From the NCBI GenBank assembly GCA_964621125.1, contig CAZUKZ010000002.1, positions 1 to 56,848 on the forward strand: 56,848 nt of DNA. Direction: 5' to 3'. Positions within the stretch are counted from its first letter, which is position 1. Each line of letters opens with the position of its first letter. The notes under the pieces were generated by a model, which searched no databases, was not told the origin of the DNA, and saw only the letters and a list, made by a program, of their open reading frames with translations. Both the position numbers and the translations under genes were made by a program. Positions 1 through 56,848 of this stretch are shown here, one piece after another. This stretch comes from Candidatus Woesearchaeota archaeon (GTDB lineage: Archaea > Nanobdellota > Nanobdellia > SCGC-AAA011-G17 > GW2011-AR17).

Positions 1-1
1 A

Positions 2-244
2 TTATGGCCTGTAACAACAACTGGGTTGATAGTGACTTGCGGAAGCTATGGTTTTGCAGCAGCAACCGCTAATGGGAGGCGTACACTGCTCACTACATAC
101 ACTAATCTTAAAGAAGAGGTATTGGGAATTGACAACAGAGATCTTCAAGCTGTAATGGATGAATCTCATGCTGAAATTTCTAAATTCGTGGACACTTCTT
201 TTGAACTTGATCCTGTTGAACTAGTTCCGAAGGTTTACCTATAA
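2..244 (+). CDS. hypothetical protein, C-terminal fragment (gene begins upstream of window)
   Basis: Frame is open from nt 2 to TAA at 242-244. No motif recognised. Confidence 0.4.
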   Translation, partial: LWPVTTTGLIVTCGSYGFAAATANGRRTLLTTYTNLKEEVLGIDNRDLQAVMDESHAEISKFVDTSFELDPVELVPKVYL

Positions 245-415
245 CTTAGAAACCTTCTTGTAAAGGCCGCCAGCCTCTTGGACATTCTTCTGATAAGTCT
301 CCTGTACGGGTTGATAAGAGCTCAAGGCCTGCCCATCCAAATCACACCCATTGCTTCCAACCACAACGCCTGCCCCAAATACCAAGGCATACTTCACAAT
401 CTGCTTAAGCCTCAT
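239..415 (-). CDS. small membrane-anchored protein
   Basis: ATG at 415 overlaps the stop of the upstream gene (ATGA at 412-415). N-terminal hydrophobic helix KQIVKYALVFGAGVVVG. No domain recognised. Confidence 0.45.
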   Translation of the reverse strand: MRLKQIVKYALVFGAGVVVGSNGCDLDGQALSSYQPVQETYQKNVQEAGGLYKKVSKL

Positions 416-780
416 TTTAGCACCCCACTGTACCATTCCTTAAAGTCCATAAGAATCCTTTTTCCTTCCCTTTTTGTCCTTTTCCAGATTATATTTCCTT
501 TTTCCTTCAAAAGGCTTTCAAGACTCTTATCATTCACCTTCAGACCCTTCTTGACCTTGAAGAATCTTTCGTCTCCGACCCACACCTCTAAAAAACCGTC
601 TTGATTCATTACATAACGCTTCTTCAGATCGAAAGGCTTTTGATATGAGTCCTCAGCAACCAAGACATCCTTGTACACTATAGGATATATGGCCTTGTCA
701 TTTACGTCCATGTGGTCCCCCACTATTGCTGATGCAGCCATAGCACCAGTAACCATTGCATATTTCAATATCTTTTTCAT
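412..780 (-). CDS. small membrane-anchored/secreted protein, paralog of 10374..10676
   Basis: N-terminal helix MKKILKYAMVTGAMAASAIVG. Shares KPFDLK..DGFLE with RPYDLK..NGKIE of ORF 10374..10676. Confidence 0.55.
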   Translation of the reverse strand: MKKILKYAMVTGAMAASAIVGDHMDVNDKAIYPIVYKDVLVAEDSYQKPFDLKKRYVMNQDGFLEVWVGDERFFKVKKGLKVNDKSLESLLKEKGNIIWKRTKREGKRILMDFKEWYSGVLK

Positions 781-898
781 AGTTTCCGTTCTTTTGTGTA
801 TACTTAATATGCCTTGTTGAAAAAAACATGCTGTTTTTCCGGAGGATACGGAAAGGAGAACATATTAGCTGTAGGATTTTTCATAAGAAAGAGTTAGA

Positions 899-907
899 TT
901 TATATAT
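899..907 (+). promoter_or_regulatory. TATA-like box upstream of the L,D-transpeptidase gene
   Basis: tttatatat lies about 23-31 nt before ATG 930. That spacing would give a leaderless or near-leaderless archaeal transcript. Confidence 0.3.
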
Positions 908-929
908 GAATATATTTCGCCTCTATCCT

Positions 930-1568
930 ATGGGGCAGGACAAAATAGACAGGAGAGAATTTATCACAGGTTTAGCAGCTCTAGCCGCATATTCCACATT
1001 GCCTCAGGGGGCAGAGGCTTTCCGTAAAAGCCGTAAACTTTCCAGGTATAACCAAGACCTTGTTGCAAGGACAATTGATATGAGTAAGAATGGTAAGCCA
1101 GCAATAGTTGTTAACAAACTTGACAAAAACCTTAAGCTGTATATGGATGGTAGAGTCATATTAGATTATCCTATAGCCACTAGCATTAGACTAGGTAACA
1201 AGAGAAGAAAGAATGACCTACGTACACCTGAAAGTAGACACCCTGGAGATAGAAAAGTTATATGGAAGAATTACAAAAGCGAATACTTTCTCTCCTTGTA
1301 CTTAGATTATCCCAATATCTTGGATGCAAAGCTTGGATTAAGAAGAAAAGTTATCAATAGGAGAGAATATAGAAAGATAAAAAGAGCCATTAAGTCTGGT
1401 AAGACCCGGAAGTTGACAAGATTAGGTTACGACATATGCATACATGGTGGCGGGGTGCGGAATGGAAAGTGGACGGCGGGTTGTGTGGCCTTGGAAGATA
1501 AAGATATAGCTTTAGTGTATAACATTTCCCAAGAAGGGACTCCTGTCACAATTGTAAGATATGTCTAA
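930..1568 (+). CDS. L,D-transpeptidase (YkuD-type) with twin-arginine signal peptide
   Basis: Tat-like DRREFITGLAALAAYS...GAEA, then the catalytic-type motif CIHGGGVRNGKWTAGCVAL (His ... Gly-Cys). The ORF is open from 828. I prefer ATG 930 because it gives a canonical Tat N-terminus. Confidence 0.72.
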   Translation: MGQDKIDRREFITGLAALAAYSTLPQGAEAFRKSRKLSRYNQDLVARTIDMSKNGKPAIVVNKLDKNLKLYMDGRVILDYPIATSIRLGNKRRKNDLRTPESRHPGDRKVIWKNYKSEYFLSLYLDYPNILDAKLGLRRKVINRREYRKIKRAIKSGKTRKLTRLGYDICIHGGGVRNGKWTAGCVALEDKDIALVYNISQEGTPVTIVRYV

Positions 1569-2161
1569 GTCTTCTTTATTCTTAAACGGATTATCAGGAC
1601 TATTAGTACTATTAAAAGTATGATAATGCCTATGACTATGGCAGTGTTGCTTGTTGGCTTTTCTTTTGTAACTTGAGGAAGAATATCTTTAACGGTTTTT
1701 TTTGCAATTATTGGTTCTATCAAGCTTTTCTTTGAACAGTCATCAGGACAATTTAGGATATTTTCATCCATGTCACAGAACATGTCCTGGTCACATGTTG
1801 CGTACTCTGATAAGTCTATCGTATGAGCTAGTCTTTCTTCTGAATTGTAAATTCTAACCTCTTTTGCGTAGGCATAATAAGGGATATCCAAATTTACGAA
1901 GATAACATCTTTGTAGGTGTCATAGACTTTAGTGGAAAAATTCAGAGAGTCCAACCGTGATTGATTAAAGGCCAAAGTTATTGCATTGTATCCTTTATCA
2001 GGCATCAATTTCCTATCAGGTCCTACCGCAACTAAAGATATTTCTTCTGTTGAGAAAGTCTTCGTTTTAAAATCCTGTTTTAAGAGTATGCTGTAATGCA
2101 TTGCTGATACTGAAAAAGAGAATACCAAAACTAATATGATTAAGATTATCAATTTTTTCAT
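1565..2161 (-). CDS. secreted Cys-rich protein with C-terminal TM anchor
   Basis: Signal peptide MKKLIILIILVLVFSFSVSA. Cys module CDQDMFCDMDENILNCPDDC. C-terminal helix IVIGIIILLIVLIVLII followed by RLRIKKT. Its ATG shares nt 2161 with the upstream stop codon. Confidence 0.6.
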   Translation of the reverse strand: MKKLIILIILVLVFSFSVSAMHYSILLKQDFKTKTFSTEEISLVAVGPDRKLMPDKGYNAITLAFNQSRLDSLNFSTKVYDTYKDVIFVNLDIPYYAYAKEVRIYNSEERLAHTIDLSEYATCDQDMFCDMDENILNCPDDCSKKSLIEPIIAKKTVKDILPQVTKEKPTSNTAIVIGIIILLIVLIVLIIRLRIKKT

Positions 2162-4311
2162 TATGAATACCTCGATAATTTTTTGATTAATTCATTTTTA
2201 CTATATTCATTGAATTTCCTAGCTTCGGGATTCGAATAATAATAGTAATTCATTATAGAGTTATTAGAAGGCCTAAAGTAATTTTTACATTTTTCATCAC
2301 ACGTTCCACCACAACCTTTAAACTGTGCAGTTTTAAATTTTCTTAGTGCTTCCTCTTTGCTCGTCACACAATTAACACCCGTATAAAAATTCAAATTAGA
2401 ACTCTTCAATACTAAATATTCATCATCTAAATATCCTATTGAATGACCCAATTCATGGGTCATTGTCAGGGGCAAATATGCCTTCGTCGAATAAGTTTTG
2501 AATTTGGCAGGTTTATCAGATAAAGCTACCAATTCATTACCAATCGCATAAGATACAAATTTATCCATTGATATGATAATACTGTGGTCTGCCACATTAC
2601 AGTCTTGCGTTTTTGCTAAATATGCATAAACATCTCTAGGACTATTAGTGCTTGCAAATTTAGCCTTGATCTGTTGAAGTACTTGCCCTTTCTTTAACAG
2701 AAAATAATGTATGTTGAATATGTCCTTAAATTTTGAAAAAGGTTTTATTTGAAATGAGCCATCCAAGATCAATTTTTGGATTCTTTTCCTTAGTTCTGCT
2801 TCATCATTATAACCATCACCCAAGACAATTATATCAAGCTTAGTGTCCGGTGAACCCTGAATACTATATGGTTTACATCCCTTTCCATCATAGACACATA
2901 ACCCCCCCCTACAGATTTGCCCTTTGCCACACCAACTAGTCATACCACACTTTTGTATTTTTATACCATTATATGTTTTCTCTCCATTTACTTTACAGAT
3001 ATAAGTCTTAGCATCGCATTCTTGTCTCCAATACTTTCCATCTTTCCATATAGAGATATCGAAAGAGACTTTATACTCATGCCAAGGGTATTGGCTTCCC
3101 CTGACTTTTACACCATAAACTGAAAAGGTCAATTTTCCAGATTTCCCATATATCCCAGCATAAAGTTTTGCCGGACTTCTAATCTTGTCAATTTTCAAAG
3201 AAAGATAGTCACTTTCATGACCTATAACCTTTATTACAGGATTTTTAATTTTTCCAGGTAAAGAGATTTTGATCTGACTATCTGATATGAAAGCTACGTT
3301 TTTGTTTGATAATTGTGCAGAAACATAATTTCCTAGTTTCTTATATATTGTTAAATCCCCTTTTTCTAACTGCAAAACTGCTCTTTGTTTAGAGTAAATC
3401 TGGATAAATCTTTTTTTGCCAGTACCAGATTTCATCACCTCAAATAATGTTTGATCTGGATATTCTATGACAGCTATATTTGCTCCAAGTACTTTTAATG
3501 ATTGGGCTTTGAACTTTTCTTCATATCTTACAAAACCTCGCCCTAGTTTTTTGAATGAAACATTTCCTAATTTCCCATATTGAGCTTTTGTTGTTGTTGG
3601 TACGCCAGTCAGAATCAAATCTCCCCTTTTACTAGACTTATGTACCACCAAGCCATTAACAGAACTTATCAGTCTCCCTGTACTTTTATCTTCCCTTCCA
3701 TTTTTTAATTTATAAATATACGCTTTAGAGAAAACATTTAAATAAGAAGTTTGAATGCCTGCCGGCGATTCTCTTACCCTAAAATTCATACAAATTTTCT
3801 TAGGATTTGCACATCTTATCCTAAACCCATTTTGTTCAAAAACAGAATTAGCATATGGCCAAATTTCAAGTTCTTTTATTTCCCCACTTTTAACCCTTTT
3901 AGTGGTTTTCCAAATCCCTAACTTATCAGATGTAATAATGACATTTGCATCAGGATATTCAAATTGGGCCTTCCTATTGTTATGCTTCAATACTCTTGTC
4001 CCTGTAGGTAGCTTAATTGAAGGAATAGCACTAATTTTTTCTGTTTTTCCGTGAGATAGGAGCCCTATATCTTTTCCATTTTTCGTAAATTTCAATGCCA
4101 GAACTTTGTCCTGGTCATTCCTTCCGCCAGTATATCCAAGACCGATCTTGAAATAGGAAGGTCTTGTAGATTCATAGATAAGACTAGTTTTGCTGAAGTG
4201 ATCATTAGAGTAGTTTATGCTTCTGGTACCATCAACCATCTCCTTAGCCAAAACTGAAGGAAGCAAGACCATTATCAAGATGCATATGGTAAACATAAAT
4301 TTATACTTCAT
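2161..4311 (-). CDS. secreted zinc metalloprotease, M64 (IgA-peptidase)-like C-terminal domain
   Basis: Signal peptide, then a roughly 450-aa beta-rich N-terminal region and a Cys-rich linker (CKVNGEKTY..CGMTSWCGKGQICRGGLC). This is followed by DIIVLGDGYNDEAE and HELGHSIGYLDDEY (HExxH at 2443-2457). Confidence 0.62.
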   Translation of the reverse strand: MKYKFMFTICILIMVLLPSVLAKEMVDGTRSINYSNDHFSKTSLIYESTRPSYFKIGLGYTGGRNDQDKVLALKFTKNGKDIGLLSHGKTEKISAIPSIKLPTGTRVLKHNNRKAQFEYPDANVIITSDKLGIWKTTKRVKSGEIKELEIWPYANSVFEQNGFRIRCANPKKICMNFRVRESPAGIQTSYLNVFSKAYIYKLKNGREDKSTGRLISSVNGLVVHKSSKRGDLILTGVPTTTKAQYGKLGNVSFKKLGRGFVRYEEKFKAQSLKVLGANIAVIEYPDQTLFEVMKSGTGKKRFIQIYSKQRAVLQLEKGDLTIYKKLGNYVSAQLSNKNVAFISDSQIKISLPGKIKNPVIKVIGHESDYLSLKIDKIRSPAKLYAGIYGKSGKLTFSVYGVKVRGSQYPWHEYKVSFDISIWKDGKYWRQECDAKTYICKVNGEKTYNGIKIQKCGMTSWCGKGQICRGGLCVYDGKGCKPYSIQGSPDTKLDIIVLGDGYNDEAELRKRIQKLILDGSFQIKPFSKFKDIFNIHYFLLKKGQVLQQIKAKFASTNSPRDVYAYLAKTQDCNVADHSIIISMDKFVSYAIGNELVALSDKPAKFKTYSTKAYLPLTMTHELGHSIGYLDDEYLVLKSSNLNFYTGVNCVTSKEEALRKFKTAQFKGCGGTCDEKCKNYFRPSNNSIMNYYYYSNPEARKFNEYSKNELIKKLSRYS

Positions 4312-5260
4312 ATTTCACCTCGTTAAATTCCTTTAAAATCTGTAATACTTCTGTACTGTTAATAGTTTTCTGAGCTTGAACTACCGCTTCATCCCCTGAT
4401 AACTCTAGACTGCTCTTATTTTCTTCTTCCTTAAACAAATCATCTTCACCAGTTATTCCTTTAAGGTCTAATCCAAGAGTGTCGTTACTTGTTATTAACA
4501 TCTTAATCCCAAAAGCAAATACTAGCTCCTTATTCAAGAGTCTAGTTTTATTGTACTTAATGAAATATAAAACAGTGCCATTATGGACATCTAGATAAAA
4601 ATTAATCTTTTTATTGAAAGCAAATGAATTTAATTCACTAAGAAAAGTATCCTGATCTGCTTTTTTTTGGACCCCATATAGTTCCAACGCACTATTATAT
4701 GCTTCTTTTAAATCAGATTCAGTCTTCACTCTAAAGACCGACATCTTCGTTTTCAGTTTATCTTCAGATATTAATATAGGGGCCTTCAATAAAAGCTCAG
4801 TCCCCTTAGCCTTTACCTTAACTGACGCTTTTGGCTTGCCAGCTTTAGTTACCTGAATTTTCGCATTATCACCTGTCAAACATTTATCAATGTTCTCTTC
4901 TACATATGTAGCTATACTGCTTTCTATTGTTGAAAGGCTAGGGACATTTTCCTTCTTCGCATTTAAGTAAAGAGGTATGAAACCATTAGCATATACAACA
5001 GAAGTAGGAGGCTGAACATAATACCCCCCCCTAATTGAAGTGTATAATATCCCCTCTTGTAATAATCTCTTTGTACAACTTTCAAAGATACTTACAATCT
5101 CTTTACTTTGTTCTGTCAATGATCTTAATTGATATTTCTCCTGCAAAATATCTATCTGTTGAGTCTGTGTTGTTATATACAAAATAACTAAAACTATAGA
5201 TAGAAGGATAATCCCCAATATTACAAAAAGTGTTACCTGACCCCTTTTTATCATAATCAA
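4301..5260 (-). CDS. class III signal peptide (type IV pilin-like) protein
   Basis: N-terminus MIMIKRGQVTLFVILGIILLSIVLVILY. Paralog of ORF 9521..10252. Overlaps the downstream gene by 11 nt. Confidence 0.65.
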   Translation of the reverse strand: MIMIKRGQVTLFVILGIILLSIVLVILYITTQTQQIDILQEKYQLRSLTEQSKEIVSIFESCTKRLLQEGILYTSIRGGYYVQPPTSVVYANGFIPLYLNAKKENVPSLSTIESSIATYVEENIDKCLTGDNAKIQVTKAGKPKASVKVKAKGTELLLKAPILISEDKLKTKMSVFRVKTESDLKEAYNSALELYGVQKKADQDTFLSELNSFAFNKKINFYLDVHNGTVLYFIKYNKTRLLNKELVFAFGIKMLITSNDTLGLDLKGITGEDDLFKEEENKSSLELSGDEAVVQAQKTINSTEVLQILKEFNEVKYEV

Positions 5261-5303
5261 TTAAGAACATGAGGATATTTAAATAAATTGCCTAAAGAAC
5301 ACA

Positions 5304-8300
5304 TCATCTTTCAACATTGAATACCCTAGAAAAACCTTTCCCCATACCATTTTTGTCTGTATACTTCATTATAATCCTGTACTTGCCTTCTTTCTTGAAT
5401 TTGGTGAATGCTATCTTAGTGCCGTAAGTAAGCTTACTAAGATCACCATAGTACTGCTTTACCAATTTTATAGGAACTTGAGTGTTAGTTGCCGTATCTA
5501 CTACTTGAATTTTCATATTCTTAAACCCATCCCCCACCCCATCACATGCCCTTAAAGCGGCTGTAATCATCACATCCTTGTTAAGCACAATTTTTGTACC
5601 ATCTTGAACCAATCTAGGAATTTTTGGTGTGACAAATTGACTGATATAGAGTTCTGTACCAAAGTCCTGACCCACATTGACTTGCGTGACAGATGTTGAT
5701 ATCTTTGAACCCTTTGAATCTGTAGCTCTAAAAATGACATGATATAATCCAGGCCTACTTAGCTTGAAAGATGATTCACAGTCATATACTCGATTTTGAT
5801 TAGTATAGCCACACTTTGAAGATTTTCCAGTTGGCGTAATCTTATTCAAATATATATCCTTAATCTCAAACCAATATTTTCCACCACCAAATGGACTTGA
5901 AAAACGTCCTTTTACTGTAATAGGCTTATTTGTACAGGTATAAATATTACTTGGAGACGTAGACCTAAACCCTAACGTCTTTATATCCAACGTTTTACTT
6001 GTTGGGACTGTGTTACCCTTCCAATCATATGCTGTTGCCGTTATACGAACTTTACCACCCTCCTTTAAATAAAGATAGCCATAACACTTCTTCTGTGTCT
6101 TTGATATTGCTTTGCATTTCATAGAAGGCCATCTTGCAAGCTCTACCCCATTTGAAGTTTTGGCTGAAACAGTAGCAAAAGTTATATGATTCGCATTCTT
6201 GTGTGAAAAGATTACTTCTGCCGTCACGTAGTCCCTCAACCCATATGGACTTTTATCCTCGAACTTATATGTCTTGTAAAGCTCCATAGACTCTCCTCTA
6301 AATTTCGATTTCACTTCAAAAAAGAAAGGACATTGTTCTGTTATACCACCACTTTCTATCTCACAAGTATAGAATCCTGGATTCAACCGAATATATGTAC
6401 TGCAGCTATAGGGCCTTTTCTGGTTCTTGACACCAACACAGTATGAAGCCCTAGAACAAGATACGCTCTTTTCCTGAACTGTTGTTCCACCAATTAAAGT
6501 CTTGAATTTGACCTTCGCCTTTTTGAAATATTGAGTTCCATATGGACTGTCTAAGTTAAATCTTAAGAACCTGCCACTTGAAAAAATATCCATAGCCCTA
6601 TAACTACCTCCCCTTATACCAGAGTAATAACTCACATACATCTTTTGAGGAATAGGTTTGAAATTCAAGTTTATTGTTGGATCCCCTAAAAGCTCAAAAG
6701 GATAATAAATAGGTCTTACTTTCCATGAACAACCCCTCTTATATGAATATGGATCACTAGAATATGTGTATGTTAAGGCTCTTCCAATATTAGGATCATT
6801 TAAGAGAGCTTTCATTATGTCCTCCCCATAACCCTCCCTTATGGATAAACCATCATCAGGCATGGCTGTTTCCATTGCTCCAATTGATCCTATACCCCCC
6901 CTTCTCAGAAAGAAGGCCCCATAAAGATAACGATCAAGCTTACCATAACTCTTATAATGCTCAACCCCTAAATGGTAATAATTGTTTGTATTACATGCAG
7001 CAATCACAGAAAAAGCTGAGTTGAACTGAGTTAATTTCTGTGCATGACCCAATATATCAAATCCACCATAGGATAAAGCGTGGCCATCTGAGTAGATAAT
7101 ATCGGAATTGCTGAACTTGTCAGATTCCAATAACCAATCTGTACTTGGATGTTCTGTTTTCCACCTTCTAGTATAACCTTCTGACTCTTCACACCCCAAT
7201 TTTTTCAAAAGAGGCATCGCTTTCTTATCTTCCAAATCATCATCATACATAGGATGGTAAATGCATCTTGTCTTTATACCTTGGCTCTTGAGATTGTTCA
7301 TTATAGGTATAGTATAATATTTCCATCTCAAATTATCATCAAATGAGAACACTGTGTTCTTAACTTTCTGGATCAATGTGTTATAGCTATTAGTGAAAAA
7401 AATAGATCTAGCAAGATAGCTCGAAACATCAGATATTGAAACTCCGTATATTCTTCCCAGGCTTGGGATGTTCTTCATGTTTGCCAATTGCCTATCCACT
7501 GTAGGAATTCCCTTGCCATATTTTAGGTCTGCTGTTTTCATAGGTATTGCCCGTGGTGAGGCGAGAATTGTAAGATATTTATATTTCCCAGTATCCCTTT
7601 TCAAGGCAGTCTTGACTTTTGAAACTGCTTTCTTTGTTTCCGCATAATATGCCCGCCTCTTAGAGTCTTCAGGCAACGTTGGAAGTGGTTCAAATTGCGC
7701 AAAAATTATCCGTTCATTCTTGGCAAAGGCTAATAACGGAGCTAATACAGAATTACTGCAATAAGATCTCTTCAAATTAATCGCTTTTGTCTTACCGGCA
7801 TTAAGCCCTAGTTGATCACATCCTTTCGTCTGATCGATATCATTAGGATTTATCAAAAGGGCTTTATTGGTATTAGGAAACAGCTTATCCTGAAGTTTCT
7901 TAAGATTAGCATTCTTCTCATAAACATCAGCCAAATACACAAATCCTACTGTTATGACTTTCTTTCCTGAAATATACTTGTGCAAATTTGTGTCTGATGT
8001 GAAAACATTCAATTTAGCCGCATATATGCTTGCAAGTATCGCTGCACTGTAATCCACCTCTGAAACTATAACAGTATCATAGCTTTTCCAATAGCTTAAG
8101 TAATTCTTATAACTATAATATTTTACTTCAGATGCTTTAGATAAAGCCAATTTTTTTGTTGAACTTTTATACTTAAAATTAGTCAATTTAGTCGCACCGT
8201 ACTGTTTTATGAATAATTCTGGAGATTCGTAATCCGTAACAGTACCATCCTGTTGGTACAACATCAAAGGATAAGCGCATTTTCCATGAGACTTATGGCA

Positions 8301-9524
8301 GTTTTCTGTACCATCCCACATGACAAGAGGAACCAGCCTTAAAAGATCTGTCCAATGCTCATTTGTTGATATCAAAAAAACCTCTTTGTCTTGATACTTC
8401 TGCATGTTCTTTTTATTTCCACTGCTTGGTCCTACTTTAAGTGAAACTACCTGTGATGCACTATTTTTAGGCATAGGATAATTTATCACTAACGAGGGTT
8501 TACAGCTCTGGTTTTTCTGTGCAAGGATATTACTTGTCTTTATAGACAAATTATCCTTATAGTAATTAATCAACTTAAGTTCTGTTTCATCCATATCAGA
8601 ACAACTACCCACAATTGTGGTACAGCCTTCTTCTGTACAGACATTATTCACTGCCATACCTGAGTATGAAATCTTCAAGTCAGCTGTAGGGGCTTTTTTT
8701 GAATTCAATGAAATTTTATTGTCTGAAAACGTTAATTTTTGATTACCTTGTGTAACTGTAGTTTTACCTTTTTCTCCAATCTCCAGGTATTTCTCTGAGA
8801 GTATGGACCGAGAATTTTCTGTCCTAACCTTAATATCCGAATCGATGATTGCGTTAAATTTATCTAGCTTAATCTCTGTCTTTCCATTAGACACAATCTT
8901 TTCACAGTTATAGACAAAGTTTCCAGAATTAGCTTTACATCCGCATTGTATATATTTCAGTCCTGATCCTTTCACAGTTAAATATGAATCCTTGATCTGA
9001 CCTGAAACTAGATCATATTCACAACTATCCTTCTTAGTCTTCACATTACCGCTTAAGTTCAATCCGAAAATACTCCCTTCCCCTTGCAGACTAATCATGC
9101 CATCCTTTTGAGGCATATATTTTCCTTTTTTGATATAAATCGGAGGGTTTTCAATATCTGTATGAACAGAACCATCCACCTCTACCAAAGTATCAGTCTT
9201 TGTATCGCATTTGAAAGTCGTATTTTCTGAAGGAAAAGCCCCACACCAAAACCCAAAGTCCTTAGTAGACTTACCCTCTATAATTTGAGTCTTAGGGTCA
9301 AAAGTCCCCTTAACCGAGTGCGCACTTCTTGCGTAGCTTGTCCCACCAAGGAAATCCTTCTTAGTAGACTGTATAAGCACTGTACTCGAATCTATCTGGC
9401 ATTTGCCATCTATTTTCCCAAGCAAAGGCTTGACATGAAAATCTCCGCAATTGCCTATATCTTGCGCCAAAACAATTCCCACTAGGAGCAACATTACCAA
9501 TCCTAATGTAATAATCCTTCTCAT
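5304..9524 (-). CDS. 1406-aa secreted surface protein with candidate clan CD (C25/gingipain-like) cysteine peptidase domain and C-terminal Ig-like repeats
   Basis: Signal peptide MRRIITLGLVMLLLVGIVLAQ. Central region has KYLTILASPRAIP, DGH (His codon 7080-7082) and VIAAC (Cys codon 6993-6995). Four C-terminal beta-rich repeats. Confidence 0.55.
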   Translation of the reverse strand: MRRIITLGLVMLLLVGIVLAQDIGNCGDFHVKPLLGKIDGKCQIDSSTVLIQSTKKDFLGGTSYARSAHSVKGTFDPKTQIIEGKSTKDFGFWCGAFPSENTTFKCDTKTDTLVEVDGSVHTDIENPPIYIKKGKYMPQKDGMISLQGEGSIFGLNLSGNVKTKKDSCEYDLVSGQIKDSYLTVKGSGLKYIQCGCKANSGNFVYNCEKIVSNGKTEIKLDKFNAIIDSDIKVRTENSRSILSEKYLEIGEKGKTTVTQGNQKLTFSDNKISLNSKKAPTADLKISYSGMAVNNVCTEEGCTTIVGSCSDMDETELKLINYYKDNLSIKTSNILAQKNQSCKPSLVINYPMPKNSASQVVSLKVGPSSGNKKNMQKYQDKEVFLISTNEHWTDLLRLVPLVMWDGTENCHKSHGKCAYPLMLYQQDGTVTDYESPELFIKQYGATKLTNFKYKSSTKKLALSKASEVKYYSYKNYLSYWKSYDTVIVSEVDYSAAILASIYAAKLNVFTSDTNLHKYISGKKVITVGFVYLADVYEKNANLKKLQDKLFPNTNKALLINPNDIDQTKGCDQLGLNAGKTKAINLKRSYCSNSVLAPLLAFAKNERIIFAQFEPLPTLPEDSKRRAYYAETKKAVSKVKTALKRDTGKYKYLTILASPRAIPMKTADLKYGKGIPTVDRQLANMKNIPSLGRIYGVSISDVSSYLARSIFFTNSYNTLIQKVKNTVFSFDDNLRWKYYTIPIMNNLKSQGIKTRCIYHPMYDDDLEDKKAMPLLKKLGCEESEGYTRRWKTEHPSTDWLLESDKFSNSDIIYSDGHALSYGGFDILGHAQKLTQFNSAFSVIAACNTNNYYHLGVEHYKSYGKLDRYLYGAFFLRRGGIGSIGAMETAMPDDGLSIREGYGEDIMKALLNDPNIGRALTYTYSSDPYSYKRGCSWKVRPIYYPFELLGDPTINLNFKPIPQKMYVSYYSGIRGGSYRAMDIFSSGRFLRFNLDSPYGTQYFKKAKVKFKTLIGGTTVQEKSVSCSRASYCVGVKNQKRPYSCSTYIRLNPGFYTCEIESGGITEQCPFFFEVKSKFRGESMELYKTYKFEDKSPYGLRDYVTAEVIFSHKNANHITFATVSAKTSNGVELARWPSMKCKAISKTQKKCYGYLYLKEGGKVRITATAYDWKGNTVPTSKTLDIKTLGFRSTSPSNIYTCTNKPITVKGRFSSPFGGGKYWFEIKDIYLNKITPTGKSSKCGYTNQNRVYDCESSFKLSRPGLYHVIFRATDSKGSKISTSVTQVNVGQDFGTELYISQFVTPKIPRLVQDGTKIVLNKDVMITAALRACDGVGDGFKNMKIQVVDTATNTQVPIKLVKQYYGDLSKLTYGTKIAFTKFKKEGKYRIIMKYTDKNGMGKGFSRVFNVER

Positions 9525-10252
9525 TTTTTATTTACAGCAAATATCATCTTCGGCGTTGTACTGTTCAGAATAGTTTGAGCATCCTCCAAGGTGAATAGCA
9601 TCTTGTCATCAACAACATCTACCACCACATCTATATTCTTCAGTTCTCCATGCCTTGCGATACATGAAACACAAAGCTCTTCTTTTGCTACCTCATCCAA
9701 AACTGAATTAGTAACTGAATATAAGCTATCCAAGTTCACTTTTACATCCTGTTTGAATACAGACAATGTCTCTTTAGTCTTTCCTAATTCCACAGTGATA
9801 GGCCAATCTGTTGTCAATGTTACTTGGCCCTTTGTTATCTTCGCCTGAGTTTTAGGTTTTGTCATTATCTTTGAACTTTGCATGCAAGTTCCAATCGACC
9901 TATCGATAAAAGTACTTAGCTCTTTCTCCAAATCTGATAGCCTATAAAATCTTTTTCTGTTGTTAGCATACAAATAATTGGTGTTGAACTTAGTATCTGA
10001 ATAACCTCGAGTAACCGCATTTTTCCCGCCTTGCTTCCCAATCGTAATTATCCCTTTTTCAACAGTCTGCTTAAGGCATCCTTTCACAAGGCCCTGCATC
10101 TTTTTGGCTTCTTTAGAAACAGCTATAGACTCCTGCTTTGCAGCGAAGCCAAACGCCTCACTTATCTCTTCTTTGAAATATAAAGTGAGAGCTAGAGCTG
10201 AAATAATTAATATACCCAAAATTATGAATAATGTAACCTGCCCTCTTTTCAT
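9521..10252 (-). CDS. class III signal peptide (type IV pilin-like) protein
   Basis: N-terminus MKRGQVTLFIILGILIISALALTLYF. Its stop overlaps the start of the giant ORF (9521-9524). Confidence 0.65.
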   Translation of the reverse strand: MKRGQVTLFIILGILIISALALTLYFKEEISEAFGFAAKQESIAVSKEAKKMQGLVKGCLKQTVEKGIITIGKQGGKNAVTRGYSDTKFNTNYLYANNRKRFYRLSDLEKELSTFIDRSIGTCMQSSKIMTKPKTQAKITKGQVTLTTDWPITVELGKTKETLSVFKQDVKVNLDSLYSVTNSVLDEVAKEELCVSCIARHGELKNIDVVVDVVDDKMLFTLEDAQTILNSTTPKMIFAVNKK

Positions 10253-10326
10253 GACTGATTAAAAGGATGGAATAACACCTTATAAAGCTTACCCCTAAGA
10301 ATTAATTTCCGCAAAAGCCGGACAAG

Positions 10327-10335
10327 GATATAAAT
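10327..10335 (+). promoter_or_regulatory. TATA-like box plus downstream Shine-Dalgarno-like aagggggtga
   Basis: atataaata at 10327-10335. A purine-rich SD-like run at 10361-10370 sits just before ATG 10374. Confidence 0.3.
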
Positions 10336-10373
10336 AGTAGTTCATACCAAAAAAAAACATAAAAGGGGGTGAA

Positions 10374-10676
10374 ATGATGAAAAAAATTACTACAGTAATT
10401 CTTGGTGTTGCTACTTTTACAGCTGGAACCTACTACTCAGATAATATCAAACAGATGAGATCAGTATTTCATGAACAACATGCTGAAGGGTTCCATCCAA
10501 GGCCTTATGACTTGAAGTTGGTCAGGAAAAAGGATAACGGAAAGATAGAGACCTATATACTAGATACCCAAACAAACAAGTATACCATGATAGGGCCAAA
10601 TCTTTCAATCAAAAGATCCAGGACAAATAGAATCAGAGCTTTCATAAAGATCTTCAAATTTATCAATGGATTCTAA
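10374..10676 (+). CDS. small membrane-anchored protein, paralog of 412..780
   Basis: N-terminal helix KKITTVILGVATFTAGTYY. Contains the RPYDLK..DNGKIETY motif shared with ORF 412..780. Confidence 0.55.
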   Translation: MMKKITTVILGVATFTAGTYYSDNIKQMRSVFHEQHAEGFHPRPYDLKLVRKKDNGKIETYILDTQTNKYTMIGPNLSIKRSRTNRIRAFIKIFKFINGF

Positions 10677-11203
10677 GATGACAAAGTCTTCAGAGCAAAA
10701 TTGAGCCATGAACAGAAGAAATCTACACCGAGCAGACTAAGGGCTACTACCACTACAATAGGAACCAAACACACAATGTTAGATACATTCTTGTCTTTGA
10801 ACAAATAGGATATCACTAAACTTAATGGTAAAGGTAAAGGTACTAAACCCCACAAAGCACCAAGCACAATGTAGAATGGGGTGGCCATAATTTTTAATAC
10901 CAGATTTGCAGGAGAAGTTAATACCATCAACCCCCATAACAGCCCAAGTATAGATGACAATGTCGCAGCAGCTAACAAACCACCTAACACGCTCAACACC
11001 CCTCCACTAAATATCTGTAATCCAGATAGTAAGTCTTCAAGAATATTTACAAATGACCCAAGCGCACCAACCAAAAACTTGCTCTTATAGAAGACAAAAC
11101 CTATAACGAGTATACTTATTGCCCAGAACCAGTTCTCAATGGCTAGCTTTATGACTACAAAGAATAATCTTACAAAAGCCTCTACGCAAATAGGTAATGC
11201 CAT
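10673..11203 (-). CDS. polytopic membrane protein, unknown function
   Basis: Four to five hydrophobic helices rich in G, L and V. No motif recognised. Confidence 0.55.
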   Translation of the reverse strand: MALPICVEAFVRLFFVVIKLAIENWFWAISILVIGFVFYKSKFLVGALGSFVNILEDLLSGLQIFSGGVLSVLGGLLAAATLSSILGLLWGLMVLTSPANLVLKIMATPFYIVLGALWGLVPLPLPLSLVISYLFKDKNVSNIVCLVPIVVVVALSLLGVDFFCSWLNFALKTLSS

Positions 11204-11267
11204 ATATAATAAAACAGAAAGTTTTAATATTAATAAAATTATTGTTTAATCTGTAAAAGAGGTTATC

Positions 11268-12488
11268 ATGGCTAAGAATGAACAAGTTGTTATAGTTAAA
11301 AAGCATGAGAAAGAATATAAGGGTTTTGATATAAGAAGATTAATCCCAAAAGATTTCGTAATCCTATCAAACATCTTAGGACTAATATTCATCATACTTA
11401 TTATAGTCCTTGGTATCTATGCCTACGGATGGTCACAATCTTCCGATGGACAAACTACAATCGGTAAGGCTATTAATTTGGTATCGTCTGCAAAAACTTA
11501 TATCAACCCCTCCTATTGGGGTGCAAGGATACAAAAAATTGGAAATGTCTGGCAGACAGACACTGACACTAAAAGTACAAAGAAAGGCGTGATATTCAAT
11601 AGCTTTTCAGCTTCTGTCGATAATGTCGTCCAAGGATCTATGATACAAGTGCCGTTTGGCCTTGAACTTAAAAATGTAGATGTATCTGTCCTACCTATAA
11701 ACCTATCATGCTCCCTCAAAGATAAAGACAAGAAGACAATACATGGCACAATCATCCCGAAAAATCCATTAGTTGCCTATGGAGGAGCAATCGATCAGAG
11801 TGCTTATTGCAGAATTGAAGGCAAACATACAAAAGGTTTGAAAGGGAAAGTAGAGATTGAAGGGAGAGTCGGATTCCCTTTTGAGACAAAAGGTGCCACG
11901 CTTAAAGTTTATTTCACAACACAAAAAGTGAAAGACTTGCTTGACCCTTACAAGAAGATGAAACCTGATGAGTTTTCTTCACATTTTTTCAAGTATTATA
12001 AGATTCAAGAGAAACAACCAATCTCTGTGAAATATAAAGGAGAGCCTGTGGCAGTCGGAATGGCGGCCAGGTATAGTCAAAGGCAACCAGTAATACTCAG
12101 CCAAACAGAAAATCCGATAATAGGAATTTCTATTGATAACAAATGGGATGGTAATATGACCCAAGTAAATAATTTCATCCTATACCTCCCTAAAGGAGTC
12201 ACCATAAACCAAAAGATATCAAAAAATCCAAATATGGATTGCCCTTTCATCGAAAGGAGAAGTGGAAGCAAGTATGTTGAATACATCGTAGATTCAAAAA
12301 TCAAAGACCAAATAACATTAGGTATAGCAAAATCAATGGCTTTCACATGCTGGTTGAATGTAGAAGATGGGTTTGTCGGAACTGGAAATTACTTAACCCA
12401 AAATTACAAAGTTGACTTTTCATACTACTATGATATTGAACCTCAAAAAGCGGTACTGACTGTCAAAGAAGTAGGAGCAAAAAAATGA
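11268..12488 (+). CDS. membrane-anchored secreted protein, member 1 of a tandem paralog trio
   Basis: N-terminal TM helix ILSNILGLIFIILIIVLGIYAYGW. Four Cys outside the anchor. C-terminal pattern KVDFSYYYDIEPQKAVLTVKE is shared with the next two ORFs. Confidence 0.6.
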   Translation: MAKNEQVVIVKKHEKEYKGFDIRRLIPKDFVILSNILGLIFIILIIVLGIYAYGWSQSSDGQTTIGKAINLVSSAKTYINPSYWGARIQKIGNVWQTDTDTKSTKKGVIFNSFSASVDNVVQGSMIQVPFGLELKNVDVSVLPINLSCSLKDKDKKTIHGTIIPKNPLVAYGGAIDQSAYCRIEGKHTKGLKGKVEIEGRVGFPFETKGATLKVYFTTQKVKDLLDPYKKMKPDEFSSHFFKYYKIQEKQPISVKYKGEPVAVGMAARYSQRQPVILSQTENPIIGISIDNKWDGNMTQVNNFILYLPKGVTINQKISKNPNMDCPFIERRSGSKYVEYIVDSKIKDQITLGIAKSMAFTCWLNVEDGFVGTGNYLTQNYKVDFSYYYDIEPQKAVLTVKEVGAKK

Positions 12489-13438
12489 AAAAAATCGCTG
12501 TATTATTAATACTTCTAGTTTTTATCAGTGGATGTACATGGATCTATAAGCTCCCATTTATGCCTTCACCAGCACAAAGAGGCATTAGCATCAACTATGG
12601 TAGTTCGAACGCAGTAGATACTACAATAGCATATCCTAAATCATCCGGAATTGTATATGAGGAATATAAAAAATTATCTCCAGTGATAAGAGTTACTAAT
12701 TCAGGAGATTATAAAAAACCAAAAGGTTCTATTTGTGTTTCAGGCCTAGATAAGAGTATCTTTGGAGGGTTCTCTGGTTGTGACTGTCAAATATTCCCTC
12801 AAAAGACATATGAAGATGTTGTGTTCAAATCAGAAGACATAACATTTCCTAGCTATACTATAACCTTAGATAAAGATCAGAAAGAGGCAGATTTCACCAT
12901 AACTGCAATCACAAGATTCAATTACCAAACAAAAGGTAAAGTTAAACTGTGCCTGAAAAAAGATATATATGGATCTTCTGGGTGCACGATTGAAGTGGGA
13001 AGCAGCAAAGGGGTAGAAAAGCTCATGTCAACCACAAGCGGACCATTAAAAATAAAATCAGTTAAACAATCACTTAATCCAGAACCAGGAAACACATTCT
13101 CTATTATACTTACCATCGTTATAGAGCAACAATCTAAAGGAAGAATAATCGATAAGGAAAACATCAATGACCTCTGCGTACCACAGACAAAACCCAAAAG
13201 TCTAATATACGCCAGGGTTAAAAATATGCCATTAGTAAGTATGGTTTGTAATCCACAGAAGCTTGACAGCACCAATCAAGTGACCATCATCTGTAGGGGA
13301 TCGGGGTTGAGCCTGTTTGATGGTTCAGGCCAATATCTTTTACCAAATGAAAATTATCAGCCTAATGTAGAGGTCGAACTTAATTATGCATTTGAGACTG
13401 TTGACTCAAATATATTTAAAGTGAAGAAAACCATCTAA
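12485..13438 (+). CDS. putative lipoprotein, member 2 of tandem paralog trio
   Basis: ATGA overlap with the upstream gene. Lipobox-like LLVFISGC. Eight further Cys. C-terminal VELNYAFETVDSNIFKVKK. Confidence 0.6.
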   Translation: MKKIAVLLILLVFISGCTWIYKLPFMPSPAQRGISINYGSSNAVDTTIAYPKSSGIVYEEYKKLSPVIRVTNSGDYKKPKGSICVSGLDKSIFGGFSGCDCQIFPQKTYEDVVFKSEDITFPSYTITLDKDQKEADFTITAITRFNYQTKGKVKLCLKKDIYGSSGCTIEVGSSKGVEKLMSTTSGPLKIKSVKQSLNPEPGNTFSIILTIVIEQQSKGRIIDKENINDLCVPQTKPKSLIYARVKNMPLVSMVCNPQKLDSTNQVTIICRGSGLSLFDGSGQYLLPNENYQPNVEVELNYAFETVDSNIFKVKKTI

Positions 13439-13481
13439 CGAAAGAATTATAAAGATGTATAATAGAATAAATAGTAACTTA

Positions 13482-13489
13482 AAGGAGGT
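13482..13489 (+). promoter_or_regulatory. Shine-Dalgarno sequence
   Basis: AAGGAGGT lies 7 nt before ATG 13497. Confidence 0.6.
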
Positions 13490-13496
13490 CATATTT

Positions 13497-14408
13497 ATGA
13501 GATTAGGTCTAAAATCATTCATCTTACTACTAATTGTCCTGTTCATTGCTGGTTGCGGAACACAAACTACAACACCTACAGGATACTATAAGTATACAGG
13601 GAGCCAAGCTGTTGGAGCTAGCTTTGCAAAAGATGCGCCAACTTCATCTTCTGTAGATACATATTCAAAAAATGAAAATATCCCAATAACAGTCGAGTTG
13701 ACAAATAGGCTGACAGAAGACATATCTGCCGGGAAAGTCAAAATAAGGCTAACTGGAGATGCTGCTATATCCAATTTTTTTACAGGAGCAAAAGAAGTAT
13801 CAGCGACTAAGTTAGATGCAATCGATACCACAACAGGTGGAACAACAACTGAAGAGATAGATCTAGGGCCAGTGAAGTACGTAGGTGACCTTTCGGCTAA
13901 AATATCTAAAGTTATTACGGGAAAATATTGCTATGAAGTGCCTGTGAAAGCTAAGGCTAATCTCTTTTATACAGATATAGTGAAAAATGTAGGGACAAAC
14001 CTTCCAAAAGGATCGAACCCACCATCCAGGGTACAAGTCACCAAGCTTACGCAAGGAGTTGTCAAAGTTGACAAAGCAACAAACAAGGGTTCATTAAAGT
14101 TCAAGATTACAGTAGAGGACAAGGGTAGCGGACTTATCATAAACGGTATGTCGGAATGCTTTAAGTATCACGGCAAAAGACCACGAGAAACATTACAGGT
14201 CACTGTCAAAGGAGCTTATCCTATAACTTGTGAAAGGCAAGGCCAAGCAACTCTATCTACAGATACAGGAAAGAAGGAAATTGACTGTACAGTATCCAAT
14301 ATTGATGTTGCCAATCTAGGCAAGCAAGCCAGTGAATTATCAATAACCTTAAGCAATTTTGCTTATGAGGAATCATTGCAGCCTGTAACTATCTATCTAG
14401 AACCGTAA
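13497..14408 (+). CDS. putative lipoprotein, member 3 of tandem paralog trio
   Basis: I prefer the start at 13497 because of the strong SD; the ORF is open from 13455. Lipobox-like VLFIAGC. Four further Cys. C-terminal ITLSNFAYEESLQPVTIYLE. Confidence 0.6.
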   Translation: MRLGLKSFILLLIVLFIAGCGTQTTTPTGYYKYTGSQAVGASFAKDAPTSSSVDTYSKNENIPITVELTNRLTEDISAGKVKIRLTGDAAISNFFTGAKEVSATKLDAIDTTTGGTTTEEIDLGPVKYVGDLSAKISKVITGKYCYEVPVKAKANLFYTDIVKNVGTNLPKGSNPPSRVQVTKLTQGVVKVDKATNKGSLKFKITVEDKGSGLIINGMSECFKYHGKRPRETLQVTVKGAYPITCERQGQATLSTDTGKKEIDCTVSNIDVANLGKQASELSITLSNFAYEESLQPVTIYLEP

Positions 14409-14442
14409 TCTTTTTAACTTACTTCTTTTTATCTTATTTTTT

Positions 14443-15504
14443 ATGGTAAGAGTAGCTGTATTAAAAACTAGGCCAGATTGTATCTTGAGAGATTATTCTA
14501 AACTGATGAATCTGGCAGACTATAAAAAATTTCTTCCTCAATCTCAAGAATTGATACTTAAACTAAACCTTTCTTGGAGCTTATATTATCCAGCCTGTTC
14601 AACAGAACCTTGGCAATTAGAAGGAGTTGTTAAAGAACTTAAGGAAAAGGGCTACCATATTCACCCGGTCGAAAATAAGACGGTTGTTACTGATGTATGG
14701 AAAGGAGCTAAGGGAAACAAATGGCTACCAATTTTAAAAAAATATGAATTAGAATATGAACCTCTGACGGAGGTAGAATGGATAGATTATAAACCTAAAG
14801 CAGAAATGAAGGCCCTAGATAAAATTTATCCTGATGGCCATAAAATTCCTCAAATGTTTATTGGAAAAAATATATGCCATCTGCCTACAGTTAAGTGTCA
14901 TGGGCACACAACTATGACTGGTGCTTTAAAAAATGCTTTTGGCGGGCTCATAACCGAACGTAGGCACCATTGTCATAAAAAAATTCATGAAGTATTAGTT
15001 GATTTATTGTCTATCCAAAAGGAGATACATCCAGGAATGTTTGCAGTAATGGATGGTACTGTCTGTGGAAATGGGAATGGCCCTAGAACAATGATTCCTA
15101 AAATCAAGAACTATATTCTGGCTTCGGGTGATCAAGTTGCGATAGATGCTATTGCTGCAAGGATGATGGGCTTTGATCCTATGAAAATACCTTTTATTAA
15201 GATTGCACATGATCAAGGACTAGGCTGTGGAGATGTTGATCAGATTGAAGTTGTGGGGGACGATATTTCTCATGTTAATTTTAATTTCAGTACAGGAAAA
15301 AGCCCAGTAATATTCTTTGATCAAGTTTTTAGAAAAGGACTATTAAGTTTTGTTGAACCTTTATTATTCCATACAGGCTTGTTCAAGGGTTGTGTTTTTG
15401 GTTCTGCTTTCTATCATGACTATCTTTGGCATAATACTATTGGAAGAGGGAGAATTAGAGAATTTATGAAATCTCCTTGGGGAAAACTATTTAAAAGGTA
15501 CTAG
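14443..15504 (+). CDS. DUF362 domain protein
   Basis: LKLNLSW, HGHTTMTGALKNAFGG and VMDGTVCGNGNGP follow the DUF362 pattern. Paralog of 21947..23008. Confidence 0.6.
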   Translation: MVRVAVLKTRPDCILRDYSKLMNLADYKKFLPQSQELILKLNLSWSLYYPACSTEPWQLEGVVKELKEKGYHIHPVENKTVVTDVWKGAKGNKWLPILKKYELEYEPLTEVEWIDYKPKAEMKALDKIYPDGHKIPQMFIGKNICHLPTVKCHGHTTMTGALKNAFGGLITERRHHCHKKIHEVLVDLLSIQKEIHPGMFAVMDGTVCGNGNGPRTMIPKIKNYILASGDQVAIDAIAARMMGFDPMKIPFIKIAHDQGLGCGDVDQIEVVGDDISHVNFNFSTGKSPVIFFDQVFRKGLLSFVEPLLFHTGLFKGCVFGSAFYHDYLWHNTIGRGRIREFMKSPWGKLFKRY

Positions 15505-15533
15505 TTTTGAGCAATAAAAGCAAAACTTTTTTT
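15504..15533 (+). terminator. weak hairpin plus T-run after the DUF362 gene
   Basis: gttttg-N11-caaaac followed by ttttttt, overlapping the TAG stop at 15502-15504. The AT-rich stem is weak. Confidence 0.3.
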
Positions 15534-15558
15534 AACCATTCCAGGTAATTAATAAAAT

Positions 15559-16344
15559 ATGTCAAGCAATATCTCTTTGAATAAATTATTAATAGAGAAA
15601 AAATTGTTTTTAACATTAAAGGAAGCAGAGTTAGCCATACGTTTAGGCTATGTCCAAGTCAATGGTATAAAAATAATTAAACCTTCAACCCTAGTTAAAA
15701 TCAGTTCTAAAATATCCTTAAAAAACATTTGTCCTTATGTGTCAAGAGGAGGGCTCAAACTTGAAAAAGCTATAAAAGATTTTAAGATTAACGTTGTAGG
15801 AAAAACCTGTCTTGATATAGGGGCATCCAAAGGAGGATTTACAGATTGTTTATTACAAAATGGAGCAAAGCAAGTTTATGCACTAGAAAAAGGGAGGAAC
15901 CTCTTAGGATTGAGACTTCAGTCAAATAAGAAGGTGAAAGATATGGGGGGAACGGACTACAAAGTTATAAAAGACTTAGACCTGCCTCCCTTCGACATAA
16001 TAGTAGTAGATGTCAGTTTTGCATCTTTAGAACATATCATCCCACTCTTAAAACCCTTCTCCAAGAAAACAACAAAACTTATCACACTAATCAAACCAAG
16101 GTATGAGACTAACAACCCAGACATTATAAACAATACTCAATTCTATAAAGATATCATTGAAAAATTACTTAGTTCTCAAAGCCTAAATAATTGGCATATG
16201 ACTAACATCACAAACTCACCAATACTAGGAAAGAGAAGGAAAGCTCTAGAATTTCTGGCCCTATTTGAAAGGTCCAAGGCCCTAGGCCTTAGGAATAAAA
16301 TCGAGGTTGCTATCCAAAAAGCATTAGATTTGAAAAACAAATAA
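15559..16344 (+). CDS. tlyA: TlyA-family rRNA 2'-O-methyltransferase (S4 + FtsJ-like domains)
   Basis: S4-like LNKLLIEKKLFLTLKEAELAIRLGYVQVNG. SAM motif CLDIGASKGGFTDCLLQNGAKQVYALE. Also VVDVSFASL. Confidence 0.75.
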   Translation: MSSNISLNKLLIEKKLFLTLKEAELAIRLGYVQVNGIKIIKPSTLVKISSKISLKNICPYVSRGGLKLEKAIKDFKINVVGKTCLDIGASKGGFTDCLLQNGAKQVYALEKGRNLLGLRLQSNKKVKDMGGTDYKVIKDLDLPPFDIIVVDVSFASLEHIIPLLKPFSKKTTKLITLIKPRYETNNPDIINNTQFYKDIIEKLLSSQSLNNWHMTNITNSPILGKRRKALEFLALFERSKALGLRNKIEVAIQKALDLKNK

Positions 16345-16409
16345 ACTCCGTTAGGAGGCTCAAATATACAGAAAATATAAAAACATCATTCAAATCCCTT
16401 TATTTTAAG

Positions 16410-17036
16410 ATGTTAAGGATAGATTTCCATGTACATACAAAACACTCAAGGGATTGCCTTACACCATTGAAGGTACTGAAAAAAATCTGTGTCAAGAAAA
16501 GAATATTCCCCTGCATAACAGACCACAATACTATAAAAGGAGCATTGCAGTATAAAAGAACTTACGGCTCTTGCATTGTAGGAGAAGAGATTAATACTCA
16601 AGGCGGAGAATTGATTGGATTATTCCTGAATGAAGAGATCCCTGCAGGGCTGAGTGTCATCGAAACTATCGAAAGAATCAAAGCACAGGATGGATTAGTG
16701 TATGTCCCACACCCTTTCGATTTCTTTAGAAAAGAATCTATAAGGAGATTGAATTTTCCACATGATATAGTAGAGGTGTTTAATTCAAGGGTGCTTGTAC
16801 AAAGATTCAACCGTTTTGCCTATCAAGAGGCCTGGAGGAATGGGACGGCGATGGCTGTTGGGTCTGATGCACACACTGCTAAAGAAGTTGGTAATGCTTA
16901 TGTAATTATGGAATCATTTTCTGGAAAGAAAGATTTACTTAAGAACTTAAAAAAATCAGATTTCCGAGGAATAAAAAGCCATGTGTATAACCATGCATTT
17001 ACTGCCTTTGCAAAGGCGTCAAAGAAGTTTTTCTGA
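16410..17036 (+). CDS. PHP-domain metal-dependent phosphoesterase
   Basis: IDFHVHTKHSRDC, VPHPFD and GSDAHT motifs. Confidence 0.7.
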   Translation: MLRIDFHVHTKHSRDCLTPLKVLKKICVKKRIFPCITDHNTIKGALQYKRTYGSCIVGEEINTQGGELIGLFLNEEIPAGLSVIETIERIKAQDGLVYVPHPFDFFRKESIRRLNFPHDIVEVFNSRVLVQRFNRFAYQEAWRNGTAMAVGSDAHTAKEVGNAYVIMESFSGKKDLLKNLKKSDFRGIKSHVYNHAFTAFAKASKKFF

Positions 17037-17038
17037 GT

Positions 17039-18487
17039 TTATTTATCAAACATACTCTTTGCCAGAGCTAATGCTCCTAACAGATATGTTTTAGTTCTAT
17101 CCCATGACCTTAAATACTTGAGTTGTCTTAAAACAAATTGTGGTCTAAAATAAAAATCTCGCATTGCTTTTTTCTGTAAAATTTTAAGCTCTTTGGAATC
17201 CCTTCCCTTAGGAGTATAAACTAATTCTTTATTTGCCCAACCCGCCCATGTTTGGTAATCCTCCCATTTGAATGATTTTAATGTACCATCTTTCTTTGCT
17301 ATGTCATATAACTTTGTGCCAGGGTAGGGAGTTGTTATTGTAACCTGTATCCAATCAGGATCAAGTTCTTTTGTGAAATCTATTGTTCCTTGAGTCTCTT
17401 CTTCTGTCTCTGTAGGTAATCCTATCATGAAAAATGCTTTAACTTCTATTCCTACAGTCTTAGTCCATTTTACTGCATTGCGAACTTCTGATAAAATTAT
17501 CCCTTTGCCAATTAAGTCAAGCAATCTCTGTGACCCAGACTCTACACCATAGTGTATACTCCAACAACCAGCTTTTTTCATAAGTTTGAGAAGCTTCAAG
17601 TCTACAAGATTGACCCTTGTCATACAAGTCCACCTTATTTTATTATGAATACCTTCATCTATAATCCTTTTGCATAGTTTCCTAACATGCCCTTTGTTTA
17701 TTGTAAAGGTATCATCTCTAAATATTATCTCTTTGGCATTATAATCATTAATCAAGATATTTATTTCTTTCATAATTCGACCAATAGAATGAAATCTATA
17801 TGTCTGTCCAAATACCTTGGAACAATATGAACATTGAAACGGGCAACCCCTTGAAGTAAGTACTATATGGCTTGGCAGTTGAAGATAATAAGTAGGTGCT
17901 GGCCTATACTTGTCCATGGGGAGCAAGTCTCTTGCAGGAAGAGGAATTTGGTCTAAATCCTTAATAAAGTGGCGTGGAGGATTAATTAAAATCTTATCGT
18001 TTAGCCTATAAATTAATCCTAAAATATTTCCTAGACTTTTCTTATTATCTAAAGCATCAAGAAGTTCGACAAAGGTGTGTTCACCCTCTCCAACTACTGC
18101 ATAATCCACGTCCTGATTTTCCTCAAGTGTTTGTTTGGGAAATATGGTCACATGGGGACCACCGACAACAATTTGTGCTTTAGGAAGAGTTTTTCTAATT
18201 AAAGATATTGTTTCTTTTGCACGAAGGTACATAGGTGTGAGGATGGTAACCCCCACTACATCAGGTTTTTCTTTTATTAGATAATCCTTTACTTCGTTAA
18301 TACCATAATTTTCTACAGCCGCATCTAGAATGGTAATCTTATCATTTTTTCTTTTTTCTCTTATAGCAGCAGCGATATAAGCTGGGCCTAATGGTTCTGT
18401 GGTTGGCCCTACTTTACCTAAAGCTTTCCCATACCTTTCAGCTGTTGATAAACACGGGATAATAAAGGAAATTCTCATCTTGCTCAC
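17039..18487 (-). CDS. B12-binding-domain radical SAM protein (class B), intein-free paralog of 32477..35336
   Basis: N-terminal cobalamin-binding-like fold (VVGVTILTPMY...VVGGPHVT). Radical SAM motif SRGCPFQCSYCS. Also YGVESGSQRLL. Confidence 0.8.
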   Translation of the reverse strand: MSKMRISFIIPCLSTAERYGKALGKVGPTTEPLGPAYIAAAIREKRKNDKITILDAAVENYGINEVKDYLIKEKPDVVGVTILTPMYLRAKETISLIRKTLPKAQIVVGGPHVTIFPKQTLEENQDVDYAVVGEGEHTFVELLDALDNKKSLGNILGLIYRLNDKILINPPRHFIKDLDQIPLPARDLLPMDKYRPAPTYYLQLPSHIVLTSRGCPFQCSYCSKVFGQTYRFHSIGRIMKEINILINDYNAKEIIFRDDTFTINKGHVRKLCKRIIDEGIHNKIRWTCMTRVNLVDLKLLKLMKKAGCWSIHYGVESGSQRLLDLIGKGIILSEVRNAVKWTKTVGIEVKAFFMIGLPTETEEETQGTIDFTKELDPDWIQVTITTPYPGTKLYDIAKKDGTLKSFKWEDYQTWAGWANKELVYTPKGRDSKELKILQKKAMRDFYFRPQFVLRQLKYLRSWDRTKTYLLGALALAKSMFDK

Positions 18488-18504
18488 TAAATTATTAAGA
18501 CTAT

Positions 18505-19491
18505 TTAATATTTATGATTTAAAAAGCCATGAGGATGTGCCTTATGCCATTCCCAGGCACTTTGGATAATTTGTTTCAAATTATATTCGGGCTGCCAACC
18601 CAGCTCTTTCTTTATCTTATCGGAAGAAGCTACTAATACTGCTGGATCACCAGGCCTTCTCTCTACCTCTTCAACAGGGATGGGATGGGCAGTTACAAGT
18701 CTTGAAATTCTTATAACTTCTTTTACAGAATAACCTTCACCAGAACCTAAATTATATTTCCCTGTTTTCCCGTCAAATAAGGCTTTCAATGCTAGAACAT
18801 GTGCTTTTGCCAAGTCCATAACATGAATATAATCCCTAACACAACTTCCATCAGGCGTTGGGTAATCTGTCCCGAAAACCTTTATGGATTCCCTCTTTCC
18901 TAAAGGTACTTGCAATATTAAAGGGATTAGATGAGTCTCCGGACTATGATCCTCTCCTACATCATAACCGGCACCTGAAGCATTGAAATATCTTAAACTA
19001 ATACTCTTTATACCATTTGCTTTCTCTACCGTTTCCAAAATCCGTTCCACCATTAATTTACTTGCCCCATAATAGTTTGTTGGATTTTTTTCTGTTTCTT
19101 CAGTTATAGGAATCTCTTTGGGTTCTCCATAAACTGCCGCAGTAGAAGAAAATATAATTTTATCAACACCGTGATTTAACATAGCACAAAGAAGGTTAAT
19201 TGCACTTTTTGTATTATTATTAAAATACTTCAAAGGCTTAAACATTGATTCCCCAGCTTCAATATATGCTGCAAAATGTATCACAGCCTCAAACTTACCT
19301 TCAGCAAATACCCTATCTAAGTTGTCCTCATCCCTTAAGTCTATTTTTACAAATTTTATACCTTCAGGAATGCTTTCCTTATGACCATTCTCTAAGTTAT
19401 CTAAAATCGTAACGTCATAGCCTTCTTTGAGAAGCTCCCTTACAGTATGACTGCCTATATACCCTGCACCGCCAGTTACTAGTATTTTCAT
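18505..19491 (-). CDS. galE: UDP-glucose 4-epimerase
   Basis: [25 protein letters not shown] and YGASKLMVE (YxxxK). Confidence 0.85.
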
Positions 19492-20414
19492 ATTACTCCT
19501 CGAAAATATTCTATAGTTTTTTTCAAACCCTTATTAAGCTGTACAGTAGGCTCCCATCCCAGCTTCCTTTTTGCCAATGTAATATCCGGTTGTCTTTTTC
19601 TCGGGTCGTCTTGAGGCAATGAGTGATAAGTTATCTTGGACTTGGATCCAGTTAAAGCTATGACTTTGTCTGCAAGTTCCTTTATTGTAAATTCGTTAGG
19701 GTTACCTATATTAACTGGACCTTGAAATCCTTCTTTATTCATCATAAGATATATAACCTCTATGAGGTCTGAGATATAGCAAAATGATCTAGTCTGATCT
19801 CCATTACCATATAATGTGATGGGTTCATCCCTCAAAGCTTGGACTATGAAATTAGAGACTACTCTCCCATCATTTTCGACCATCCTCGGACCATATGTAT
19901 TAAATATCCTAACTATCTTTATATCTGTGCTATATTGCCTATTGTAATCCATCATCATGCTTTCCGCTACCCTTTTACCTTCATCATAACAAGCACGAGG
20001 CCCAATACAATTTACGCTACCAGCATAACTCTCGGGTTGAGGATGAACAGTCGGATCACCATAAACTTCTGATGTAGATGTCTGGAGGATTCTCGCCTGA
20101 CATTTATTTGCCAACTCAAGCATATTCACTACGCCGACTGTATTAGCTTTTGTCGTCTCTATAGGATTAAATTGATAATGTACAGGAGATGCAGGACACG
20201 CCAAATTATAGATCTGATCACAATGGATTGATAAGGGCTGAGTTATATCGTGCCTTATAATTTCAAACTTAGGATTAGAGAGAAGGTGTGCAACATTCTC
20301 TTTCCTGCCAGTGAAAAAATTATCTATACACACAACATCATCTCCTTTATTCAGTAGATACTCACATAGGTGGCTCCCTATGAACCCGGCTCCACCGGTT
20401 ACTAATATAGTCAT
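19488..20414 (-). CDS. uxs: UDP-glucuronate decarboxylase (UDP-xylose synthase)
   Basis: [47 protein letters not shown] and [14 protein letters not shown]-type overlap with the neighbouring genes. Confidence 0.8.
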
Positions 20415-21820
20415 GACTGTATCACATCCGGATTACCAATGCAGATGTAGTTAAATCCTAACCCTTGCATCTGTTCTGGATTGTAGAGATCCCTGCCATC
20501 AAGTATCAATGGCCTCTTCATTTTAGTTTTCAACTCATGAAAATCCGGCTGCCTAAACTCATTCCATTCTGTTAAAACAAAGAGTCCATCAATATCCGGA
20601 ATAAGATCATATTTTGAGTCGCCCTTATAAGGATAAAAGAATTCAACATTTTTTAACAATGGTGCAATATCTTCCATTCCAGCTAACCTTTCTTTCATAT
20701 CAAGAGCCCCTTCAGGATCATAAACCTTAACGTTTACTCCTCTCTTCAGAAGATCTACTATGATTTCTATCGCTGCTGATTCTCTAGTATCATTAGTCTT
20801 TGCTTTAAAGCTTAATCCCCAGATACCATAAGTATCTCCTGCCCCAATTCCAAAGTGTTTTTCTAACCTACGATTTAGAGTAAGCTTTTGATACTCGTTA
20901 GAAGGTATAATTTTACTAATAACTTCACTGACCACACCTTGTTCTTTGAATAAACTAGCTAGAGCTTTAACATCTTTCGGGAAACAGCTTCCGCCAAAAC
21001 CGGGACTAGGATGAGTAAAGGAACCAATCCTTGGATCATGTTTAAGTCCTTGCCTTACACGCCTCCAATTAGCGCCCGTGACTCTACACAACCTTGCAAT
21101 CTCATTGTTTGTCACAATTTGTACCGCGAGATTAGTGTTAGCTGCATACTTATGTATCTCAGCATCCTCATTCGTCATGAAGTATATCTTCTGCGGATTA
21201 CCATGAGTAAAAGGGTTATAAATATTCCTGAACAACTTTTCTAATACTTCCCCCCCTAGCTTGTTAAATTTTTCCTTAGGTAAACCAAGAATAACTCTTG
21301 AAGGTTTTAATGCATCACTTGTCGCTTCACCCTGGGCTAAGAACTCGGGATTAGAAATCACATCAAGTTCTGCACCTGTTATATTTGACATCCTCTCCTT
21401 AACCATAGCTGCAGTTCCAGGTATTACTGTACTCTTTATTACAACAACCTTATAACCCTTCTTAATGTTCATTGCCCTTGCAATATCCTCAGCTGCATCA
21501 AACACATATTTTCTATCAACATAACCTGCTTCATCAGAAGGTGTCCCTACACATATGAAAAGCACATCTGAACGGTTAACAGCAGACTGAGTATCTGTTG
21601 TGAATTCAAGCAGGCCATTCATATAATTCCTTTTAACAAGCTCATTAATACCTTTTTCATAAAGGGGCAGATTTTCTCTTCTGTTCTCACAAAAATCAAT
21701 TATATGTTTAATCCTTTCTTCCGAACAATCAACACAAATAACCTTATTTCCTGCATCTGCAAAGACTGCGCCTTGCGGCAAGCCAACGTAACCTGTTCCA
21801 ACAATAGCAATATTCACCAT
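20411..21820 (-). CDS. ugd: UDP-glucose 6-dehydrogenase
   Basis: [11 protein letters not shown], catalytic [10 protein letters not shown], and a C-terminal UDP-binding domain. Confidence 0.85.
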
Positions 21821-21946
21821 TTATAAGCTCCTTTATAGTATAGAAACATTTGGTACCTCGTTTTAAAAAGATTATGGAATCCTTATCCTTCTGTTTATAA
21901 AAGAAAATTTAGAAATATTAATAAAAAAGGTTTGCTTGCTTATTTT

Positions 21947-23008
21947 ATGCAAGTAGCTGTTACTAAATGTGAAAACTACACTTATGATAAAGTCAAGAAA
22001 GCTATTGAAAAAAGCCTTGAACTTATTGAATTTAAGCAAAAACCAAAGACTATTCTTCTCAAACCTAATGTCCTTGGTGCCTTCAAGCCAGAACAACATG
22101 TTTGTACACACCCGACTGTAGTAAAAGCTGTATGTGAAATTTTCTCAAATTCTACAATTATAATAGGAGATTCTCCAGGCATCGATAAATATAAAGCCTT
22201 TGAAGTATCTGAAATTAAAAAAGTTGCAGACGAGGTTGGGGCTAAATTAGTATTATTTGATAAAACAAAATTAATTAACTTAAAATTAACTAATAAATTT
22301 GTTCCCTCTGTTTTTGTTCCAAAAATATTATTTGATGTTGATTTAGTGATTAATCTGCCTAAATTGAAAACACATGCATTGACCCAAATGACTTGCGCAA
22401 TTAAGAACATCTTTGGTTGTGTGCCGGGGGGAAAGAAACAACAGTTGCATAGCCTTATCCCAAAGATACCAGACTTTGGCAAATTTATTACAGAAATCTA
22501 TATGAGAATAAAGCCAGGATTAACTATTTTAGACGGAATTATTGGAATGGAAGGAAATGGTCCAAGCAATGGTCATCCCAAGAAAACAGGCATCATAGCT
22601 GTTTCGACGGATGGTCCTTCATTAGACATTGTAGCAGCACAGATTATAGGATTCGAACCAAATAGAATACCTATGTTAAAGGCATTTACCAAGACTGAAG
22701 TTAAATGGATTGGCCATAAGATAAAAACTAATTATCAACCCCCTATAATTTTACCAATTTCATTTGTAGGAAAAATATTAGCCATATTCGGGAAAAATAA
22801 AATCAGAATAAATCACAAAAAGTGCATAAAATGTCACAAGTGCATAAAGCAATGTCCTGTAAAGGCTATAAATCCTAAATATCATGTTAATGATGATTGT
22901 ATTTTATGTTTGTGTTGCCATGAGTTCTGTCCAAAAGGAGCAATAGATCTTAAAAAAAGTCTAGGGATTAAATTAATTGAAATAGGAAGAAAAATCCTCC
23001 GAAGATAA
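21947..23008 (+). CDS. DUF362 domain protein fused to 2x[4Fe-4S] ferredoxin domain
   Basis: LKPNVLGA, KTHALTQMTCAIKNIFG and DGIIGMEGNGPSNG. C-terminal CIKCHKCIKQCP and CILCLCCHEFCP. ATG at 21947; the ORF is open from TTG 21932. Confidence 0.7.
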   Translation: MQVAVTKCENYTYDKVKKAIEKSLELIEFKQKPKTILLKPNVLGAFKPEQHVCTHPTVVKAVCEIFSNSTIIIGDSPGIDKYKAFEVSEIKKVADEVGAKLVLFDKTKLINLKLTNKFVPSVFVPKILFDVDLVINLPKLKTHALTQMTCAIKNIFGCVPGGKKQQLHSLIPKIPDFGKFITEIYMRIKPGLTILDGIIGMEGNGPSNGHPKKTGIIAVSTDGPSLDIVAAQIIGFEPNRIPMLKAFTKTEVKWIGHKIKTNYQPPIILPISFVGKILAIFGKNKIRINHKKCIKCHKCIKQCPVKAINPKYHVNDDCILCLCCHEFCPKGAIDLKKSLGIKLIEIGRKILRR

Positions 23009-23755
23009 TTATCCTATTTTAGGTATAATTGCAAGCAATAAGTCAGTAACTTTCCTCGAGTTCTCATTGAATACTTGAAGAATATCTTCCCAAGTAACAT
23101 GAGGCATGTCATCAAACAAACAATCATAGTCCGTACTCATAGCAACAGCGGCGTAAGGTATATTAGCTTCATTCGCTAAAGTTGCTTCTGGTGCGATCGA
23201 CATATTTATTATATCTGCGCCCCATGACCTAAACATCTTACTTTCAGCTTTTGTTGAAAACCTTGGACCTTCTATAGTAATAACCGTCCCAGATTTATGA
23301 TTCTTAAAACCCAATTCATCTGCTGTTTGGCCCAGAGCTTGCCTTAACTCCTTAGAAAACGGTTCAGCCATAGCGGTATGGACAGCGCCGCCCTCGAATG
23401 AATCATGAAATGTTATCTTTCTATGACGTGTAAAATCTATGAACTGATCTATAATTATTAAATCACCTCTTTCTATATCGCGTCTTAAGCTTCCAACAGC
23501 AGTAGTCGCTAAAATGTGTGTACAACCTTGTTCCTTTAAAGCCCATATATTGGCCCTATAATTTACAGCAGTTGGAGGATATTGGTGCTTTTTCCCGTGT
23601 CTTGCTAATAACACAACATCTACATTGTTAATCTTCCCAATAATCAATGGAGATGTTGGGGCACCGTAAGGCGTATAAATTTCTATACTTTGTACGTCGT
23701 GTAAAATATTAGGATCATCAAGTCCTGAACCACCAATTATTCCAATTTTTACCAT
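23009..23755 (-). CDS. mtnP: S-methyl-5'-thioadenosine phosphorylase
   Basis: KIGIIGGSGL, LARHGKKHQYPPTAVNYRANIWALKEQG and INMSIAPEA. Confidence 0.8.
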   Translation of the reverse strand: MVKIGIIGGSGLDDPNILHDVQSIEIYTPYGAPTSPLIIGKINNVDVVLLARHGKKHQYPPTAVNYRANIWALKEQGCTHILATTAVGSLRRDIERGDLIIIDQFIDFTRHRKITFHDSFEGGAVHTAMAEPFSKELRQALGQTADELGFKNHKSGTVITIEGPRFSTKAESKMFRSWGADIINMSIAPEATLANEANIPYAAVAMSTDYDCLFDDMPHVTWEDILQVFNENSRKVTDLLLAIIPKIG

Positions 23756-23844
23756 AAGCTTATTTTATACTAATCTCCCTTATAAAATTTTATGTTATTT
23801 TCTAGAAAGTTTTAAATAAGATATATAAAAACTCAAATTACGAA

Positions 23845-24399
23845 ATGGGAAATACAAAAAGGATGCTTAATCTAGGTTGTGGGACAGACATCAAACCTAA
23901 ATCTAATGGGTGGATTAATTTAGACCTCTATAAGAATAAAGGGGTTGATGTTGTTTTTGATTTGGACAGCAACAAAAAATTACCATTTAAAGACTCTAGT
24001 TTTGATTACATATATGCCGACAATGTTCTAGAGCACCTACACAACTATGTTTCTGTAATACGAGAGACTTATAGAATATTAAAACCAGGAGGCATAATTA
24101 AAATAATCGTGCCTCATTTTAGCGGATGTGGGGCTTTTGGAGAATTCCATGTAAGATTTTTTAGGTGGAGAAGTTTTAGAATTGGGAAAGACAAATATTA
24201 TAACGAAAATCCAGAGATGTGGAACGTGTACAGGGGCTTTCATTGCTTAAATAAAAGGATTGTATTTAACCGATTTATGCCTTTTAAGAATATTCTTAGT
24301 TGGTTTGCTACCCAATTCCCAAATCTTTATGATTATAGTTTCTTATGTAGACTCTTTCCTGCACAACACCTAATTGTCACCTTAAGAAGACAGGCTTAA
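23845..24399 (+). CDS. class I SAM-dependent methyltransferase
   Basis: LNLGCGTD, ADNVLEHL and LKPGGIIKIIVP. Confidence 0.65.
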   Translation: MGNTKRMLNLGCGTDIKPKSNGWINLDLYKNKGVDVVFDLDSNKKLPFKDSSFDYIYADNVLEHLHNYVSVIRETYRILKPGGIIKIIVPHFSGCGAFGEFHVRFFRWRSFRIGKDKYYNENPEMWNVYRGFHCLNKRIVFNRFMPFKNILSWFATQFPNLYDYSFLCRLFPAQHLIVTLRRQA

Positions 24400-24449
24400 A
24401 TGATTTAAAACCCATAAAATTTATAAAAGTCCTAGAAGATTTGAAAACC

Positions 24450-25307
24450 ATGAAAGTCATCATATCTATTCCTGCATTTAATGAAGAAAAAACTTTAGGC
24501 AAGGTCATTGCCGAGATTAGAGAAGCTTTTAATGGAACACATTATGATTATAAGATTCTTGTCGTCAATGATGGAAGCAAGGATAAAACTTTAGAAGTTG
24601 CAAAAAAGGCGGGTGCGATTGTTTTTTCCCATACAAGAAACCGCGGTTTGGCTCAGACTTTTAAGACAGAAATTGAGCAATTCTTAAAATTAAAAAGTGA
24701 TGTTTTTGTCCATACAGATGCTGATGGCCAATATCTCGGAAAAGATATCCCCAGACTTTTAGCCAAAATAGAACATGGCTATGATCTTATCCTTGGAAGC
24801 AGATTCAGGGGCAAAATTGAAAAAATGCCTTTTATGAAAAGATTTGGGAATATAGCCTTTTCAAAAGTAATTAGTATGCTGACAAAAACTAGGATTACAG
24901 ACTCAACGACAGGTTTTCGTGCTTTTACTTCTGAAGTTGCCTCAGAGATAAAAATAATCAATAATTTTACCTATACACAAGAACAAATCCTAAAAGCTGC
25001 AAGACAGAAGTTTAGGATTGCCGAAATCCCAATCTACGCCCGAAAAACTAGAGAAAGCAGACTTTTCAAAAGTCCTCTTGAATACGCTATCAGGGCCTGG
25101 ATCAACATCTTGAGAATCTATAGAGATTATGATCCTATAAAGTTTTTTGGAAAGGTAGGCCTTGCTTTTATGATTCCGGGGCTTTTATTAGGTGTATATT
25201 TTACTCAAATGCACTTCACTACGGGAATTGATGGACATGTTGCGCTTTTAATTCTAATAGGTATACAGACAATTCTCTTTGGTTTCTTGGCAGATATGAG
25301 AAGATAG
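24450..25307 (+). CDS. family 2 glycosyltransferase, dolichyl-phosphate hexose synthase-like, with C-terminal TM helices
   Basis: ISIPAFNEEKTLGKVI, VVNDGSKDKT and TDADGQY. Two C-terminal hydrophobic helices. ATG at 24450; the ORF is open from TTG 24441. Confidence 0.75.
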   Translation: MKVIISIPAFNEEKTLGKVIAEIREAFNGTHYDYKILVVNDGSKDKTLEVAKKAGAIVFSHTRNRGLAQTFKTEIEQFLKLKSDVFVHTDADGQYLGKDIPRLLAKIEHGYDLILGSRFRGKIEKMPFMKRFGNIAFSKVISMLTKTRITDSTTGFRAFTSEVASEIKIINNFTYTQEQILKAARQKFRIAEIPIYARKTRESRLFKSPLEYAIRAWINILRIYRDYDPIKFFGKVGLAFMIPGLLLGVYFTQMHFTTGIDGHVALLILIGIQTILFGFLADMRR

Positions 25308-25358
25308 ACAACAATACCATAAGGTTTTTAAAAGGGAAGTTCTACTAGTGACACTAGT

Positions 25359-25904
25359 ATGAAAAGAGCAGTATGGAAAAATAAATCAAATGGGCAACTC
25401 TGCGTTACAATCCCTCAAAATTCTGGATTTAAAGAAGGAGACATAGCAGATATAAGAAAAGAAAAAATAAGCAAAATAGTTTATACAAGTGTAGCAGCGG
25501 ATTTATTTCATTATGGACAACTTAGGCTACTTAAAGAAGCAAATAATTTAGGTGATTTTCATATCTGTGGAGTATTGACTGATAGGGCTCTAAAGGCGTA
25601 TAAGGGTAAACCTATATCTGGATTTAGAGACAGAATAGCAATAATCTCGTCACTAAGAAATATAGATATGGTTATGTCTCAAAATGATTTGAATCCAACA
25701 GATAATATAAGAAAAATCCGTGAACAATTCAATGATGTTGATATATGTGTTGTCTATGGTTCAAATTGGAAGAAAGTGCCTGGCGAAGAATACCTTAAAA
25801 AGACTGGTTGTGAAATCATACACTTACCATTCTATGAAAAACTTTCCAGAAAGAATATAATCAAAAAAATAATCCAAATAAATAAAAAGGAGAATGAAAA
25901 ATGA
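25359..25904 (+). CDS. AbrB/SpoVT-like N-terminal module fused to cytidylyltransferase-like domain with degenerate HxGH (HYGQ)
   Basis: [26 protein letters not shown] resembles a swapped-hairpin motif. It is followed by [21 protein letters not shown]. Confidence 0.5.
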
Positions 25905-27199
25905 AAAAGGTTTATGTAGGAATGTCTGCTGATTTATTACATCATGGTCATATAAATATAATTGATGTTGCAAGGAAAAAAGGGGAAATTACGGTTGGAT
26001 TATTGACTGATGGAGCCATTGCAAGCTTTAAAAGGGTTCCCCTTATACCTTTTGAACAAAGAAAAAAAATCATGGAAAATATAAGGGGCGTGGTGAGAGT
26101 TATACCTCAGGAAACTCTGGACTATGTTCCAAATTTGAGACTTTTAAAACCAGATTATGTTGTGCATGGGGATGATTGGAAAACTGGCGTTCAAAAACAA
26201 ACAAGAGCTAATGTTATTGAAGCTCTTAATGAATGGGGTGGACAATTAATAGAACCAGAGTATACTGCAGGCATATCATCAACAAATCTAATTAAAAATA
26301 TTATGGAAATAGGCACCACCCCAGATATTAGACGAAATAAATTAAAAAGACTAATTCAACTTAAACCATTAGTTAGAATTTTAGAAGTACATAATGGTAT
26401 AACTGGAAGGATAGTTGAAAAAACAAAGGTTGAGAAAAATGGTTCTGTCTGTGAATTTGATGGGATGTGGTCTAGTAGCTTAACAGACTCTACTTCCAAA
26501 GGGAAACCAGATACTGGCGCTGTTGATATCACTTCAAGATTACAGAGTATTGAACAAATATTAGATATAACAACAAAACCCATGATTGTTGATGCAGATA
26601 ATGGTGGTTTGGCTGAACATTTTATTTTTACTGTTAAGACACTAGAGCGTTATGGAGTTTCTGCAGTTATTATAGAAGACAAGACTGGAATAAAAAGGAA
26701 TTCACTTTTTGGAACTGATGTAGAACAAACACAAGATAACATAGAAAACTTTTGTAATAAGATAAGAAAAGGCAAACGTGCACAAGTTACAAAAGATTTC
26801 ATGATAATAGCAAGAATTGAAAGTTTAATATTAAAAAAAGGCATGGATTCTGCATTAGAAAGAGCAAAAAAATATATAGAGTCCGGAGCTGATGGAATAA
26901 TGATCCATAGCAAAGAGAAAGATGGTAGAGAGATACTGGGATTCTGTGAAGAATATAAAAAACTCCAGAACAAGGTCCCCTTAGTACTCGTACCCAGTAC
27001 ATACTCGCATCTTACTGAAGAAGAATTAGTGAATGCTGGAGCAAATATTGTAATATATGCCAACCATTTGTTAAGGAGTGCTTATCCCCCCATGGTCAAA
27101 ACAGCTAAAACAATTTTAAAACATGGTAGGTGCCATGAAGCAAACGAGTATTGTATGCCAATAAAGGAGATTCTAACCCTAATTCCAGGTGGTAATTGA
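25901..27199 (+). CDS. pepM: bifunctional cytidylyltransferase / phosphoenolpyruvate mutase (Fom1-like architecture)
   Basis: N-terminal [18 protein letters not shown] (HxGH). C-terminal [18 protein letters not shown], and the PEP-mutase signature [10 protein letters not shown] (EDKx5NS, 26675-26704). Confidence 0.82.
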
Positions 27200-28320
27200 T
27201 GAACTGTAAAGAACTCTGGCGTTTATTTGACAATGAAGGTATAAATTTTTTTACAGGTGTACCAGATAGTACTTTCAAGCATTGGATAGACTTCTTAGCA
27301 GCCAATCATAATAAAGGTTTAACTAATATTACTGCATGTAATGAATGTGAAGCTGTAGCAATAGCTTCTGGTTATCATATGGGTTCAAGTAAATTTGGTG
27401 TTGTGTACACGCAGAATTCAGGTTTAGGAAAAACTATCAATCCTATCACTTCTTTAGTCGATCCTGAGGTTTATTCCATACCCTTACTCTTGATGATTGG
27501 CTGGCGAGGGGAACCAGGCATAAAGGATGAACCTCAACATAAAAAAATGGGAAGAATCATGCTACCTCTGCTAGATGTATTAGAAATCCCCTATGCAGAA
27601 CTGCCCGATAACCTAAATGGGGCCTCTAAAATTATAATGAAGGCTAAGAAATACATCTTGGAAAAAAATGCCCCTTATGCAATAATTGTCAAAAAAGGAG
27701 TATTAGAAAAATATACAGAAAAAATAATTACTCAAACAAACTCCAAACTGACAAGGGAAGAAACCATAAACCTTATTATGGACAATATTGACAAGTCTGA
27801 TGCAATTATATCCACTACTGGAAAAACGTCCAGAGAACTGTTTGAACTAAGGATATCCAAATTAGAGAGTCCAAGAGATTTTTATACTGTAGGTAGTATG
27901 GGTTGTTCTGCTTCAATTGCATTAGGATTAGCTTTACAAAAACCATCTAAAGAATTTTTTATACTTGATGGAGATGGAGCAGTTATAATGCAAATGGGCA
28001 CGCTTGCAACAATAGGACACTACAAACCAAAAAACCTTCATCATATAATCATCGACAATGGTAGTTATGAATCTACAGGAGGTCAACCCACCGTTTCAAA
28101 CAGCCTTAACTTTGCAGCAATAGCCATGGCCTGTGGATATAAATCATCCAAAGAAGTAACTTCCAAATCCCAACTACTTGAAACTATAAAAGAAATAAAG
28201 AACTTGGAAGGCCCAAATCTGCTTCTTGTGAAAGTAAAAAAGGGGACAAAAAAAAATCTTAGAAGGCCAACAAAATCACCAATTGAAAACAAAGAAGAGT
28301 TTATGAAATTTATAGGATAA
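27199..28320 (+). CDS. ppd: phosphonopyruvate decarboxylase (ThDP-dependent)
   Basis: GVPDSTFK at the N-terminus. ThDP motif GDGAVIMQMGTLATIG...NGSYESTG. Its start overlaps the pepM stop (TGATG). Confidence 0.8.
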   Translation: MNCKELWRLFDNEGINFFTGVPDSTFKHWIDFLAANHNKGLTNITACNECEAVAIASGYHMGSSKFGVVYTQNSGLGKTINPITSLVDPEVYSIPLLLMIGWRGEPGIKDEPQHKKMGRIMLPLLDVLEIPYAELPDNLNGASKIIMKAKKYILEKNAPYAIIVKKGVLEKYTEKIITQTNSKLTREETINLIMDNIDKSDAIISTTGKTSRELFELRISKLESPRDFYTVGSMGCSASIALGLALQKPSKEFFILDGDGAVIMQMGTLATIGHYKPKNLHHIIIDNGSYESTGGQPTVSNSLNFAAIAMACGYKSSKEVTSKSQLLETIKEIKNLEGPNLLLVKVKKGTKKNLRRPTKSPIENKEEFMKFIG

Positions 28321-28323
28321 AAA

Positions 28324-29457
28324 ATGTCACAAAAAGAATATTATGGATTAGGATCTATTATACATATAGAGGATATCTTAAAAATTGAAAAACCACAGAA
28401 AATATTTCTAGTTTCAGGAAAAAGTTCCTATCGAGCTTCAGGAGCAAAAAAAGCCCTTGAAGATTTATCTCAAAATAAGGAAGTAACAGTATTCACAGAT
28501 TTTTCACCCAACCCTAAATTAAAGGATGTTATCAAAGGATTAAAACTATTTGGAGAAGAACAAGACATAGTAATTGCAGTAGGAGGAGGTAGCGTCATTG
28601 ATATGGCCAAGTTAATCAATATCTTTGCTGCACAAAAGCATAAACCCATCACCTACATAAGAAAGGAGGGAAAACTTGAAAATAAAGGCAAACCCCTAGT
28701 AGCAATTCCCACAACTGCAGGTTCCGGAACTGAAGCCACCCACTTTGCTGTGGTCTATGCTAATAGAGTAAAACATTCAATAGCACACGATTCTATTTTG
28801 CCTGCCTATGTTATACTTGATTCCACATTAACTTTGAGCATGCCTGCCAGTATCACTGCAAGCACAGGAATAGATGCCTTGAGTCAAGCGATTGAGGCTT
28901 ATTGGTCAGTAAATTCAATAGATGAATCAAGAGCTTTATCAGAAAAAGCCATAAAACTTATACTAGAAAATCTAAAAAGCTCTGTTTACAACCCTACACT
29001 TGAATCAAGAAAAGCAATGACAGAAGCAGCTAACTTTGCTGGGAAAGCCATCAATATCGCCAAGACTACTGCAGCACATGCCCTATCCTATATTTTTACA
29101 TCAAAATTCGGAATTCCCCATGGGCATGCCGTTGGCTTAACATTGGGTTTAGTACTAGAATATAATGCAGGAATTACAGACAAAGATTGTAATGATAAAA
29201 GAGGAATGGCTCATGTCAATAAAGTTCTTGATCAACTATGTTTATTACTAAATTGTACAGGATATATTGAAGCAAAGAATCAACTCAATAAACTTATGAG
29301 TGATATAGGCTTAGAAATGGATGTAAAACAACTAGGAGTTAAAAAAAGAGATATTGAGGAAATAATAAATAATGTAAATTGTGAGAGATTAAGCAATAAT
29401 CCAAGAGTAATTACAAAAAAAGGATTATCATACTTACTAAATGGACTTATAAAATAA
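28324..29457 (+). CDS. iron-containing alcohol dehydrogenase, likely phosphonoacetaldehyde reductase (FomC/PhpC-like)
   Basis: VGGGSVIDMAK, PTTAGSGTE and HALSY...GIPHGHAVG metal-ligand motifs. Lies directly downstream of ppd. Confidence 0.65.
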   Translation: MSQKEYYGLGSIIHIEDILKIEKPQKIFLVSGKSSYRASGAKKALEDLSQNKEVTVFTDFSPNPKLKDVIKGLKLFGEEQDIVIAVGGGSVIDMAKLINIFAAQKHKPITYIRKEGKLENKGKPLVAIPTTAGSGTEATHFAVVYANRVKHSIAHDSILPAYVILDSTLTLSMPASITASTGIDALSQAIEAYWSVNSIDESRALSEKAIKLILENLKSSVYNPTLESRKAMTEAANFAGKAINIAKTTAAHALSYIFTSKFGIPHGHAVGLTLGLVLEYNAGITDKDCNDKRGMAHVNKVLDQLCLLLNCTGYIEAKNQLNKLMSDIGLEMDVKQLGVKKRDIEEIINNVNCERLSNNPRVITKKGLSYLLNGLIK

Positions 29458-29476
29458 TACTTTATTGTCACAAAAC

Positions 29477-30137
29477 TTATTGATATTTTTCCCTATAAAA
29501 ATTAGTCAACTTCTCAAACATGCTATTCCCTTCATCATCAAATTTTTCAGCCACCTTAATTTGAGGCCATAAATCTTTTGGTAATTTTGTATACAACACA
29601 AAAGTTCTTTGTAGCCCTAATATCTCTTTTTTTGAGGGCATATTTAATATAATATCCATCCTATAATCCCCTATTTCATAGTCTTTTGATATATCCTTTC
29701 TGAATACATAAATTATAAAATTTAGTGCCCTTATAAGGGGTAAAAATATGTACCATTGACCTAATTTTACCTAATTTTCTATTAAGTTTTCTATTAAGTC
29801 CTATTGTTTCAAAGATGTGTTCTCTTGTTTCATCTGGAATTCCTATAATGTTATTAGCACATACTCTTAGGTTTGTTTTATTAAGTATTTCAAAAGCATT
29901 TATAATCAGCTTATTACTCATGGGCCTGTTCAATAATTTTCTCATTTCAGGGGAACCACTCTCTACACCAACACTTATAGATTGGGCTCCAGCCCCTTCT
30001 ACCAATTTAATCTTTTCTTCAGTTATTGTCTCAGGCCTTGTTTGACACCAAAAAGGCAACCCTATTTCTTCTTTCCATAATCTACTAAATTCCTTAAGTC
30101 TTTCTACTGAAGATGCCAGATAGATTACTAAAAGAGT
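29477..30137 (-). pseudogene. radical SAM (class B-like) gene remnant: lacks the N-terminal and CxxxCxxC region and has an internal frame break
   Basis: The readable part is VERLKEFSRLWKEEIGLPFWCQTRPE..ISVGVESGSPEMRKLL..IIGIPDETRE..FTPYKGTKFY. An in-frame stop lies upstream at 30138-30140. The C-terminal tail (29477-29659) is in a different frame from 29676-30059. Confidence 0.6.
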
Positions 30138-30613
30138 TCAATGAGATGAAAGATATGCTTATCAAAGCTATAACAAAAAAATTCTCCAGACCATTTATGA
30201 TAGAGTATGGTATATGGGGACAATCAATACATCATGCCCATATCCATTTCATTCCCTCAAAAGGAGAAGGTTATGAGATAAAGAATATCATAGAAGATAT
30301 GGTGAAATTACAAAAAATAAAAGTACACAAAACCACTTGGAAAAGATTAAAAACAATATACAATGAAGAAAAAGCATATGTAAGCATCAAGGATGGAGAT
30401 ATGTACGTCTGTCATGTAAACAAGTTACCAAAAAACTATAATCCAGTAAACCTCATATTAAGAAAATTCTTCAGTGAAGTGATAGGCCTAAAAGGGGTCA
30501 AAAATTGGAAAGAACTTACAAATGAAGAAAAAGCGCTGGATGAAGAAAAGAGGAATAAAACAAAGGAAGCATTGACAAAGGAATTATTTAATAAAGTTTC
30601 CAATAGTATTTAA
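30113..30613 (+). CDS. HIT-motif protein, atypical and possibly 5'-truncated
   Basis: Histidine triad HHAHIHFIP sits at residues about 41-49 rather than about 95-105. In-frame stop upstream at 30095-30097. Long C-terminal extension of unknown function. Confidence 0.4.
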   Translation: MPDRLLKEFNEMKDMLIKAITKKFSRPFMIEYGIWGQSIHHAHIHFIPSKGEGYEIKNIIEDMVKLQKIKVHKTTWKRLKTIYNEEKAYVSIKDGDMYVCHVNKLPKNYNPVNLILRKFFSEVIGLKGVKNWKELTNEEKALDEEKRNKTKEALTKELFNKVSNSI

Positions 30614-30670
30614 CAGATAATATGGTTTTTTTCTAGAACAGAACATACTTTTATTTCAGATATCTAAAAA

Positions 30671-32368
30671 TCAAGTCAATCCATAAAGCTTTATGTTATT
30701 TGATGTTTTTTTAAGAATAGGATAATTAAGGTCTTTACTTGTTATTAGATACTTAAACTTACTTAAATCACCTATTTTTGCAACAGTAACTCTTGAATTT
30801 ATCCAAAATGAAACTAAAGAAGAATGGTTTCTGACGTCACACAATGTTTTATCAAGATATTTTTTCTGTAATTTGACAAGACAATCCTCTTCGTCTAACA
30901 ACACAGGACCGTTCAGCCCTTGTTTATCCATCCACATCCCTAATTGAGTTTTCTCATCACCCAACCAGAACTTATAAGAATTATAGGATGCCATAGAGTA
31001 ATTCAAAAAACCAAGCAATACAAATATACAAATTATGATAGTAGCAATTTTCTTTATCTTCATACTTCTAAACAATATTAAACTTATGAAAGGGAAGGAA
31101 ACAATCATAATCGCACAAACAGCAAAAGCAGCATAATTAAATGTTCCGGATGTTGGCCAAAAATACTTTACTGCTGTTTGCATTAACCCAATGTATGATA
31201 TTGATGTATTATTAGAAGGAAATACATTGTAAATAAGAAGCAAAAACGATGGAATTAAAAGAAATGTTGCAAAAACAAACCAAGATTTATATTTTGCAAG
31301 ATTCATCCCCTTTATCCTCATTCTTTTCAACATCACAAACCCAGTCAATAAAACTAAAGGAAATACCGCACTAACATACCTCGTCAATGCTTTTCCACTA
31401 ATCCCATAAGTGTATATTGATGATGATGCATTATGATGTGATGCAATCAAAATAAAACAGATACTACAAAAGAAACTTAATAACCCCAAATTAAAAATCT
31501 TTTGATCCTTAGACTTAAGTGTACAAAGTGAAAGAATCCCAAAAATAATGCCAGACCCAAGGATTATTGTGGCAAAATATGGCAATAACCACAATAAAAA
31601 CTGCCAAAATGAGTAGTAATTTGTAGAAACTCTTGTAACAGCATCAGAGTAGGAACCCATAATTCCACCAAGACTAAATCCATAGTGAAAAGCGTTTCTC
31701 AAAAACCATAATGAAATTATTGAAAGTGAAACCGTAAAAAATATTGCTCTCTTCTTTATCTCTAGAAGTATGTCCGCCCCCCTAAGCATTCTTACAAAAC
31801 TACATAAAGCTATAGCCGGTAAAATCACAATCGCCAAACTTCGTGTGAGAAACAACAATCCAACACTCAAGCCAGCAACCACATCCCACCCGTAACTCCT
31901 CTTAATAAATGATTTAAATATAAAATATGCACCAAGCATGAAAAGAGGATAAAATAAGTTCTCCGAAAGTATAAATGCTGGATAAGAAAAAACTGCAGGC
32001 ATAACAGAAATAATTAGGCTTACAAGAAAAGAATCCTTATCATTGAGGAACTCTCTTGCTAATAAAAATGCAGGAAATATCATCATGGTAGTCAATAAGG
32101 CGTTTAATATTTTCATAGCAGCATATACATAAGTCATACTCTGGAAAATGTAGGCTGCCGATAATATCAAAGGGTATATTGGAGGAAACATATTAAGAAT
32201 AAGCCCATCGGCTGAGAAAGACCCATCAACAAATAATCCTCTTGCAGCCCGAGCATAAAAGAATTCATCGCTCCACATCGAAGGAGCAGGTATAGCTAAT
32301 GATAATATAACCTTCAATGTTAAAATTATTATAAAAGCTAAAATGAGGTATTGGTATACTTTTCGCAT
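30671..32368 (-). CDS. GT-C fold membrane glycosyltransferase (family 39/83, ArnT/PMT-like)
   Basis: At least 10 TM helices. First-loop SDEFFYARAARG (DE motif). Soluble C-terminal domain. No WWDYG-type AglB motif seen. Confidence 0.65.
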   Translation of the reverse strand: MRKVYQYLILAFIIILTLKVILSLAIPAPSMWSDEFFYARAARGLFVDGSFSADGLILNMFPPIYPLILSAAYIFQSMTYVYAAMKILNALLTTMMIFPAFLLAREFLNDKDSFLVSLIISVMPAVFSYPAFILSENLFYPLFMLGAYFIFKSFIKRSYGWDVVAGLSVGLLFLTRSLAIVILPAIALCSFVRMLRGADILLEIKKRAIFFTVSLSIISLWFLRNAFHYGFSLGGIMGSYSDAVTRVSTNYYSFWQFLLWLLPYFATIILGSGIIFGILSLCTLKSKDQKIFNLGLLSFFCSICFILIASHHNASSSIYTYGISGKALTRYVSAVFPLVLLTGFVMLKRMRIKGMNLAKYKSWFVFATFLLIPSFLLLIYNVFPSNNTSISYIGLMQTAVKYFWPTSGTFNYAAFAVCAIMIVSFPFISLILFRSMKIKKIATIIICIFVLLGFLNYSMASYNSYKFWLGDEKTQLGMWMDKQGLNGPVLLDEEDCLVKLQKKYLDKTLCDVRNHSSLVSFWINSRVTVAKIGDLSKFKYLITSKDLNYPILKKTSNNIKLYGLT

Positions 32369-32476
32369 GAATTTATCCCCCTAAGCCTTATTTAAAAAGC
32401 TTCTGCATTTTAAGTCGCATAGACGACCCATAAATTACGAAAAATAATTAAATAGGATTGAACTCATCCTTTAAAA

Positions 32477-34705
32477 ATGAAAATAATCCTCATATCTACA
32501 TCAACTTATCCCTCAGATCAAGGTTTAAGGACCATCTCATCTTGCCTTAAAAAAGAAGAGCATAATATTAAAATGGTGTTTATGCCTATGGAAGAAAATT
32601 ATTCTCTAAAATATCCGCTAAAGGCGTTAATACAATTAAAACAGATTTGCAAAGGTGGTGACCTAATAGGAATTTCAGCTTATGCCTCTACATCTCCACG
32701 AGCAATACAAATTATCGATTATCTTAAATCTATGGAAATACCTTTTGTGTGGGGAGGACCGCATGCTACAATCTCTCCGAATAAATGTATACAACATGTA
32801 AATATAATCTGTAGGGGAGAGGGAGAAGAAGCTATTGTTGAACTTGCCACCAAGTTAGATAAAAAGAAAGACTACTCTAATATACAAAACCTGTGGATAA
32901 AAAAGGAAGGTAAAATAATCAAAAATGATGTGAGGTGCCTACAACCCACTTTAGACCATCTTCCTCCACCAGATTATGACTTACAAGACCATTACATTTT
33001 AGAAAACGAACAGCTTGTCCATTTTAAGGAAAGGCATCTGAATGGGTACATATTTTTCATGACCTCTAGAGGTTGCCCAAACGCTTGTACCTATTGTTTT
33101 CCTGCCGGAAATTTAGTGGAGAGTGAAAATGGAATGATTCCTATTGAAGATATAAAATTAAATGAAAAGGTATTATGTGCTGATGGGAAGTGGCATAAAG
33201 TTAACAATTTATATAAAAGGAAATATTCCGGCAGGTTAGTCAAATTATTAGTTACCAAATTAGGAGAAGGCATAACTTGTACATCTGATCATAAAATATT
33301 AACTTATAGAAACAAAAAAACTTGTTATATTAAAGCTGAAGAGATAAAGAAGAGTGATAAACTTTGTGTACCTCTACCTCCAGAAGAGAAGGAAGAAATT
33401 GACTTGTATAAGTTCCTATATGATGTTAGGTTTAAGGTAAAACTAAAACGACTCGTTAACCTTAGAGCGTTAAAAGAATGTATTAAACTGCATAAGGACG
33501 GTCTAAGCACAAGAAAAATATCTACAAAAACAGGAGTCAGCAAAAGTTATGTTCATTATATAATTAAGGCATCCAATAATAAAGAAAGATGGGTTAGTCT
33601 AGAAAAGAAAGAGGTCAAATGTAAGATACATAAAAAAGGGGATCTAGTAAGATTTACATTTGGAAGGAATCCAGTAAAAAGGAAAATTAAGCTTAATGGT
33701 CATCTCTGCAGACTTTTTGGATATTATTTAGCAGAAGGAAGTCTTTTAAAAGATAAATCAAGACCAAACAGTTTTGAAATTAATTTTAGCTTTGGCAAAA
33801 CAGAAAAAGCATACATAGATGATACCATAAGTATAATTAATAAAGAATTTAGAATTGAACCTAGCCTTGTTAAAGATAAAACTGCAACAAGGGTTGTTAT
33901 AAGTAATAGCATAATAGGACATTTATTTGAAAGATTATTTGATAAAGGCTCAAGAAATAAGAGAATTCATCCAATAATTCTAAATCTTGCACAAAAAGAG
34001 CTTAAGCAATTACTCTGTGGCTACATAAGAGGTGATGGAGACAAAAACCTAATTTGTAGTACTGTTTCAAAATCTCTGGCTTATCAGATACAGTTAATTG
34101 GTTTTAAATGTGGATATAGTCCAGGAGTTTATAGGTGTAAAGGGGGGAGGGTTAGCATAATCGATGGTAGAATCCTCAAATGTAATGGATATTATGCTAT
34201 GAGTTTTAAAAATACTCAAAAAGAAAATGAATTAAAGAAAATTGTTTACGGGATTAAGCAAAATAAAAAACAAGTTGCAGAAAAGTATATTAAACATAAG
34301 AATTTCATTCTTCTCCCAGTAAAAGAGATAAAAACATTCGCTTCAAATAAAGAAGTGTTCAATATAGAAGTCTCTTCACAGCATAATTATACAATAAATA
34401 ATATTGTGGTGAAAAACTGTTCCAACCACCTCTACCGCCAACTTCATAGCGGTAAAGGAAAACTAATAAGAAGTTATAGTCCAGATTATACTATCAAGGA
34501 ATTAAAAAGATTGAAAAACAAATTTCCATCCATAGGTGTCTTTGATATACGAGATGAAACCTTCCTAGCTAGGCCTCTTGAAGATATAAAGAAGTTTGCT
34601 GCAAAATATAAGAAAGAAGTAGGCATAAGGTTCAAGTGTCTTGTTGATCCTCCGACCACAAATAAAGATAAATTGAAATTACTGGTAGATGCCCGGGTTA
34701 TCTGA
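32477..34705 (+). CDS. B12-binding-domain radical SAM protein, N-terminal part, carrying an intein; frame breaks near 34696
   Basis: Cobalamin-binding-like N-terminal domain (LIGISAYASTSP...VWGGPHATISP). SRGCPNACTY|C, where the third Cys position is split by the intein. Extein resumes with CSNHLYRQLHSG. Confidence 0.8.
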   Translation: MKIILISTSTYPSDQGLRTISSCLKKEEHNIKMVFMPMEENYSLKYPLKALIQLKQICKGGDLIGISAYASTSPRAIQIIDYLKSMEIPFVWGGPHATISPNKCIQHVNIICRGEGEEAIVELATKLDKKKDYSNIQNLWIKKEGKIIKNDVRCLQPTLDHLPPPDYDLQDHYILENEQLVHFKERHLNGYIFFMTSRGCPNACTYCFPAGNLVESENGMIPIEDIKLNEKVLCADGKWHKVNNLYKRKYSGRLVKLLVTKLGEGITCTSDHKILTYRNKKTCYIKAEEIKKSDKLCVPLPPEEKEEIDLYKFLYDVRFKVKLKRLVNLRALKECIKLHKDGLSTRKISTKTGVSKSYVHYIIKASNNKERWVSLEKKEVKCKIHKKGDLVRFTFGRNPVKRKIKLNGHLCRLFGYYLAEGSLLKDKSRPNSFEINFSFGKTEKAYIDDTISIINKEFRIEPSLVKDKTATRVVISNSIIGHLFERLFDKGSRNKRIHPIILNLAQKELKQLLCGYIRGDGDKNLICSTVSKSLAYQIQLIGFKCGYSPGVYRCKGGRVSIIDGRILKCNGYYAMSFKNTQKENELKKIVYGIKQNKKQVAEKYIKHKNFILLPVKEIKTFASNKEVFNIEVSSQHNYTINNIVVKNCSNHLYRQLHSGKGKLIRSYSPDYTIKELKRLKNKFPSIGVFDIRDETFLARPLEDIKKFAAKYKKEVGIRFKCLVDPPTTNKDKLKLLVDARVI
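33095..34417 (+). mobile_element. 441-aa intein with LAGLIDADG homing endonuclease and HTH insert
   Basis: Cys1 in CFPAGNLVESENGMIPIEDI (block A). ITCTSDH (TxxH, block B). LAGLIDADG motifs LFGYYLAEGS and LLCGYIRGDGD. C-terminal VFNIEVSSQHNYTINNIVVKN followed by +1 Cys at 34418. Confidence 0.85.
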
Positions 34706-35336
34706 TATTATAATGGGCATACAATCAGGAAGTGATAAAGTAAATCTAAAAGTATATAAAAGATACATAAAAAGCTGCCAAGTCTTAAAGGCTGCTAAAA
34801 TCATAAACAAATTCAAGTCAAAGCTTGCTGTAATGTATGATATGATTACCACCAATCCTTATGAAGAAATGGAAGACGTCCTAGAAAGTATAAACATCAT
34901 GATGGAGATTCCCAAGCCCTATTATCTTTCTGTCAACAATTTAGTGTTCTTTTTAGGTACCCCATTATATGACCAAGCAATTAAAGATGGAATAATAAGA
35001 AGCAGAAAGGACTCAGCATTCGATCTGAATTATTGGGACAGATGGAAACACATCAAGTTGAAAAAGAAGAATGCCTATCTCAATCTGATCTTAAACTTAA
35101 TGAGGGGTCCCTGTACAAATAAAAGGTATGGTTTACTTCCTGCCCCAGTACTTAATTTTTTAGTTCAAGAAAAAATAATAAGATTTAATGTCAAATATAA
35201 AACCCCTACTTACATTGTAGGCAACATAGTGCAAGTCATAGACTTTTTTAGAGAAAATGTTGCTAAACCCATATATCGTAAGGCTATGCCCACTTCTTTT
35301 AAAATTTGGTATGATAAAATAAGGTATAGAGTCTGA
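34689..35336 (+). CDS. C-terminal part of the same radical SAM gene, in the +1 frame
   Basis: GLSDIIMGIQSGSDKVNL continues KLKLLVDA from the upstream frame. Compare the paralog's KLLKLMKKAGCWSIHYGVESGSQRLL. Confidence 0.7.
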   Translation: MPGLSDIIMGIQSGSDKVNLKVYKRYIKSCQVLKAAKIINKFKSKLAVMYDMITTNPYEEMEDVLESINIMMEIPKPYYLSVNNLVFFLGTPLYDQAIKDGIIRSRKDSAFDLNYWDRWKHIKLKKKNAYLNLILNLMRGPCTNKRYGLLPAPVLNFLVQEKIIRFNVKYKTPTYIVGNIVQVIDFFRENVAKPIYRKAMPTSFKIWYDKIRYRV

Positions 35337-35386
35337 GCCTACTTGCATAATTCTTATAAAGTCTTGTTTTTAGAATTGTAAAGTAA

Positions 35387-36538
35387 ATGAAAATAGCTTA
35401 CGTCACTGCATTCTATAGTCCAGCTATAGGCGGAGTCAAGCAAGTAGTTGAAGAACTTGCTGAAAGGCTAGTTAAAGACGGTCATGAAATACATGTCTAT
35501 TGTTCTGATTCAGATAAATATAAAAGAATAAAAAAGAAAGAAGAAATCATAAAAGGAGTTCATGTCCATAGGTGTTTTAATTGGTTTACGCTAGCTAATT
35601 TTGCAACATTTTGGCCATCCTTATTATGGAAACTCTGGAGGGAGGATTTTGACCTTATACATACTCATGTATCAGGACATTCTTATGTCTTTTTCGCTGC
35701 CCTCATAGCTAAGCTCAAAGGCATCGCCCATGTTCATACAACTCATTGCTGTTGGACTGAAGGTTTCAGATCTTTAATTGGAAGAGCTGCTGTATGGTTA
35801 GACTATAGGACTGTGTTACCCTTAAGTTTCAGATGGACTGACAAGATAATTGCCATAACTCCCTGGGAAGTAAAGCATATTAAAAAATGGGGCGGAGATC
35901 AAAGAAAGATTGATGTAATCCCTAATGGAATGGATGAAATTCTTTTAAAAAAAATCAAGAATAATAAGTTCAAGAAAAAATATGGAGTGAAAGACAAGTT
36001 AGTACTGTTTTTCGGTAGACTGAACCCTACGAAAGGCCCAGACAAATTAGCTATAGTAGGCAATGAGATAACTACTGAAAGGAAAGATATAGATTTCATG
36101 TTTGTTGGGCCAGATGAGGGTATGATGGATACTGTCGCTAAGCTGATAAAAGGCAAAGACCGTATGCATCTTATAGGCCCTATAAGAGGTAAAGACAATA
36201 TCGCTGAGATGTATCAAGCAGCTGATTTATATGTTTTACCAAGCTATAGGGAAGGCTTGCCATTAACATTATTTGAGGCTATGGCTGCTGGATTGCCTAT
36301 TGTTGCTAGCCCTGTAAACGGAATCCCTTACGAAATGAAAGATCCAGAAAATGGCCTATTGATAAAATATGGAGACTTGAAAAATCTCAAGAAAGCTATT
36401 CTTAAAATGCTTGATGATCAAAAGTATGCACAAGTTGTCAGCAAAAACAACATTAAGAAATCAGCCAAGTACAATTGGAATAATATCACTAAAAGAACTA
36501 TGGAAGTTTATCAGGAAGCGATAAGCTTACACCAGTAA
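35387..36538 (+). CDS. family 4 (GT-B) glycosyltransferase
   Basis: MKIAYVTAFYSPAIGGV. C-terminal EGLPLTLFEAMAAGLPIVAS (E-x7-E region). Confidence 0.8.
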   Translation: MKIAYVTAFYSPAIGGVKQVVEELAERLVKDGHEIHVYCSDSDKYKRIKKKEEIIKGVHVHRCFNWFTLANFATFWPSLLWKLWREDFDLIHTHVSGHSYVFFAALIAKLKGIAHVHTTHCCWTEGFRSLIGRAAVWLDYRTVLPLSFRWTDKIIAITPWEVKHIKKWGGDQRKIDVIPNGMDEILLKKIKNNKFKKKYGVKDKLVLFFGRLNPTKGPDKLAIVGNEITTERKDIDFMFVGPDEGMMDTVAKLIKGKDRMHLIGPIRGKDNIAEMYQAADLYVLPSYREGLPLTLFEAMAAGLPIVASPVNGIPYEMKDPENGLLIKYGDLKNLKKAILKMLDDQKYAQVVSKNNIKKSAKYNWNNITKRTMEVYQEAISLHQ

Positions 36539-36591
36539 CAAATTCTATGAATTCGATACACTTATAAGAATATTAATTTTATAATTTAAGT

Positions 36592-36906
36592 ATGGAAGTA
36601 GAATATTCACACAATGTTAGTGGAGAGGAGGCTGCTGAAATAGTCGACCAAACCATGAAGGAATTAGAAAAGAACACTGAAGAGATCAAAAGCCTGAAGT
36701 GTAAGTGGAATGATGATAAGAGGGAATGTAAGTTTGTCGTAAATGCTATGGGTTTCAAGATTAAAGGAAATGGGGTGGTAGAACCGAATAAAATCGTTTT
36801 TACGGCATCCTTACCATTTATAGCAATGGCATTTTCTCCAGATATACAGATGATAATCGATAAAGTCATTTTAAAAGTTAGCCAAGGAAGGGTTGAGAAG
36901 ATTTAA
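36592..36906 (+). CDS. small protein resembling the putative polyhydroxyalkanoic-acid-system (PHA_gran_rgn) family
   Basis: The pattern H.vs.eeA...v......l......lkckW..d...f........kG.g.v....i...a.LPf....f...i is recalled from that family. The call is weak. Confidence 0.35.
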   Translation: MEVEYSHNVSGEEAAEIVDQTMKELEKNTEEIKSLKCKWNDDKRECKFVVNAMGFKIKGNGVVEPNKIVFTASLPFIAMAFSPDIQMIIDKVILKVSQGRVEKI

Positions 36907-36917
36907 ATTCTAGAAAA

Positions 36918-38489
36918 ATGATAAAACAATACGATATTATCCTTGTAAGCGGAGAGCCTTTTGTTGATCATCCCTTTTCTGGAGTAGGTGTAATAAAGAA
37001 AGTTCTTGAGGATAAGGGGTTTGGGGTTGGAGTGATTGAAAGTCCTAACTGGAAATCAGATAAGGATTTCTTGAAATTAGGAAAACCTAAACTGTTCTTT
37101 GGTGTTACTTCTGGTTCAATGGACAGTATGCTCGTGAATTATACACCTATAAAACACAAAAGACGGGAAGATGAATTTTCCAAGATCAGCTACAATGTCC
37201 CTGATAGGACGGTGATTGTCTATTGTAATACATTGAAGAAACTGTTTAAGGGTTCGACTATTGTGGTAGGAGGTATAGAGGCTTCATTGAGACGCTTTGT
37301 ACACTATGACTATTGGGACAATAAGCTTAGGAGGTCTATATTACTTGATTCAAGAGCAGATATTCTAGTTTATGGGTATGGGGAGCTGCAGATTGTTGAA
37401 ATTGCTGAAAGGATGAAAAGAAACAAAAAATTAGAAGGAGTTAGAGGTACTTGTATTATTGCTAAAAAATTACCTGGAGAATTTCTTGAGCTTCCAAGCC
37501 ATGAAAGAATTATCAAGGACAAGAAAGCATTATGCAAGATGCAAAACATGCTCGGTCAAAACAAGTGTTTAGGGCAAAAGTTCAAAGACAGGTATGTACT
37601 ACAGTATCGAAGTATGCCTTATACACCTGAGGATCTTGATTATATCTATTCTTTAGATTATTCCAGGCAAATACCTCATGGATTCAAGGAATTCAACACT
37701 ATTAAGTATAGCGTACTTACACATAGGGGCTGTCTTGGAGGATGTAATTTCTGTTCTATAAGTATCAATAGTGGAAAGGCAGTGATATCGAGGAGTGATG
37801 AATCAATAGCTGATGAAGTAAGGAGAATTACTAGAATGCCTGGATTTAAAGGGACTGTTGAACTTTCTGGAGCTGCAGCAAACATGTATGGGATGGATTG
37901 TGGAAAGGGATGTGGTAAGGAATGCATCAGCTGCAAAATTCTTGATAAAAGCCATTCTAAAATGATTAAGTTATTACGAAAAATTAGAAGTATTCCTAAA
38001 ATTAAGAATGTTTGGGTGAGAAGTGGGATAAGATTTGATCTGGCGTTGAGCAGCCCAAAGTATGTAAGAGAAATTATTAAGCACCATGTTGGAGATAAAT
38101 TGATGATTGCTCCTGAGCATGTTAGTGCAGGAGTTGTTAAGCTCATGAACAAGGGGAAAGGGTTGAAAGAGTTTATTGATATGTTTAAAAAAATATGTAA
38201 GGAGGAGAAAAAGGATTGCAAGTTAGCTTTCTATATGATGGTGGGGCATCCTGGATGTACACTAGAGAATTCTAAAGATTTAGGTAAATTTATTAGTAAA
38301 AATGAAAATGCGCAATATATACAGATATTCACGCCAAGTCCCATGACTATATCAACATGTATGTATTACACTTCTCTTAATCCTAAAAATATGAAAAAAG
38401 TCTATGTACCTTATACGTATAACGAGAAAAAACGGCAGAAAGAGCTTGCCTTAAGAGGGACAAGGCTGCTAAATTTTAAGAAGCTCTGA
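36918..38489 (+). CDS. ygiQ: YgiQ-family (UPF0313) radical SAM protein
   Basis: YDIILVSGEPFVDHPFSGVGVI...LGKPKLFFGVTSGSMDSMLVNYT at the N-terminus. Radical SAM motif HRGCLGGCNFCS. Confidence 0.8.
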   Translation: MIKQYDIILVSGEPFVDHPFSGVGVIKKVLEDKGFGVGVIESPNWKSDKDFLKLGKPKLFFGVTSGSMDSMLVNYTPIKHKRREDEFSKISYNVPDRTVIVYCNTLKKLFKGSTIVVGGIEASLRRFVHYDYWDNKLRRSILLDSRADILVYGYGELQIVEIAERMKRNKKLEGVRGTCIIAKKLPGEFLELPSHERIIKDKKALCKMQNMLGQNKCLGQKFKDRYVLQYRSMPYTPEDLDYIYSLDYSRQIPHGFKEFNTIKYSVLTHRGCLGGCNFCSISINSGKAVISRSDESIADEVRRITRMPGFKGTVELSGAAANMYGMDCGKGCGKECISCKILDKSHSKMIKLLRKIRSIPKIKNVWVRSGIRFDLALSSPKYVREIIKHHVGDKLMIAPEHVSAGVVKLMNKGKGLKEFIDMFKKICKEEKKDCKLAFYMMVGHPGCTLENSKDLGKFISKNENAQYIQIFTPSPMTISTCMYYTSLNPKNMKKVYVPYTYNEKKRQKELALRGTRLLNFKKL

Positions 38490-39290
38490 TGCATTTTTGT
38501 AGTAGACTTCTTCCTTGTCTTCACTTGAAAAACTTTTCATTGCTTCTTCTATGAAATAGATCGAATGTTCGTGTGTCTGCACGGGGAAGTCTGTGCCGAA
38601 AAGCAGATTACCTGAACCGCACTCTCCTAAAAATCGTTTTATAGATTCTATTGTATTGGGAATATCTTTCTGATCAAACTTTGAGTCTATCAAGCCACTC
38701 ATATCAGTGTAGACGTTGGTATTACGGTTTATAACATTGATAAGGTCATCAAGAAATGGCTTTCCCATATGGCTAATGATAACATTAATATCTGGGTTGC
38801 CAATAGCAACTTTCTCTATATCCGAAGGTTTCTTCAGGGGAGCAACAGTCATGTCCCCATATTTTCTACATGTTGCATAAGAGAATCCTGAATGGAACAT
38901 CATAGGTAGTGAGTATCTCCTTGCAATGTCAGTGACTTTCCCAAAATCTTTAGATTCCAAATCTATCTTTTGATAACAAGTGTAGATCTTTATGCCTTTC
39001 ATGAGATGTTTGCTTGCCAGCTCTTCCATTTCATTCAGTCCTTGAAAGAAAAAATGCTCAAAATCTAAACTACCGAACATGTAGAATTCTGGCCTCTCCT
39101 TTATCCAGTGTAACAATCTGAAATTTGATATTCCTGACTTTTTATGAGGAAAATATGTAGCTAAGAGGACTGTCTTTTCTATATCATGCTTTTCCATATT
39201 TTCAGCAATAGTATCTATAGTGGCATCCTTGGGCAAAATGTTTCTTATAGGCCTATCGGACGTGTGACAATGGATGTCTATCTTTTTCAT
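38469..39290 (-). CDS. amidohydrolase-2 family metal-dependent hydrolase (TIM barrel)
   Basis: IDIHCHT, MFHSG, ISHMGKP and FGTDFP motifs. Confidence 0.65.
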   Translation of the reverse strand: MKKIDIHCHTSDRPIRNILPKDATIDTIAENMEKHDIEKTVLLATYFPHKKSGISNFRLLHWIKERPEFYMFGSLDFEHFFFQGLNEMEELASKHLMKGIKIYTCYQKIDLESKDFGKVTDIARRYSLPMMFHSGFSYATCRKYGDMTVAPLKKPSDIEKVAIGNPDINVIISHMGKPFLDDLINVINRNTNVYTDMSGLIDSKFDQKDIPNTIESIKRFLGECGSGNLLFGTDFPVQTHEHSIYFIEEAMKSFSSEDKEEVYYKNASELLKI

Positions 39291-39394
39291 TATAAATCAG
39301 CTTAGAATTAAGGTTTATAATACTTATGGAGAAGATAACGGAAGGTATAAAAATGAGTTAAAAATACTTAAGAATACACTGGAGGAAATGAAAA

Positions 39395-39586
39395 ATGGAA
39401 GAAAAACATAAATGTGGCTGTGGAGAGGAGCATTGCCATGAAAATCCAAAAATGGAAGAAATCGCAACAATTGCCGATGATAAGATTGATGCTGTAATTA
39501 AGGTTCTTGTCAAAAAAGGCATTGTTACAATGGAAGAATTGGACGAGGCGTATGCTAAACTCTACAAAGATACACCTGAAAAGTGA
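39395..39586 (+). CDS. small Cys/His-rich protein
   Basis: HKCGCGEEHCHE at the N-terminus, then a helical tail. SD-like ggagga upstream. Confidence 0.45.
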   Translation: MEEKHKCGCGEEHCHENPKMEEIATIADDKIDAVIKVLVKKGIVTMEELDEAYAKLYKDTPEK

Positions 39587-40182
39587 ATTTTGAATTACAA
39601 GGTATAGGAAGACTAGATATCATTACATTCCCTGAAAATCCGGGTGTCGTAAATACCATGAGGCTAGATACAGCTCATGGTTCTTATGACTTGATGTGTC
39701 ATGTACCTATGGGATGGTCCGTTGAAATTGGACATAGGGTGGACTTAATTGATCTTGAATCGCAAACAATACAACTCATCCACCCAGAAAGGGCTGAGTG
39801 GCTTTTTGGAACTATGCATGAATTTGGACATATGCGAGATATAAGAAAAGGGAATTTATTAGCTGAGTTTACCCATCTCTATACTAAAAAAGACATTAAA
39901 CCAGAGAATCTATTACCAGAAGAGATGTACCAAATAGTTTCATTAGAGTTGAGGGCGTGGAAGAATGCTATCTTTTTAGTTAAAGAAATGGGTGTAAAAG
40001 AAGAAGCCTTGGGAAAGATGTTCAGTTTTATTGACAGCGAGGAAGGTGTTCTGGATTATGTGAATTCCTATACTTGGGATGAATTTGAGTTTATTGCCGC
40101 AAACGGATTTGTATCCCCTGAAGATCTTGAGTATAAAGTTAAAATGAAATATAAACGTTGGAAAAGAAAGAATTTTATTTAG
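39583..40182 (+). CDS. hypothetical protein with HExxH motif
   Basis: GTGA start/stop overlap with the upstream ORF. TMHEFGHMRD is a zincin-like motif. No family recognised. Confidence 0.45.
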   Translation: MNFELQGIGRLDIITFPENPGVVNTMRLDTAHGSYDLMCHVPMGWSVEIGHRVDLIDLESQTIQLIHPERAEWLFGTMHEFGHMRDIRKGNLLAEFTHLYTKKDIKPENLLPEEMYQIVSLELRAWKNAIFLVKEMGVKEEALGKMFSFIDSEEGVLDYVNSYTWDEFEFIAANGFVSPEDLEYKVKMKYKRWKRKNFI

Positions 40183-40878
40183 TTACTTTTTCAGGTAAGA
40201 CTTTATTTTATCTTTAGGAAACTTTTCTATAGCATATCTCAACATTGTTCTTGGCATTTGCTTATAGTGCTTCTTTAGAAATGACTTTTCTACTTTGAGG
40301 TTTCTATTTCCGACTTCCCTTAGCATCCACCCTACAGCTTTATGGATGAGATCATGCTTATCCTGTAAAAGTATTTCAGCTATATCTAAAGTGGTGTGAT
40401 ATCTTTCATTCTTGATGAAATAAAATGTGCTTATTATCGCTACTCTTCTCTCCCACAGGTTTCTTGATTTTGCCAACCTGAAAAGAATGTCTTTTGGTTT
40501 ATCAATAAGGTATGGGCCCAAGATTTTATCTGCCGAACTATCCACAAGGTCCCAATTATTCACATACTGCAAATTATTGATATAAAGATGGTAGATTTTA
40601 CTTTGATTATTAGATTGATTATAAGCCAAAACTAATATGAAGAGAGCAGTAAGTCTGTGTTCGTGTATCTTGCTATGTAAGAGTTTTTCCGTCTCTTTGA
40701 TTCCCAAACCCTTAAATTTCTTTGCAACTCTTCTCTGGTCTGGAACCTTCAACCCTAAAAAAAGATCACCTTCCCCATACTCTCCTTTACTAGTTTTGAA
40801 AAATTTCTGTAAGACTTTTGCCTGTTTTGAATCTGCGAATTTTTTTAATTCTCTCTTAGCATCATCTACGCTGAGCAT
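40183..40878 (-). CDS. DNA alkylation repair protein (AlkD/AlkC-like HEAT repeats)
   Basis: FLGLKVPDQRRVAKKF, VNNWDLVDSSADKILG and KAVGWMLRE. Confidence 0.75.
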   Translation of the reverse strand: MLSVDDAKRELKKFADSKQAKVLQKFFKTSKGEYGEGDLFLGLKVPDQRRVAKKFKGLGIKETEKLLHSKIHEHRLTALFILVLAYNQSNNQSKIYHLYINNLQYVNNWDLVDSSADKILGPYLIDKPKDILFRLAKSRNLWERRVAIISTFYFIKNERYHTTLDIAEILLQDKHDLIHKAVGWMLREVGNRNLKVEKSFLKKHYKQMPRTMLRYAIEKFPKDKIKSYLKK

Positions 40879-40883
40879 AGGAA

Positions 40884-41957
40884 TTACCTAGTAACTTCAA
40901 AGCTTTCCACTAGTTCTTTCAACTTTTTGGCTTCCTTGTTTTCCTCAAAGTATTTTCGTATAGGCTCTAATAATTGATCAATATACTTTGCTGATGCTGT
41001 CTTAAGGTCCATCGGATGAATATCCCCTTGGACGAAAGCCTTCTCCAAATCTTCATAAGAAGTGAACTTGACTATCCCTCCAAACTTCTCCGGTCTTTCT
41101 ATGACAAATTCATCAATTTTTTCAAAGATAATATGCTTGCAGTATTCTAGGACTGGGTTATCTTCCACTTCTGAAGCAGGGCAGTAAGCTTTGTTAAACT
41201 TCCTTTCAACTTCCTCTTTCGTATCAGTCATGAATATCGCTGAATCAGGATTTGATTTTGACATTTTCTTTGCAATACCGGCTTCAACACCTGAGAGACC
41301 TGTCTCTTGAGGAGGGGTCAAACCCATAAGCATGTGATGATGTACTGCAATAGGCTTTTTCTTGCCTAGTTTAGGAGCTATCTCTCTTGCCAACATGTTT
41401 ACTTTTCTTTGGTCCATGCCCAGTTGAGCTATGTCTACACCCAAATGGAATATGTCTGTTGCCTGCATGCACGGATAGAATATTTGTGCTGCCGTAAGTT
41501 TGTCCGCCTCCGATCTTCCCATAATCTGTGCGCATCTTGTAATTCTCGTAACGGTATTTAGCATACCTACCCTAACAACTGTGAGCCAATAGTCTTGGTT
41601 CATGTGTTCAGAAGCCCATAGGAACTCAACATTGTCAAGGTCCATACCACAAGCTTTCCACACCTCTATGAAATATTTTCCCACTGTCCTTATCTTCTCT
41701 AAATCGCCGCCCATCTTATTGTTCATCAGACCAAACCAGTCAGCCACCCAGAATTGGAACTTGATTCCAGCCTTAGTGAGCTTGTTGACGTTGATTGCCC
41801 TTAATAATCCCTGTGCTATATGTATCTTTCCAGAAGGTTCAAAACCGTCATAAGCCACAGGATGTTTCTTATTTTTTAACAGCTCTTTTAATTCGTTTTC
41901 TTCGATGATTTCTTCACCGACTTCCATTATAAGTTTCAATTTTTCTTCGACATCCAT
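40884..41957 (-). CDS. tyrS: tyrosine--tRNA ligase, archaeal/eukaryal type
   Basis: YDGFEPSGKIHIAQG (HIGH-like) and KMSKS. Length and layout match archaeal TyrRS. Confidence 0.88.
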   Translation of the reverse strand: MDVEEKLKLIMEVGEEIIEENELKELLKNKKHPVAYDGFEPSGKIHIAQGLLRAINVNKLTKAGIKFQFWVADWFGLMNNKMGGDLEKIRTVGKYFIEVWKACGMDLDNVEFLWASEHMNQDYWLTVVRVGMLNTVTRITRCAQIMGRSEADKLTAAQIFYPCMQATDIFHLGVDIAQLGMDQRKVNMLAREIAPKLGKKKPIAVHHHMLMGLTPPQETGLSGVEAGIAKKMSKSNPDSAIFMTDTKEEVERKFNKAYCPASEVEDNPVLEYCKHIIFEKIDEFVIERPEKFGGIVKFTSYEDLEKAFVQGDIHPMDLKTASAKYIDQLLEPIRKYFEENKEAKKLKELVESFEVTR

Positions 41958-42032
41958 TTTGGCTTTCCTCCTTAAAAGCTTTAGAAAGTGGTTAAGTAGT
42001 TGGGATATAAAAAGATTATGCTACCTAGAGGA

Positions 42033-42704
42033 CTATTCCCTCTTCAACCTTGCTCCCGCCTTTTTCAACCTTTCCTTGATTTTCTTCATCAAAACCTCCT
42101 TCTGCTGCAATGACCTTATCCTAGACCATTCTTTAAAATTGGAATACAATTTTTGATAATCTGTAACTGAAATCTTCATCACCTTTCCCTTGATCTCCAA
42201 GAACTGTTCAGGATTCTTCCTTGCAATCATCCATATAGCTATTAGAAAAAAGGCTAGTACAAACGGAAAATCTAAAAATTGAGGAGTAAGGACTATTTTT
42301 TCAAACAAAATTACATATGGATATATGAAGAAGTAAAAAACTGTTGCTAAGATTATCCAAAATATGGAATGTAATAGATCAATATGACCGCCTAAATTCA
42401 CTAAAGTTTCTGAATAATCCCATAATCTTACTTTCAAGATTTTTTTACTGAAAATACCACCCAAGTATTCCACAAGAATCAAGGCTGTGGAAGCTACGGC
42501 TATTGCTAAGGCTGTATGGAAGAAAGAGAAATGCCTAAATACAAAAACTAGAGTTAGACCACCAAAACCATAAATTGGACAGATTGGACCCTTGAAATAA
42601 CCGGCATTCACCCATTCTTTTTCTGTTATGGCCCTATAGCCAGAGTCTAAAATCCAGCCTATAAACGAAAACGCTATAAATTCTATAATGTATATCAGGC
42701 CCAT
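42033..42704 (-). CDS. polytopic membrane protein (putative ABC-transporter type IV / CmpB-like family)
   Basis: FIGWILDSGYRAI...GYFKGPICPIYGFGG pattern with about 6 TM helices. Confidence 0.5.
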   Translation of the reverse strand: MGLIYIIEFIAFSFIGWILDSGYRAITEKEWVNAGYFKGPICPIYGFGGLTLVFVFRHFSFFHTALAIAVASTALILVEYLGGIFSKKILKVRLWDYSETLVNLGGHIDLLHSIFWIILATVFYFFIYPYVILFEKIVLTPQFLDFPFVLAFFLIAIWMIARKNPEQFLEIKGKVMKISVTDYQKLYSNFKEWSRIRSLQQKEVLMKKIKERLKKAGARLKRE

Positions 42705-42755
42705 CTATTGTTTTATATAATTAGGTTGTTTAAAATGATTGTGGAGACTGAAAAA

Positions 42756-42828
42756 TAGCTCCGCGCGGATTCGAACCGCGGTCCCCGGATCCAGAGTCCG
42801 AGATGATTGGCCGCTACACTACGGAGCT
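42756..42828 (-). tRNA. tRNA-Gln (anticodon CUG)
   Basis: The reverse complement folds as a cloverleaf. Acceptor AGCUCCG/CGGAGCU. Anticodon arm UCGGA-CUCUGGA-UCCGG. T arm CGCGG-UUCGAAU-CCGCG. Discriminator A, no encoded CCA. Followed by TTTTT (42751-42755). Confidence 0.9.
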
Positions 42829-42857
42829 TTTGATTATAAGCAAATTATTAGGAATAG

Positions 42858-42866
42858 TATATAAAT
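42858..42866 (-). promoter_or_regulatory. TATA-like box for tRNA-Gln
   Basis: atttatata on the minus strand, centred about 34 nt upstream of the mature tRNA 5' end. Confidence 0.35.
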
Positions 42867-42874
42867 CTTACCCC

Positions 42875-43285
42875 TCAGAAAATATAATGAACAAGGACTG
42901 CTACCGCTACTCCTATGACAGAACCTATAAACACCTGTAAAGGAGTATGCCCCAAAGAATAATTTATTTTTGATCCTATTTTAAGTTTTTTGATGACTTT
43001 TTCTAGTACCTTTCCTTCTTCTCCTACACTCTTCCTTACACCAAAAGCGTCCCTCAGTACGATAAACATCAAAACTAAACTTATAGCAAAGGATGTTGAT
43101 AGCCCTTCATTTAATAAGATTATCATAGCTAATGAAGTTACAAATGCTGCATGGGAAGAGGGCATGCTGCCTGTAGCGAGAATATCTTTGAGTTTCAGTT
43201 TTTTGCCTTGAATTAGGAATATAAACAGTTTAACTAATTGAGAAACTATTCCAGCAGTAATCAAGGCTAAAACTATTTTAAACAT
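42875..43285 (-). CDS. divergent PAP2-family membrane protein
   Basis: TGSMPSSHAAFVTSLA motif. Three to four TM helices. Confidence 0.7.
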   Translation of the reverse strand: MFKIVLALITAGIVSQLVKLFIFLIQGKKLKLKDILATGSMPSSHAAFVTSLAMIILLNEGLSTSFAISLVLMFIVLRDAFGVRKSVGEEGKVLEKVIKKLKIGSKINYSLGHTPLQVFIGSVIGVAVAVLVHYIF

Positions 43286-43319
43286 AGTTATGATATAAGG
43301 CTAAATCATTTAAAAAGAT

Positions 43320-44081
43320 TTACTTTACATTAAATTCGATAAGTACTGGCAGATGATCAGAGAAAGGGAACTTGAGTACCTTGTATTTTTTAACATCTAT
43401 ATCCTCAGACGTCAGGATGTAGTCCAGCCTTTTCTTAGGGTTCCAAGTGGGATGGGTGAGCTTCTTGTTGCTCAATGAACTCTTATCTGTCAAATGGGTC
43501 TGTTTTAGTAATGTATCTATCTCTTCCTTCCCATGAAAAGTGTTGAAGTCTCCCATAAGTATTACTGGACCTTTGATTCCGTTGACTATGCCTATGAGTT
43601 CCTCTATCTGTTTTTTCCTTGCTTTTTTAGTTAAAGCTAAATGGGCCAATAATAAGGATAGTTTATTAGGGCAATGTATCACTGCCTCTATAACTTCTCT
43701 CTTGGTCCCCTTATTTAGAACATGGTACTTGACATTTTTTATGTTGTATTGAGATATGATTGCATTAGCCTGTTTGTTAAGGACAGGGATGTAGTGAAAG
43801 AGCCGGATCCAACCTTTTAGAGGGTATTTGATTTTTTCTACAAAACTTCTCATATTAAGGTTGTCCTTGAAGTATAAAACCTCATCCTTTTTTGACCTGA
43901 AAGAACCAGTGTCCACTTCAATTAATGCTAAAATGTCTGGTTTAAGTTTATTTAAACTGCAGATTATGTTGTTATCAACATTCTTTGGAGGGAAGAATAT
44001 TTTCCATAATTTGAAGTAATCGTACCATTTGCCAACTAACCCTTCACAGTATTCGATATTATAACATACAAGCCTAACCAT
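43320..44081 (-). CDS. endonuclease/exonuclease/phosphatase (EEP) family protein
   Basis: YNIEYC, LALIEVD, VILMGDFN and the C-terminal SDHLPVLIEF. Confidence 0.65.
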   Translation of the reverse strand: MVRLVCYNIEYCEGLVGKWYDYFKLWKIFFPPKNVDNNIICSLNKLKPDILALIEVDTGSFRSKKDEVLYFKDNLNMRSFVEKIKYPLKGWIRLFHYIPVLNKQANAIISQYNIKNVKYHVLNKGTKREVIEAVIHCPNKLSLLLAHLALTKKARKKQIEELIGIVNGIKGPVILMGDFNTFHGKEEIDTLLKQTHLTDKSSLSNKKLTHPTWNPKKRLDYILTSEDIDVKKYKVLKFPFSDHLPVLIEFNVK

Positions 44082-44182
44082 ATGTATTAGTAAGTCTAAG
44101 ATATTATAAAAGGGTTGTGGGCGGTAAGTTAGGTTAGCTGTAAGTAATTCATGTTTGTTTATACAAAGAAAAAAAGAAAAAA

Positions 44183-46264
44183 TCAGTAGACAATAATGTC
44201 TAAGTTCTGATATTTTAATTCTATGTTCTTTACTTTGCTCAAGTCAGAGATCTTATTTATTCTCAATAGCCCTGGAGATTTGGTGTACAATAACCCCTCA
44301 ATGTACAAACTCCTTTCCACTGTAGGATAGCCATAGTTTGAGTTAGATGAGGAATGGTCTACTAAACCTCGCAACTTTACACTATCCTTTTTTATCTCAA
44401 AGACGAACGCCCCATTATAATTCTGGCTTGGATCATTGTAAACCCTATTGTACGCTGGAATGACCAAAAGGTTCTTATCTTTTGAGAATAGGAATGCCTT
44501 ATGTTCATACAAAGCATTACTGCTAGCATACTTTGATTCTGTAACGTACTTAGCTATCTCTTTAGGTTTTGTTACATCAGACACATCAAACAAAGAGATT
44601 TTCAAACCTTCAACCCTACCTGAAGTTGAAGCTTCATTACCAATCCCTATGATTACGTCCTTATCGTAAGGATGTAAGTATCTTGAGAATCCCGGAATTT
44701 TTAACTTACCTAGCTCCTTGATATCTTTAGGATTGCTCAAGTCTATAACAAAAAAAGGATCTACCTGCTTGAACGTTACCATGTAAAGCCTTCCGTCAAT
44801 GAACCTTGTTGAGTATATCCTTTCATCCTCTGCTAGTCCTTCCAACCCATCCAAGATTTTAAGCTTAGAGTCCAATGTATAGACATTGTTTGAAGACTTT
44901 ATGTTAGATTTGTCATAGCTTGACCATCTTGAACTTAAAGTTGTGGCAATCCTCAACACACCATTGCTTTCATCCAATGAGAACTGGTTAATTGTATGTC
45001 CAGGAACCTTACCATTAGCCATAGGTGTGATTGTACCGTCCTTAATTTTGATCTTATTGATAATTGTGTACTCAAAGACCTTTATCTTCTTCAATTCCTC
45101 TTCCACCTTATCAAATAATTTTTCTGCAAAATCTTCTTGAGCTTCATAAGAGAGTTTAGATAACCTAGTGTAGTAGACCTCATGGATCTTCGTTTCCTTC
45201 TCCTTCTTTGTCAATATCTCATTTTCTGTCGTCTTTATTTTTAAGATAAGCTTCTTATCTGACAATGTCAAGTTAGATTCTAGTAACTGCCTCAGGACCT
45301 TCATCTTAATGTCATTCTCATTGACATATTCTGTGTAAGTAAGGTATATGTTGTCATTAGACACATATAGGTTCAATCCAGATTCAACTGCAATTGACTT
45401 TGAGTCAACCCTAATATCTGATTTTAAATCTATGGAATGGATATTGATGAAGTAAGGGTTTATGTAAGGCACATTGTAATAGTATACATTTTTCAATGGT
45501 ACTGCTCTTTTCTTTACGCCATCTATGATTAACGGTGTAGGGTAAACTTCCCTCTGTTCTAAAGCAGAATTTGTGAGGATATAGATTTTGCCATCTGCCA
45601 TTCTTGCCCTAAAGTACTTTCCCTCAAACTTGTATTCTTTTGTCAGCTTAGGCGATTTCCGGTCCTTTATGTCATAGATATTGAAGAAAGTCATGCCTTT
45701 TGAAGGAGCAAAATCCAAATTATTGAAGTATGTCTTATCGTAATAGTTGCCGAATACTGCAAGCTTATCTCCCTTTATGAATATGGAAGATGGAGTAGCA
45801 TTAAGCTTTATCTTAGAGACAATTTCTGCTTCCTTGCCAGGATAGGCTTTCACTATGAACAATACCTTACCTGAAACTGTATAGATATAATTCCCATCAG
45901 TTTTGATTATGTCTGCTTCATCTACACCTTTCACTTGAATGTTAGTCTCTGAAAAGTCTCTTGCTTTAATTGAAACCGTCTTCATTCCGTTAGATGTGCC
46001 TTCCAATAGGGCTCCCATCCCCTTGGCCCCAGTATTAGTCCATACAACCGGCCAGGAGGGAATCTCATATTCCTTTATGAATTTCAATAATTCCTTCTCT
46101 GACTTGAATTGCTTAGTCTCTATGTCCCCGTCCGCATCGAGGGATGGGTGGACAATGACACCCTTCCCAGGCATGTCTAGTGTTGGTGTTATCTGCTGAC
46201 ATCCCACAATAAAAATAGATAAAAGTGCCAGAGCAATAAAAATTTTGGTTAAATTAGTTTTCAT
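44183..46264 (-). CDS. secreted beta-propeller domain lipoprotein
   Basis: Lipobox-like SIFIVGC. FSETNIQVKGVDEADIIKTDGNYIY is typical of the secreted Beta_propel family. Confidence 0.7.
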   Translation of the reverse strand: MKTNLTKIFIALALLSIFIVGCQQITPTLDMPGKGVIVHPSLDADGDIETKQFKSEKELLKFIKEYEIPSWPVVWTNTGAKGMGALLEGTSNGMKTVSIKARDFSETNIQVKGVDEADIIKTDGNYIYTVSGKVLFIVKAYPGKEAEIVSKIKLNATPSSIFIKGDKLAVFGNYYDKTYFNNLDFAPSKGMTFFNIYDIKDRKSPKLTKEYKFEGKYFRARMADGKIYILTNSALEQREVYPTPLIIDGVKKRAVPLKNVYYYNVPYINPYFINIHSIDLKSDIRVDSKSIAVESGLNLYVSNDNIYLTYTEYVNENDIKMKVLRQLLESNLTLSDKKLILKIKTTENEILTKKEKETKIHEVYYTRLSKLSYEAQEDFAEKLFDKVEEELKKIKVFEYTIINKIKIKDGTITPMANGKVPGHTINQFSLDESNGVLRIATTLSSRWSSYDKSNIKSSNNVYTLDSKLKILDGLEGLAEDERIYSTRFIDGRLYMVTFKQVDPFFVIDLSNPKDIKELGKLKIPGFSRYLHPYDKDVIIGIGNEASTSGRVEGLKISLFDVSDVTKPKEIAKYVTESKYASSNALYEHKAFLFSKDKNLLVIPAYNRVYNDPSQNYNGAFVFEIKKDSVKLRGLVDHSSSNSNYGYPTVERSLYIEGLLYTKSPGLLRINKISDLSKVKNIELKYQNLDIIVY

Positions 46265-46338
46265 TTTAGCATCACGTTAAATAAGAAAAGTAATCTTTTA
46301 TAAATAGGTTTTTAAGGCTGCAGTTTAGGTTGAAGCTA

Positions 46339-48459
46339 TCACTTCTTAACCAGCTTAACACTCTGGATTAGAAGTTCTCCACAGATTTTAGATTCCATGA
46401 CAATATTAGATTCCTGTATCTTAAGCTTTTTATCATGAAACAAAGGTCCATCCAACATCAACGTCTCTGCCTCCCCACCCTCAAAAGCTATATGAATTTT
46501 ATTTTTCTTATTCATCTTTATCAGCCTATCAACATCCTCATGTGTCAACTCTTTACCTAACCACCCCTTATCCAGACCATCTGCAGCAATCTTAGTAACA
46601 ATAATCTTAAAACCGTCGTTCAACATGTTTCTCATGTATGTCTCAGGCTCCATGTGCCATAACGGCGCAAAAGTCTTCAGGCCCAGATCATCGCAAGCCT
46701 TCTCCACCCTTTCCCTCTGATAATTTGATTCTATGGCTCCTGTAGCAACACCAGCAATCTTATACTTCTTCTTAGCTTGTTTAATGGCCTTCTTTAAATC
46801 TTCCAGCTCTTCTTCCTTATTACCTTCAGTGTATACTTCTATCAAAGGCACACCCATCGCTTCTGCCTGGTATTTCACCAGATCAACTGTAGGTGTGTGA
46901 AACATAAATGAGTCAGGGTTCTTGCTCTTTAAAGTAATTAGACAAGAGATCTCATAGTTCTGTTTATCCAACAAATATGTCGCGTAAGCACTGTCCTTGC
47001 CCGAACTGAACAGGACACCCAACTTAAGGTTCTTTGTGGGATAGAAAGTTTTAAGGTAGTCTGGCCTGAAATAATGGCCTCTCCTTCTAGCTAACTTACT
47101 TAAAGCCTTATCGAAATTGCTCCCGTATTGTGCGGCCCTCTTCTTCCTGTTTGCAATGTCCTTAGGGATGCCAAGTTTCATAGCTATTTTCCTTAAAATA
47201 AGCTTATCCTGATCCTTGTTCAACTTATGCTTTGCCGGAATTCTTAAAGCATATTCTACCAACTTCTTATCCAAGAAAGGTGCCCTAAGTTCTAAGTTAT
47301 TTCTCATGGCAACGACATCATCCCGATACATATCCCGGTCGTAAAGCTTCAATAACCCAAAAAGGCATTCCTGGTTTATATCAGGAGATTTTTTGTGGCG
47401 GTGGTAACCTGCAAATATCTCCTCAGGCCCTATCCCTGAGAAAATCACTTTATTACCGTCCTTGCTTGCGGCTTCACATGCAGCGTACAGTGTCAAAGCA
47501 ACGCCTACCCTTACAACACTAGTGTTCTCTATCAAAGGAATTATCTTCTTGAGGTAATCTTCGACATCATCAAGGTCTATCTCCACTATTTTCAGATTAA
47601 AACCAAGCTTTTTAGCGACTATCTTAGAGTATTTCAAATCCTCAGGCTCTTGCTTAGCTTTGTCTTTTAGAGCAGCTATGTAACAAGTGAAATCCCTTCC
47701 TAATTGTTTACATATTTGCGCTAACAAAGTTGAATCTATACCTCCAGAGAACATTATGCCAAACTTCTTTTCTGGAAGCCTTTTCCTTATAGCTTCCCTT
47801 ATCAGCTTTTCTGTAGTTGCTTCAGGATTACCTTTAACCTCTGGCTTTGTCTTGAAGAATTCCCGATTAGAAAACTCAACCTGGTTGTGAGATATCCTGT
47901 ATTTGAGAATTTTTCTAGGGTTAAGCTCTAAAGCGTCAGGGTAGTCTATCTTTATCAAAGCTTTCTTTTCTGAAGCAAAAGCGAAACTATCTGCTAAAGA
48001 GTACCATATTGGCTTCAATCCTATAAGGTCCCTTGCTAAGTACAAGGTGTCACCAAACCAGTAGGCTAAAGCAAAGACACCATCTAATTCATCTAATGTT
48101 TCCTTAAGATTATCAATGCCTTTTTCCTCTATAATCATAAGAAGAAGTTCAGCATCGTTTTTTGCCTTGAAACCATATTTCTTGTTCAACGATTCCCAGT
48201 TATATATTTCACAGTTCGTGACAAGTTTACCTTTCCCTTCTAATGGCTGCATCACGTGGCCTACAATTGAATGAAAATTATGGCCTATAATATTATTGCC
48301 CTCTAGTTGCCTTAAACTTTTTAATGACTTAGAATGGACAGCTTCTTTCTTGTCGGCTATTCCAAAACCATCTTTCCCCCTGTATTTTAAAGTCTGTAGT
48401 GCTTTAATCGTTAAGCTGAAAGCTTCTCCTCTTCCAAAAACCCCTGCTATGCCACACAT
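46339..48459 (-). CDS. asparagine synthase (glutamine-hydrolysing)-like protein fused to MJ0570/DPH6-type (diphthine-ammonia ligase-like) PP-loop domain
   Basis: Start set at MCGIAGVFG (Ntn Cys). AsnB PP-loop MFSGGIDSTLLA. The C-terminal roughly 225 aa contain GVLFSSGKDSAYA...FMFHTPTVDL...GVATGAIESNYQRERVE...IAFEGGEAETL. Confidence 0.78.
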   Translation of the reverse strand: MCGIAGVFGRGEAFSLTIKALQTLKYRGKDGFGIADKKEAVHSKSLKSLRQLEGNNIIGHNFHSIVGHVMQPLEGKGKLVTNCEIYNWESLNKKYGFKAKNDAELLLMIIEEKGIDNLKETLDELDGVFALAYWFGDTLYLARDLIGLKPIWYSLADSFAFASEKKALIKIDYPDALELNPRKILKYRISHNQVEFSNREFFKTKPEVKGNPEATTEKLIREAIRKRLPEKKFGIMFSGGIDSTLLAQICKQLGRDFTCYIAALKDKAKQEPEDLKYSKIVAKKLGFNLKIVEIDLDDVEDYLKKIIPLIENTSVVRVGVALTLYAACEAASKDGNKVIFSGIGPEEIFAGYHRHKKSPDINQECLFGLLKLYDRDMYRDDVVAMRNNLELRAPFLDKKLVEYALRIPAKHKLNKDQDKLILRKIAMKLGIPKDIANRKKRAAQYGSNFDKALSKLARRRGHYFRPDYLKTFYPTKNLKLGVLFSSGKDSAYATYLLDKQNYEISCLITLKSKNPDSFMFHTPTVDLVKYQAEAMGVPLIEVYTEGNKEEELEDLKKAIKQAKKKYKIAGVATGAIESNYQRERVEKACDDLGLKTFAPLWHMEPETYMRNMLNDGFKIIVTKIAADGLDKGWLGKELTHEDVDRLIKMNKKNKIHIAFEGGEAETLMLDGPLFHDKKLKIQESNIVMESKICGELLIQSVKLVKK

Positions 48460-48559
48460 TGTTAATATACACTTGTAAAGTATATTTATAAAAGTTTGTT
48501 TACACGACATGACAGACACGCGTAGCATTTATAAGGACATTTTACTTCTTTTTTGACAT

Positions 48560-48973
48560 ATGCAGAAGGCTAAAGGATCAAAGGCAGAAAGGGAGTTGTT
48601 TCATCAGCTGTGGAACAATGGGTGGGGTGCTGTAAGGATTGCCGGTTCTGGTTCTACTACAAGACCATCCCCAGACATCCTTGCAAGTAATGCATCCAGA
48701 GTGATAGCTGTAGAATGCAAGGCAATCAAAGCCAAGAATAAGTATTTTCCTGTTGAAGAGATACAACAATTGTTGGAATTTTCAGCAGCTTTTGGGGCAG
48801 AGCCGTGGGTTGGTGTGAGATTTGACAATATTGGATGGTATTTTGTGCATGCTGATGATATCCCTTCAAGTAAAGGAAAAAGTTTTAGAGTAAGCTTAGA
48901 TTTTGCCCAAAAAAGGGGGTTGAGTTTTGCAGAGTTTATCGGGAAGTATCGGCAGGAGAGATTAGAGTTTTAA
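48560..48973 (+). CDS. hjc: Holliday junction resolvase Hjc
   Basis: KGSKAERELFHQLWNNGWGAVRIAGSG..SPDILA..VIAVECK (E...D...E.K catalytic pattern). Confidence 0.85.
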   Translation: MQKAKGSKAERELFHQLWNNGWGAVRIAGSGSTTRPSPDILASNASRVIAVECKAIKAKNKYFPVEEIQQLLEFSAAFGAEPWVGVRFDNIGWYFVHADDIPSSKGKSFRVSLDFAQKRGLSFAEFIGKYRQERLEF

Positions 48974-49027
48974 TTATAATTCTCTAGGATATAAATATAT
49001 TAAAACTTTTATTCATTTGAATTAACT

Positions 49028-49366
49028 ATGGATTTTGAAGACAGGTCTAATGGGACTTTAGATGGTAAGTTAAGAGAAGATGTAGCAAAAGACCTAGAAG
49101 ATGTGGCAAAAAACTATAAGGAACTCAGGAAACGTTTTCCTAACAATGATCCCAGAATAAAAGGCGCCTTGATATACGTTGCTACACTGTTATGGAATGA
49201 TAACATCGCACATTATCTTGAGGTCTATAAGATGCTGGACAAGGAATTACCTCAGACAAACTCCGTCCCAGAGATAGCGGAGAAAATTAAGTCAGCGGCA
49301 AACACTTATACCAGAGTCGTAATGGCAGGTATGATGAATGGAACGATAGAACCTTTACAAAGATAA
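49028..49366 (+). CDS. hypothetical protein
   Basis: 112-aa helical, charged ORF. No motif recognised. Confidence 0.4.
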   Translation: MDFEDRSNGTLDGKLREDVAKDLEDVAKNYKELRKRFPNNDPRIKGALIYVATLLWNDNIAHYLEVYKMLDKELPQTNSVPEIAEKIKSAANTYTRVVMAGMMNGTIEPLQR

Positions 49367-50119
49367 GAATTCTCCAACCATCCCATTTACCTCTCTAGGC
49401 TTGTGTGCAATTACGTAATGGTCCCCCTCTTCCATGAACTTTACATTTAAACCTTTCGGAGGATCAGATGTTATAATATCATCAGTCCTTGAACGCACCA
49501 CTATATGCTCTGTTCCGTTTAAATCAAAAGAGCCAGGTTTATAAGATCTCAAGAGGCCTAACGCATTCTCCACAACATGCTTTTTTGTTGCAAGAAACGC
49601 CTTGCCATATGTGTCAAGAGGAGATGAGTAATCCCATATAGGAGTATCATCAAACATCCAACCTATCATAGCCCTAGGAGTCTTTAAAGCAAGAGATAGA
49701 TTAGTGAAAAAAGAAGCCCCTATATAATCCTGGCCGAATATAGGGTTTATACCTACAAGCTTTTCGACCTTATTAGGATATCTCTGTGCATACATCAAGG
49801 CTATCGAACCGCCAAGACTGAAACCCATTAAATAAAATTTTTTAACACCCACGTCACCTGTTATTGTATTTATATCATCCAAAAATCGTTCCAAACCATA
49901 GTATTTCTTGTCTTTCGGAGCATCAGACTTCCCGTGGCCACGCATGTCAAAAGCCAAGATGGAATAATCTTTTTTGAAATGATCAATCTGATGCTTCCAT
50001 GAATCCAAGCCCATTGCAAACCCATGGAGCAATACCAATACCGGCTTACTATTATCATAAAACTCATAATACAACTTAATCCCATCTGTACACAATACCT
50101 TTTTTTTAGTTGTAGCCAT
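49355..50119 (-). CDS. alpha/beta hydrolase
   Basis: VLVLLHGFAMGLDSW and the nucleophile elbow MGFSLGG. Confidence 0.75.
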   Translation of the reverse strand: MATTKKKVLCTDGIKLYYEFYDNSKPVLVLLHGFAMGLDSWKHQIDHFKKDYSILAFDMRGHGKSDAPKDKKYYGLERFLDDINTITGDVGVKKFYLMGFSLGGSIALMYAQRYPNKVEKLVGINPIFGQDYIGASFFTNLSLALKTPRAMIGWMFDDTPIWDYSSPLDTYGKAFLATKKHVVENALGLLRSYKPGSFDLNGTEHIVVRSRTDDIITSDPPKGLNVKFMEEGDHYVIAHKPREVNGMVGEFLSL

Positions 50120-50153
50120 CTAGCCCTTGGTTTAAAGCATCAATTTATAAAAC

Positions 50154-51071
50154 TTATGAACGCTTAAGCTTCTCGATAAACTGGCAGGCCTTACACTTAT
50201 CCTGAGCACAAGGTTCTCCACATACCTTACAGACCCTTAGTTTCCCTTTACCCTTAAAGGCCTTCTTTAATAAAGGCAATACATCCAAAAAAGAAGAGAT
50301 TATAGAATATTGTGTGCCCGGATGCTTCTGTTCAAAATTATTAAGCATGTCTCTTATTTCAGACCTATAAGCTAAGGATGCGTAAGGACATTCGACAAAC
50401 TTGCCCACAAAACCTTTAAGAAAAGCGTAAACCATGACTTCCTTCTCTGACATCTGGTACAATGGCTTTATTCTCCTTACGAAATGCTGAGATTTTATTA
50501 CACCTGTGATAGGGCCTAACCTTGCAGAAGTCTCCATGTTACTCTTGAACTGATTCATTATTATTGCTTGCGCCTCATCATTCAAGTTATGGCCTGTTAC
50601 TAGCTTCTTTACTTTTAATTCTTTGGCTTTCTTGTTCAAAAGATACCTTCTGAAGACACCGCAAACTGTACAAGGTTTCAGTTTAAGCTTCTTGACCATC
50701 TGATCCAAGGTGTAACCAAACTCTTCCTTGAAAGAATAAATCTTTAATTCAACACCAAGATCTTCACAGACCCTTTTAGCATCTTTTGTAGAGAATTCCC
50801 TGTATCCCTTAATACCTTCATCTATGAGTATTGCAACAAGTTCCAAATACCTATGCTTTTTAGCTATATTGTTCAAAATATTCAAAACTGTCAATGAATC
50901 CTTCCCCCCAGAGACGCCCACAGCGACCTTATCCTTCTTATCCAACAACTTAAAGTCCCTTATAGTTTTCCTTACTTTCTTCTCAAAATAACGAATAAAA
51001 CAGGACTTACATAGCTTGACACCCGAGTTCAAGGTTAGTACTGGCTTCAATTTACAGATTTTGCATGGCAT
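50154..51071 (-). CDS. tRNA 2-thiolation PP-loop ATPase, TtuA/NcsA (Ncs6) family
   Basis: N-terminal zinc finger CKICK..CKSC. PP-loop VGVSGGKDS. Cluster Cys CTVCG...CPYA. GHNLNDEAQ. C-terminal CKVCGEPC..CKAC. Confidence 0.8.
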   Translation of the reverse strand: MPCKICKLKPVLTLNSGVKLCKSCFIRYFEKKVRKTIRDFKLLDKKDKVAVGVSGGKDSLTVLNILNNIAKKHRYLELVAILIDEGIKGYREFSTKDAKRVCEDLGVELKIYSFKEEFGYTLDQMVKKLKLKPCTVCGVFRRYLLNKKAKELKVKKLVTGHNLNDEAQAIIMNQFKSNMETSARLGPITGVIKSQHFVRRIKPLYQMSEKEVMVYAFLKGFVGKFVECPYASLAYRSEIRDMLNNFEQKHPGTQYSIISSFLDVLPLLKKAFKGKGKLRVCKVCGEPCAQDKCKACQFIEKLKRS

Positions 51072-51128
51072 ATTAAATCTGAATCACAATAAAGCTTATT
51101 AAGGTTTTTGTTTAATCAAGGATTGAAA

Positions 51129-51671
51129 ATGGGTGAAGATGAAAAGAAAGATAAAATCAATTATAAGGAACAATACCAATTAAGTCCACGGCTGAAAAAA
51201 CTTGAAGCCATAGTCATAGGCGCTGTGAAGAGCATAGCTGATAAAAGGAAGGACAATAACATGGAACCCAATGACGGCATTCTTGTGGTTTTTGGAGATT
51301 TCTATCCCAGTTGTCCAATCGCTACAGAATTTGAAGGGGGAAATAGCCTTAAGGGTACATATATGACTGTAGAGAACGATGATTTTCCAGGTACCTTGGA
51401 GATGTGCATAACTGATGACATTGATGGAGCAGTAATTGTGGATCGTACTGGGCAGGTCCTAGGAACAGGAGCCTACATCAAAGTAGAAGATTCCTCTTTC
51501 TCATCCAGTGTTAATGGGACGAGACACCTTGCCGCCATCAGTTGTACAACATATGACGAAGTGATGTTCACTGTGGCCTTGAGTAAGAGCACAAACAAAG
51601 TTTCTGTGTACAAGGATGGGGAAAGAGTTGAACTATATGATCCTACTGATACCAATGGTGAAGATGACTAA
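51129..51671 (+). CDS. minimal DAC (diadenylate cyclase)-domain protein with RHR->RHL substitution
   Basis: GILVVFGD, DGAVIVDRTGQVLGTGAYI and GTRHLAAISCT...VALSKSTNKVSVYKDGE follow the CdaA/DisA_N pattern. ATG at 51129; the ORF is open from TTG 51108. Confidence 0.55.
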   Translation: MGEDEKKDKINYKEQYQLSPRLKKLEAIVIGAVKSIADKRKDNNMEPNDGILVVFGDFYPSCPIATEFEGGNSLKGTYMTVENDDFPGTLEMCITDDIDGAVIVDRTGQVLGTGAYIKVEDSSFSSSVNGTRHLAAISCTTYDEVMFTVALSKSTNKVSVYKDGERVELYDPTDTNGEDD

Positions 51672-51859
51672 CCACCAGAGATAACTGATAGAATTTTTAT
51701 CGTATCTTTCTCTTTTAGTTTTTCATCTTCTGTTACAACTTCATCATTCCTTACTACAATTACTGTCTCAGAATTTATGTTTAAACTACTTAAAATATCT
51801 TTTACCTTTCCAGGCTTGACTATCCTAGACTTATTCTCTGATTCTATGTAGATTTTCAT
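51668..51859 (-). CDS. ThiS/MoaD-family ubiquitin-like sulfur carrier (C-terminal GG)
   Basis: 63 aa, beta-grasp-like, ending in ...ILSVISGG directly before the stop. Confidence 0.75.
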   Translation of the reverse strand: MKIYIESENKSRIVKPGKVKDILSSLNINSETVIVVRNDEVVTEDEKLKEKDTIKILSVISGG

Positions 51860-51923
51860 TTTATTTTTGATAATATGTAGTAACCTAAAAGGCTTTTGGT
51901 CTTTCTACTGAAAGGCCAAACCA

Positions 51924-52550
51924 TCATGCCTCCTCCACCGAACCAGCCTCAATTTTAACAATATCATCCATCCCAACCTTATCCTCCTCATCCTCAATTA
52001 CCTTCAGCCTTGACCTTGTTGCAGGGTTTGGTGGTACAGCAGAACAGCACATGCCTGCACTAATAGAAGTGTCAAAAGTCCCTATCTCCTTAGCTATATT
52101 GATAATCTCCTGCTTATCATAACCCAACAAAGGCCTTAAGATAGTCATTTTAACAGCCTGGTCAGAAACTGTCAAATTCTTTAACGTCTGTGAAGCCACC
52201 TGTGACAAGTTTTCACCTGTAACTAAAAAATCACATCCTTCCTTCAAGGCAACTCTTTCTGCAACCTTAAACATTGAACGTCGACATAAAACACATTGGA
52301 ATCTCCTATTAGACTTTCTAATAATCTCAACCTGTGAAGGCCCATGCTTTGATACAAGAAGTTTCACCTTTTTACCCACCAATTCAGAAAGCCTTAAAAC
52401 AAGTGCTTGAACTTTCCCTAATGACAAATCATTAACCAATGGCTGGTTATCAAAGTGCAAACAAACAATCTCTACATCTTTCTTAACCATTAAATATCCT
52501 GCAACCGGAGAATCTATTCCTGCTGACAATAACAATAAGCCTTTACGCAT
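51924..52550 (-). CDS. thiI: ThiI-like PP-loop sulfurtransferase lacking NFLD/THUMP domains
   Basis: LLLLSAGIDSPVAGYLM, QCVLCRRSMF, LVTGENLSQVASQTLKNL, ILRPLLGYDKQEI and MCCSAVPPNPAT. Start at ATG 52550 (ATGCGTAA overlap with the upstream ORF). Confidence 0.75.
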   Translation of the reverse strand: MRKGLLLLSAGIDSPVAGYLMVKKDVEIVCLHFDNQPLVNDLSLGKVQALVLRLSELVGKKVKLLVSKHGPSQVEIIRKSNRRFQCVLCRRSMFKVAERVALKEGCDFLVTGENLSQVASQTLKNLTVSDQAVKMTILRPLLGYDKQEIINIAKEIGTFDTSISAGMCCSAVPPNPATRSRLKVIEDEEDKVGMDDIVKIEAGSVEEA

Positions 52551-52788
52551 TCTCAAATATCTCCTTAGCAATTTCATCCATCTTCTTTTCATCCTTACAA
52601 TTTTTGAACAACAGGTCACTGTGCCTATGGACTATTACCTCAATCCCATCTACCTTCAAAACCATAACATGGGGAGTGTCAACTATTACATCAAACTTAG
52701 ATTTTAATTTAGAAAAATCCAATCTCCTGGGTTTGTTTAGCTTTGCACTGAACGCACCTTTGCCCTTGCATCTTGCTATTTTAAACAT
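52543..52788 (-). CDS. small protein homologous to the C-terminal domain of the adjacent ThiF/MoeB-like E1
   Basis: LDFSKLKSKF...EVIVHRHSDLLFKNCKDEKKMDEIAKEIF aligns with FDFEKVKQRL...ELIIFNGRVLIKAITESEARSLYSKFIG of ORF 53614..54561. Confidence 0.5.
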   Translation of the reverse strand: MFKIARCKGKGAFSAKLNKPRRLDFSKLKSKFDVIVDTPHVMVLKVDGIEVIVHRHSDLLFKNCKDEKKMDEIAKEIFENA

Positions 52789-52859
52789 TATAAGGCGCAA
52801 GAAACAAAAACTATTTAAAAAGCTTCCCCTTATTGAATATTGATTAAAAGAGGCTAAAA

Positions 52860-53627
52860 ATGAAAAGAATCCTTACTGCACTAACAGCATTATCTGCAAT
52901 ACCTTCAGCCTTAGCTACTAGTCCAGCTGACCAAGGGATGAACATAGTCTCAATGCTTTTTGGAACAGTGAGCACAGGCGAAGAAGCTTTGGTGAAAGTG
53001 GCATTGTTTGTCTTGGTGTTAATTGCTGTGTATTCTGGAGCAGCAACAGCCTTCAGTGCGGGCGGGGGAGGAGGCAAGGCATCAGCAGTCACTGTCTCTA
53101 TTATCGTTGCATGGATAGCAACGAGGTTCATGCCACAAGAGTGGGTCTTAAGCTTAGGTTCTATAATAACTGCCTTAGTATTCTTCATAGTACCATACTT
53201 TCTTATAAGCAAACTTATGGGAGGGTGGGGCAGGGTAAGGTGGATTGTGTTGATAGCGACCTACATAGGTTTAGCGTTGTTGATCTTTGGTGGGAGCTCA
53301 CTGTTTATACAAACTGGGTCAGCATATGAGGTCCTTGATGATTTAGCATGGTATCTATGGTATTCGTGGGCTGGTGGGATGCCTTCATGGATAATAGGGG
53401 GAGTACTTGTTCTAGCCCAAACTGGCGTTATTATATTCATCAGAAGATTTCCTTTACTAGCACAGATTCCGTTGGTTGGAGGAATGCTATTTCTATTCAA
53501 TGAGCTCTGGTCAAGTTTAGGCAAAGAATCATATTTAGGAAATATCATAATGATTGTTGTAGGTTTAGTCTTCCTAGTGAGCATGGCACTTAGATTAATG
53601 CCTCAAAGACCGGCTAATCCCCAATGA
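52860..53627 (+). CDS. polytopic membrane protein, unknown function
   Basis: Signal-like N-terminus (ALSAIPSALATSPA), a GGGGG loop and about 6 TM helices rich in G, W and Y. I prefer it over the antisense ORFs 52844..53212 and 53261..53584. Confidence 0.55.
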   Translation: MKRILTALTALSAIPSALATSPADQGMNIVSMLFGTVSTGEEALVKVALFVLVLIAVYSGAATAFSAGGGGGKASAVTVSIIVAWIATRFMPQEWVLSLGSIITALVFFIVPYFLISKLMGGWGRVRWIVLIATYIGLALLIFGGSSLFIQTGSAYEVLDDLAWYLWYSWAGGMPSWIIGGVLVLAQTGVIIFIRRFPLLAQIPLVGGMLFLFNELWSSLGKESYLGNIIMIVVGLVFLVSMALRLMPQRPANPQ

Positions 53628-54561
53628 ATTTAGAATAAAGACTTCTCGCTTCTGATTCTGTTATTGCCTTGATAAGAACTCTTCCATTGAAAATGATAAG
53701 TTCCTTGAACTTGAAGAATTCATCATAATCCTCTATCTCTCCAACTCCTCTAAGACGTTGTTTTACTTTCTCAAAATCAAAATTGCCCTTGATTTGATAC
53801 TGCCCAGAACCACACAACCTAACTACAGAGTCCGACTTTCCTTCTAGATACTCAAACCTACCCGAACATACAGGACATGCAGAGTTTCTCTTTACTTTCA
53901 ACTTAGATAATTTCAAATCCCATAAATCAAAATGAATTAAAGTAGGGTTGAATTTTACTTTTAAGATAATCTTCAAAGCGTAAGTCACCTGGAAAGCAAC
54001 CAAAGCATGAGGGGTAGTGTTCAGAATTCCGACAGTTTCACATGTTTCCAAACCTTGAGCCTCCTGGAATACGCATCTGAAACAGAAATTATCATCAGGC
54101 ATCACAGGCAGGACCATCCCTTTGGCACCTATGACAGAACAGAATACTACAGGGATTTTATTCTTTCTACAATATTCATTGATTAAGAACCTAGTCTGTA
54201 AGTTATCTGTACAATCAAGAACCAAATCAGCATCCAAAATGTTAACATTCTCAAAATCTAAGTCGATAACCATAACATTTATTTTAATCTGAGAATTTAT
54301 CTTCCCTAAAACATCTTTTGCAGCCAAAGCCTTAGCCTTGCCAACATCCCCTTCTGAGAACAATGACTGACGCTGGAGGTTGCTCATTTCCACTAAATCA
54401 CGGTCAACCAGTGTGACCTTTCCTACACCAGCCCTTACAAGAAGCTCTGCTGCAACACTACCCAATGCACCACATCCCACCACTATAACGTGTGAATTTG
54501 TAAGCTTCAACTGGCCTTCCTTGCCAACCTTATCGAATGTTATCTGTCTTGAATATCTCAT
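53614..54561 (-). CDS. ThiF/MoeB/UbaA-type E1-like adenylyltransferase with extra C-terminal domain
   Basis: YSRQITF, VVGCGALGS, NLQRQ, CxxC pairs (CFRC, CPVC) and ETCETVGIL. Start at ATG 54561; alternative ATGs at 54570 and 54582. Confidence 0.8.
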   Translation of the reverse strand: MRYSRQITFDKVGKEGQLKLTNSHVIVVGCGALGSVAAELLVRAGVGKVTLVDRDLVEMSNLQRQSLFSEGDVGKAKALAAKDVLGKINSQIKINVMVIDLDFENVNILDADLVLDCTDNLQTRFLINEYCRKNKIPVVFCSVIGAKGMVLPVMPDDNFCFRCVFQEAQGLETCETVGILNTTPHALVAFQVTYALKIILKVKFNPTLIHFDLWDLKLSKLKVKRNSACPVCSGRFEYLEGKSDSVVRLCGSGQYQIKGNFDFEKVKQRLRGVGEIEDYDEFFKFKELIIFNGRVLIKAITESEARSLYSKFIGD

Positions 54562-54620
54562 TTTAAGCATGAAAAACAGCAAATATTATAAAACTGTTTG
54601 CATTTTATTATATACTGCCC

Positions 54621-56549
54621 ATGAATATAAAGACTGTTCTTAAATTAATACAGAAAAACACCCCTGGATCTGATTTTGAACTTGTAAGTAAAGCGTATTC
54701 TTATGCAGAAAAGATGCACAAAACCCAAAAAAGGGTCTCTGGGGAGGAATATATCCAGCATCCATTACATGTAGCATACATTTTAGCATCACGTAATCTT
54801 GACTCAACCACTATAGCTGCTGCACTACTGCACGACAGTGTAGAAGATACAGCAATAACACTTGACGATCTTAAAAAAGAATTTGGGGCAGAAATAGCTG
54901 CAATTGTTGATGGTGTGACAAAAATAACTGAACTTAAGAAGAAAAGCACAGAAGCGTACCATGCTGAAAGCCTAAGAAAGATAATACTCGCAACAACAAA
55001 CGATATGAGAGTCATCTTCATAAAATTGGCTGACAAATTGCATAACATGAGGACATTAGGGCATCTCAGGAAAGATAAACGGAAAAGAATAGCAAGAGAA
55101 GTTATGGACATATATGCGCCCATTGCCTATAAATTAGGTATGGCCAACCTTAAATGGGAATTAGAGGATATTGCATTCAAATACCTCGAAGAGGAGGTAT
55201 ACAAGGAGCTTGAAACAAAAATCCAAAAAAGTAGAGCACAAAGAGAAAAGGAAATCGCTAAGATAAAGGCTCTTCTTGAAAAAATCCTAAAACAGAACAA
55301 GGTCAATGTACAAGTCACAGGTAGACCTAAGCATATCTATAGTGTCCACAAAAAAATGCTTAAGAAAAACTGCTCATTTGAAGAGATCTTTGACTTGGCA
55401 GCATTAAGAGTTATAACTAAAAAAGTGAAGGAATGCTATACTGTATTGGGAATTATCCATAACTCGTGGAAACCTATACCAAAAGAATTTGATGACTACA
55501 TAGCAATGCCTAAATCAAACATGTACCAATCCCTTCACACTGTGGTTATCGGACCAACTGGACAACCTATCGAGGTTCAGATCAGGACAGAAGAAATGCA
55601 TAAGACTGCAGAAGAGGGAATAGCTGCGCACTGGCAATACAAAGGAGTTTATGGAGATCGAAAGTTTGATACTAAACTTAGCTGGCTAAGGCAGATTTTA
55701 GACTGGCAGAGAGACTCAAAGGATTCAAAAGAATTCTTGGAAATGCTGCATATAGATTTCTTTGAGGATGAGATATTCGCTTTCACACCTAAAGGTCAAG
55801 TCATAGAACTTCCGAAAGGTGCGTGTGTCATAGATTTTGCTTATGCTATCCATACTAATCTAGGAGAACAAAGCACAGGGGCAAAAATAAATGGGAAATT
55901 TGTACCATTGAGGACACTTGTCAAAAATGGAGATGTTATTGATGTAGTCACATCAAAGAATAGAAAGCCTTCAAGAGACTGGTTAAAACTTGTTGTAACA
56001 TCAAAAGCAAAAAGCAAGATCAAACAATTCATTAGGGCTACCCAAGATATACCTGTAAGGACAGTACGAAAGATCAAAGAAGAGAAAAAAGAACTTGAGG
56101 AATGGATCATAAATGTAGAGAACATGAAGGATCCCGAACTAAAAATCTCCCAATGCTGCAAGCCATTGCCTGGCGATCCAATTGTCGCGTATTCCACAAA
56201 GACAAACAAAGCAATAATACATAAGACCAGCTGCTTCAATGTGACACGATTAAAAGATGGTATTAGAAGAAAGAAAACAAAAGCACATTGGATAGACCAT
56301 ATAAGTTCTGTAATAGACCTTAAAGTTGAAGCTGTGAATAGAGTAGGATTATTTGCTGAAATACTTAATACACTTGTCAATGTACAGACTAAAATTAATC
56401 ATGCTGGAGCAAAATCTATACAGAATGAAAATGTTGAGTGTAGTTTCAAAATCGAAAGCAAGGGTATTAATCACATACAAGATCTTATCAGAAGGATTAA
56501 AAAGTTAAAAGATGTCAAGAAGGTCTATATCGGAAACTTAAGTAAGTAA
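54621..56549 (+). CDS. long RelA/SpoT homolog ((p)ppGpp synthetase/hydrolase; HD + synthetase + TGS + zinc-finger + ACT/RRM)
   Basis: HD hydrolase motifs HPLHVAYILA and LLHDSVEDT. Synthetase motifs RPKHIYSVHKKM, EFDDYIAMPKSNMYQSLHT and EVQIRTEEMH. TGS domain IFAFTPKGQVIELPKGA. CCKPLPGD..HKTSC. ACT-like VNRVGLFAEILN. Confidence 0.85.
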   Translation: MNIKTVLKLIQKNTPGSDFELVSKAYSYAEKMHKTQKRVSGEEYIQHPLHVAYILASRNLDSTTIAAALLHDSVEDTAITLDDLKKEFGAEIAAIVDGVTKITELKKKSTEAYHAESLRKIILATTNDMRVIFIKLADKLHNMRTLGHLRKDKRKRIAREVMDIYAPIAYKLGMANLKWELEDIAFKYLEEEVYKELETKIQKSRAQREKEIAKIKALLEKILKQNKVNVQVTGRPKHIYSVHKKMLKKNCSFEEIFDLAALRVITKKVKECYTVLGIIHNSWKPIPKEFDDYIAMPKSNMYQSLHTVVIGPTGQPIEVQIRTEEMHKTAEEGIAAHWQYKGVYGDRKFDTKLSWLRQILDWQRDSKDSKEFLEMLHIDFFEDEIFAFTPKGQVIELPKGACVIDFAYAIHTNLGEQSTGAKINGKFVPLRTLVKNGDVIDVVTSKNRKPSRDWLKLVVTSKAKSKIKQFIRATQDIPVRTVRKIKEEKKELEEWIINVENMKDPELKISQCCKPLPGDPIVAYSTKTNKAIIHKTSCFNVTRLKDGIRRKKTKAHWIDHISSVIDLKVEAVNRVGLFAEILNTLVNVQTKINHAGAKSIQNENVECSFKIESKGINHIQDLIRRIKKLKDVKKVYIGNLSK

Positions 56550-56553
56550 GATC

Positions 56554-56847
56554 TTATAATGTTGATACGTTGAGTTTTTTGAGTAATGTGTTAAGTTTGT
56601 ATACAGGAAGACCAACGACATTGAAATAACAACCGTTTATTTTTTCTACAAAAATAGCACCCTTGCCCTGGATTGCAAAAGCTCCTGCCTTATCCATAGG
56701 CTCACCAGTATCTACATATGCTTGTATCTCTTCTTCAGACATATCCTTCATTTTAACATCAGTTATCTCAGAGTCTTGAATACACCGGTTATTCTCTACA
56801 TCAAAGACAGCCATGCCAGTCATTACCTTCACCATATTACCACTTAT
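56554..56847 (-). CDS. maf: Maf-family nucleoside triphosphate pyrophosphatase, C-terminal part (gene start lies beyond the window end)
   Basis: SGNMVKVMTGMAVF...GEPMDKAGAFAIQGKGAIFVEKINGCYFNVVGLP. The frame is open to the window edge. Confidence 0.75.
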   Translation of the reverse strand: MSGNMVKVMTGMAVFDVENNRCIQDSEITDVKMKDMSEEEIQAYVDTGEPMDKAGAFAIQGKGAIFVEKINGCYFNVVGLPVYKLNTLLKKLNVSTL

Positions 56848-56848
56848 A

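What the first reader, a model, noticed from the sequence alone, without database searches (positions are those of the whole stretch)
1565..10252. Coupled secretome operon: two type-IV-pilin-like paralogs bracket a 1406-aa clan-CD-like protease, followed by an M64-like metalloprotease and a Cys-rich anchored protein
Seen in the sequence: five minus-strand ORFs run from 10252 to 1565 with overlapping stop and start codons (9521-9524, 4301-4311, shared nt 2161). The only gap is a 43-nt AT-rich stretch at 5261-5303 with a TATA-like run. Both ORFs flanking the giant gene begin with KRGQVTLF(I/V)ILGI plus a hydrophobic helix. They also align further along their length (..C.K...E.GI....GG.., ..ST(F/Y)(I/V)(D/E)..I..C.., ..SVF(K/R)..V..), so they are paralogs. 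The giant ORF has a signal peptide and a central KYLTILASPRAIP / DGH (His815) / VIAAC (Cys844) arrangement. That spacing resembles the His/Cys dyad of gingipain-type clan CD peptidases. It also has four C-terminal beta-rich repeats. The next ORF carries HELGHSIGYLDDEY behind a Cys-rich linker. The last ORF has a signal peptide, the CDQDMFCDMDENILNCPDDC module and a C-terminal TM anchor.

Established knowledge: (K/R)G|Q followed by a hydrophobic helix is the archaeal class III (prepilin) signal. In Sulfolobus, such signals also direct non-pilus surface assemblies (the bindosome).

Inference: the pilin-like subunits may scaffold or display two proteases at the cell surface. That would be a candidate host-interaction or feeding device for a small-genome archaeon. 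I know of no described system with this composition, but I cannot search.
Basis: partly seen in the sequence, partly recalled or inferred. Interest (0 to 1): 0.75.

Follow-up and report, generated by a model that had tools for sequence, protein, structure and literature searches.

The report
Prepilin-like adaptor plus secreted protease cassettes
A small-genome (DPANN) archaeon carries two back-to-back copies of a widespread but undescribed gene pair: a small prepilin-like membrane protein followed by a large exported enzyme, here a gingipain-like and an M64-like protease. This gives a testable rule for how these archaea may arm their cell surface.

Summary
The five overlapping minus-strand genes are real.

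- **Giant protein (B):** a secreted gingipain-type (C25, clan CD) cysteine peptidase homologue. His815 and Cys844 are conserved in about 97% of relatives. Its family profile hits Kgp and RgpB, and its AlphaFold model best matches RgpB, Kgp and separase.
- **Fourth protein (D):** an M64-type zinc peptidase homologue.
- **The two "pilin-like" paralogues (A, C):** members of a large unannotated DPANN family. The N-terminus (K/R)(G/A/S)|QVT(L/I)F is nearly invariant and fits the archaeal class III (prepilin) signal. The family matches no pilin Pfam model and no PDB fold.

What is new: in 80 other genome loci, such a gene is almost always followed by a gene for a large Sec-signal protein of variable family, typically with a 4-nt overlap. 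The window therefore holds two tandem cassettes (adaptor plus cargo), not one five-part machine. Orthologues of the giant gene keep only the first paralogue. The second paralogue–M64–anchor trio recurs on its own in another genome.

Most likely the small protein is a prepilin-like membrane tether or adaptor for its cognate exported enzyme. Cleavage, binding and any filament formation are untested.

The parts
9521..10252 (-). Gene A: 243-aa member of the 'A family' (prepilin-like adaptor), the cognate upstream partner of B
   Evidence: ORF. About 100 relatives, all 'hypothetical', from Nanoarchaeota, Woesearchaeota and Pacearchaeota. AlphaFold model pLDDT 93.6, pTM 0.80. Its closest globular-domain relative is the gene upstream of B orthologue P0009.
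10172..10252 (-). A residues 1-27: class-III-type signal, MKRG|QVTLFIILGILIISALALTLYF
   Evidence: Across 61 family members: -2 is K/R in 61/61, -1 is G/A/S in 54/6/1, +1 is Q in 61/61 and +5 is F in 61/61. The leader is 3-18 aa.
10280..10286 (-). TATA-like tttataa, about 31 nt upstream of the ATG of A (putative archaeal promoter, near-leaderless mRNA)
   Evidence: Read directly from the sequence. This is inference only.
5304..9524 (-). Gene B: 1406-aa secreted C25-like (gingipain-type, clan CD) cysteine peptidase homologue
   Evidence: ORF and signal peptide MRRIITLGLVMLLLVGIVLA|Q. 464 relatives of the central module. Orthologues are P0008 (51% identity), P0009 (40%) and P0010 (34%).
6495..8447 (-). 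B residues 360-1010: conserved ~600-aa module, made of two alpha/beta domains followed by the C25-like catalytic domain
   Evidence: 97 of 155 retrieved relatives carry the whole module collinearly. AlphaFold pTM 0.83, pLDDT 71.7. Foldseek top hits are RgpB 4ief (E 3e-6), Kgp 4rbm and separase, all with probability 1.0.
7080..7082 (-). Codon of His815 (putative catalytic His)
   Evidence: His in 141 of 146 aligned relatives, followed by Gly in 128 and Ala in 14, including B. It aligns with the Kgp HG motif.
6993..6995 (-). Codon of Cys844 (putative catalytic Cys)
   Evidence: Cys in 143 of 146 relatives, preceded by Ala in 109. It aligns with the second Cys of Kgp GNCC.
5307..6494 (-). B residues 1011-1406: beta-rich, Cys-containing C-terminal region with no membrane anchor
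   Evidence: Sequence. Only a weak internal repeat was found. Sub-threshold Ig-like Pfam hit.
5255..5303 (-). B-C intergenic spacer with TATA-like tttatttaaata (possible internal promoter for C-D-E)
   Evidence: Sequence. This fits C-D-E being a separate module.
4301..5254 (-). Gene C: 317-aa A-family paralogue (MIKRG|QVTLFVILG...), the cognate upstream partner of D
   Evidence: Paralogy with A, E 3e-18. Its closest relative is L016:377-1237, which precedes the D orthologue.
2161..4311 (-). Gene D: 716-aa secreted protein with a beta-rich N-terminal half, a Cys-rich linker (431-481) and a C-terminal M64-like zinc peptidase domain (about 470-716, DNA 2164-2904; HELGH codons at 2443-2457)
   Evidence: Pfam M64 24.8 bits against a cutoff of 26. 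Orthologue L016 scores 33.1 bits. The profile hits M64 structures 3p1v (E 2e-7) and 4df9 (E 4e-4) with HExxH...DEY aligned.
1565..2161 (-). Gene E: 198-aa protein with a signal peptide, a small domain, a 4-Cys module (123-142) and a C-terminal TM anchor (174-194); a conserved companion of D
   Evidence: Orthologue directly after the D orthologue in L016: E 7e-21, 30% identity over the full length. A weaker relative follows the D-like gene in L095.
828..1568 (+). Convergent YkuD-fold (L,D-transpeptidase-like) gene with a Tat-like leader; a conserved neighbour of the A-B module
   Evidence: Pfam YkuD E 9.5e-14. A convergent YkuD gene abuts the B orthologue in L003/L004, L005 and L006.

Best explanation
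The region holds two tandem copies of a two-gene cassette that is widespread in DPANN archaea. The copies are A-B and C-D, and C-D has a third gene, E.

In each cassette the first gene encodes a small 'A family' protein. It has a short basic leader, a near-invariant (K/R)(G/A/S)|QVT(L/I)F hydrophobic N-terminal helix and a conserved extracytoplasmic alpha/beta domain with one conserved Cys pair. The second gene is translationally coupled to the first. It encodes a large protein exported through Sec with an ordinary cleavable signal peptide and no membrane anchor of its own.

**Shown**
- B is a gingipain-type (C25, clan CD) cysteine peptidase homologue with its His/Cys dyad intact.
- D is an M64-type zinc metallopeptidase homologue.
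- E is a conserved, C-terminally anchored companion of D.
- The A-family/cargo pairing recurs across many genomes with many cargo families.

**Inferred mechanism**
- The A-family protein is inserted via Sec and its leader is removed by the archaeal prepilin (class III signal) peptidase.
- It stays in or just above the membrane through its N-terminal helix.
- Its globular head binds the cognate cargo as the cargo emerges. The cargo is thereby tethered, and possibly helped to mature, on the cell surface.
- Two proteases are thus displayed, plausibly for feeding on or interacting with a host or prey cell.
For: **Gene structure**
- Overlaps of 4, 11 and 1 nt.

**Identity of B**
- Relatives pass the Pfam C25 gathering score.
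- His815 is conserved in 141/146 relatives and Cys844 in 143/146.
- The family profile hits Kgp at E 4e-6 and RgpB at 1.4e-3, with the HG and AC motifs aligned.
- The AlphaFold model's top PDB matches are RgpB, Kgp and separase.

**Identity of D**
-.

**A family**
- About 100 relatives, none annotated.
- The N-terminal motif statistics fit the archaeal SPase III rule: positive residue at -2, small residue at -1, and no need for E at +5 (PMC3387779).
- The model is confident (pLDDT 93.6) and has a 70-residue N-terminal helix.

**Cassette**
- Of 81 A-family genes in 80 GTDB genome loci, 72 have a downstream same-strand ORF. 67 of those start within 30 nt or overlap, and 25 have the ATGA 4-nt overlap.
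- 60 of 63 partners of at least 300 aa have a signal-peptide-like N-terminus, against 68 of 184 control ORFs from the same loci.
- Partners fall into at least six unrelated families. Some carry PG_binding_1, YkuD or Ig-like domains.
- The nearest relative of an A-family globular domain has a partner of the same family in 41 of 48 evaluable cases.

**Modularity**
- A-like plus B-like genes occur without C-D-E in L003/L004, L005 and L006.
- C-like, D-like and E-like genes occur together in L016.
Against: - No binding, cleavage or localisation evidence exists.
- No prepilin peptidase, PilB-like or PilC-like gene is in the 57-kb window. A motif scan found none in about 1.07 Mb of flanks around roughly 90 cassettes. 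That scan was crude.
- None of 61 family members hits a Pfam pilin or class-III-signal model.
- Neither Foldseek nor a sequence profile finds a pilin or any other solved fold.
- One A-like paralogue (L016:4372-5001) lacks the motif and looks like a plain signal anchor. A D-like/E-like pair exists without a C-like gene. The adaptor is therefore not always required.
- No common domain was found among cargo families that could serve as a shared docking site.
- Ascertainment bias: family members were collected through a word index and a DNA pattern built on the N-terminal motif. This inflates the apparent invariance of the motif.
Confidence: 0.5

Rival explanations
1. The A-family protein is an uncleaved, N-terminally anchored extracytoplasmic foldase or maturation factor dedicated to its cargo. 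The analogy is to lipase-specific foldases (Lif) or PrtM/PrsA. It does not display the cargo, which is released after folding.
For: Tight one-to-one gene coupling, and co-variation of the A globular domain with cargo family. No pilin fold or pilin Pfam match. No linked pilus machinery. One paralogue has a plain signal anchor. The cargoes are large, Cys-rich multidomain proteins that may need help folding outside the cell.
Against: A plain anchor would not need an invariant Q at +1 and F at +5 with K/R at -2 and G/A/S at -1 in a family that is otherwise about 23% identical. The cargoes have no anchor of their own, so release would waste them for a tiny cell. That second point is inference only.
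Confidence: 0.2
2. A-family proteins are true type-IV-filament subunits. They polymerise through their shared N-terminal helices, and each paralogue carries or caps a different enzyme, giving a pilus or pseudopilus decorated with hydrolases.
For: Class-III-type N-terminus with the extreme conservation typical of pilin alpha1-N segments. A long N-terminal helix in the model. Several paralogues per genome share the helix but differ in their heads. In about 1.1 Mb of loci the motif occurs only on proteins with the A-like head. The large Sec-signal partner recalls minor pilins with PilY1.
Against: No assembly ATPase, platform or peptidase gene was found near any cassette. The head is alpha/beta with three extra helices and gives no pilin match. 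The N-terminus is unlike the canonical pilin-like ORFs next to the A orthologue in L004, which read KKG|VSPLVATILLVG. Heads of 215 to over 700 aa are large for a filament subunit.
Confidence: 0.12
3. The A-family protein is a membrane-bound inhibitor or immunity factor. It protects the cell's own surface from the hydrolase encoded next to it.
For: Protease-inhibitor and toxin-immunity genes are often adjacent and co-vary (general knowledge). Co-variation with the partner was seen here.
Against: Partners include Ig-like, PG-binding and many domain-less proteins, not only hydrolases. One conserved fold inhibiting unrelated catalytic types (Cys peptidase, Zn peptidase) is unlikely. The gene is upstream rather than downstream.
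Confidence: 0.08
4. The adjacency reflects only co-expression of envelope proteins, with no physical or functional partnership. The five genes are simply a cluster of unrelated secreted proteins.
For: DPANN loci are rich in secreted proteins: 37% of control ORFs look signal-bearing by my heuristic. No interaction has been tested.
Against: The order, strand and 4-nt overlap are kept across dozens of genomes and at least six cargo families. The A head co-varies with the cargo family.
Confidence: 0.1

Closest known systems
Gingipains RgpB/Kgp of Porphyromonas gingivalis (MEROPS C25, clan CD) and PorU
   Same: The catalytic module of B shares the His-then-Cys dyad in H(G/A)...AC motifs. It also shares profile similarity (E 4e-6 to Kgp) and the predicted fold, with RgpB and Kgp as top Foldseek hits. 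Like gingipains, it is followed by beta-rich Ig-like regions.
   Different: B itself does not reach the Pfam C25 threshold. It is archaeal and has a roughly 340-aa unknown N-terminal domain plus two extra alpha/beta domains ahead of the catalytic part. It has no T9SS C-terminal domain. It is coupled to an upstream prepilin-like gene. Its specificity pocket was not analysed.
Peptidase M64 (IgA peptidase of Clostridium ramosum; Bacteroides structures 3P1V and 4DF9)
   Same: The C-terminal domain of D aligns over about 240 residues, with HExxH followed by (L/A)DEY.
   Different: D scores 24.8 bits, below the Pfam cutoff of 26. It carries a roughly 430-aa unknown N-terminal half and a Cys-rich linker, and it sits between a prepilin-like gene and a small anchored protein.
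Sulfolobus bindosome (class III signal sugar-binding proteins assembled by Bas proteins)
   Same: Class-III-type signals are used for a non-motility, non-adhesion surface function. The idea of functionalising the surface through pilin-like N-termini is shared (PMC3387779; bioRxiv 10.64898/2026.04.22.720090).
   Different: In the bindosome the cargo itself carries the class III signal. Here the cargoes have ordinary Sec signal peptides and a separate small protein carries the class-III-type N-terminus. No Bas-like assembly genes are nearby.
Bacterial minor pilins with PilY1/PilC-type tip proteins (and T2SS pseudopilus tips)
   Same: Small prepilin-type proteins are encoded next to a large Sec-exported protein that they are thought to present.
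   Different: No homology to PilY1 was detected (no Pfam hits). There is a single adaptor gene rather than a set of minor pilins. No assembly genes are linked. The organisms are archaeal.
SlaA/SlaB of Sulfolobales, and lipase/Lif foldase pairs
   Same: These are operon pairs of one large exported protein and one small membrane-anchored partner with a helical stalk. The partner anchors the large protein (SlaB) or folds it (Lif).
   Different: No sequence or fold similarity was found. SlaB is anchored at its C-terminus, and Lif lacks a class-III-like motif. Here many paralogous pairs occur per genome with different cargoes.

Membership tests
Peptidase C25 / clan CD (gingipain-type) | Catalytic His followed in sequence by catalytic Cys, in H-G and A-C type motifs | tested here: met
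   His815 (DGHA) and Cys844 (IAAC). His is conserved in 141/146 relatives and Cys in 143/146. They align with Kgp HGS and NCC.
Peptidase C25 / clan CD (gingipain-type) | Significant match to the curated family model (Pfam PF01364 at or above 23 bits) | tested here: inconclusive
   B alone gives no hit. Its relatives do pass: P0009 (40% identical) 26.9 bits, P0102 69 bits, P0019 59 bits. A profile of the B family hits Kgp at E 4e-6.
Peptidase C25 / clan CD (gingipain-type) | Caspase/gingipain alpha/beta fold | tested here: met
   AlphaFold model pTM 0.83. Foldseek: RgpB 4ief E 3.3e-6, Kgp 4rbm E 1.4e-4, separases 9hn0 and 5u1s, all probability 1.0. pLDDT is only 71.7, so local detail is uncertain.
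Peptidase C25 / clan CD (gingipain-type) | Peptidase activity and P1 specificity | not testable with these tools
   Needs biochemistry.
Peptidase M64 | HExxH zinc motif followed by the conserved xDEY segment | tested here: met
   HELGHSIGYLDDEY at residues 619-632. It aligns with HEFGHSFGGLADEY of 3p1v.
Peptidase M64 | Match to Pfam PF09471 at or above 26 bits | tested here: inconclusive
   D scores 24.8 bits, E 1.5e-5. Orthologue L016 scores 33.1 bits. The two-sequence profile hits 3p1v at E 2e-7 over 239 residues.
Archaeal class III (prepilin-type) signal peptide proteins | Short basic leader, K/R at -2, small residue at -1, then about 20 hydrophobic residues | tested here: met
   A is MKRG|QVTLFIILGILIISALALTLYF and C is MIKRG|QVTLFVILG. 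The rule is taken from PMC3387779.
Archaeal class III (prepilin-type) signal peptide proteins | Cleavage by PibD/FlaK/EppA, with such a peptidase present in the genome | not testable with these tools
   No A24-type gene is in the window. The rest of the genome could not be read. Cleavage needs proteomics.
Type IV pilins / archaeal pilins | Membership of a known pilin sequence family (for example Pfam PF07790 or PF04021) | tested here: not met
   0 of 61 family members hit any pilin model at E up to 0.01. NCBIfam gave nothing.
Type IV pilins / archaeal pilins | Pilin fold: N-terminal alpha1 helix packed on a beta-sheet head | tested here: inconclusive
   The model has helix 3-73 followed by an alpha/beta head with seven strands and three helices. 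There is no significant PDB match: best E 9e-3, TM below 0.2. The sequence profile finds no pilin.
Type IV pilins / archaeal pilins | Genetic linkage to assembly ATPase, platform or peptidase genes | tested here: not met
   None in the window. The motif scan of about 1.07 Mb around cassettes found no A24 motif and only one doubtful Walker-A hit. This is a weak test, and pilin genes are often unlinked.
Sulfolobus-type bindosome | The displayed cargo proteins themselves carry class III signals | tested here: not met
   B, D and E, and 60 of 63 large partners elsewhere, have ordinary signal-peptide-like N-termini.

The most novel reading that the evidence does not exclude
The many A-family paralogues of one cell share an almost identical N-terminal helix but carry different heads. 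They may co-assemble through that helix into one heteropolymeric pseudopilus or surface platform. Each subunit would hold a different exported enzyme or adhesin (C25 protease, M64 protease, PG-binding proteins and others). That would be a modular 'enzyme-display filament' used by Woesearchaeota, Pacearchaeota and Nanoarchaeota to attack or feed on host cells.
Probability: 0.12. Interest if true: 0.85.

Novelty: new variant of a known kind. Interest (0 to 1): 0.62.

Why it matters
DPANN archaea make up a large share of archaeal diversity. They depend on other cells, and most of their lineage-specific proteins have no annotation. The only surface enzymes previously highlighted are the large lytic-transglycosylase proteins (PMC8204110).

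This finding gives a simple, repeated genomic rule: a (K/R)G|QVTLF protein followed by an overlapping gene for a large Sec-signal protein. The rule flags dozens of probable surface effectors per lineage and points to a shared way of handling them. It also assigns two of them to known protease clans.

If the adaptor really tethers or presents its cargo, it would be a new use of the prepilin pathway. It would also be a practical handle, through a conserved N-terminal tag and cognate pairs, for finding and testing host-interaction proteins in uncultured archaea.

Tried and rejected
- **Word-index homologue searches with B and C alone** found only the proteins themselves. The exhaustive HMMER search and a four-sequence profile were needed.
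- **Direct database scans of the window proteins gave nothing useful.** Pfam and NCBIfam gave nothing for A, B, C or E. PDB sequence search with B alone gave nothing.
- **A shared N-terminal docking domain among cargo families** was not found. jackhmmer from five seeds stayed within each family.
- **The five-gene order as a conserved unit** was rejected. Orthologous loci show A-B only, or C-D-E only.
- **A protease-specific role for the A family** was rejected. None of the 72 partners from the 80 genome loci carries the C25 module.
- **Viral or mobile origin** has no support. There are no relatives in 2.9 million viral contigs.
- **My first internal-repeat test on the C-terminus of B** used overlapping windows and was invalid. 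The redone test shows only a weak pair.
- **Finding which partner carries YkuD** by phmmer with the window's YkuD protein returned nothing.
- **Literature searches** for DPANN with gingipain/C25, or with pilin-like surface cassettes, found no description.

Full report
**1. Observation**

The ORF scan shows five minus-strand ORFs: A 9521-10252, B 5304-9524, C 4301-5260, D 2161-4311 and E 1565-2161. They overlap by 4, 11 and 1 nt, and there is one 43-nt gap. The gap contains tttatttaaata about 26 nt before the ATG at 5254. A tttataa lies about 31 nt before the ATG of A. Both would suit archaeal TATA boxes with nearly leaderless transcripts, but this is inference. Gene callers start C at ATG 5254, giving 317 aa. 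All quoted motifs are at the stated residues. A and C are paralogues: E 3e-18, 25% identity over about 250 residues. The 'four C-terminal repeats' of B could not be shown. Only one weak pair was found (one search was a flawed first attempt).

**2. Organism**

- The window encodes a diphthamide synthase fusion and a class I aminoacyl-tRNA synthetase (W/Y family, Pfam tRNA-synt_1b), among other genes.
- Loci with orthologues of B carry archaeal ribosomal proteins L37e and S8e and an LSM protein.
- Relatives of A are labelled Nanoarchaeota, Woesearchaeota or Pacearchaeota.
- The host is therefore a DPANN archaeon. G+C is about 36%.

**3. Protein B**

Alone, B matches nothing in Pfam, NCBIfam or the PDB. 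The word-index search also found only B itself. An exhaustive HMMER search with residues 340-1010 found 464 relatives.

- Several relatives pass the Pfam Peptidase_C25 gathering score, including the 40%-identical orthologue P0009.
- In a jackhmmer alignment, His815 is conserved in 141/146 relatives and Cys844 in 143/146. The clan CD neighbours fit: H followed by G or A, and C preceded by A.
- A 24-sequence profile of the catalytic part hits Kgp (4tkx, 4rbm; E 4e-6), RgpB (1cvr, 4ief) and PorU. The HG and CC motifs are aligned.
- An AlphaFold model of residues 360-1010 (pTM 0.83, pLDDT 71.7) has RgpB, Kgp and separases as its best PDB matches.

It has a Sec-type signal peptide and no membrane anchor.

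**4. Proteins D and E**

- D scores 24.8 bits on Pfam M64, against a cutoff of 26.
- Its orthologue in L016 scores 33.1 bits.
- A two-sequence profile hits the M64 structures 3p1v (E 2e-7) and 4df9, with HExxH...DEY aligned.
- E has a full-length orthologue directly after the D orthologue in L016 (E 7e-21). A weaker relative follows a D-like gene in L095.

**5. The A family**

A profile built from A, C and two orthologues found about 100 proteins. All are 'hypothetical', most are 240-260 aa, and none has a Pfam domain in the A-like part.

- In a 61-member alignment with about 23% mean identity, the N-terminus is nearly fixed: K at -3, K/R at -2 (61/61), G/A/S at -1 (54/6/1), Q at +1 (61/61), V, T, L, then F at +5 (61/61). 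The leader is 3-18 residues.
- This fits the archaeal class III signal rule, in which -2, -1 and +1 matter and E at +5 is not needed (PMC3387779).
- Two Cys residues (59 and 123 in A) are also conserved.
- AlphaFold gives a confident model (pLDDT 93.6, pTM 0.80) with helix 3-73 and an alpha/beta head.
- Foldseek against the PDB finds nothing significant. A sequence profile also finds nothing. None of the 61 members hits a pilin Pfam family.
- The family therefore has a prepilin-like N-terminus but cannot be filed as a known pilin.

Caveat: both the word index and the DNA pattern used to collect members depend on this N-terminus, so its invariance is partly ascertained. In an independent check, a profile of the head alone found 105 ORFs in about 1.1 Mb of loci. 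Of these, 99 have the motif, two have variants, two are truncated, and one paralogue seen in two loci (L016 and L094) truly lacks it. Conversely, the motif occurs only on proteins with this head.

**6. The cassette**

A scan of one genome per GTDB species found more than 596 pattern matches. Of these, 255 were confirmed and the best 80 were kept as loci.

- Of 81 A-family genes in those loci, 72 have a same-strand ORF starting at or near their stop codon. 50 overlap, 25 of them by exactly 4 nt, and 67 start within 30 nt.
- The partners are large, with a median of about 700 aa and a maximum above 2200 aa.
- 60 of 63 partners of at least 300 aa have a signal-peptide-like N-terminus, against 68 of 184 control ORFs (this is a heuristic).
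- The partners form at least six unrelated families with no detectable common N-terminal domain.
- Most have no Pfam hit. A few carry PG_binding_1, YkuD, Ig-like or fn3 domains.
- The nearest relative of an A-family head has a partner of the same family in 41 of 48 cases. This shows stable cognate pairs, although shared ancestry alone could also produce it.
- Three further contexts reached through exact protein look-ups show the same pattern.
- No relatives occur in viral contigs.

**7. Modularity of the window**

- Orthologues of B in three other lineages (P0008, P0009, P0010) have an A-like gene directly upstream where the contig extends that far. P0009's neighbour begins MRRSQVTIF, and P0010's is the 240-aa protein P0157. 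The contig carrying P0008 starts inside the gene, so its upstream region is not available.
- In all three, a convergent YkuD gene lies directly downstream, with no C, D or E.
- The C-like, D-like and E-like genes occur together in L016, and in the identical L094.
- The closest head relative of A is the P0009-linked gene. The closest head relative of C is the L016 gene.
- The window is therefore A-B plus an inserted C-D-E, possibly with its own promoter in the 43-nt gap.

**8. Mechanism**

*Shown:* the identities of B and D, the class-III-type N-terminus, the tight and recurrent pairing, and the cognate co-variation.

*Inferred:* the A-family protein is processed by the prepilin peptidase and remains membrane-embedded through its N-terminal helix. 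Its head holds the cognate Sec-exported protein at the surface. I give this about 0.5.

*Rivals:*
- a dedicated foldase with an uncleaved anchor (0.2);
- a true filament subunit (0.12);
- an inhibitor or immunity factor (0.08);
- mere co-expression (0.1).

*Points against the pilus reading:* no assembly or peptidase genes are in the window. A crude motif scan found none in the flanks of about 90 cassettes.

**9. Comparison with the literature**

- Archaeal class III signals on non-pilus proteins are known from the bindosome. A 2026 preprint reports that they are widespread on substrate-binding proteins. In those cases the cargo itself carries the signal.
- Castelle et al. 2021 describe a module of 51 unannotated families specific to Woesearchaeota and Pacearchaeota. 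They highlight large extracellular lytic-transglycosylase proteins, but the text I read mentions no such gene pairs.
- Searches for DPANN with gingipain/C25 or with pilin-like surface proteins found no description.

**10. Verdict**

The 'single five-part device' reading should be replaced by 'two tandem adaptor-cargo cassettes of a widespread DPANN type'. The proteases are new members of known clans. The adaptor family and its pairing rule appear undescribed, and they resemble known pilin-like presentation systems in principle only.

Noticed in passing
window 828-1568 (+); L003:5354-6025, L005:4376-5119, L006:3222-3974: A YkuD-fold (L,D-transpeptidase-like) protein with a Tat-like RREF leader lies convergent to the operon. 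The same convergent gene abuts the giant C25-like gene in three distant orthologous loci. This is odd for an archaeon without murein and may target bacterial cell walls.
   Followed up: partly
window 32477-34705 (+): A B12-binding radical SAM gene appears to be interrupted by an intein (Intein_splicing plus an HTH domain between the B12-binding and radical SAM parts).
   Followed up: no
window 25901-29457 (+): A PEP mutase fused to a cytidylyltransferase, followed by a TPP-dependent decarboxylase and an Fe-alcohol dehydrogenase. This looks like a phosphonate pathway. It sits among glycosyltransferase and sugar-nucleotide genes, which suggests phosphonate-decorated surface glycans.
   Followed up: no
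window 54621-56549 (+) and 46339-48528 (-): A full-length bacterial-type RelA/SpoT homologue (HD, RelA_SpoT, TGS, ACT domains), and a fusion of asparagine synthase with diphthamide synthase.
   Followed up: no
window 11268-14408 (+): Three consecutive genes of 406, 317 and 317 aa have no family match. The last two have lipobox-like (S/A)GC N-termini and show no detectable mutual similarity. They may be further envelope proteins divergent from the operon.
   Followed up: partly
L017, L027, L039, L043, L054, L058, L071, L085, L086, L088, L089 (A-family gene near position 7000 in each): A long variant of the A family (620-800 aa, same N-terminal motif) is always followed by a related family of very large Sec-signal proteins (about 1850-2240 aa) with no Pfam match.
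   Followed up: partly
L016:4372-5001 (also L094:5614-6243): Directly after the C-D-E-like trio lies a further A-like gene. Its head matches the family, but its N-terminus is a plain basic signal anchor without the (K/R)G|QVTLF motif.
   Followed up: partly
L004:271-1185: Canonical archaeal pilin-like ORFs (KKG|VSPLVATILLVG..., one apparently split) sit just upstream of the A orthologue. That organism therefore uses ordinary class III signals too, with an N-terminal helix quite different from the A family's.
   Followed up: no
L093:2061-3872 (-) beside L093:4001-7276 (+): A 603-aa protein with an A-like head and a variant N-terminus (MKMKA|QVEFIVII) is divergently adjacent to another C25-like gene (P0022). 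It is followed on its own strand by a 449-aa gene.
   Followed up: no
L012, L045, L061, L083 (record titles): Four of the 80 A-family loci come from bins labelled Methanosarcinales, Alphaproteobacteria or Patescibacteria. They are short contigs, so these are probably mis-binned DPANN DNA rather than true occurrences outside DPANN.
   Followed up: no

What the first reader, a model, noticed from the sequence alone, without database searches (positions are those of the whole stretch)
33095..34417. LAGLIDADG intein inserted inside the radical SAM CxxxCxxC motif, with the +1 splice nucleophile doubling as the third Fe-S ligand
Seen in the sequence: the host reads SRGCPNACTY, then CFPAGNLVESENG...(441 aa)...NNIVVKN, then CSNHLYRQ. 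Removing the insert restores CPNACTYC, matching the intein-free paralog's CPFQCSYC at 17039..18487. The insert has Cys1, a TxxH block (TSDH), two LAGLIDADG motifs with acidic residues retained (LFGYYLAEGS, LLCGYIRGDGD) and a terminal Asn. The penultimate residue is Lys instead of the usual His. An HTH-like segment (GLSTRKISTKTGVSKSYVHYII, about 33466-33575) sits between the splicing and endonuclease parts.

Established knowledge: inteins target highly conserved active-site motifs, and the +1 Cys/Ser/Thr is required for splicing.

Inference: the [4Fe-4S] site cannot form until splicing occurs, and the ligand Cys is itself the splice nucleophile. This gives a possible redox- or metal-sensitive conditional switch. 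Inteins in radical SAM cluster motifs are, as far as I know, rarely documented.
Basis: partly seen in the sequence, partly recalled or inferred. Interest (0 to 1): 0.62.

Follow-up and report, generated by a model that had tools for sequence, protein, structure and literature searches.

The report
Intein inside radical-SAM iron-sulfur motif
A mobile, self-excising protein element (an intein with its own DNA-cutting enzyme) really does sit just before the third iron-binding cysteine of a radical SAM enzyme in a tiny DPANN archaeon, but inteins use this same site in many radical SAM genes, and here the host gene also carries a frame-breaking extra base.

Summary
Positions 33095-34417 encode a 441-aa class-1 intein: Cys1, TSDH, two LAGLIDADG motifs with their acidic residues, a three-helix HTH insert and a terminal Asn. 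It lies between Tyr206 and Cys648 of a B12-binding radical SAM protein. About 30 orthologs from the same archaeal order read RGCPxxCxY-CSN with no insert, so excision restores CxxxCxxC.

It is not rare. Related inteins occupy the same site in at least 30 radical SAM proteins of six subfamilies. At least 22 of the 150 nearest cluster representatives share the junction. NCBIfam has two "intein-containing radical SAM" models. The published Pyrococcus abyssi MoaA intein, with its Cys-3/Cys1 redox trap, has the same geometry. The penultimate Lys is normal for this clade, where only 3 of 30 members have His.

One extra C at 34692-34694 (GCC CGG G) shifts the frame 93 residues after the splice site. 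All three assemblies I could read carry it; about 30 orthologs do not. It is not genome-wide recoding. So the enzyme may be dead or split here, which weakens the "switch" idea for this locus.

Verdict: a new member of a known kind, of low to moderate interest.

The parts
32477..33094 (+). N-extein of the host radical SAM gene: B12-binding domain plus the first two cluster cysteines (C200, C204; CPNACTY = 33074-33094)
   Evidence: Pfam B12-binding E 2.9e-12, 46.9 bits against a cut-off of 32.1, residues 2-123. G199, C200, P201, C204 and Y206 are invariant in 13 homologs.
33095..34417 (+). 441-aa class-1 intein with a LAGLIDADG homing endonuclease (Cys1 ... Asn441)
   Evidence: Pfam Intein_splicing 63.2 bits, ending at residue 647. 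AlphaFold2 model pLDDT 91.4, pTM 0.87. Top Foldseek hits are PI-PkoII 2cw7 (E 5.6e-21), the TliVMA and PhoVMA inteins, PI-SceI, PI-PfuI and I-DmoI. phmmer against PI-PkoII gives E 2.9e-10. The insert is absent from about 30 orthologs.
33281..33292 (+). Intein block B, TxxH (TSDH; T63, H66)
   Evidence: Both residues are invariant in 30 related radical SAM inteins.
33461..33577 (+). Three-helix HTH-like insert between the Hint N-lobe and the endonuclease (intein residues 123-161; GLSTRKISTKTGVSKSYVHYII)
   Evidence: Pfam HTH_23 E 2.7e-4, 21.1 bits, below the 24.6 cut-off. The model has helices at 123-134, 139-146 and 150-161. The motif G.S.R.IA...G.SKS.VH is in the clade consensus.
33713..33742 (+). 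LAGLIDADG motif 1 (LFGYYLAEGS, catalytic E214)
   Evidence: L207, G209, Y210, E214 and G215 are invariant in 30 inteins.
34010..34042 (+). LAGLIDADG motif 2 (LLCGYIRGDGD, catalytic D314)
   Evidence: G313 and D314 are invariant in 30 inteins.
34349..34417 (+). Intein blocks F and G (VFNIEVSSQHNYTINNIVVKN), with penultimate Lys and terminal Asn441
   Evidence: V421, N423, Y432 and N441 are invariant and H430 is nearly invariant. The penultimate residue varies in the clade: K, N, S, A, Y, Q, with H in only 3 of 30.
34418..34420 (+). +1 Cys (C648): the splice nucleophile and the third Cys of CxxxCxxC
   Evidence: Invariant in all 13 homologs, with or without the intein. Cys at +1 in all 30 related radical SAM inteins.
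34418..34705 (+). C-extein, first piece, in frame with the intein; ends at a TGA created by the frame shift
   Evidence: the genome search reports '1 TGA' inside the match for this genome only.
34691..34697 (+). Frame break GCC CGG G: one extra C in the run at 34692-34694, at the invariant Gly740 of LLVDAG
   Evidence: The intein-bearing ortholog L094 reads GAT GCC GGG CTG, whereas the window reads GAT GCC C GGG TTA. The sequence is identical in the ENA and JGI contigs. Reading one 4-base step here restores LLVDAGLSDIIMGIQSGS and a 952-aa product.
34689..35336 (+). C-extein, second piece, in the +1 frame (215-aa ORF with its own ATG, overlapping the upstream stop by 17 nt)
   Evidence: It aligns end to end with the C-terminal third of all orthologs. 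Overall C-extein identity to P0005 is 74.7%. With the intein removed and the frame corrected, Pfam Radical_SAM rises from 26.1 to 68.5 bits and covers positions 3-165 of 166.

Best explanation
Positions 33095-34417 are a genuine mobile class-1 intein carrying a double-motif LAGLIDADG homing endonuclease and an HTH accessory domain. It sits in a cobalamin-dependent (class B) radical SAM gene of a Woesearchaeota/Pacearchaeota-like DPANN archaeon.

**Where it sits and how it splices**
- The intein lies immediately before the third Cys of the CxxxCxxC [4Fe-4S] motif.
- After translation, Cys1 makes the thioester. Cys+1, which is the future third ligand, attacks it. Asn441 cyclises and the exteins are ligated to give ...CPNACTYCSN....
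- The cluster-binding loop therefore exists only after splicing. These chemical steps are inferred from conserved residues, not shown.

**How it spreads**
- The released endonuclease is expected to cut intein-free alleles at this conserved codon string and so spread the element by homing.
- That expectation explains two observations. The distribution is sporadic: 1 of about 30 orthologs in the order carries it. The same insertion point recurs across non-orthologous radical SAM families.
- The element belongs to a large clade specialised on this site. It is a selfish element in a conserved active-site motif, not a regulator peculiar to this genome.

**State of the host gene**
- The host gene has one extra C at 34692-34694, 93 residues downstream of the splice junction.
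- Most likely this is a real and recent mutation. The enzyme would then be truncated or made in two pieces, while the intein itself remains intact.
For: - **Intein identity.** Pfam Intein_splicing is above its cut-off and ends at the predicted C-terminal Asn. All 20 columns that are invariant in 30 related inteins are kept. The fold model is confident and matches solved intein endonucleases.
- **Exact site.** Thirteen sequences align with the gap at Y206|C648. About 30 order-level orthologs join at query 207|648 in one open frame. The 60-nt empty site rebuilt from the two flanks translates to SRGCPNACTYCSNHLYRQLH, against TRGCPNACAYCSNHLYRQLY in the intein-free allele L093.
- **Mobility.** The closest host relative, P0005 (72% extein identity), has no intein. 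Intein identity to P0003 and P0011 is the same (42%), although their exteins are 63% and 31% identical to the window's. Only 2 of the 80 best species-representative loci carry a related intein.
- **Site-specific clade.** All 30 related radical SAM inteins have the junction CxxxCxx|C...N|C (CxxxxCxx in the six 'CSW' members) across six host subfamilies. Intein clades follow host subfamily. At least 22 of the 150 nearest cluster representatives have the same N-junction.
- **Frame break.**
Against: - No experiment was done. Splicing and endonuclease activity are inferred from conserved residues and a predicted fold.
- Pfam LAGLIDADG_3 did not reach E 0.01 on this copy, although relatives carry it.
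- The penultimate His is absent and block F lacks the usual acidic residues (SSQH against DDDH/EEDH in relatives), so splicing could be slow.
- The frame break could still be a consensus error.
Confidence: 0.88

Rival explanations
1. Adaptive conditional switch. On this view the intein is kept because splicing is gated by redox state or iron-sulfur availability. Possible gates are a Cys204(-3)/Cys207(1) disulfide, or metal binding to the pseudo-motif CPNACTY-C1 that the precursor displays. The oxygen-labile enzyme would then mature only under reducing conditions.
For: - The geometry is that of the P. abyssi MoaA intein, where a native Cys-3/Cys1 disulfide blocks splicing until reduction (PMC3922620, PMC10663303).
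- Cys-3, Cys-7, Cys1 and Cys+1 are nearly or fully invariant in all 30 clade members.
- The precursor reconstitutes CxxxCxxC with the intein's own Cys1.
Against: - The cysteines are conserved because they are host ligands and splice nucleophiles, so their presence does not show regulation.
- About 29 of 30 orthologs in the order work without the intein.
- The distribution and the decoupled intein and extein histories look like homing, not a retained regulator.
- In this genome the host gene is frame-broken.
Confidence: 0.15
2. The frame break is an assembly or sequencing artefact. On this view the host gene is intact and encodes a 952-aa precursor.
For: - The indel lies in a CCCGGG run.
- The 212 codons downstream are fully open and 75% identical to an ortholog.
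- The three contigs are 100% identical over their whole overlap, so they may derive from one sample or one read set.
Against: - The same extra C appears in contigs of different lengths from three assemblies: the genome's own, ENA ERZ23499057 and JGI 3300009374.
- No unbroken 952-aa version of this protein exists among 5.8 billion clustered proteins.
- A 3-base homopolymer is not a typical short-read error site (my own knowledge).
Confidence: 0.15
3. The frame break is read through by a programmed +1 frameshift or a four-base decoding event at GCC-CGG-G. The model is a rare 'hungry' CGG codon in the A site with GGG available in the +1 frame, as at the Ty3 GCG-AGU-U site. The full enzyme would then still be made.
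For: - Reading CGGG as one step gives the invariant Gly740 and a continuous 952-aa product.
- CGG is rare: 1.6 per 1000 codons, against 16-18 for AGA and AGG.
- No tRNA-Arg(CCG) was found, whereas tRNA-Gly(CCC) is present.
- A stop follows three codons later.
Against: - Between 232 and 516 ordinary in-frame CGG codons sit inside long open frames. Only 3 frameshift-like CGG sites exist, which is the same rate as for control codons.
- No tRNA with an 8-nt anticodon loop was found.
- There is no stable downstream RNA structure (z = +0.47).
- None of about 30 orthologs has such a site.
- This is a single instance, with no conservation.
Confidence: 0.05
4. The insert is a degenerate, non-splicing Hint/LAGLIDADG remnant that stays in the protein.
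For: The penultimate His is missing and block F is less acidic than in relatives. The host gene already shows decay.
Against: - All invariant catalytic positions are kept: C1, T63, H66, N441, C+1, E214 and D314.
- There are no internal stops in 441 codons.
- A 441-aa insert between two ligands of one cluster would be incompatible with function.
Confidence: 0.03

Closest known systems
Pyrococcus abyssi MoaA intein (Callahan et al. 2011 NSMB, as summarised in PMC3922620 and PMC10663303)
   Same: It is an intein in a radical SAM enzyme with an N-extein Cys at -3 and catalytic Cys1, the pair that forms the published disulfide 'redox trap'. A Cys at -3 fits only an insertion directly before the third Cys of CxxxCxxC. 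That is my inference from the motif geometry; I could not obtain the MoaA sequence here.
   Different: The host family differs: MoaA GTP 3',8-cyclase against a B12-binding class B radical SAM enzyme. The organism differs: Thermococcales against DPANN. Redox control has been shown for MoaA and is untested here.
NCBIfam NF045703 'tetraether lipid synthase Tes, intein-containing' and NF038136 'rSAM_Rv_intein' (intein-containing Rv2578c family radical SAM protein)
   Same: These are curated models of radical SAM proteins that carry an intein. The window's intein matches NF045703 over model positions 213-596 (E 2.7e-12). In relatives the match starts at the CxxxCxxC motif and runs colinearly into the intein (P0017 from residue 93, P0049 from residue 79), so the Tes intein very probably lies at the same site.
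   Different: The scores are far below the family cut-offs (45 bits against 1700; NF038136 gives no match at this locus). The host is neither Tes nor an Rv2578c-family protein.
Archaeal LAGLIDADG intein endonucleases with solved structures: PI-PkoII (2cw7), the TliVMA and PhoVMA inteins (7qss, 7qst, 7qsu), PI-PfuI (1dq3), PI-SceI (1vde)
   Same: They share the two-lobe architecture: a Hint splicing domain interrupted by a double-LAGLIDADG endonuclease plus an extra DNA-binding module. Foldseek E-values run from 5.6e-21 to 2e-10.
   Different: Sequence identity is only 11-16%. The hosts differ (DNA polymerase, V-ATPase, RNR). The extra module here is a small three-helix HTH.
Intein-bearing radical SAM genes already noted elsewhere in this scan (AmmeMemoRadiSam, PflX-like, QueE, phage rSAM)
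   Same: They have the same insertion point before the third Cys. My own searches found the AmmeMemoRadiSam (CQNW) hosts in the same intein clade.
   Different: Those notes are unchecked AI notes on other genomes. This copy is in a B12-binding host next to glycosyltransferase genes, and it is the only one I know of in which the host gene is also frame-broken.

Membership tests
Class 1 intein (Hint fold, blocks A, B, F, G) | Nucleophilic Cys or Ser at position 1 | tested here: met
   Cys207 of the ORF is intein Cys1. It is invariant in 30 relatives.
Class 1 intein (Hint fold, blocks A, B, F, G) | Block B TxxH | tested here: met
   TSDH is present. T63 and H66 are invariant.
Class 1 intein (Hint fold, blocks A, B, F, G) | C-terminal Asn followed by Cys, Ser or Thr at +1 | tested here: met
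   ...VVKN|C. N441 is invariant and +1 is Cys in all 30 relatives.
Class 1 intein (Hint fold, blocks A, B, F, G) | Penultimate His (block G) | tested here: not met
   The residue is Lys here. Only 3 of 30 clade members have His. Splicing without this His is documented for other inteins (my own knowledge: Chen, Benner and Perler 2000), so this feature is common but not defining.
Class 1 intein (Hint fold, blocks A, B, F, G) | Profile match above the curated threshold | tested here: met
   PF14890 scores 63.2 bits against a cut-off of 35.8. TIGR01445 intein_Nterm scores 21.7-23.1 bits, just below its 24.5 cut-off.
Class 1 intein (Hint fold, blocks A, B, F, G) | Precise excision restores a continuous, conserved host sequence | tested here: met
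   Pfam Radical_SAM rises to 68.5 bits after in-silico excision and frame correction.
Class 1 intein (Hint fold, blocks A, B, F, G) | Protein splicing observed | not testable with these tools
   This needs expression of the precursor.
LAGLIDADG homing endonuclease (single-chain, two motifs) | Two LAGLIDADG helices, each with a catalytic acidic residue | tested here: met
   The motifs are LFGYYLAEGS (E214) and LLCGYIRGDGD (D314), both invariant in the clade.
LAGLIDADG homing endonuclease (single-chain, two motifs) | Alpha-beta-beta-alpha-beta-beta-alpha fold of I-DmoI or PI-PkoII type | tested here: met
   Foldseek gives I-DmoI TM 0.62-0.71 on the target and PI-PkoII E 5.6e-21. phmmer against the 2cw7 endonuclease region gives E 2.9e-10.
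LAGLIDADG homing endonuclease (single-chain, two motifs) | Pfam LAGLIDADG_3 (PF14528) match | tested here: not met
   No match at E <= 0.01 for this copy. Most relatives carry the precomputed PF14528 hit.
LAGLIDADG homing endonuclease (single-chain, two motifs) | Cleavage of the intein-free allele | not testable with these tools
   The candidate target is the 60-nt empty site of L093.
Cobalamin-dependent (class B) radical SAM enzyme (host) | N-terminal B12-binding domain | tested here: met
   PF02310 scores 46.9 bits against a cut-off of 32.1.
Cobalamin-dependent (class B) radical SAM enzyme (host) | CxxxCxxC and a full radical SAM core in one polypeptide | tested here: not met
   As encoded, Radical_SAM scores 26.1 bits, below the 29.5 cut-off. 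The core is complete only after intein removal and correction of the frame break at 34691-34697.
Redox-trapped conditional intein (P. abyssi MoaA type) | Cys at -3 and Cys at 1 | tested here: met
   C204 and C207.
Redox-trapped conditional intein (P. abyssi MoaA type) | Disulfide that blocks splicing until reduction | not testable with these tools
   This needs biochemistry.
NCBIfam NF045703 Tes, intein-containing | Whole-protein score above 1700 bits | tested here: not met
   45.3 bits, from the intein part only.

The most novel reading that the evidence does not exclude
Inteins before the third Cys of CxxxCxxC form one lineage that has specialised on this motif across the radical SAM superfamily. 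Its precursors, which display a pseudo CxxxCxxC built with the intein's own Cys1, could couple splicing to thiol redox state or to iron-sulfur loading. That would make maturation of oxygen-labile enzymes conditional. In this genome a second layer is possible: the GCC-CGG-G frame break might be bypassed by +1 frameshifting or by restart at the overlapping ATG, so the enzyme would need both a translational and a post-translational repair.
Probability: 0.1. Interest if true: 0.6.

Novelty: new member of a known kind. Interest (0 to 1): 0.25.

Why it matters
This is a clean, base-exact example of a homing intein in the most conserved motif of the radical SAM superfamily. It adds a B12-binding host from DPANN archaea to a site-specific intein clade that is widespread in metagenomes. 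I found almost no description of that clade in the searchable literature: 25 papers mention both terms and none treats the topic.

For annotation, such genes are easily miscalled. Here the encoded product falls below the Pfam radical SAM cut-off until the intein is removed and the frame is corrected.

For biochemistry, the clade offers many natural test cases for the redox-trap idea shown for MoaA. This particular locus does not change what is known, and its host gene is probably damaged.

Tried and rejected
1. **Genome-wide quadruplet or CGG recoding.** Rejected. Between 232 and 516 ordinary in-frame CGG codons exist. Frameshift-like CGG sites number 3, no more frequent than for CGA, CGC, CGT or CCC. 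No unusual tRNA was found.
2. **Frameshift-stimulating RNA structure downstream of the break.** None found (z = +0.47).
4. **Literature on inteins in the radical SAM motif.** 'intein' plus 'radical SAM' returned 25 papers, none on the topic. 'intein' plus 'CxxxCxxC' and 'intein' plus 'tetraether lipid synthase' returned nothing. The primary MoaA paper and the Belfort 2017 review are not held, so the MoaA insertion point is inferred from the published Cys-3/Cys1 statement, not read from sequence.
5. **Fom3-like role.** The window has a Fom1/Fom2/FomC-like phosphonate core 3 kb upstream, so I asked whether the host is a Fom3-like methyltransferase for it. Orthologs in L093 and L094 lie among glycosyltransferase genes without PEP mutase. 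The closest solved structure is TokK at only E 3.6e-8. Left open, not claimed.
6. **The 127-153 aa radical SAM piece at 29676-30137 (-) as a missing part of the host.** Rejected. It is only 29-33% identical to the host and to the paralog, so it is a separate truncated paralog.
Full report
**Observation**

The plus-strand ORF 32477..34705 (742 aa) reads ...FFMTSRGCPNACTY CFPAGNLVESENG ... NYTINNIVVKN CSNHLYRQ.... The paralog at 17039..18487 reads SRGCPFQCSYC without an insert.

Pfam finds Intein_splicing at E 3.3e-17, 63.2 bits against a cut-off of 35.8. The match ends at residue 647, the last model position. Pfam also finds a B12-binding domain at residues 2-123 and only a sub-threshold Radical_SAM match (26.1 bits against 29.5).

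**Exact insertion point**

A search of 5.8 billion clustered proteins returned intein-free homologs of 524-579 aa and intein-bearing relatives of 913-951 aa. The closest intein-free homolog, P0005, has 72% extein identity. In the 13-sequence alignment the gap in the intein-free proteins runs exactly from after Y206 to before C648. G199, C200, P201, C204, Y206, C648 and N650 are invariant.

I then searched 121 genomes of the same order. About 30 carry the ortholog as one open frame of 514-538 aa, and the two halves of the match join at query 207|648. None has a stop inside.

The two flanks of the window joined in silico translate to SRGCPNACTYCSNHLYRQLH. The uninterrupted allele L093 reads TRGCPNACAYCSNHLYRQLY, and 43 of 60 nt are identical. 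Excision therefore restores CxxxCxxC, and the +1 Cys is the third ligand.

**Is it a live-looking intein?**

I aligned 30 related radical SAM inteins. The invariant columns are:
- C1, T63 and H66 (TxxH);
- L207, G209, Y210, E214 and G215 (LAGLIDADG 1);
- G313 and D314 (LAGLIDADG 2);
- V421, N423, Y432 and N441.

H430 and the +1 Cys are nearly invariant. The window copy keeps all of these.

AlphaFold2 on this alignment gives pLDDT 91.4 and pTM 0.87. The model has a Hint beta-core from both ends, a three-helix bundle at residues 123-161 and an alpha/beta endonuclease core. Foldseek against the PDB puts PI-PkoII first (E 5.6e-21). The TliVMA and PhoVMA inteins, PI-SceI, PI-PfuI and I-DmoI follow. 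phmmer finds PI-PkoII at E 2.9e-10.

The HTH-like segment is real as a fold and is conserved in the clade consensus. Its Pfam HTH_23 match is below threshold.

The penultimate Lys is not an oddity. In the 30 relatives this position is N, S, K, A, Y or Q, and His in only 3.

**How common is the site?**

I searched with the intein alone. The best hits are nearly all radical SAM proteins. In every one of the 30 I examined, the junction is CxxxCxx|C...N|C (CxxxxCxx in the six 'CSW' members), meaning the intein sits directly before the third Cys. The hosts fall into six subfamilies, distinguished by their C-extein starts:

| C-extein start | Host type |
|---|---|
| CSN | this ortholog group |
| CFN | B12-binding radical SAM |
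| CNVP | B12-binding radical SAM |
| CNIP | B12-binding radical SAM |
| CSW | B12-binding radical SAM |
| CQNW | AmmeMemoRadiSam system enzymes |

A SPASM/MoaA-like protein (P0053) also carries one.

An exhaustive HMMER search of 1.84 billion cluster representatives gave 1606 hits at E <= 1e-10. Among the best 150, at least 22 have the N-junction CxxxCxx|C.

NCBIfam holds two curated models named for intein-containing radical SAM proteins: NF045703 (Tes) and NF038136 (rSAM_Rv_intein). In relatives, the NF045703 match begins at the CxxxCxxC motif and runs straight into the intein.

Reviews state that the P. abyssi MoaA intein has a native Cys-3/Cys1 disulfide that blocks splicing until reduction (PMC3922620, PMC10663303). 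MoaA is a radical SAM enzyme. A Cys at -3 fits only an insertion before the third Cys. This last step is my inference, because the primary paper was not available.

Earlier notes of this scan list 42 similar findings in at least 40 genomes. I treat them as leads, and my own searches agree with them.

**Mobility**

- The window intein is 42% identical to those of P0003 and P0011. Their exteins, however, are 63% and 31% identical to the window's.
- In an intein tree, clades follow host subfamily, with 6 changes, the minimum possible. The window copy falls in a 97/93-supported group that mixes the CSN and CFN hosts.
- Of the 80 best loci in species-representative genomes, only two carry a related intein, both Aenigmatarchaeota-like. 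All ten close orthologs, from Woesearchaeota, Pacearchaeota and Nanoarchaeia MAGs, are empty.
- The genome is 1.13 Mb, 36% GC and 89% complete. It is intein-rich, with about 12 inteins in 11 genes.

This is the pattern of a homing element.

The host ORF ends at 34705 (...LLVDARVI*) and resumes in the +1 frame at 34689 (MPGLSDIIMGIQSGS...). All relatives read LLV[DE]AG[LC][TS]DI, and the Gly is invariant. The intein-bearing ortholog L094 has GAT GCC GGG CTG, whereas the window has GAT GCC C GGG TTA. That is one extra C.

The same sequence is present in an ENA contig (14.2 kb) and a JGI contig (7.3 kb), both 100% identical to the window. No unbroken version of the protein exists in the protein collection.

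Reading CGGG as one step repairs the frame, so I tested recoding:
- CGG is rare but ordinary, with 232-516 in-frame uses.
- Frameshift-like CGG sites number 3, no more frequent than for control codons.
- No tRNA has an enlarged anticodon loop.
- No RNA structure follows the site.
- None of about 30 orthologs has such a site.

I conclude that this is a single-locus +1 insertion, probably real and recent.

Only after removing the intein and correcting the frame does the protein give a full Radical_SAM match: 68.5 bits over positions 3-165 of 166.

A 5'-truncated radical SAM paralog fragment lies 2.5 kb upstream at 29676-30137, on the minus strand. Radical SAM genes are therefore decaying in this neighbourhood.

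**Mechanism**

What is shown by sequence and model:
- the element has every residue needed for class-1 splicing and for LAGLIDADG catalysis;
- it interrupts the cluster loop.

What is inferred:
- Cys1 undergoes the N-S shift;
- Cys648 carries out the trans-thioesterification;
- Asn441 cyclises;
- the mature loop CPNACTYC then binds the [4Fe-4S] cluster;
- the free endonuclease, helped by its HTH, cuts empty alleles.

A redox or metal gate is possible by analogy with MoaA but untested. It is not needed to explain the data. In this genome the truncated 742-aa product still contains the whole intein and 93 residues of C-extein. The selfish element can therefore still splice and be released even if the enzyme is dead.

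**Context**

The host gene lies between a GT-C (PMT_2-like) gene and a GT4 glycosyltransferase gene. The GT4 neighbour is conserved next to the intein-free ortholog L093, inside a surface-glycan cluster. The host is most likely a cobalamin-dependent methyltransferase acting on a glycan or its precursor. This is an inference. The closest solved relative is TokK, and only weakly.

**Verdict**

This is a new member of a known kind. Its distinguishing feature is the frame-broken host gene, which argues against a regulatory role at this locus.

Noticed in passing
window 34691-34697: A +1 frame break (GCC CGG G, one extra C) splits the host radical SAM gene into ORFs 32477..34705 and 34689..35336. 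It is present in three assemblies and absent from about 30 orthologs. The downstream piece has its own ATG, overlapping the upstream stop by 17 nt. Real mutation, split gene, error and read-through are not yet distinguished.
   Followed up: yes
window 29676-30137 (-): This is a 5'-truncated radical SAM fragment covering Pfam positions 82-163 only, with no B12 domain and no CxxxCxxC. It is 29-33% identical to the host and to the paralog. Its missing 5' part is replaced by a HIT-like gene (HHAHIHFIP) at 30098..30613. It is probably a pseudogene remnant.
   Followed up: partly
window 25901-29457: A phosphonate core made of a cytidylyltransferase-PEP mutase fusion, a TPP-dependent phosphonopyruvate decarboxylase-like gene and an Fe-alcohol dehydrogenase (Fom1/Fom2/FomC-like), lying 3 kb upstream of the B12 radical SAM gene. 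Whether the intein-bearing enzyme acts on this phosphonate (a Fom3-like methylation) is open. Orthologs elsewhere are not next to PEP mutase.
   Followed up: partly
genome G000: C4, C17, C10, C23, C15, C5, C3 (loci L001-L010): The 1.13-Mb genome is intein-rich. Inteins interrupt SMC (P-loop), a FlaI/VirB11-like ATPase (two or three), aRF1 (a mini-intein), anaerobic RNR NrdD (two), RFC, UDP-glucose dehydrogenase, a GyrB/TopoVI-B-like protein, Top6A, RtcB and the beta subunit of a 2-oxoacid:ferredoxin oxidoreductase.
   Followed up: partly
L094 10398-13694: The contig carrying the intein-bearing ortholog P0003 also encodes a 1098-aa carbamoyltransferase interrupted by an intein (Carbam_trans_N - Intein_splicing - Carbam_trans_N).
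   Followed up: no
genome G000, whole: ARAGORN without intron search finds only 22 tRNAs. There is no tRNA-Arg(CCG), so CGG would be read by tRNA-Arg(UCG). Many tRNAs are probably intron-containing, split or on missing contigs.
   Followed up: no
window 33095-34417 against its flanks: The intein is more AT-rich (29.9% GC) than the N-extein (35.6%), the C-extein (33.6%) and the whole window (35.8%). This fits a separate history.
   Followed up: no
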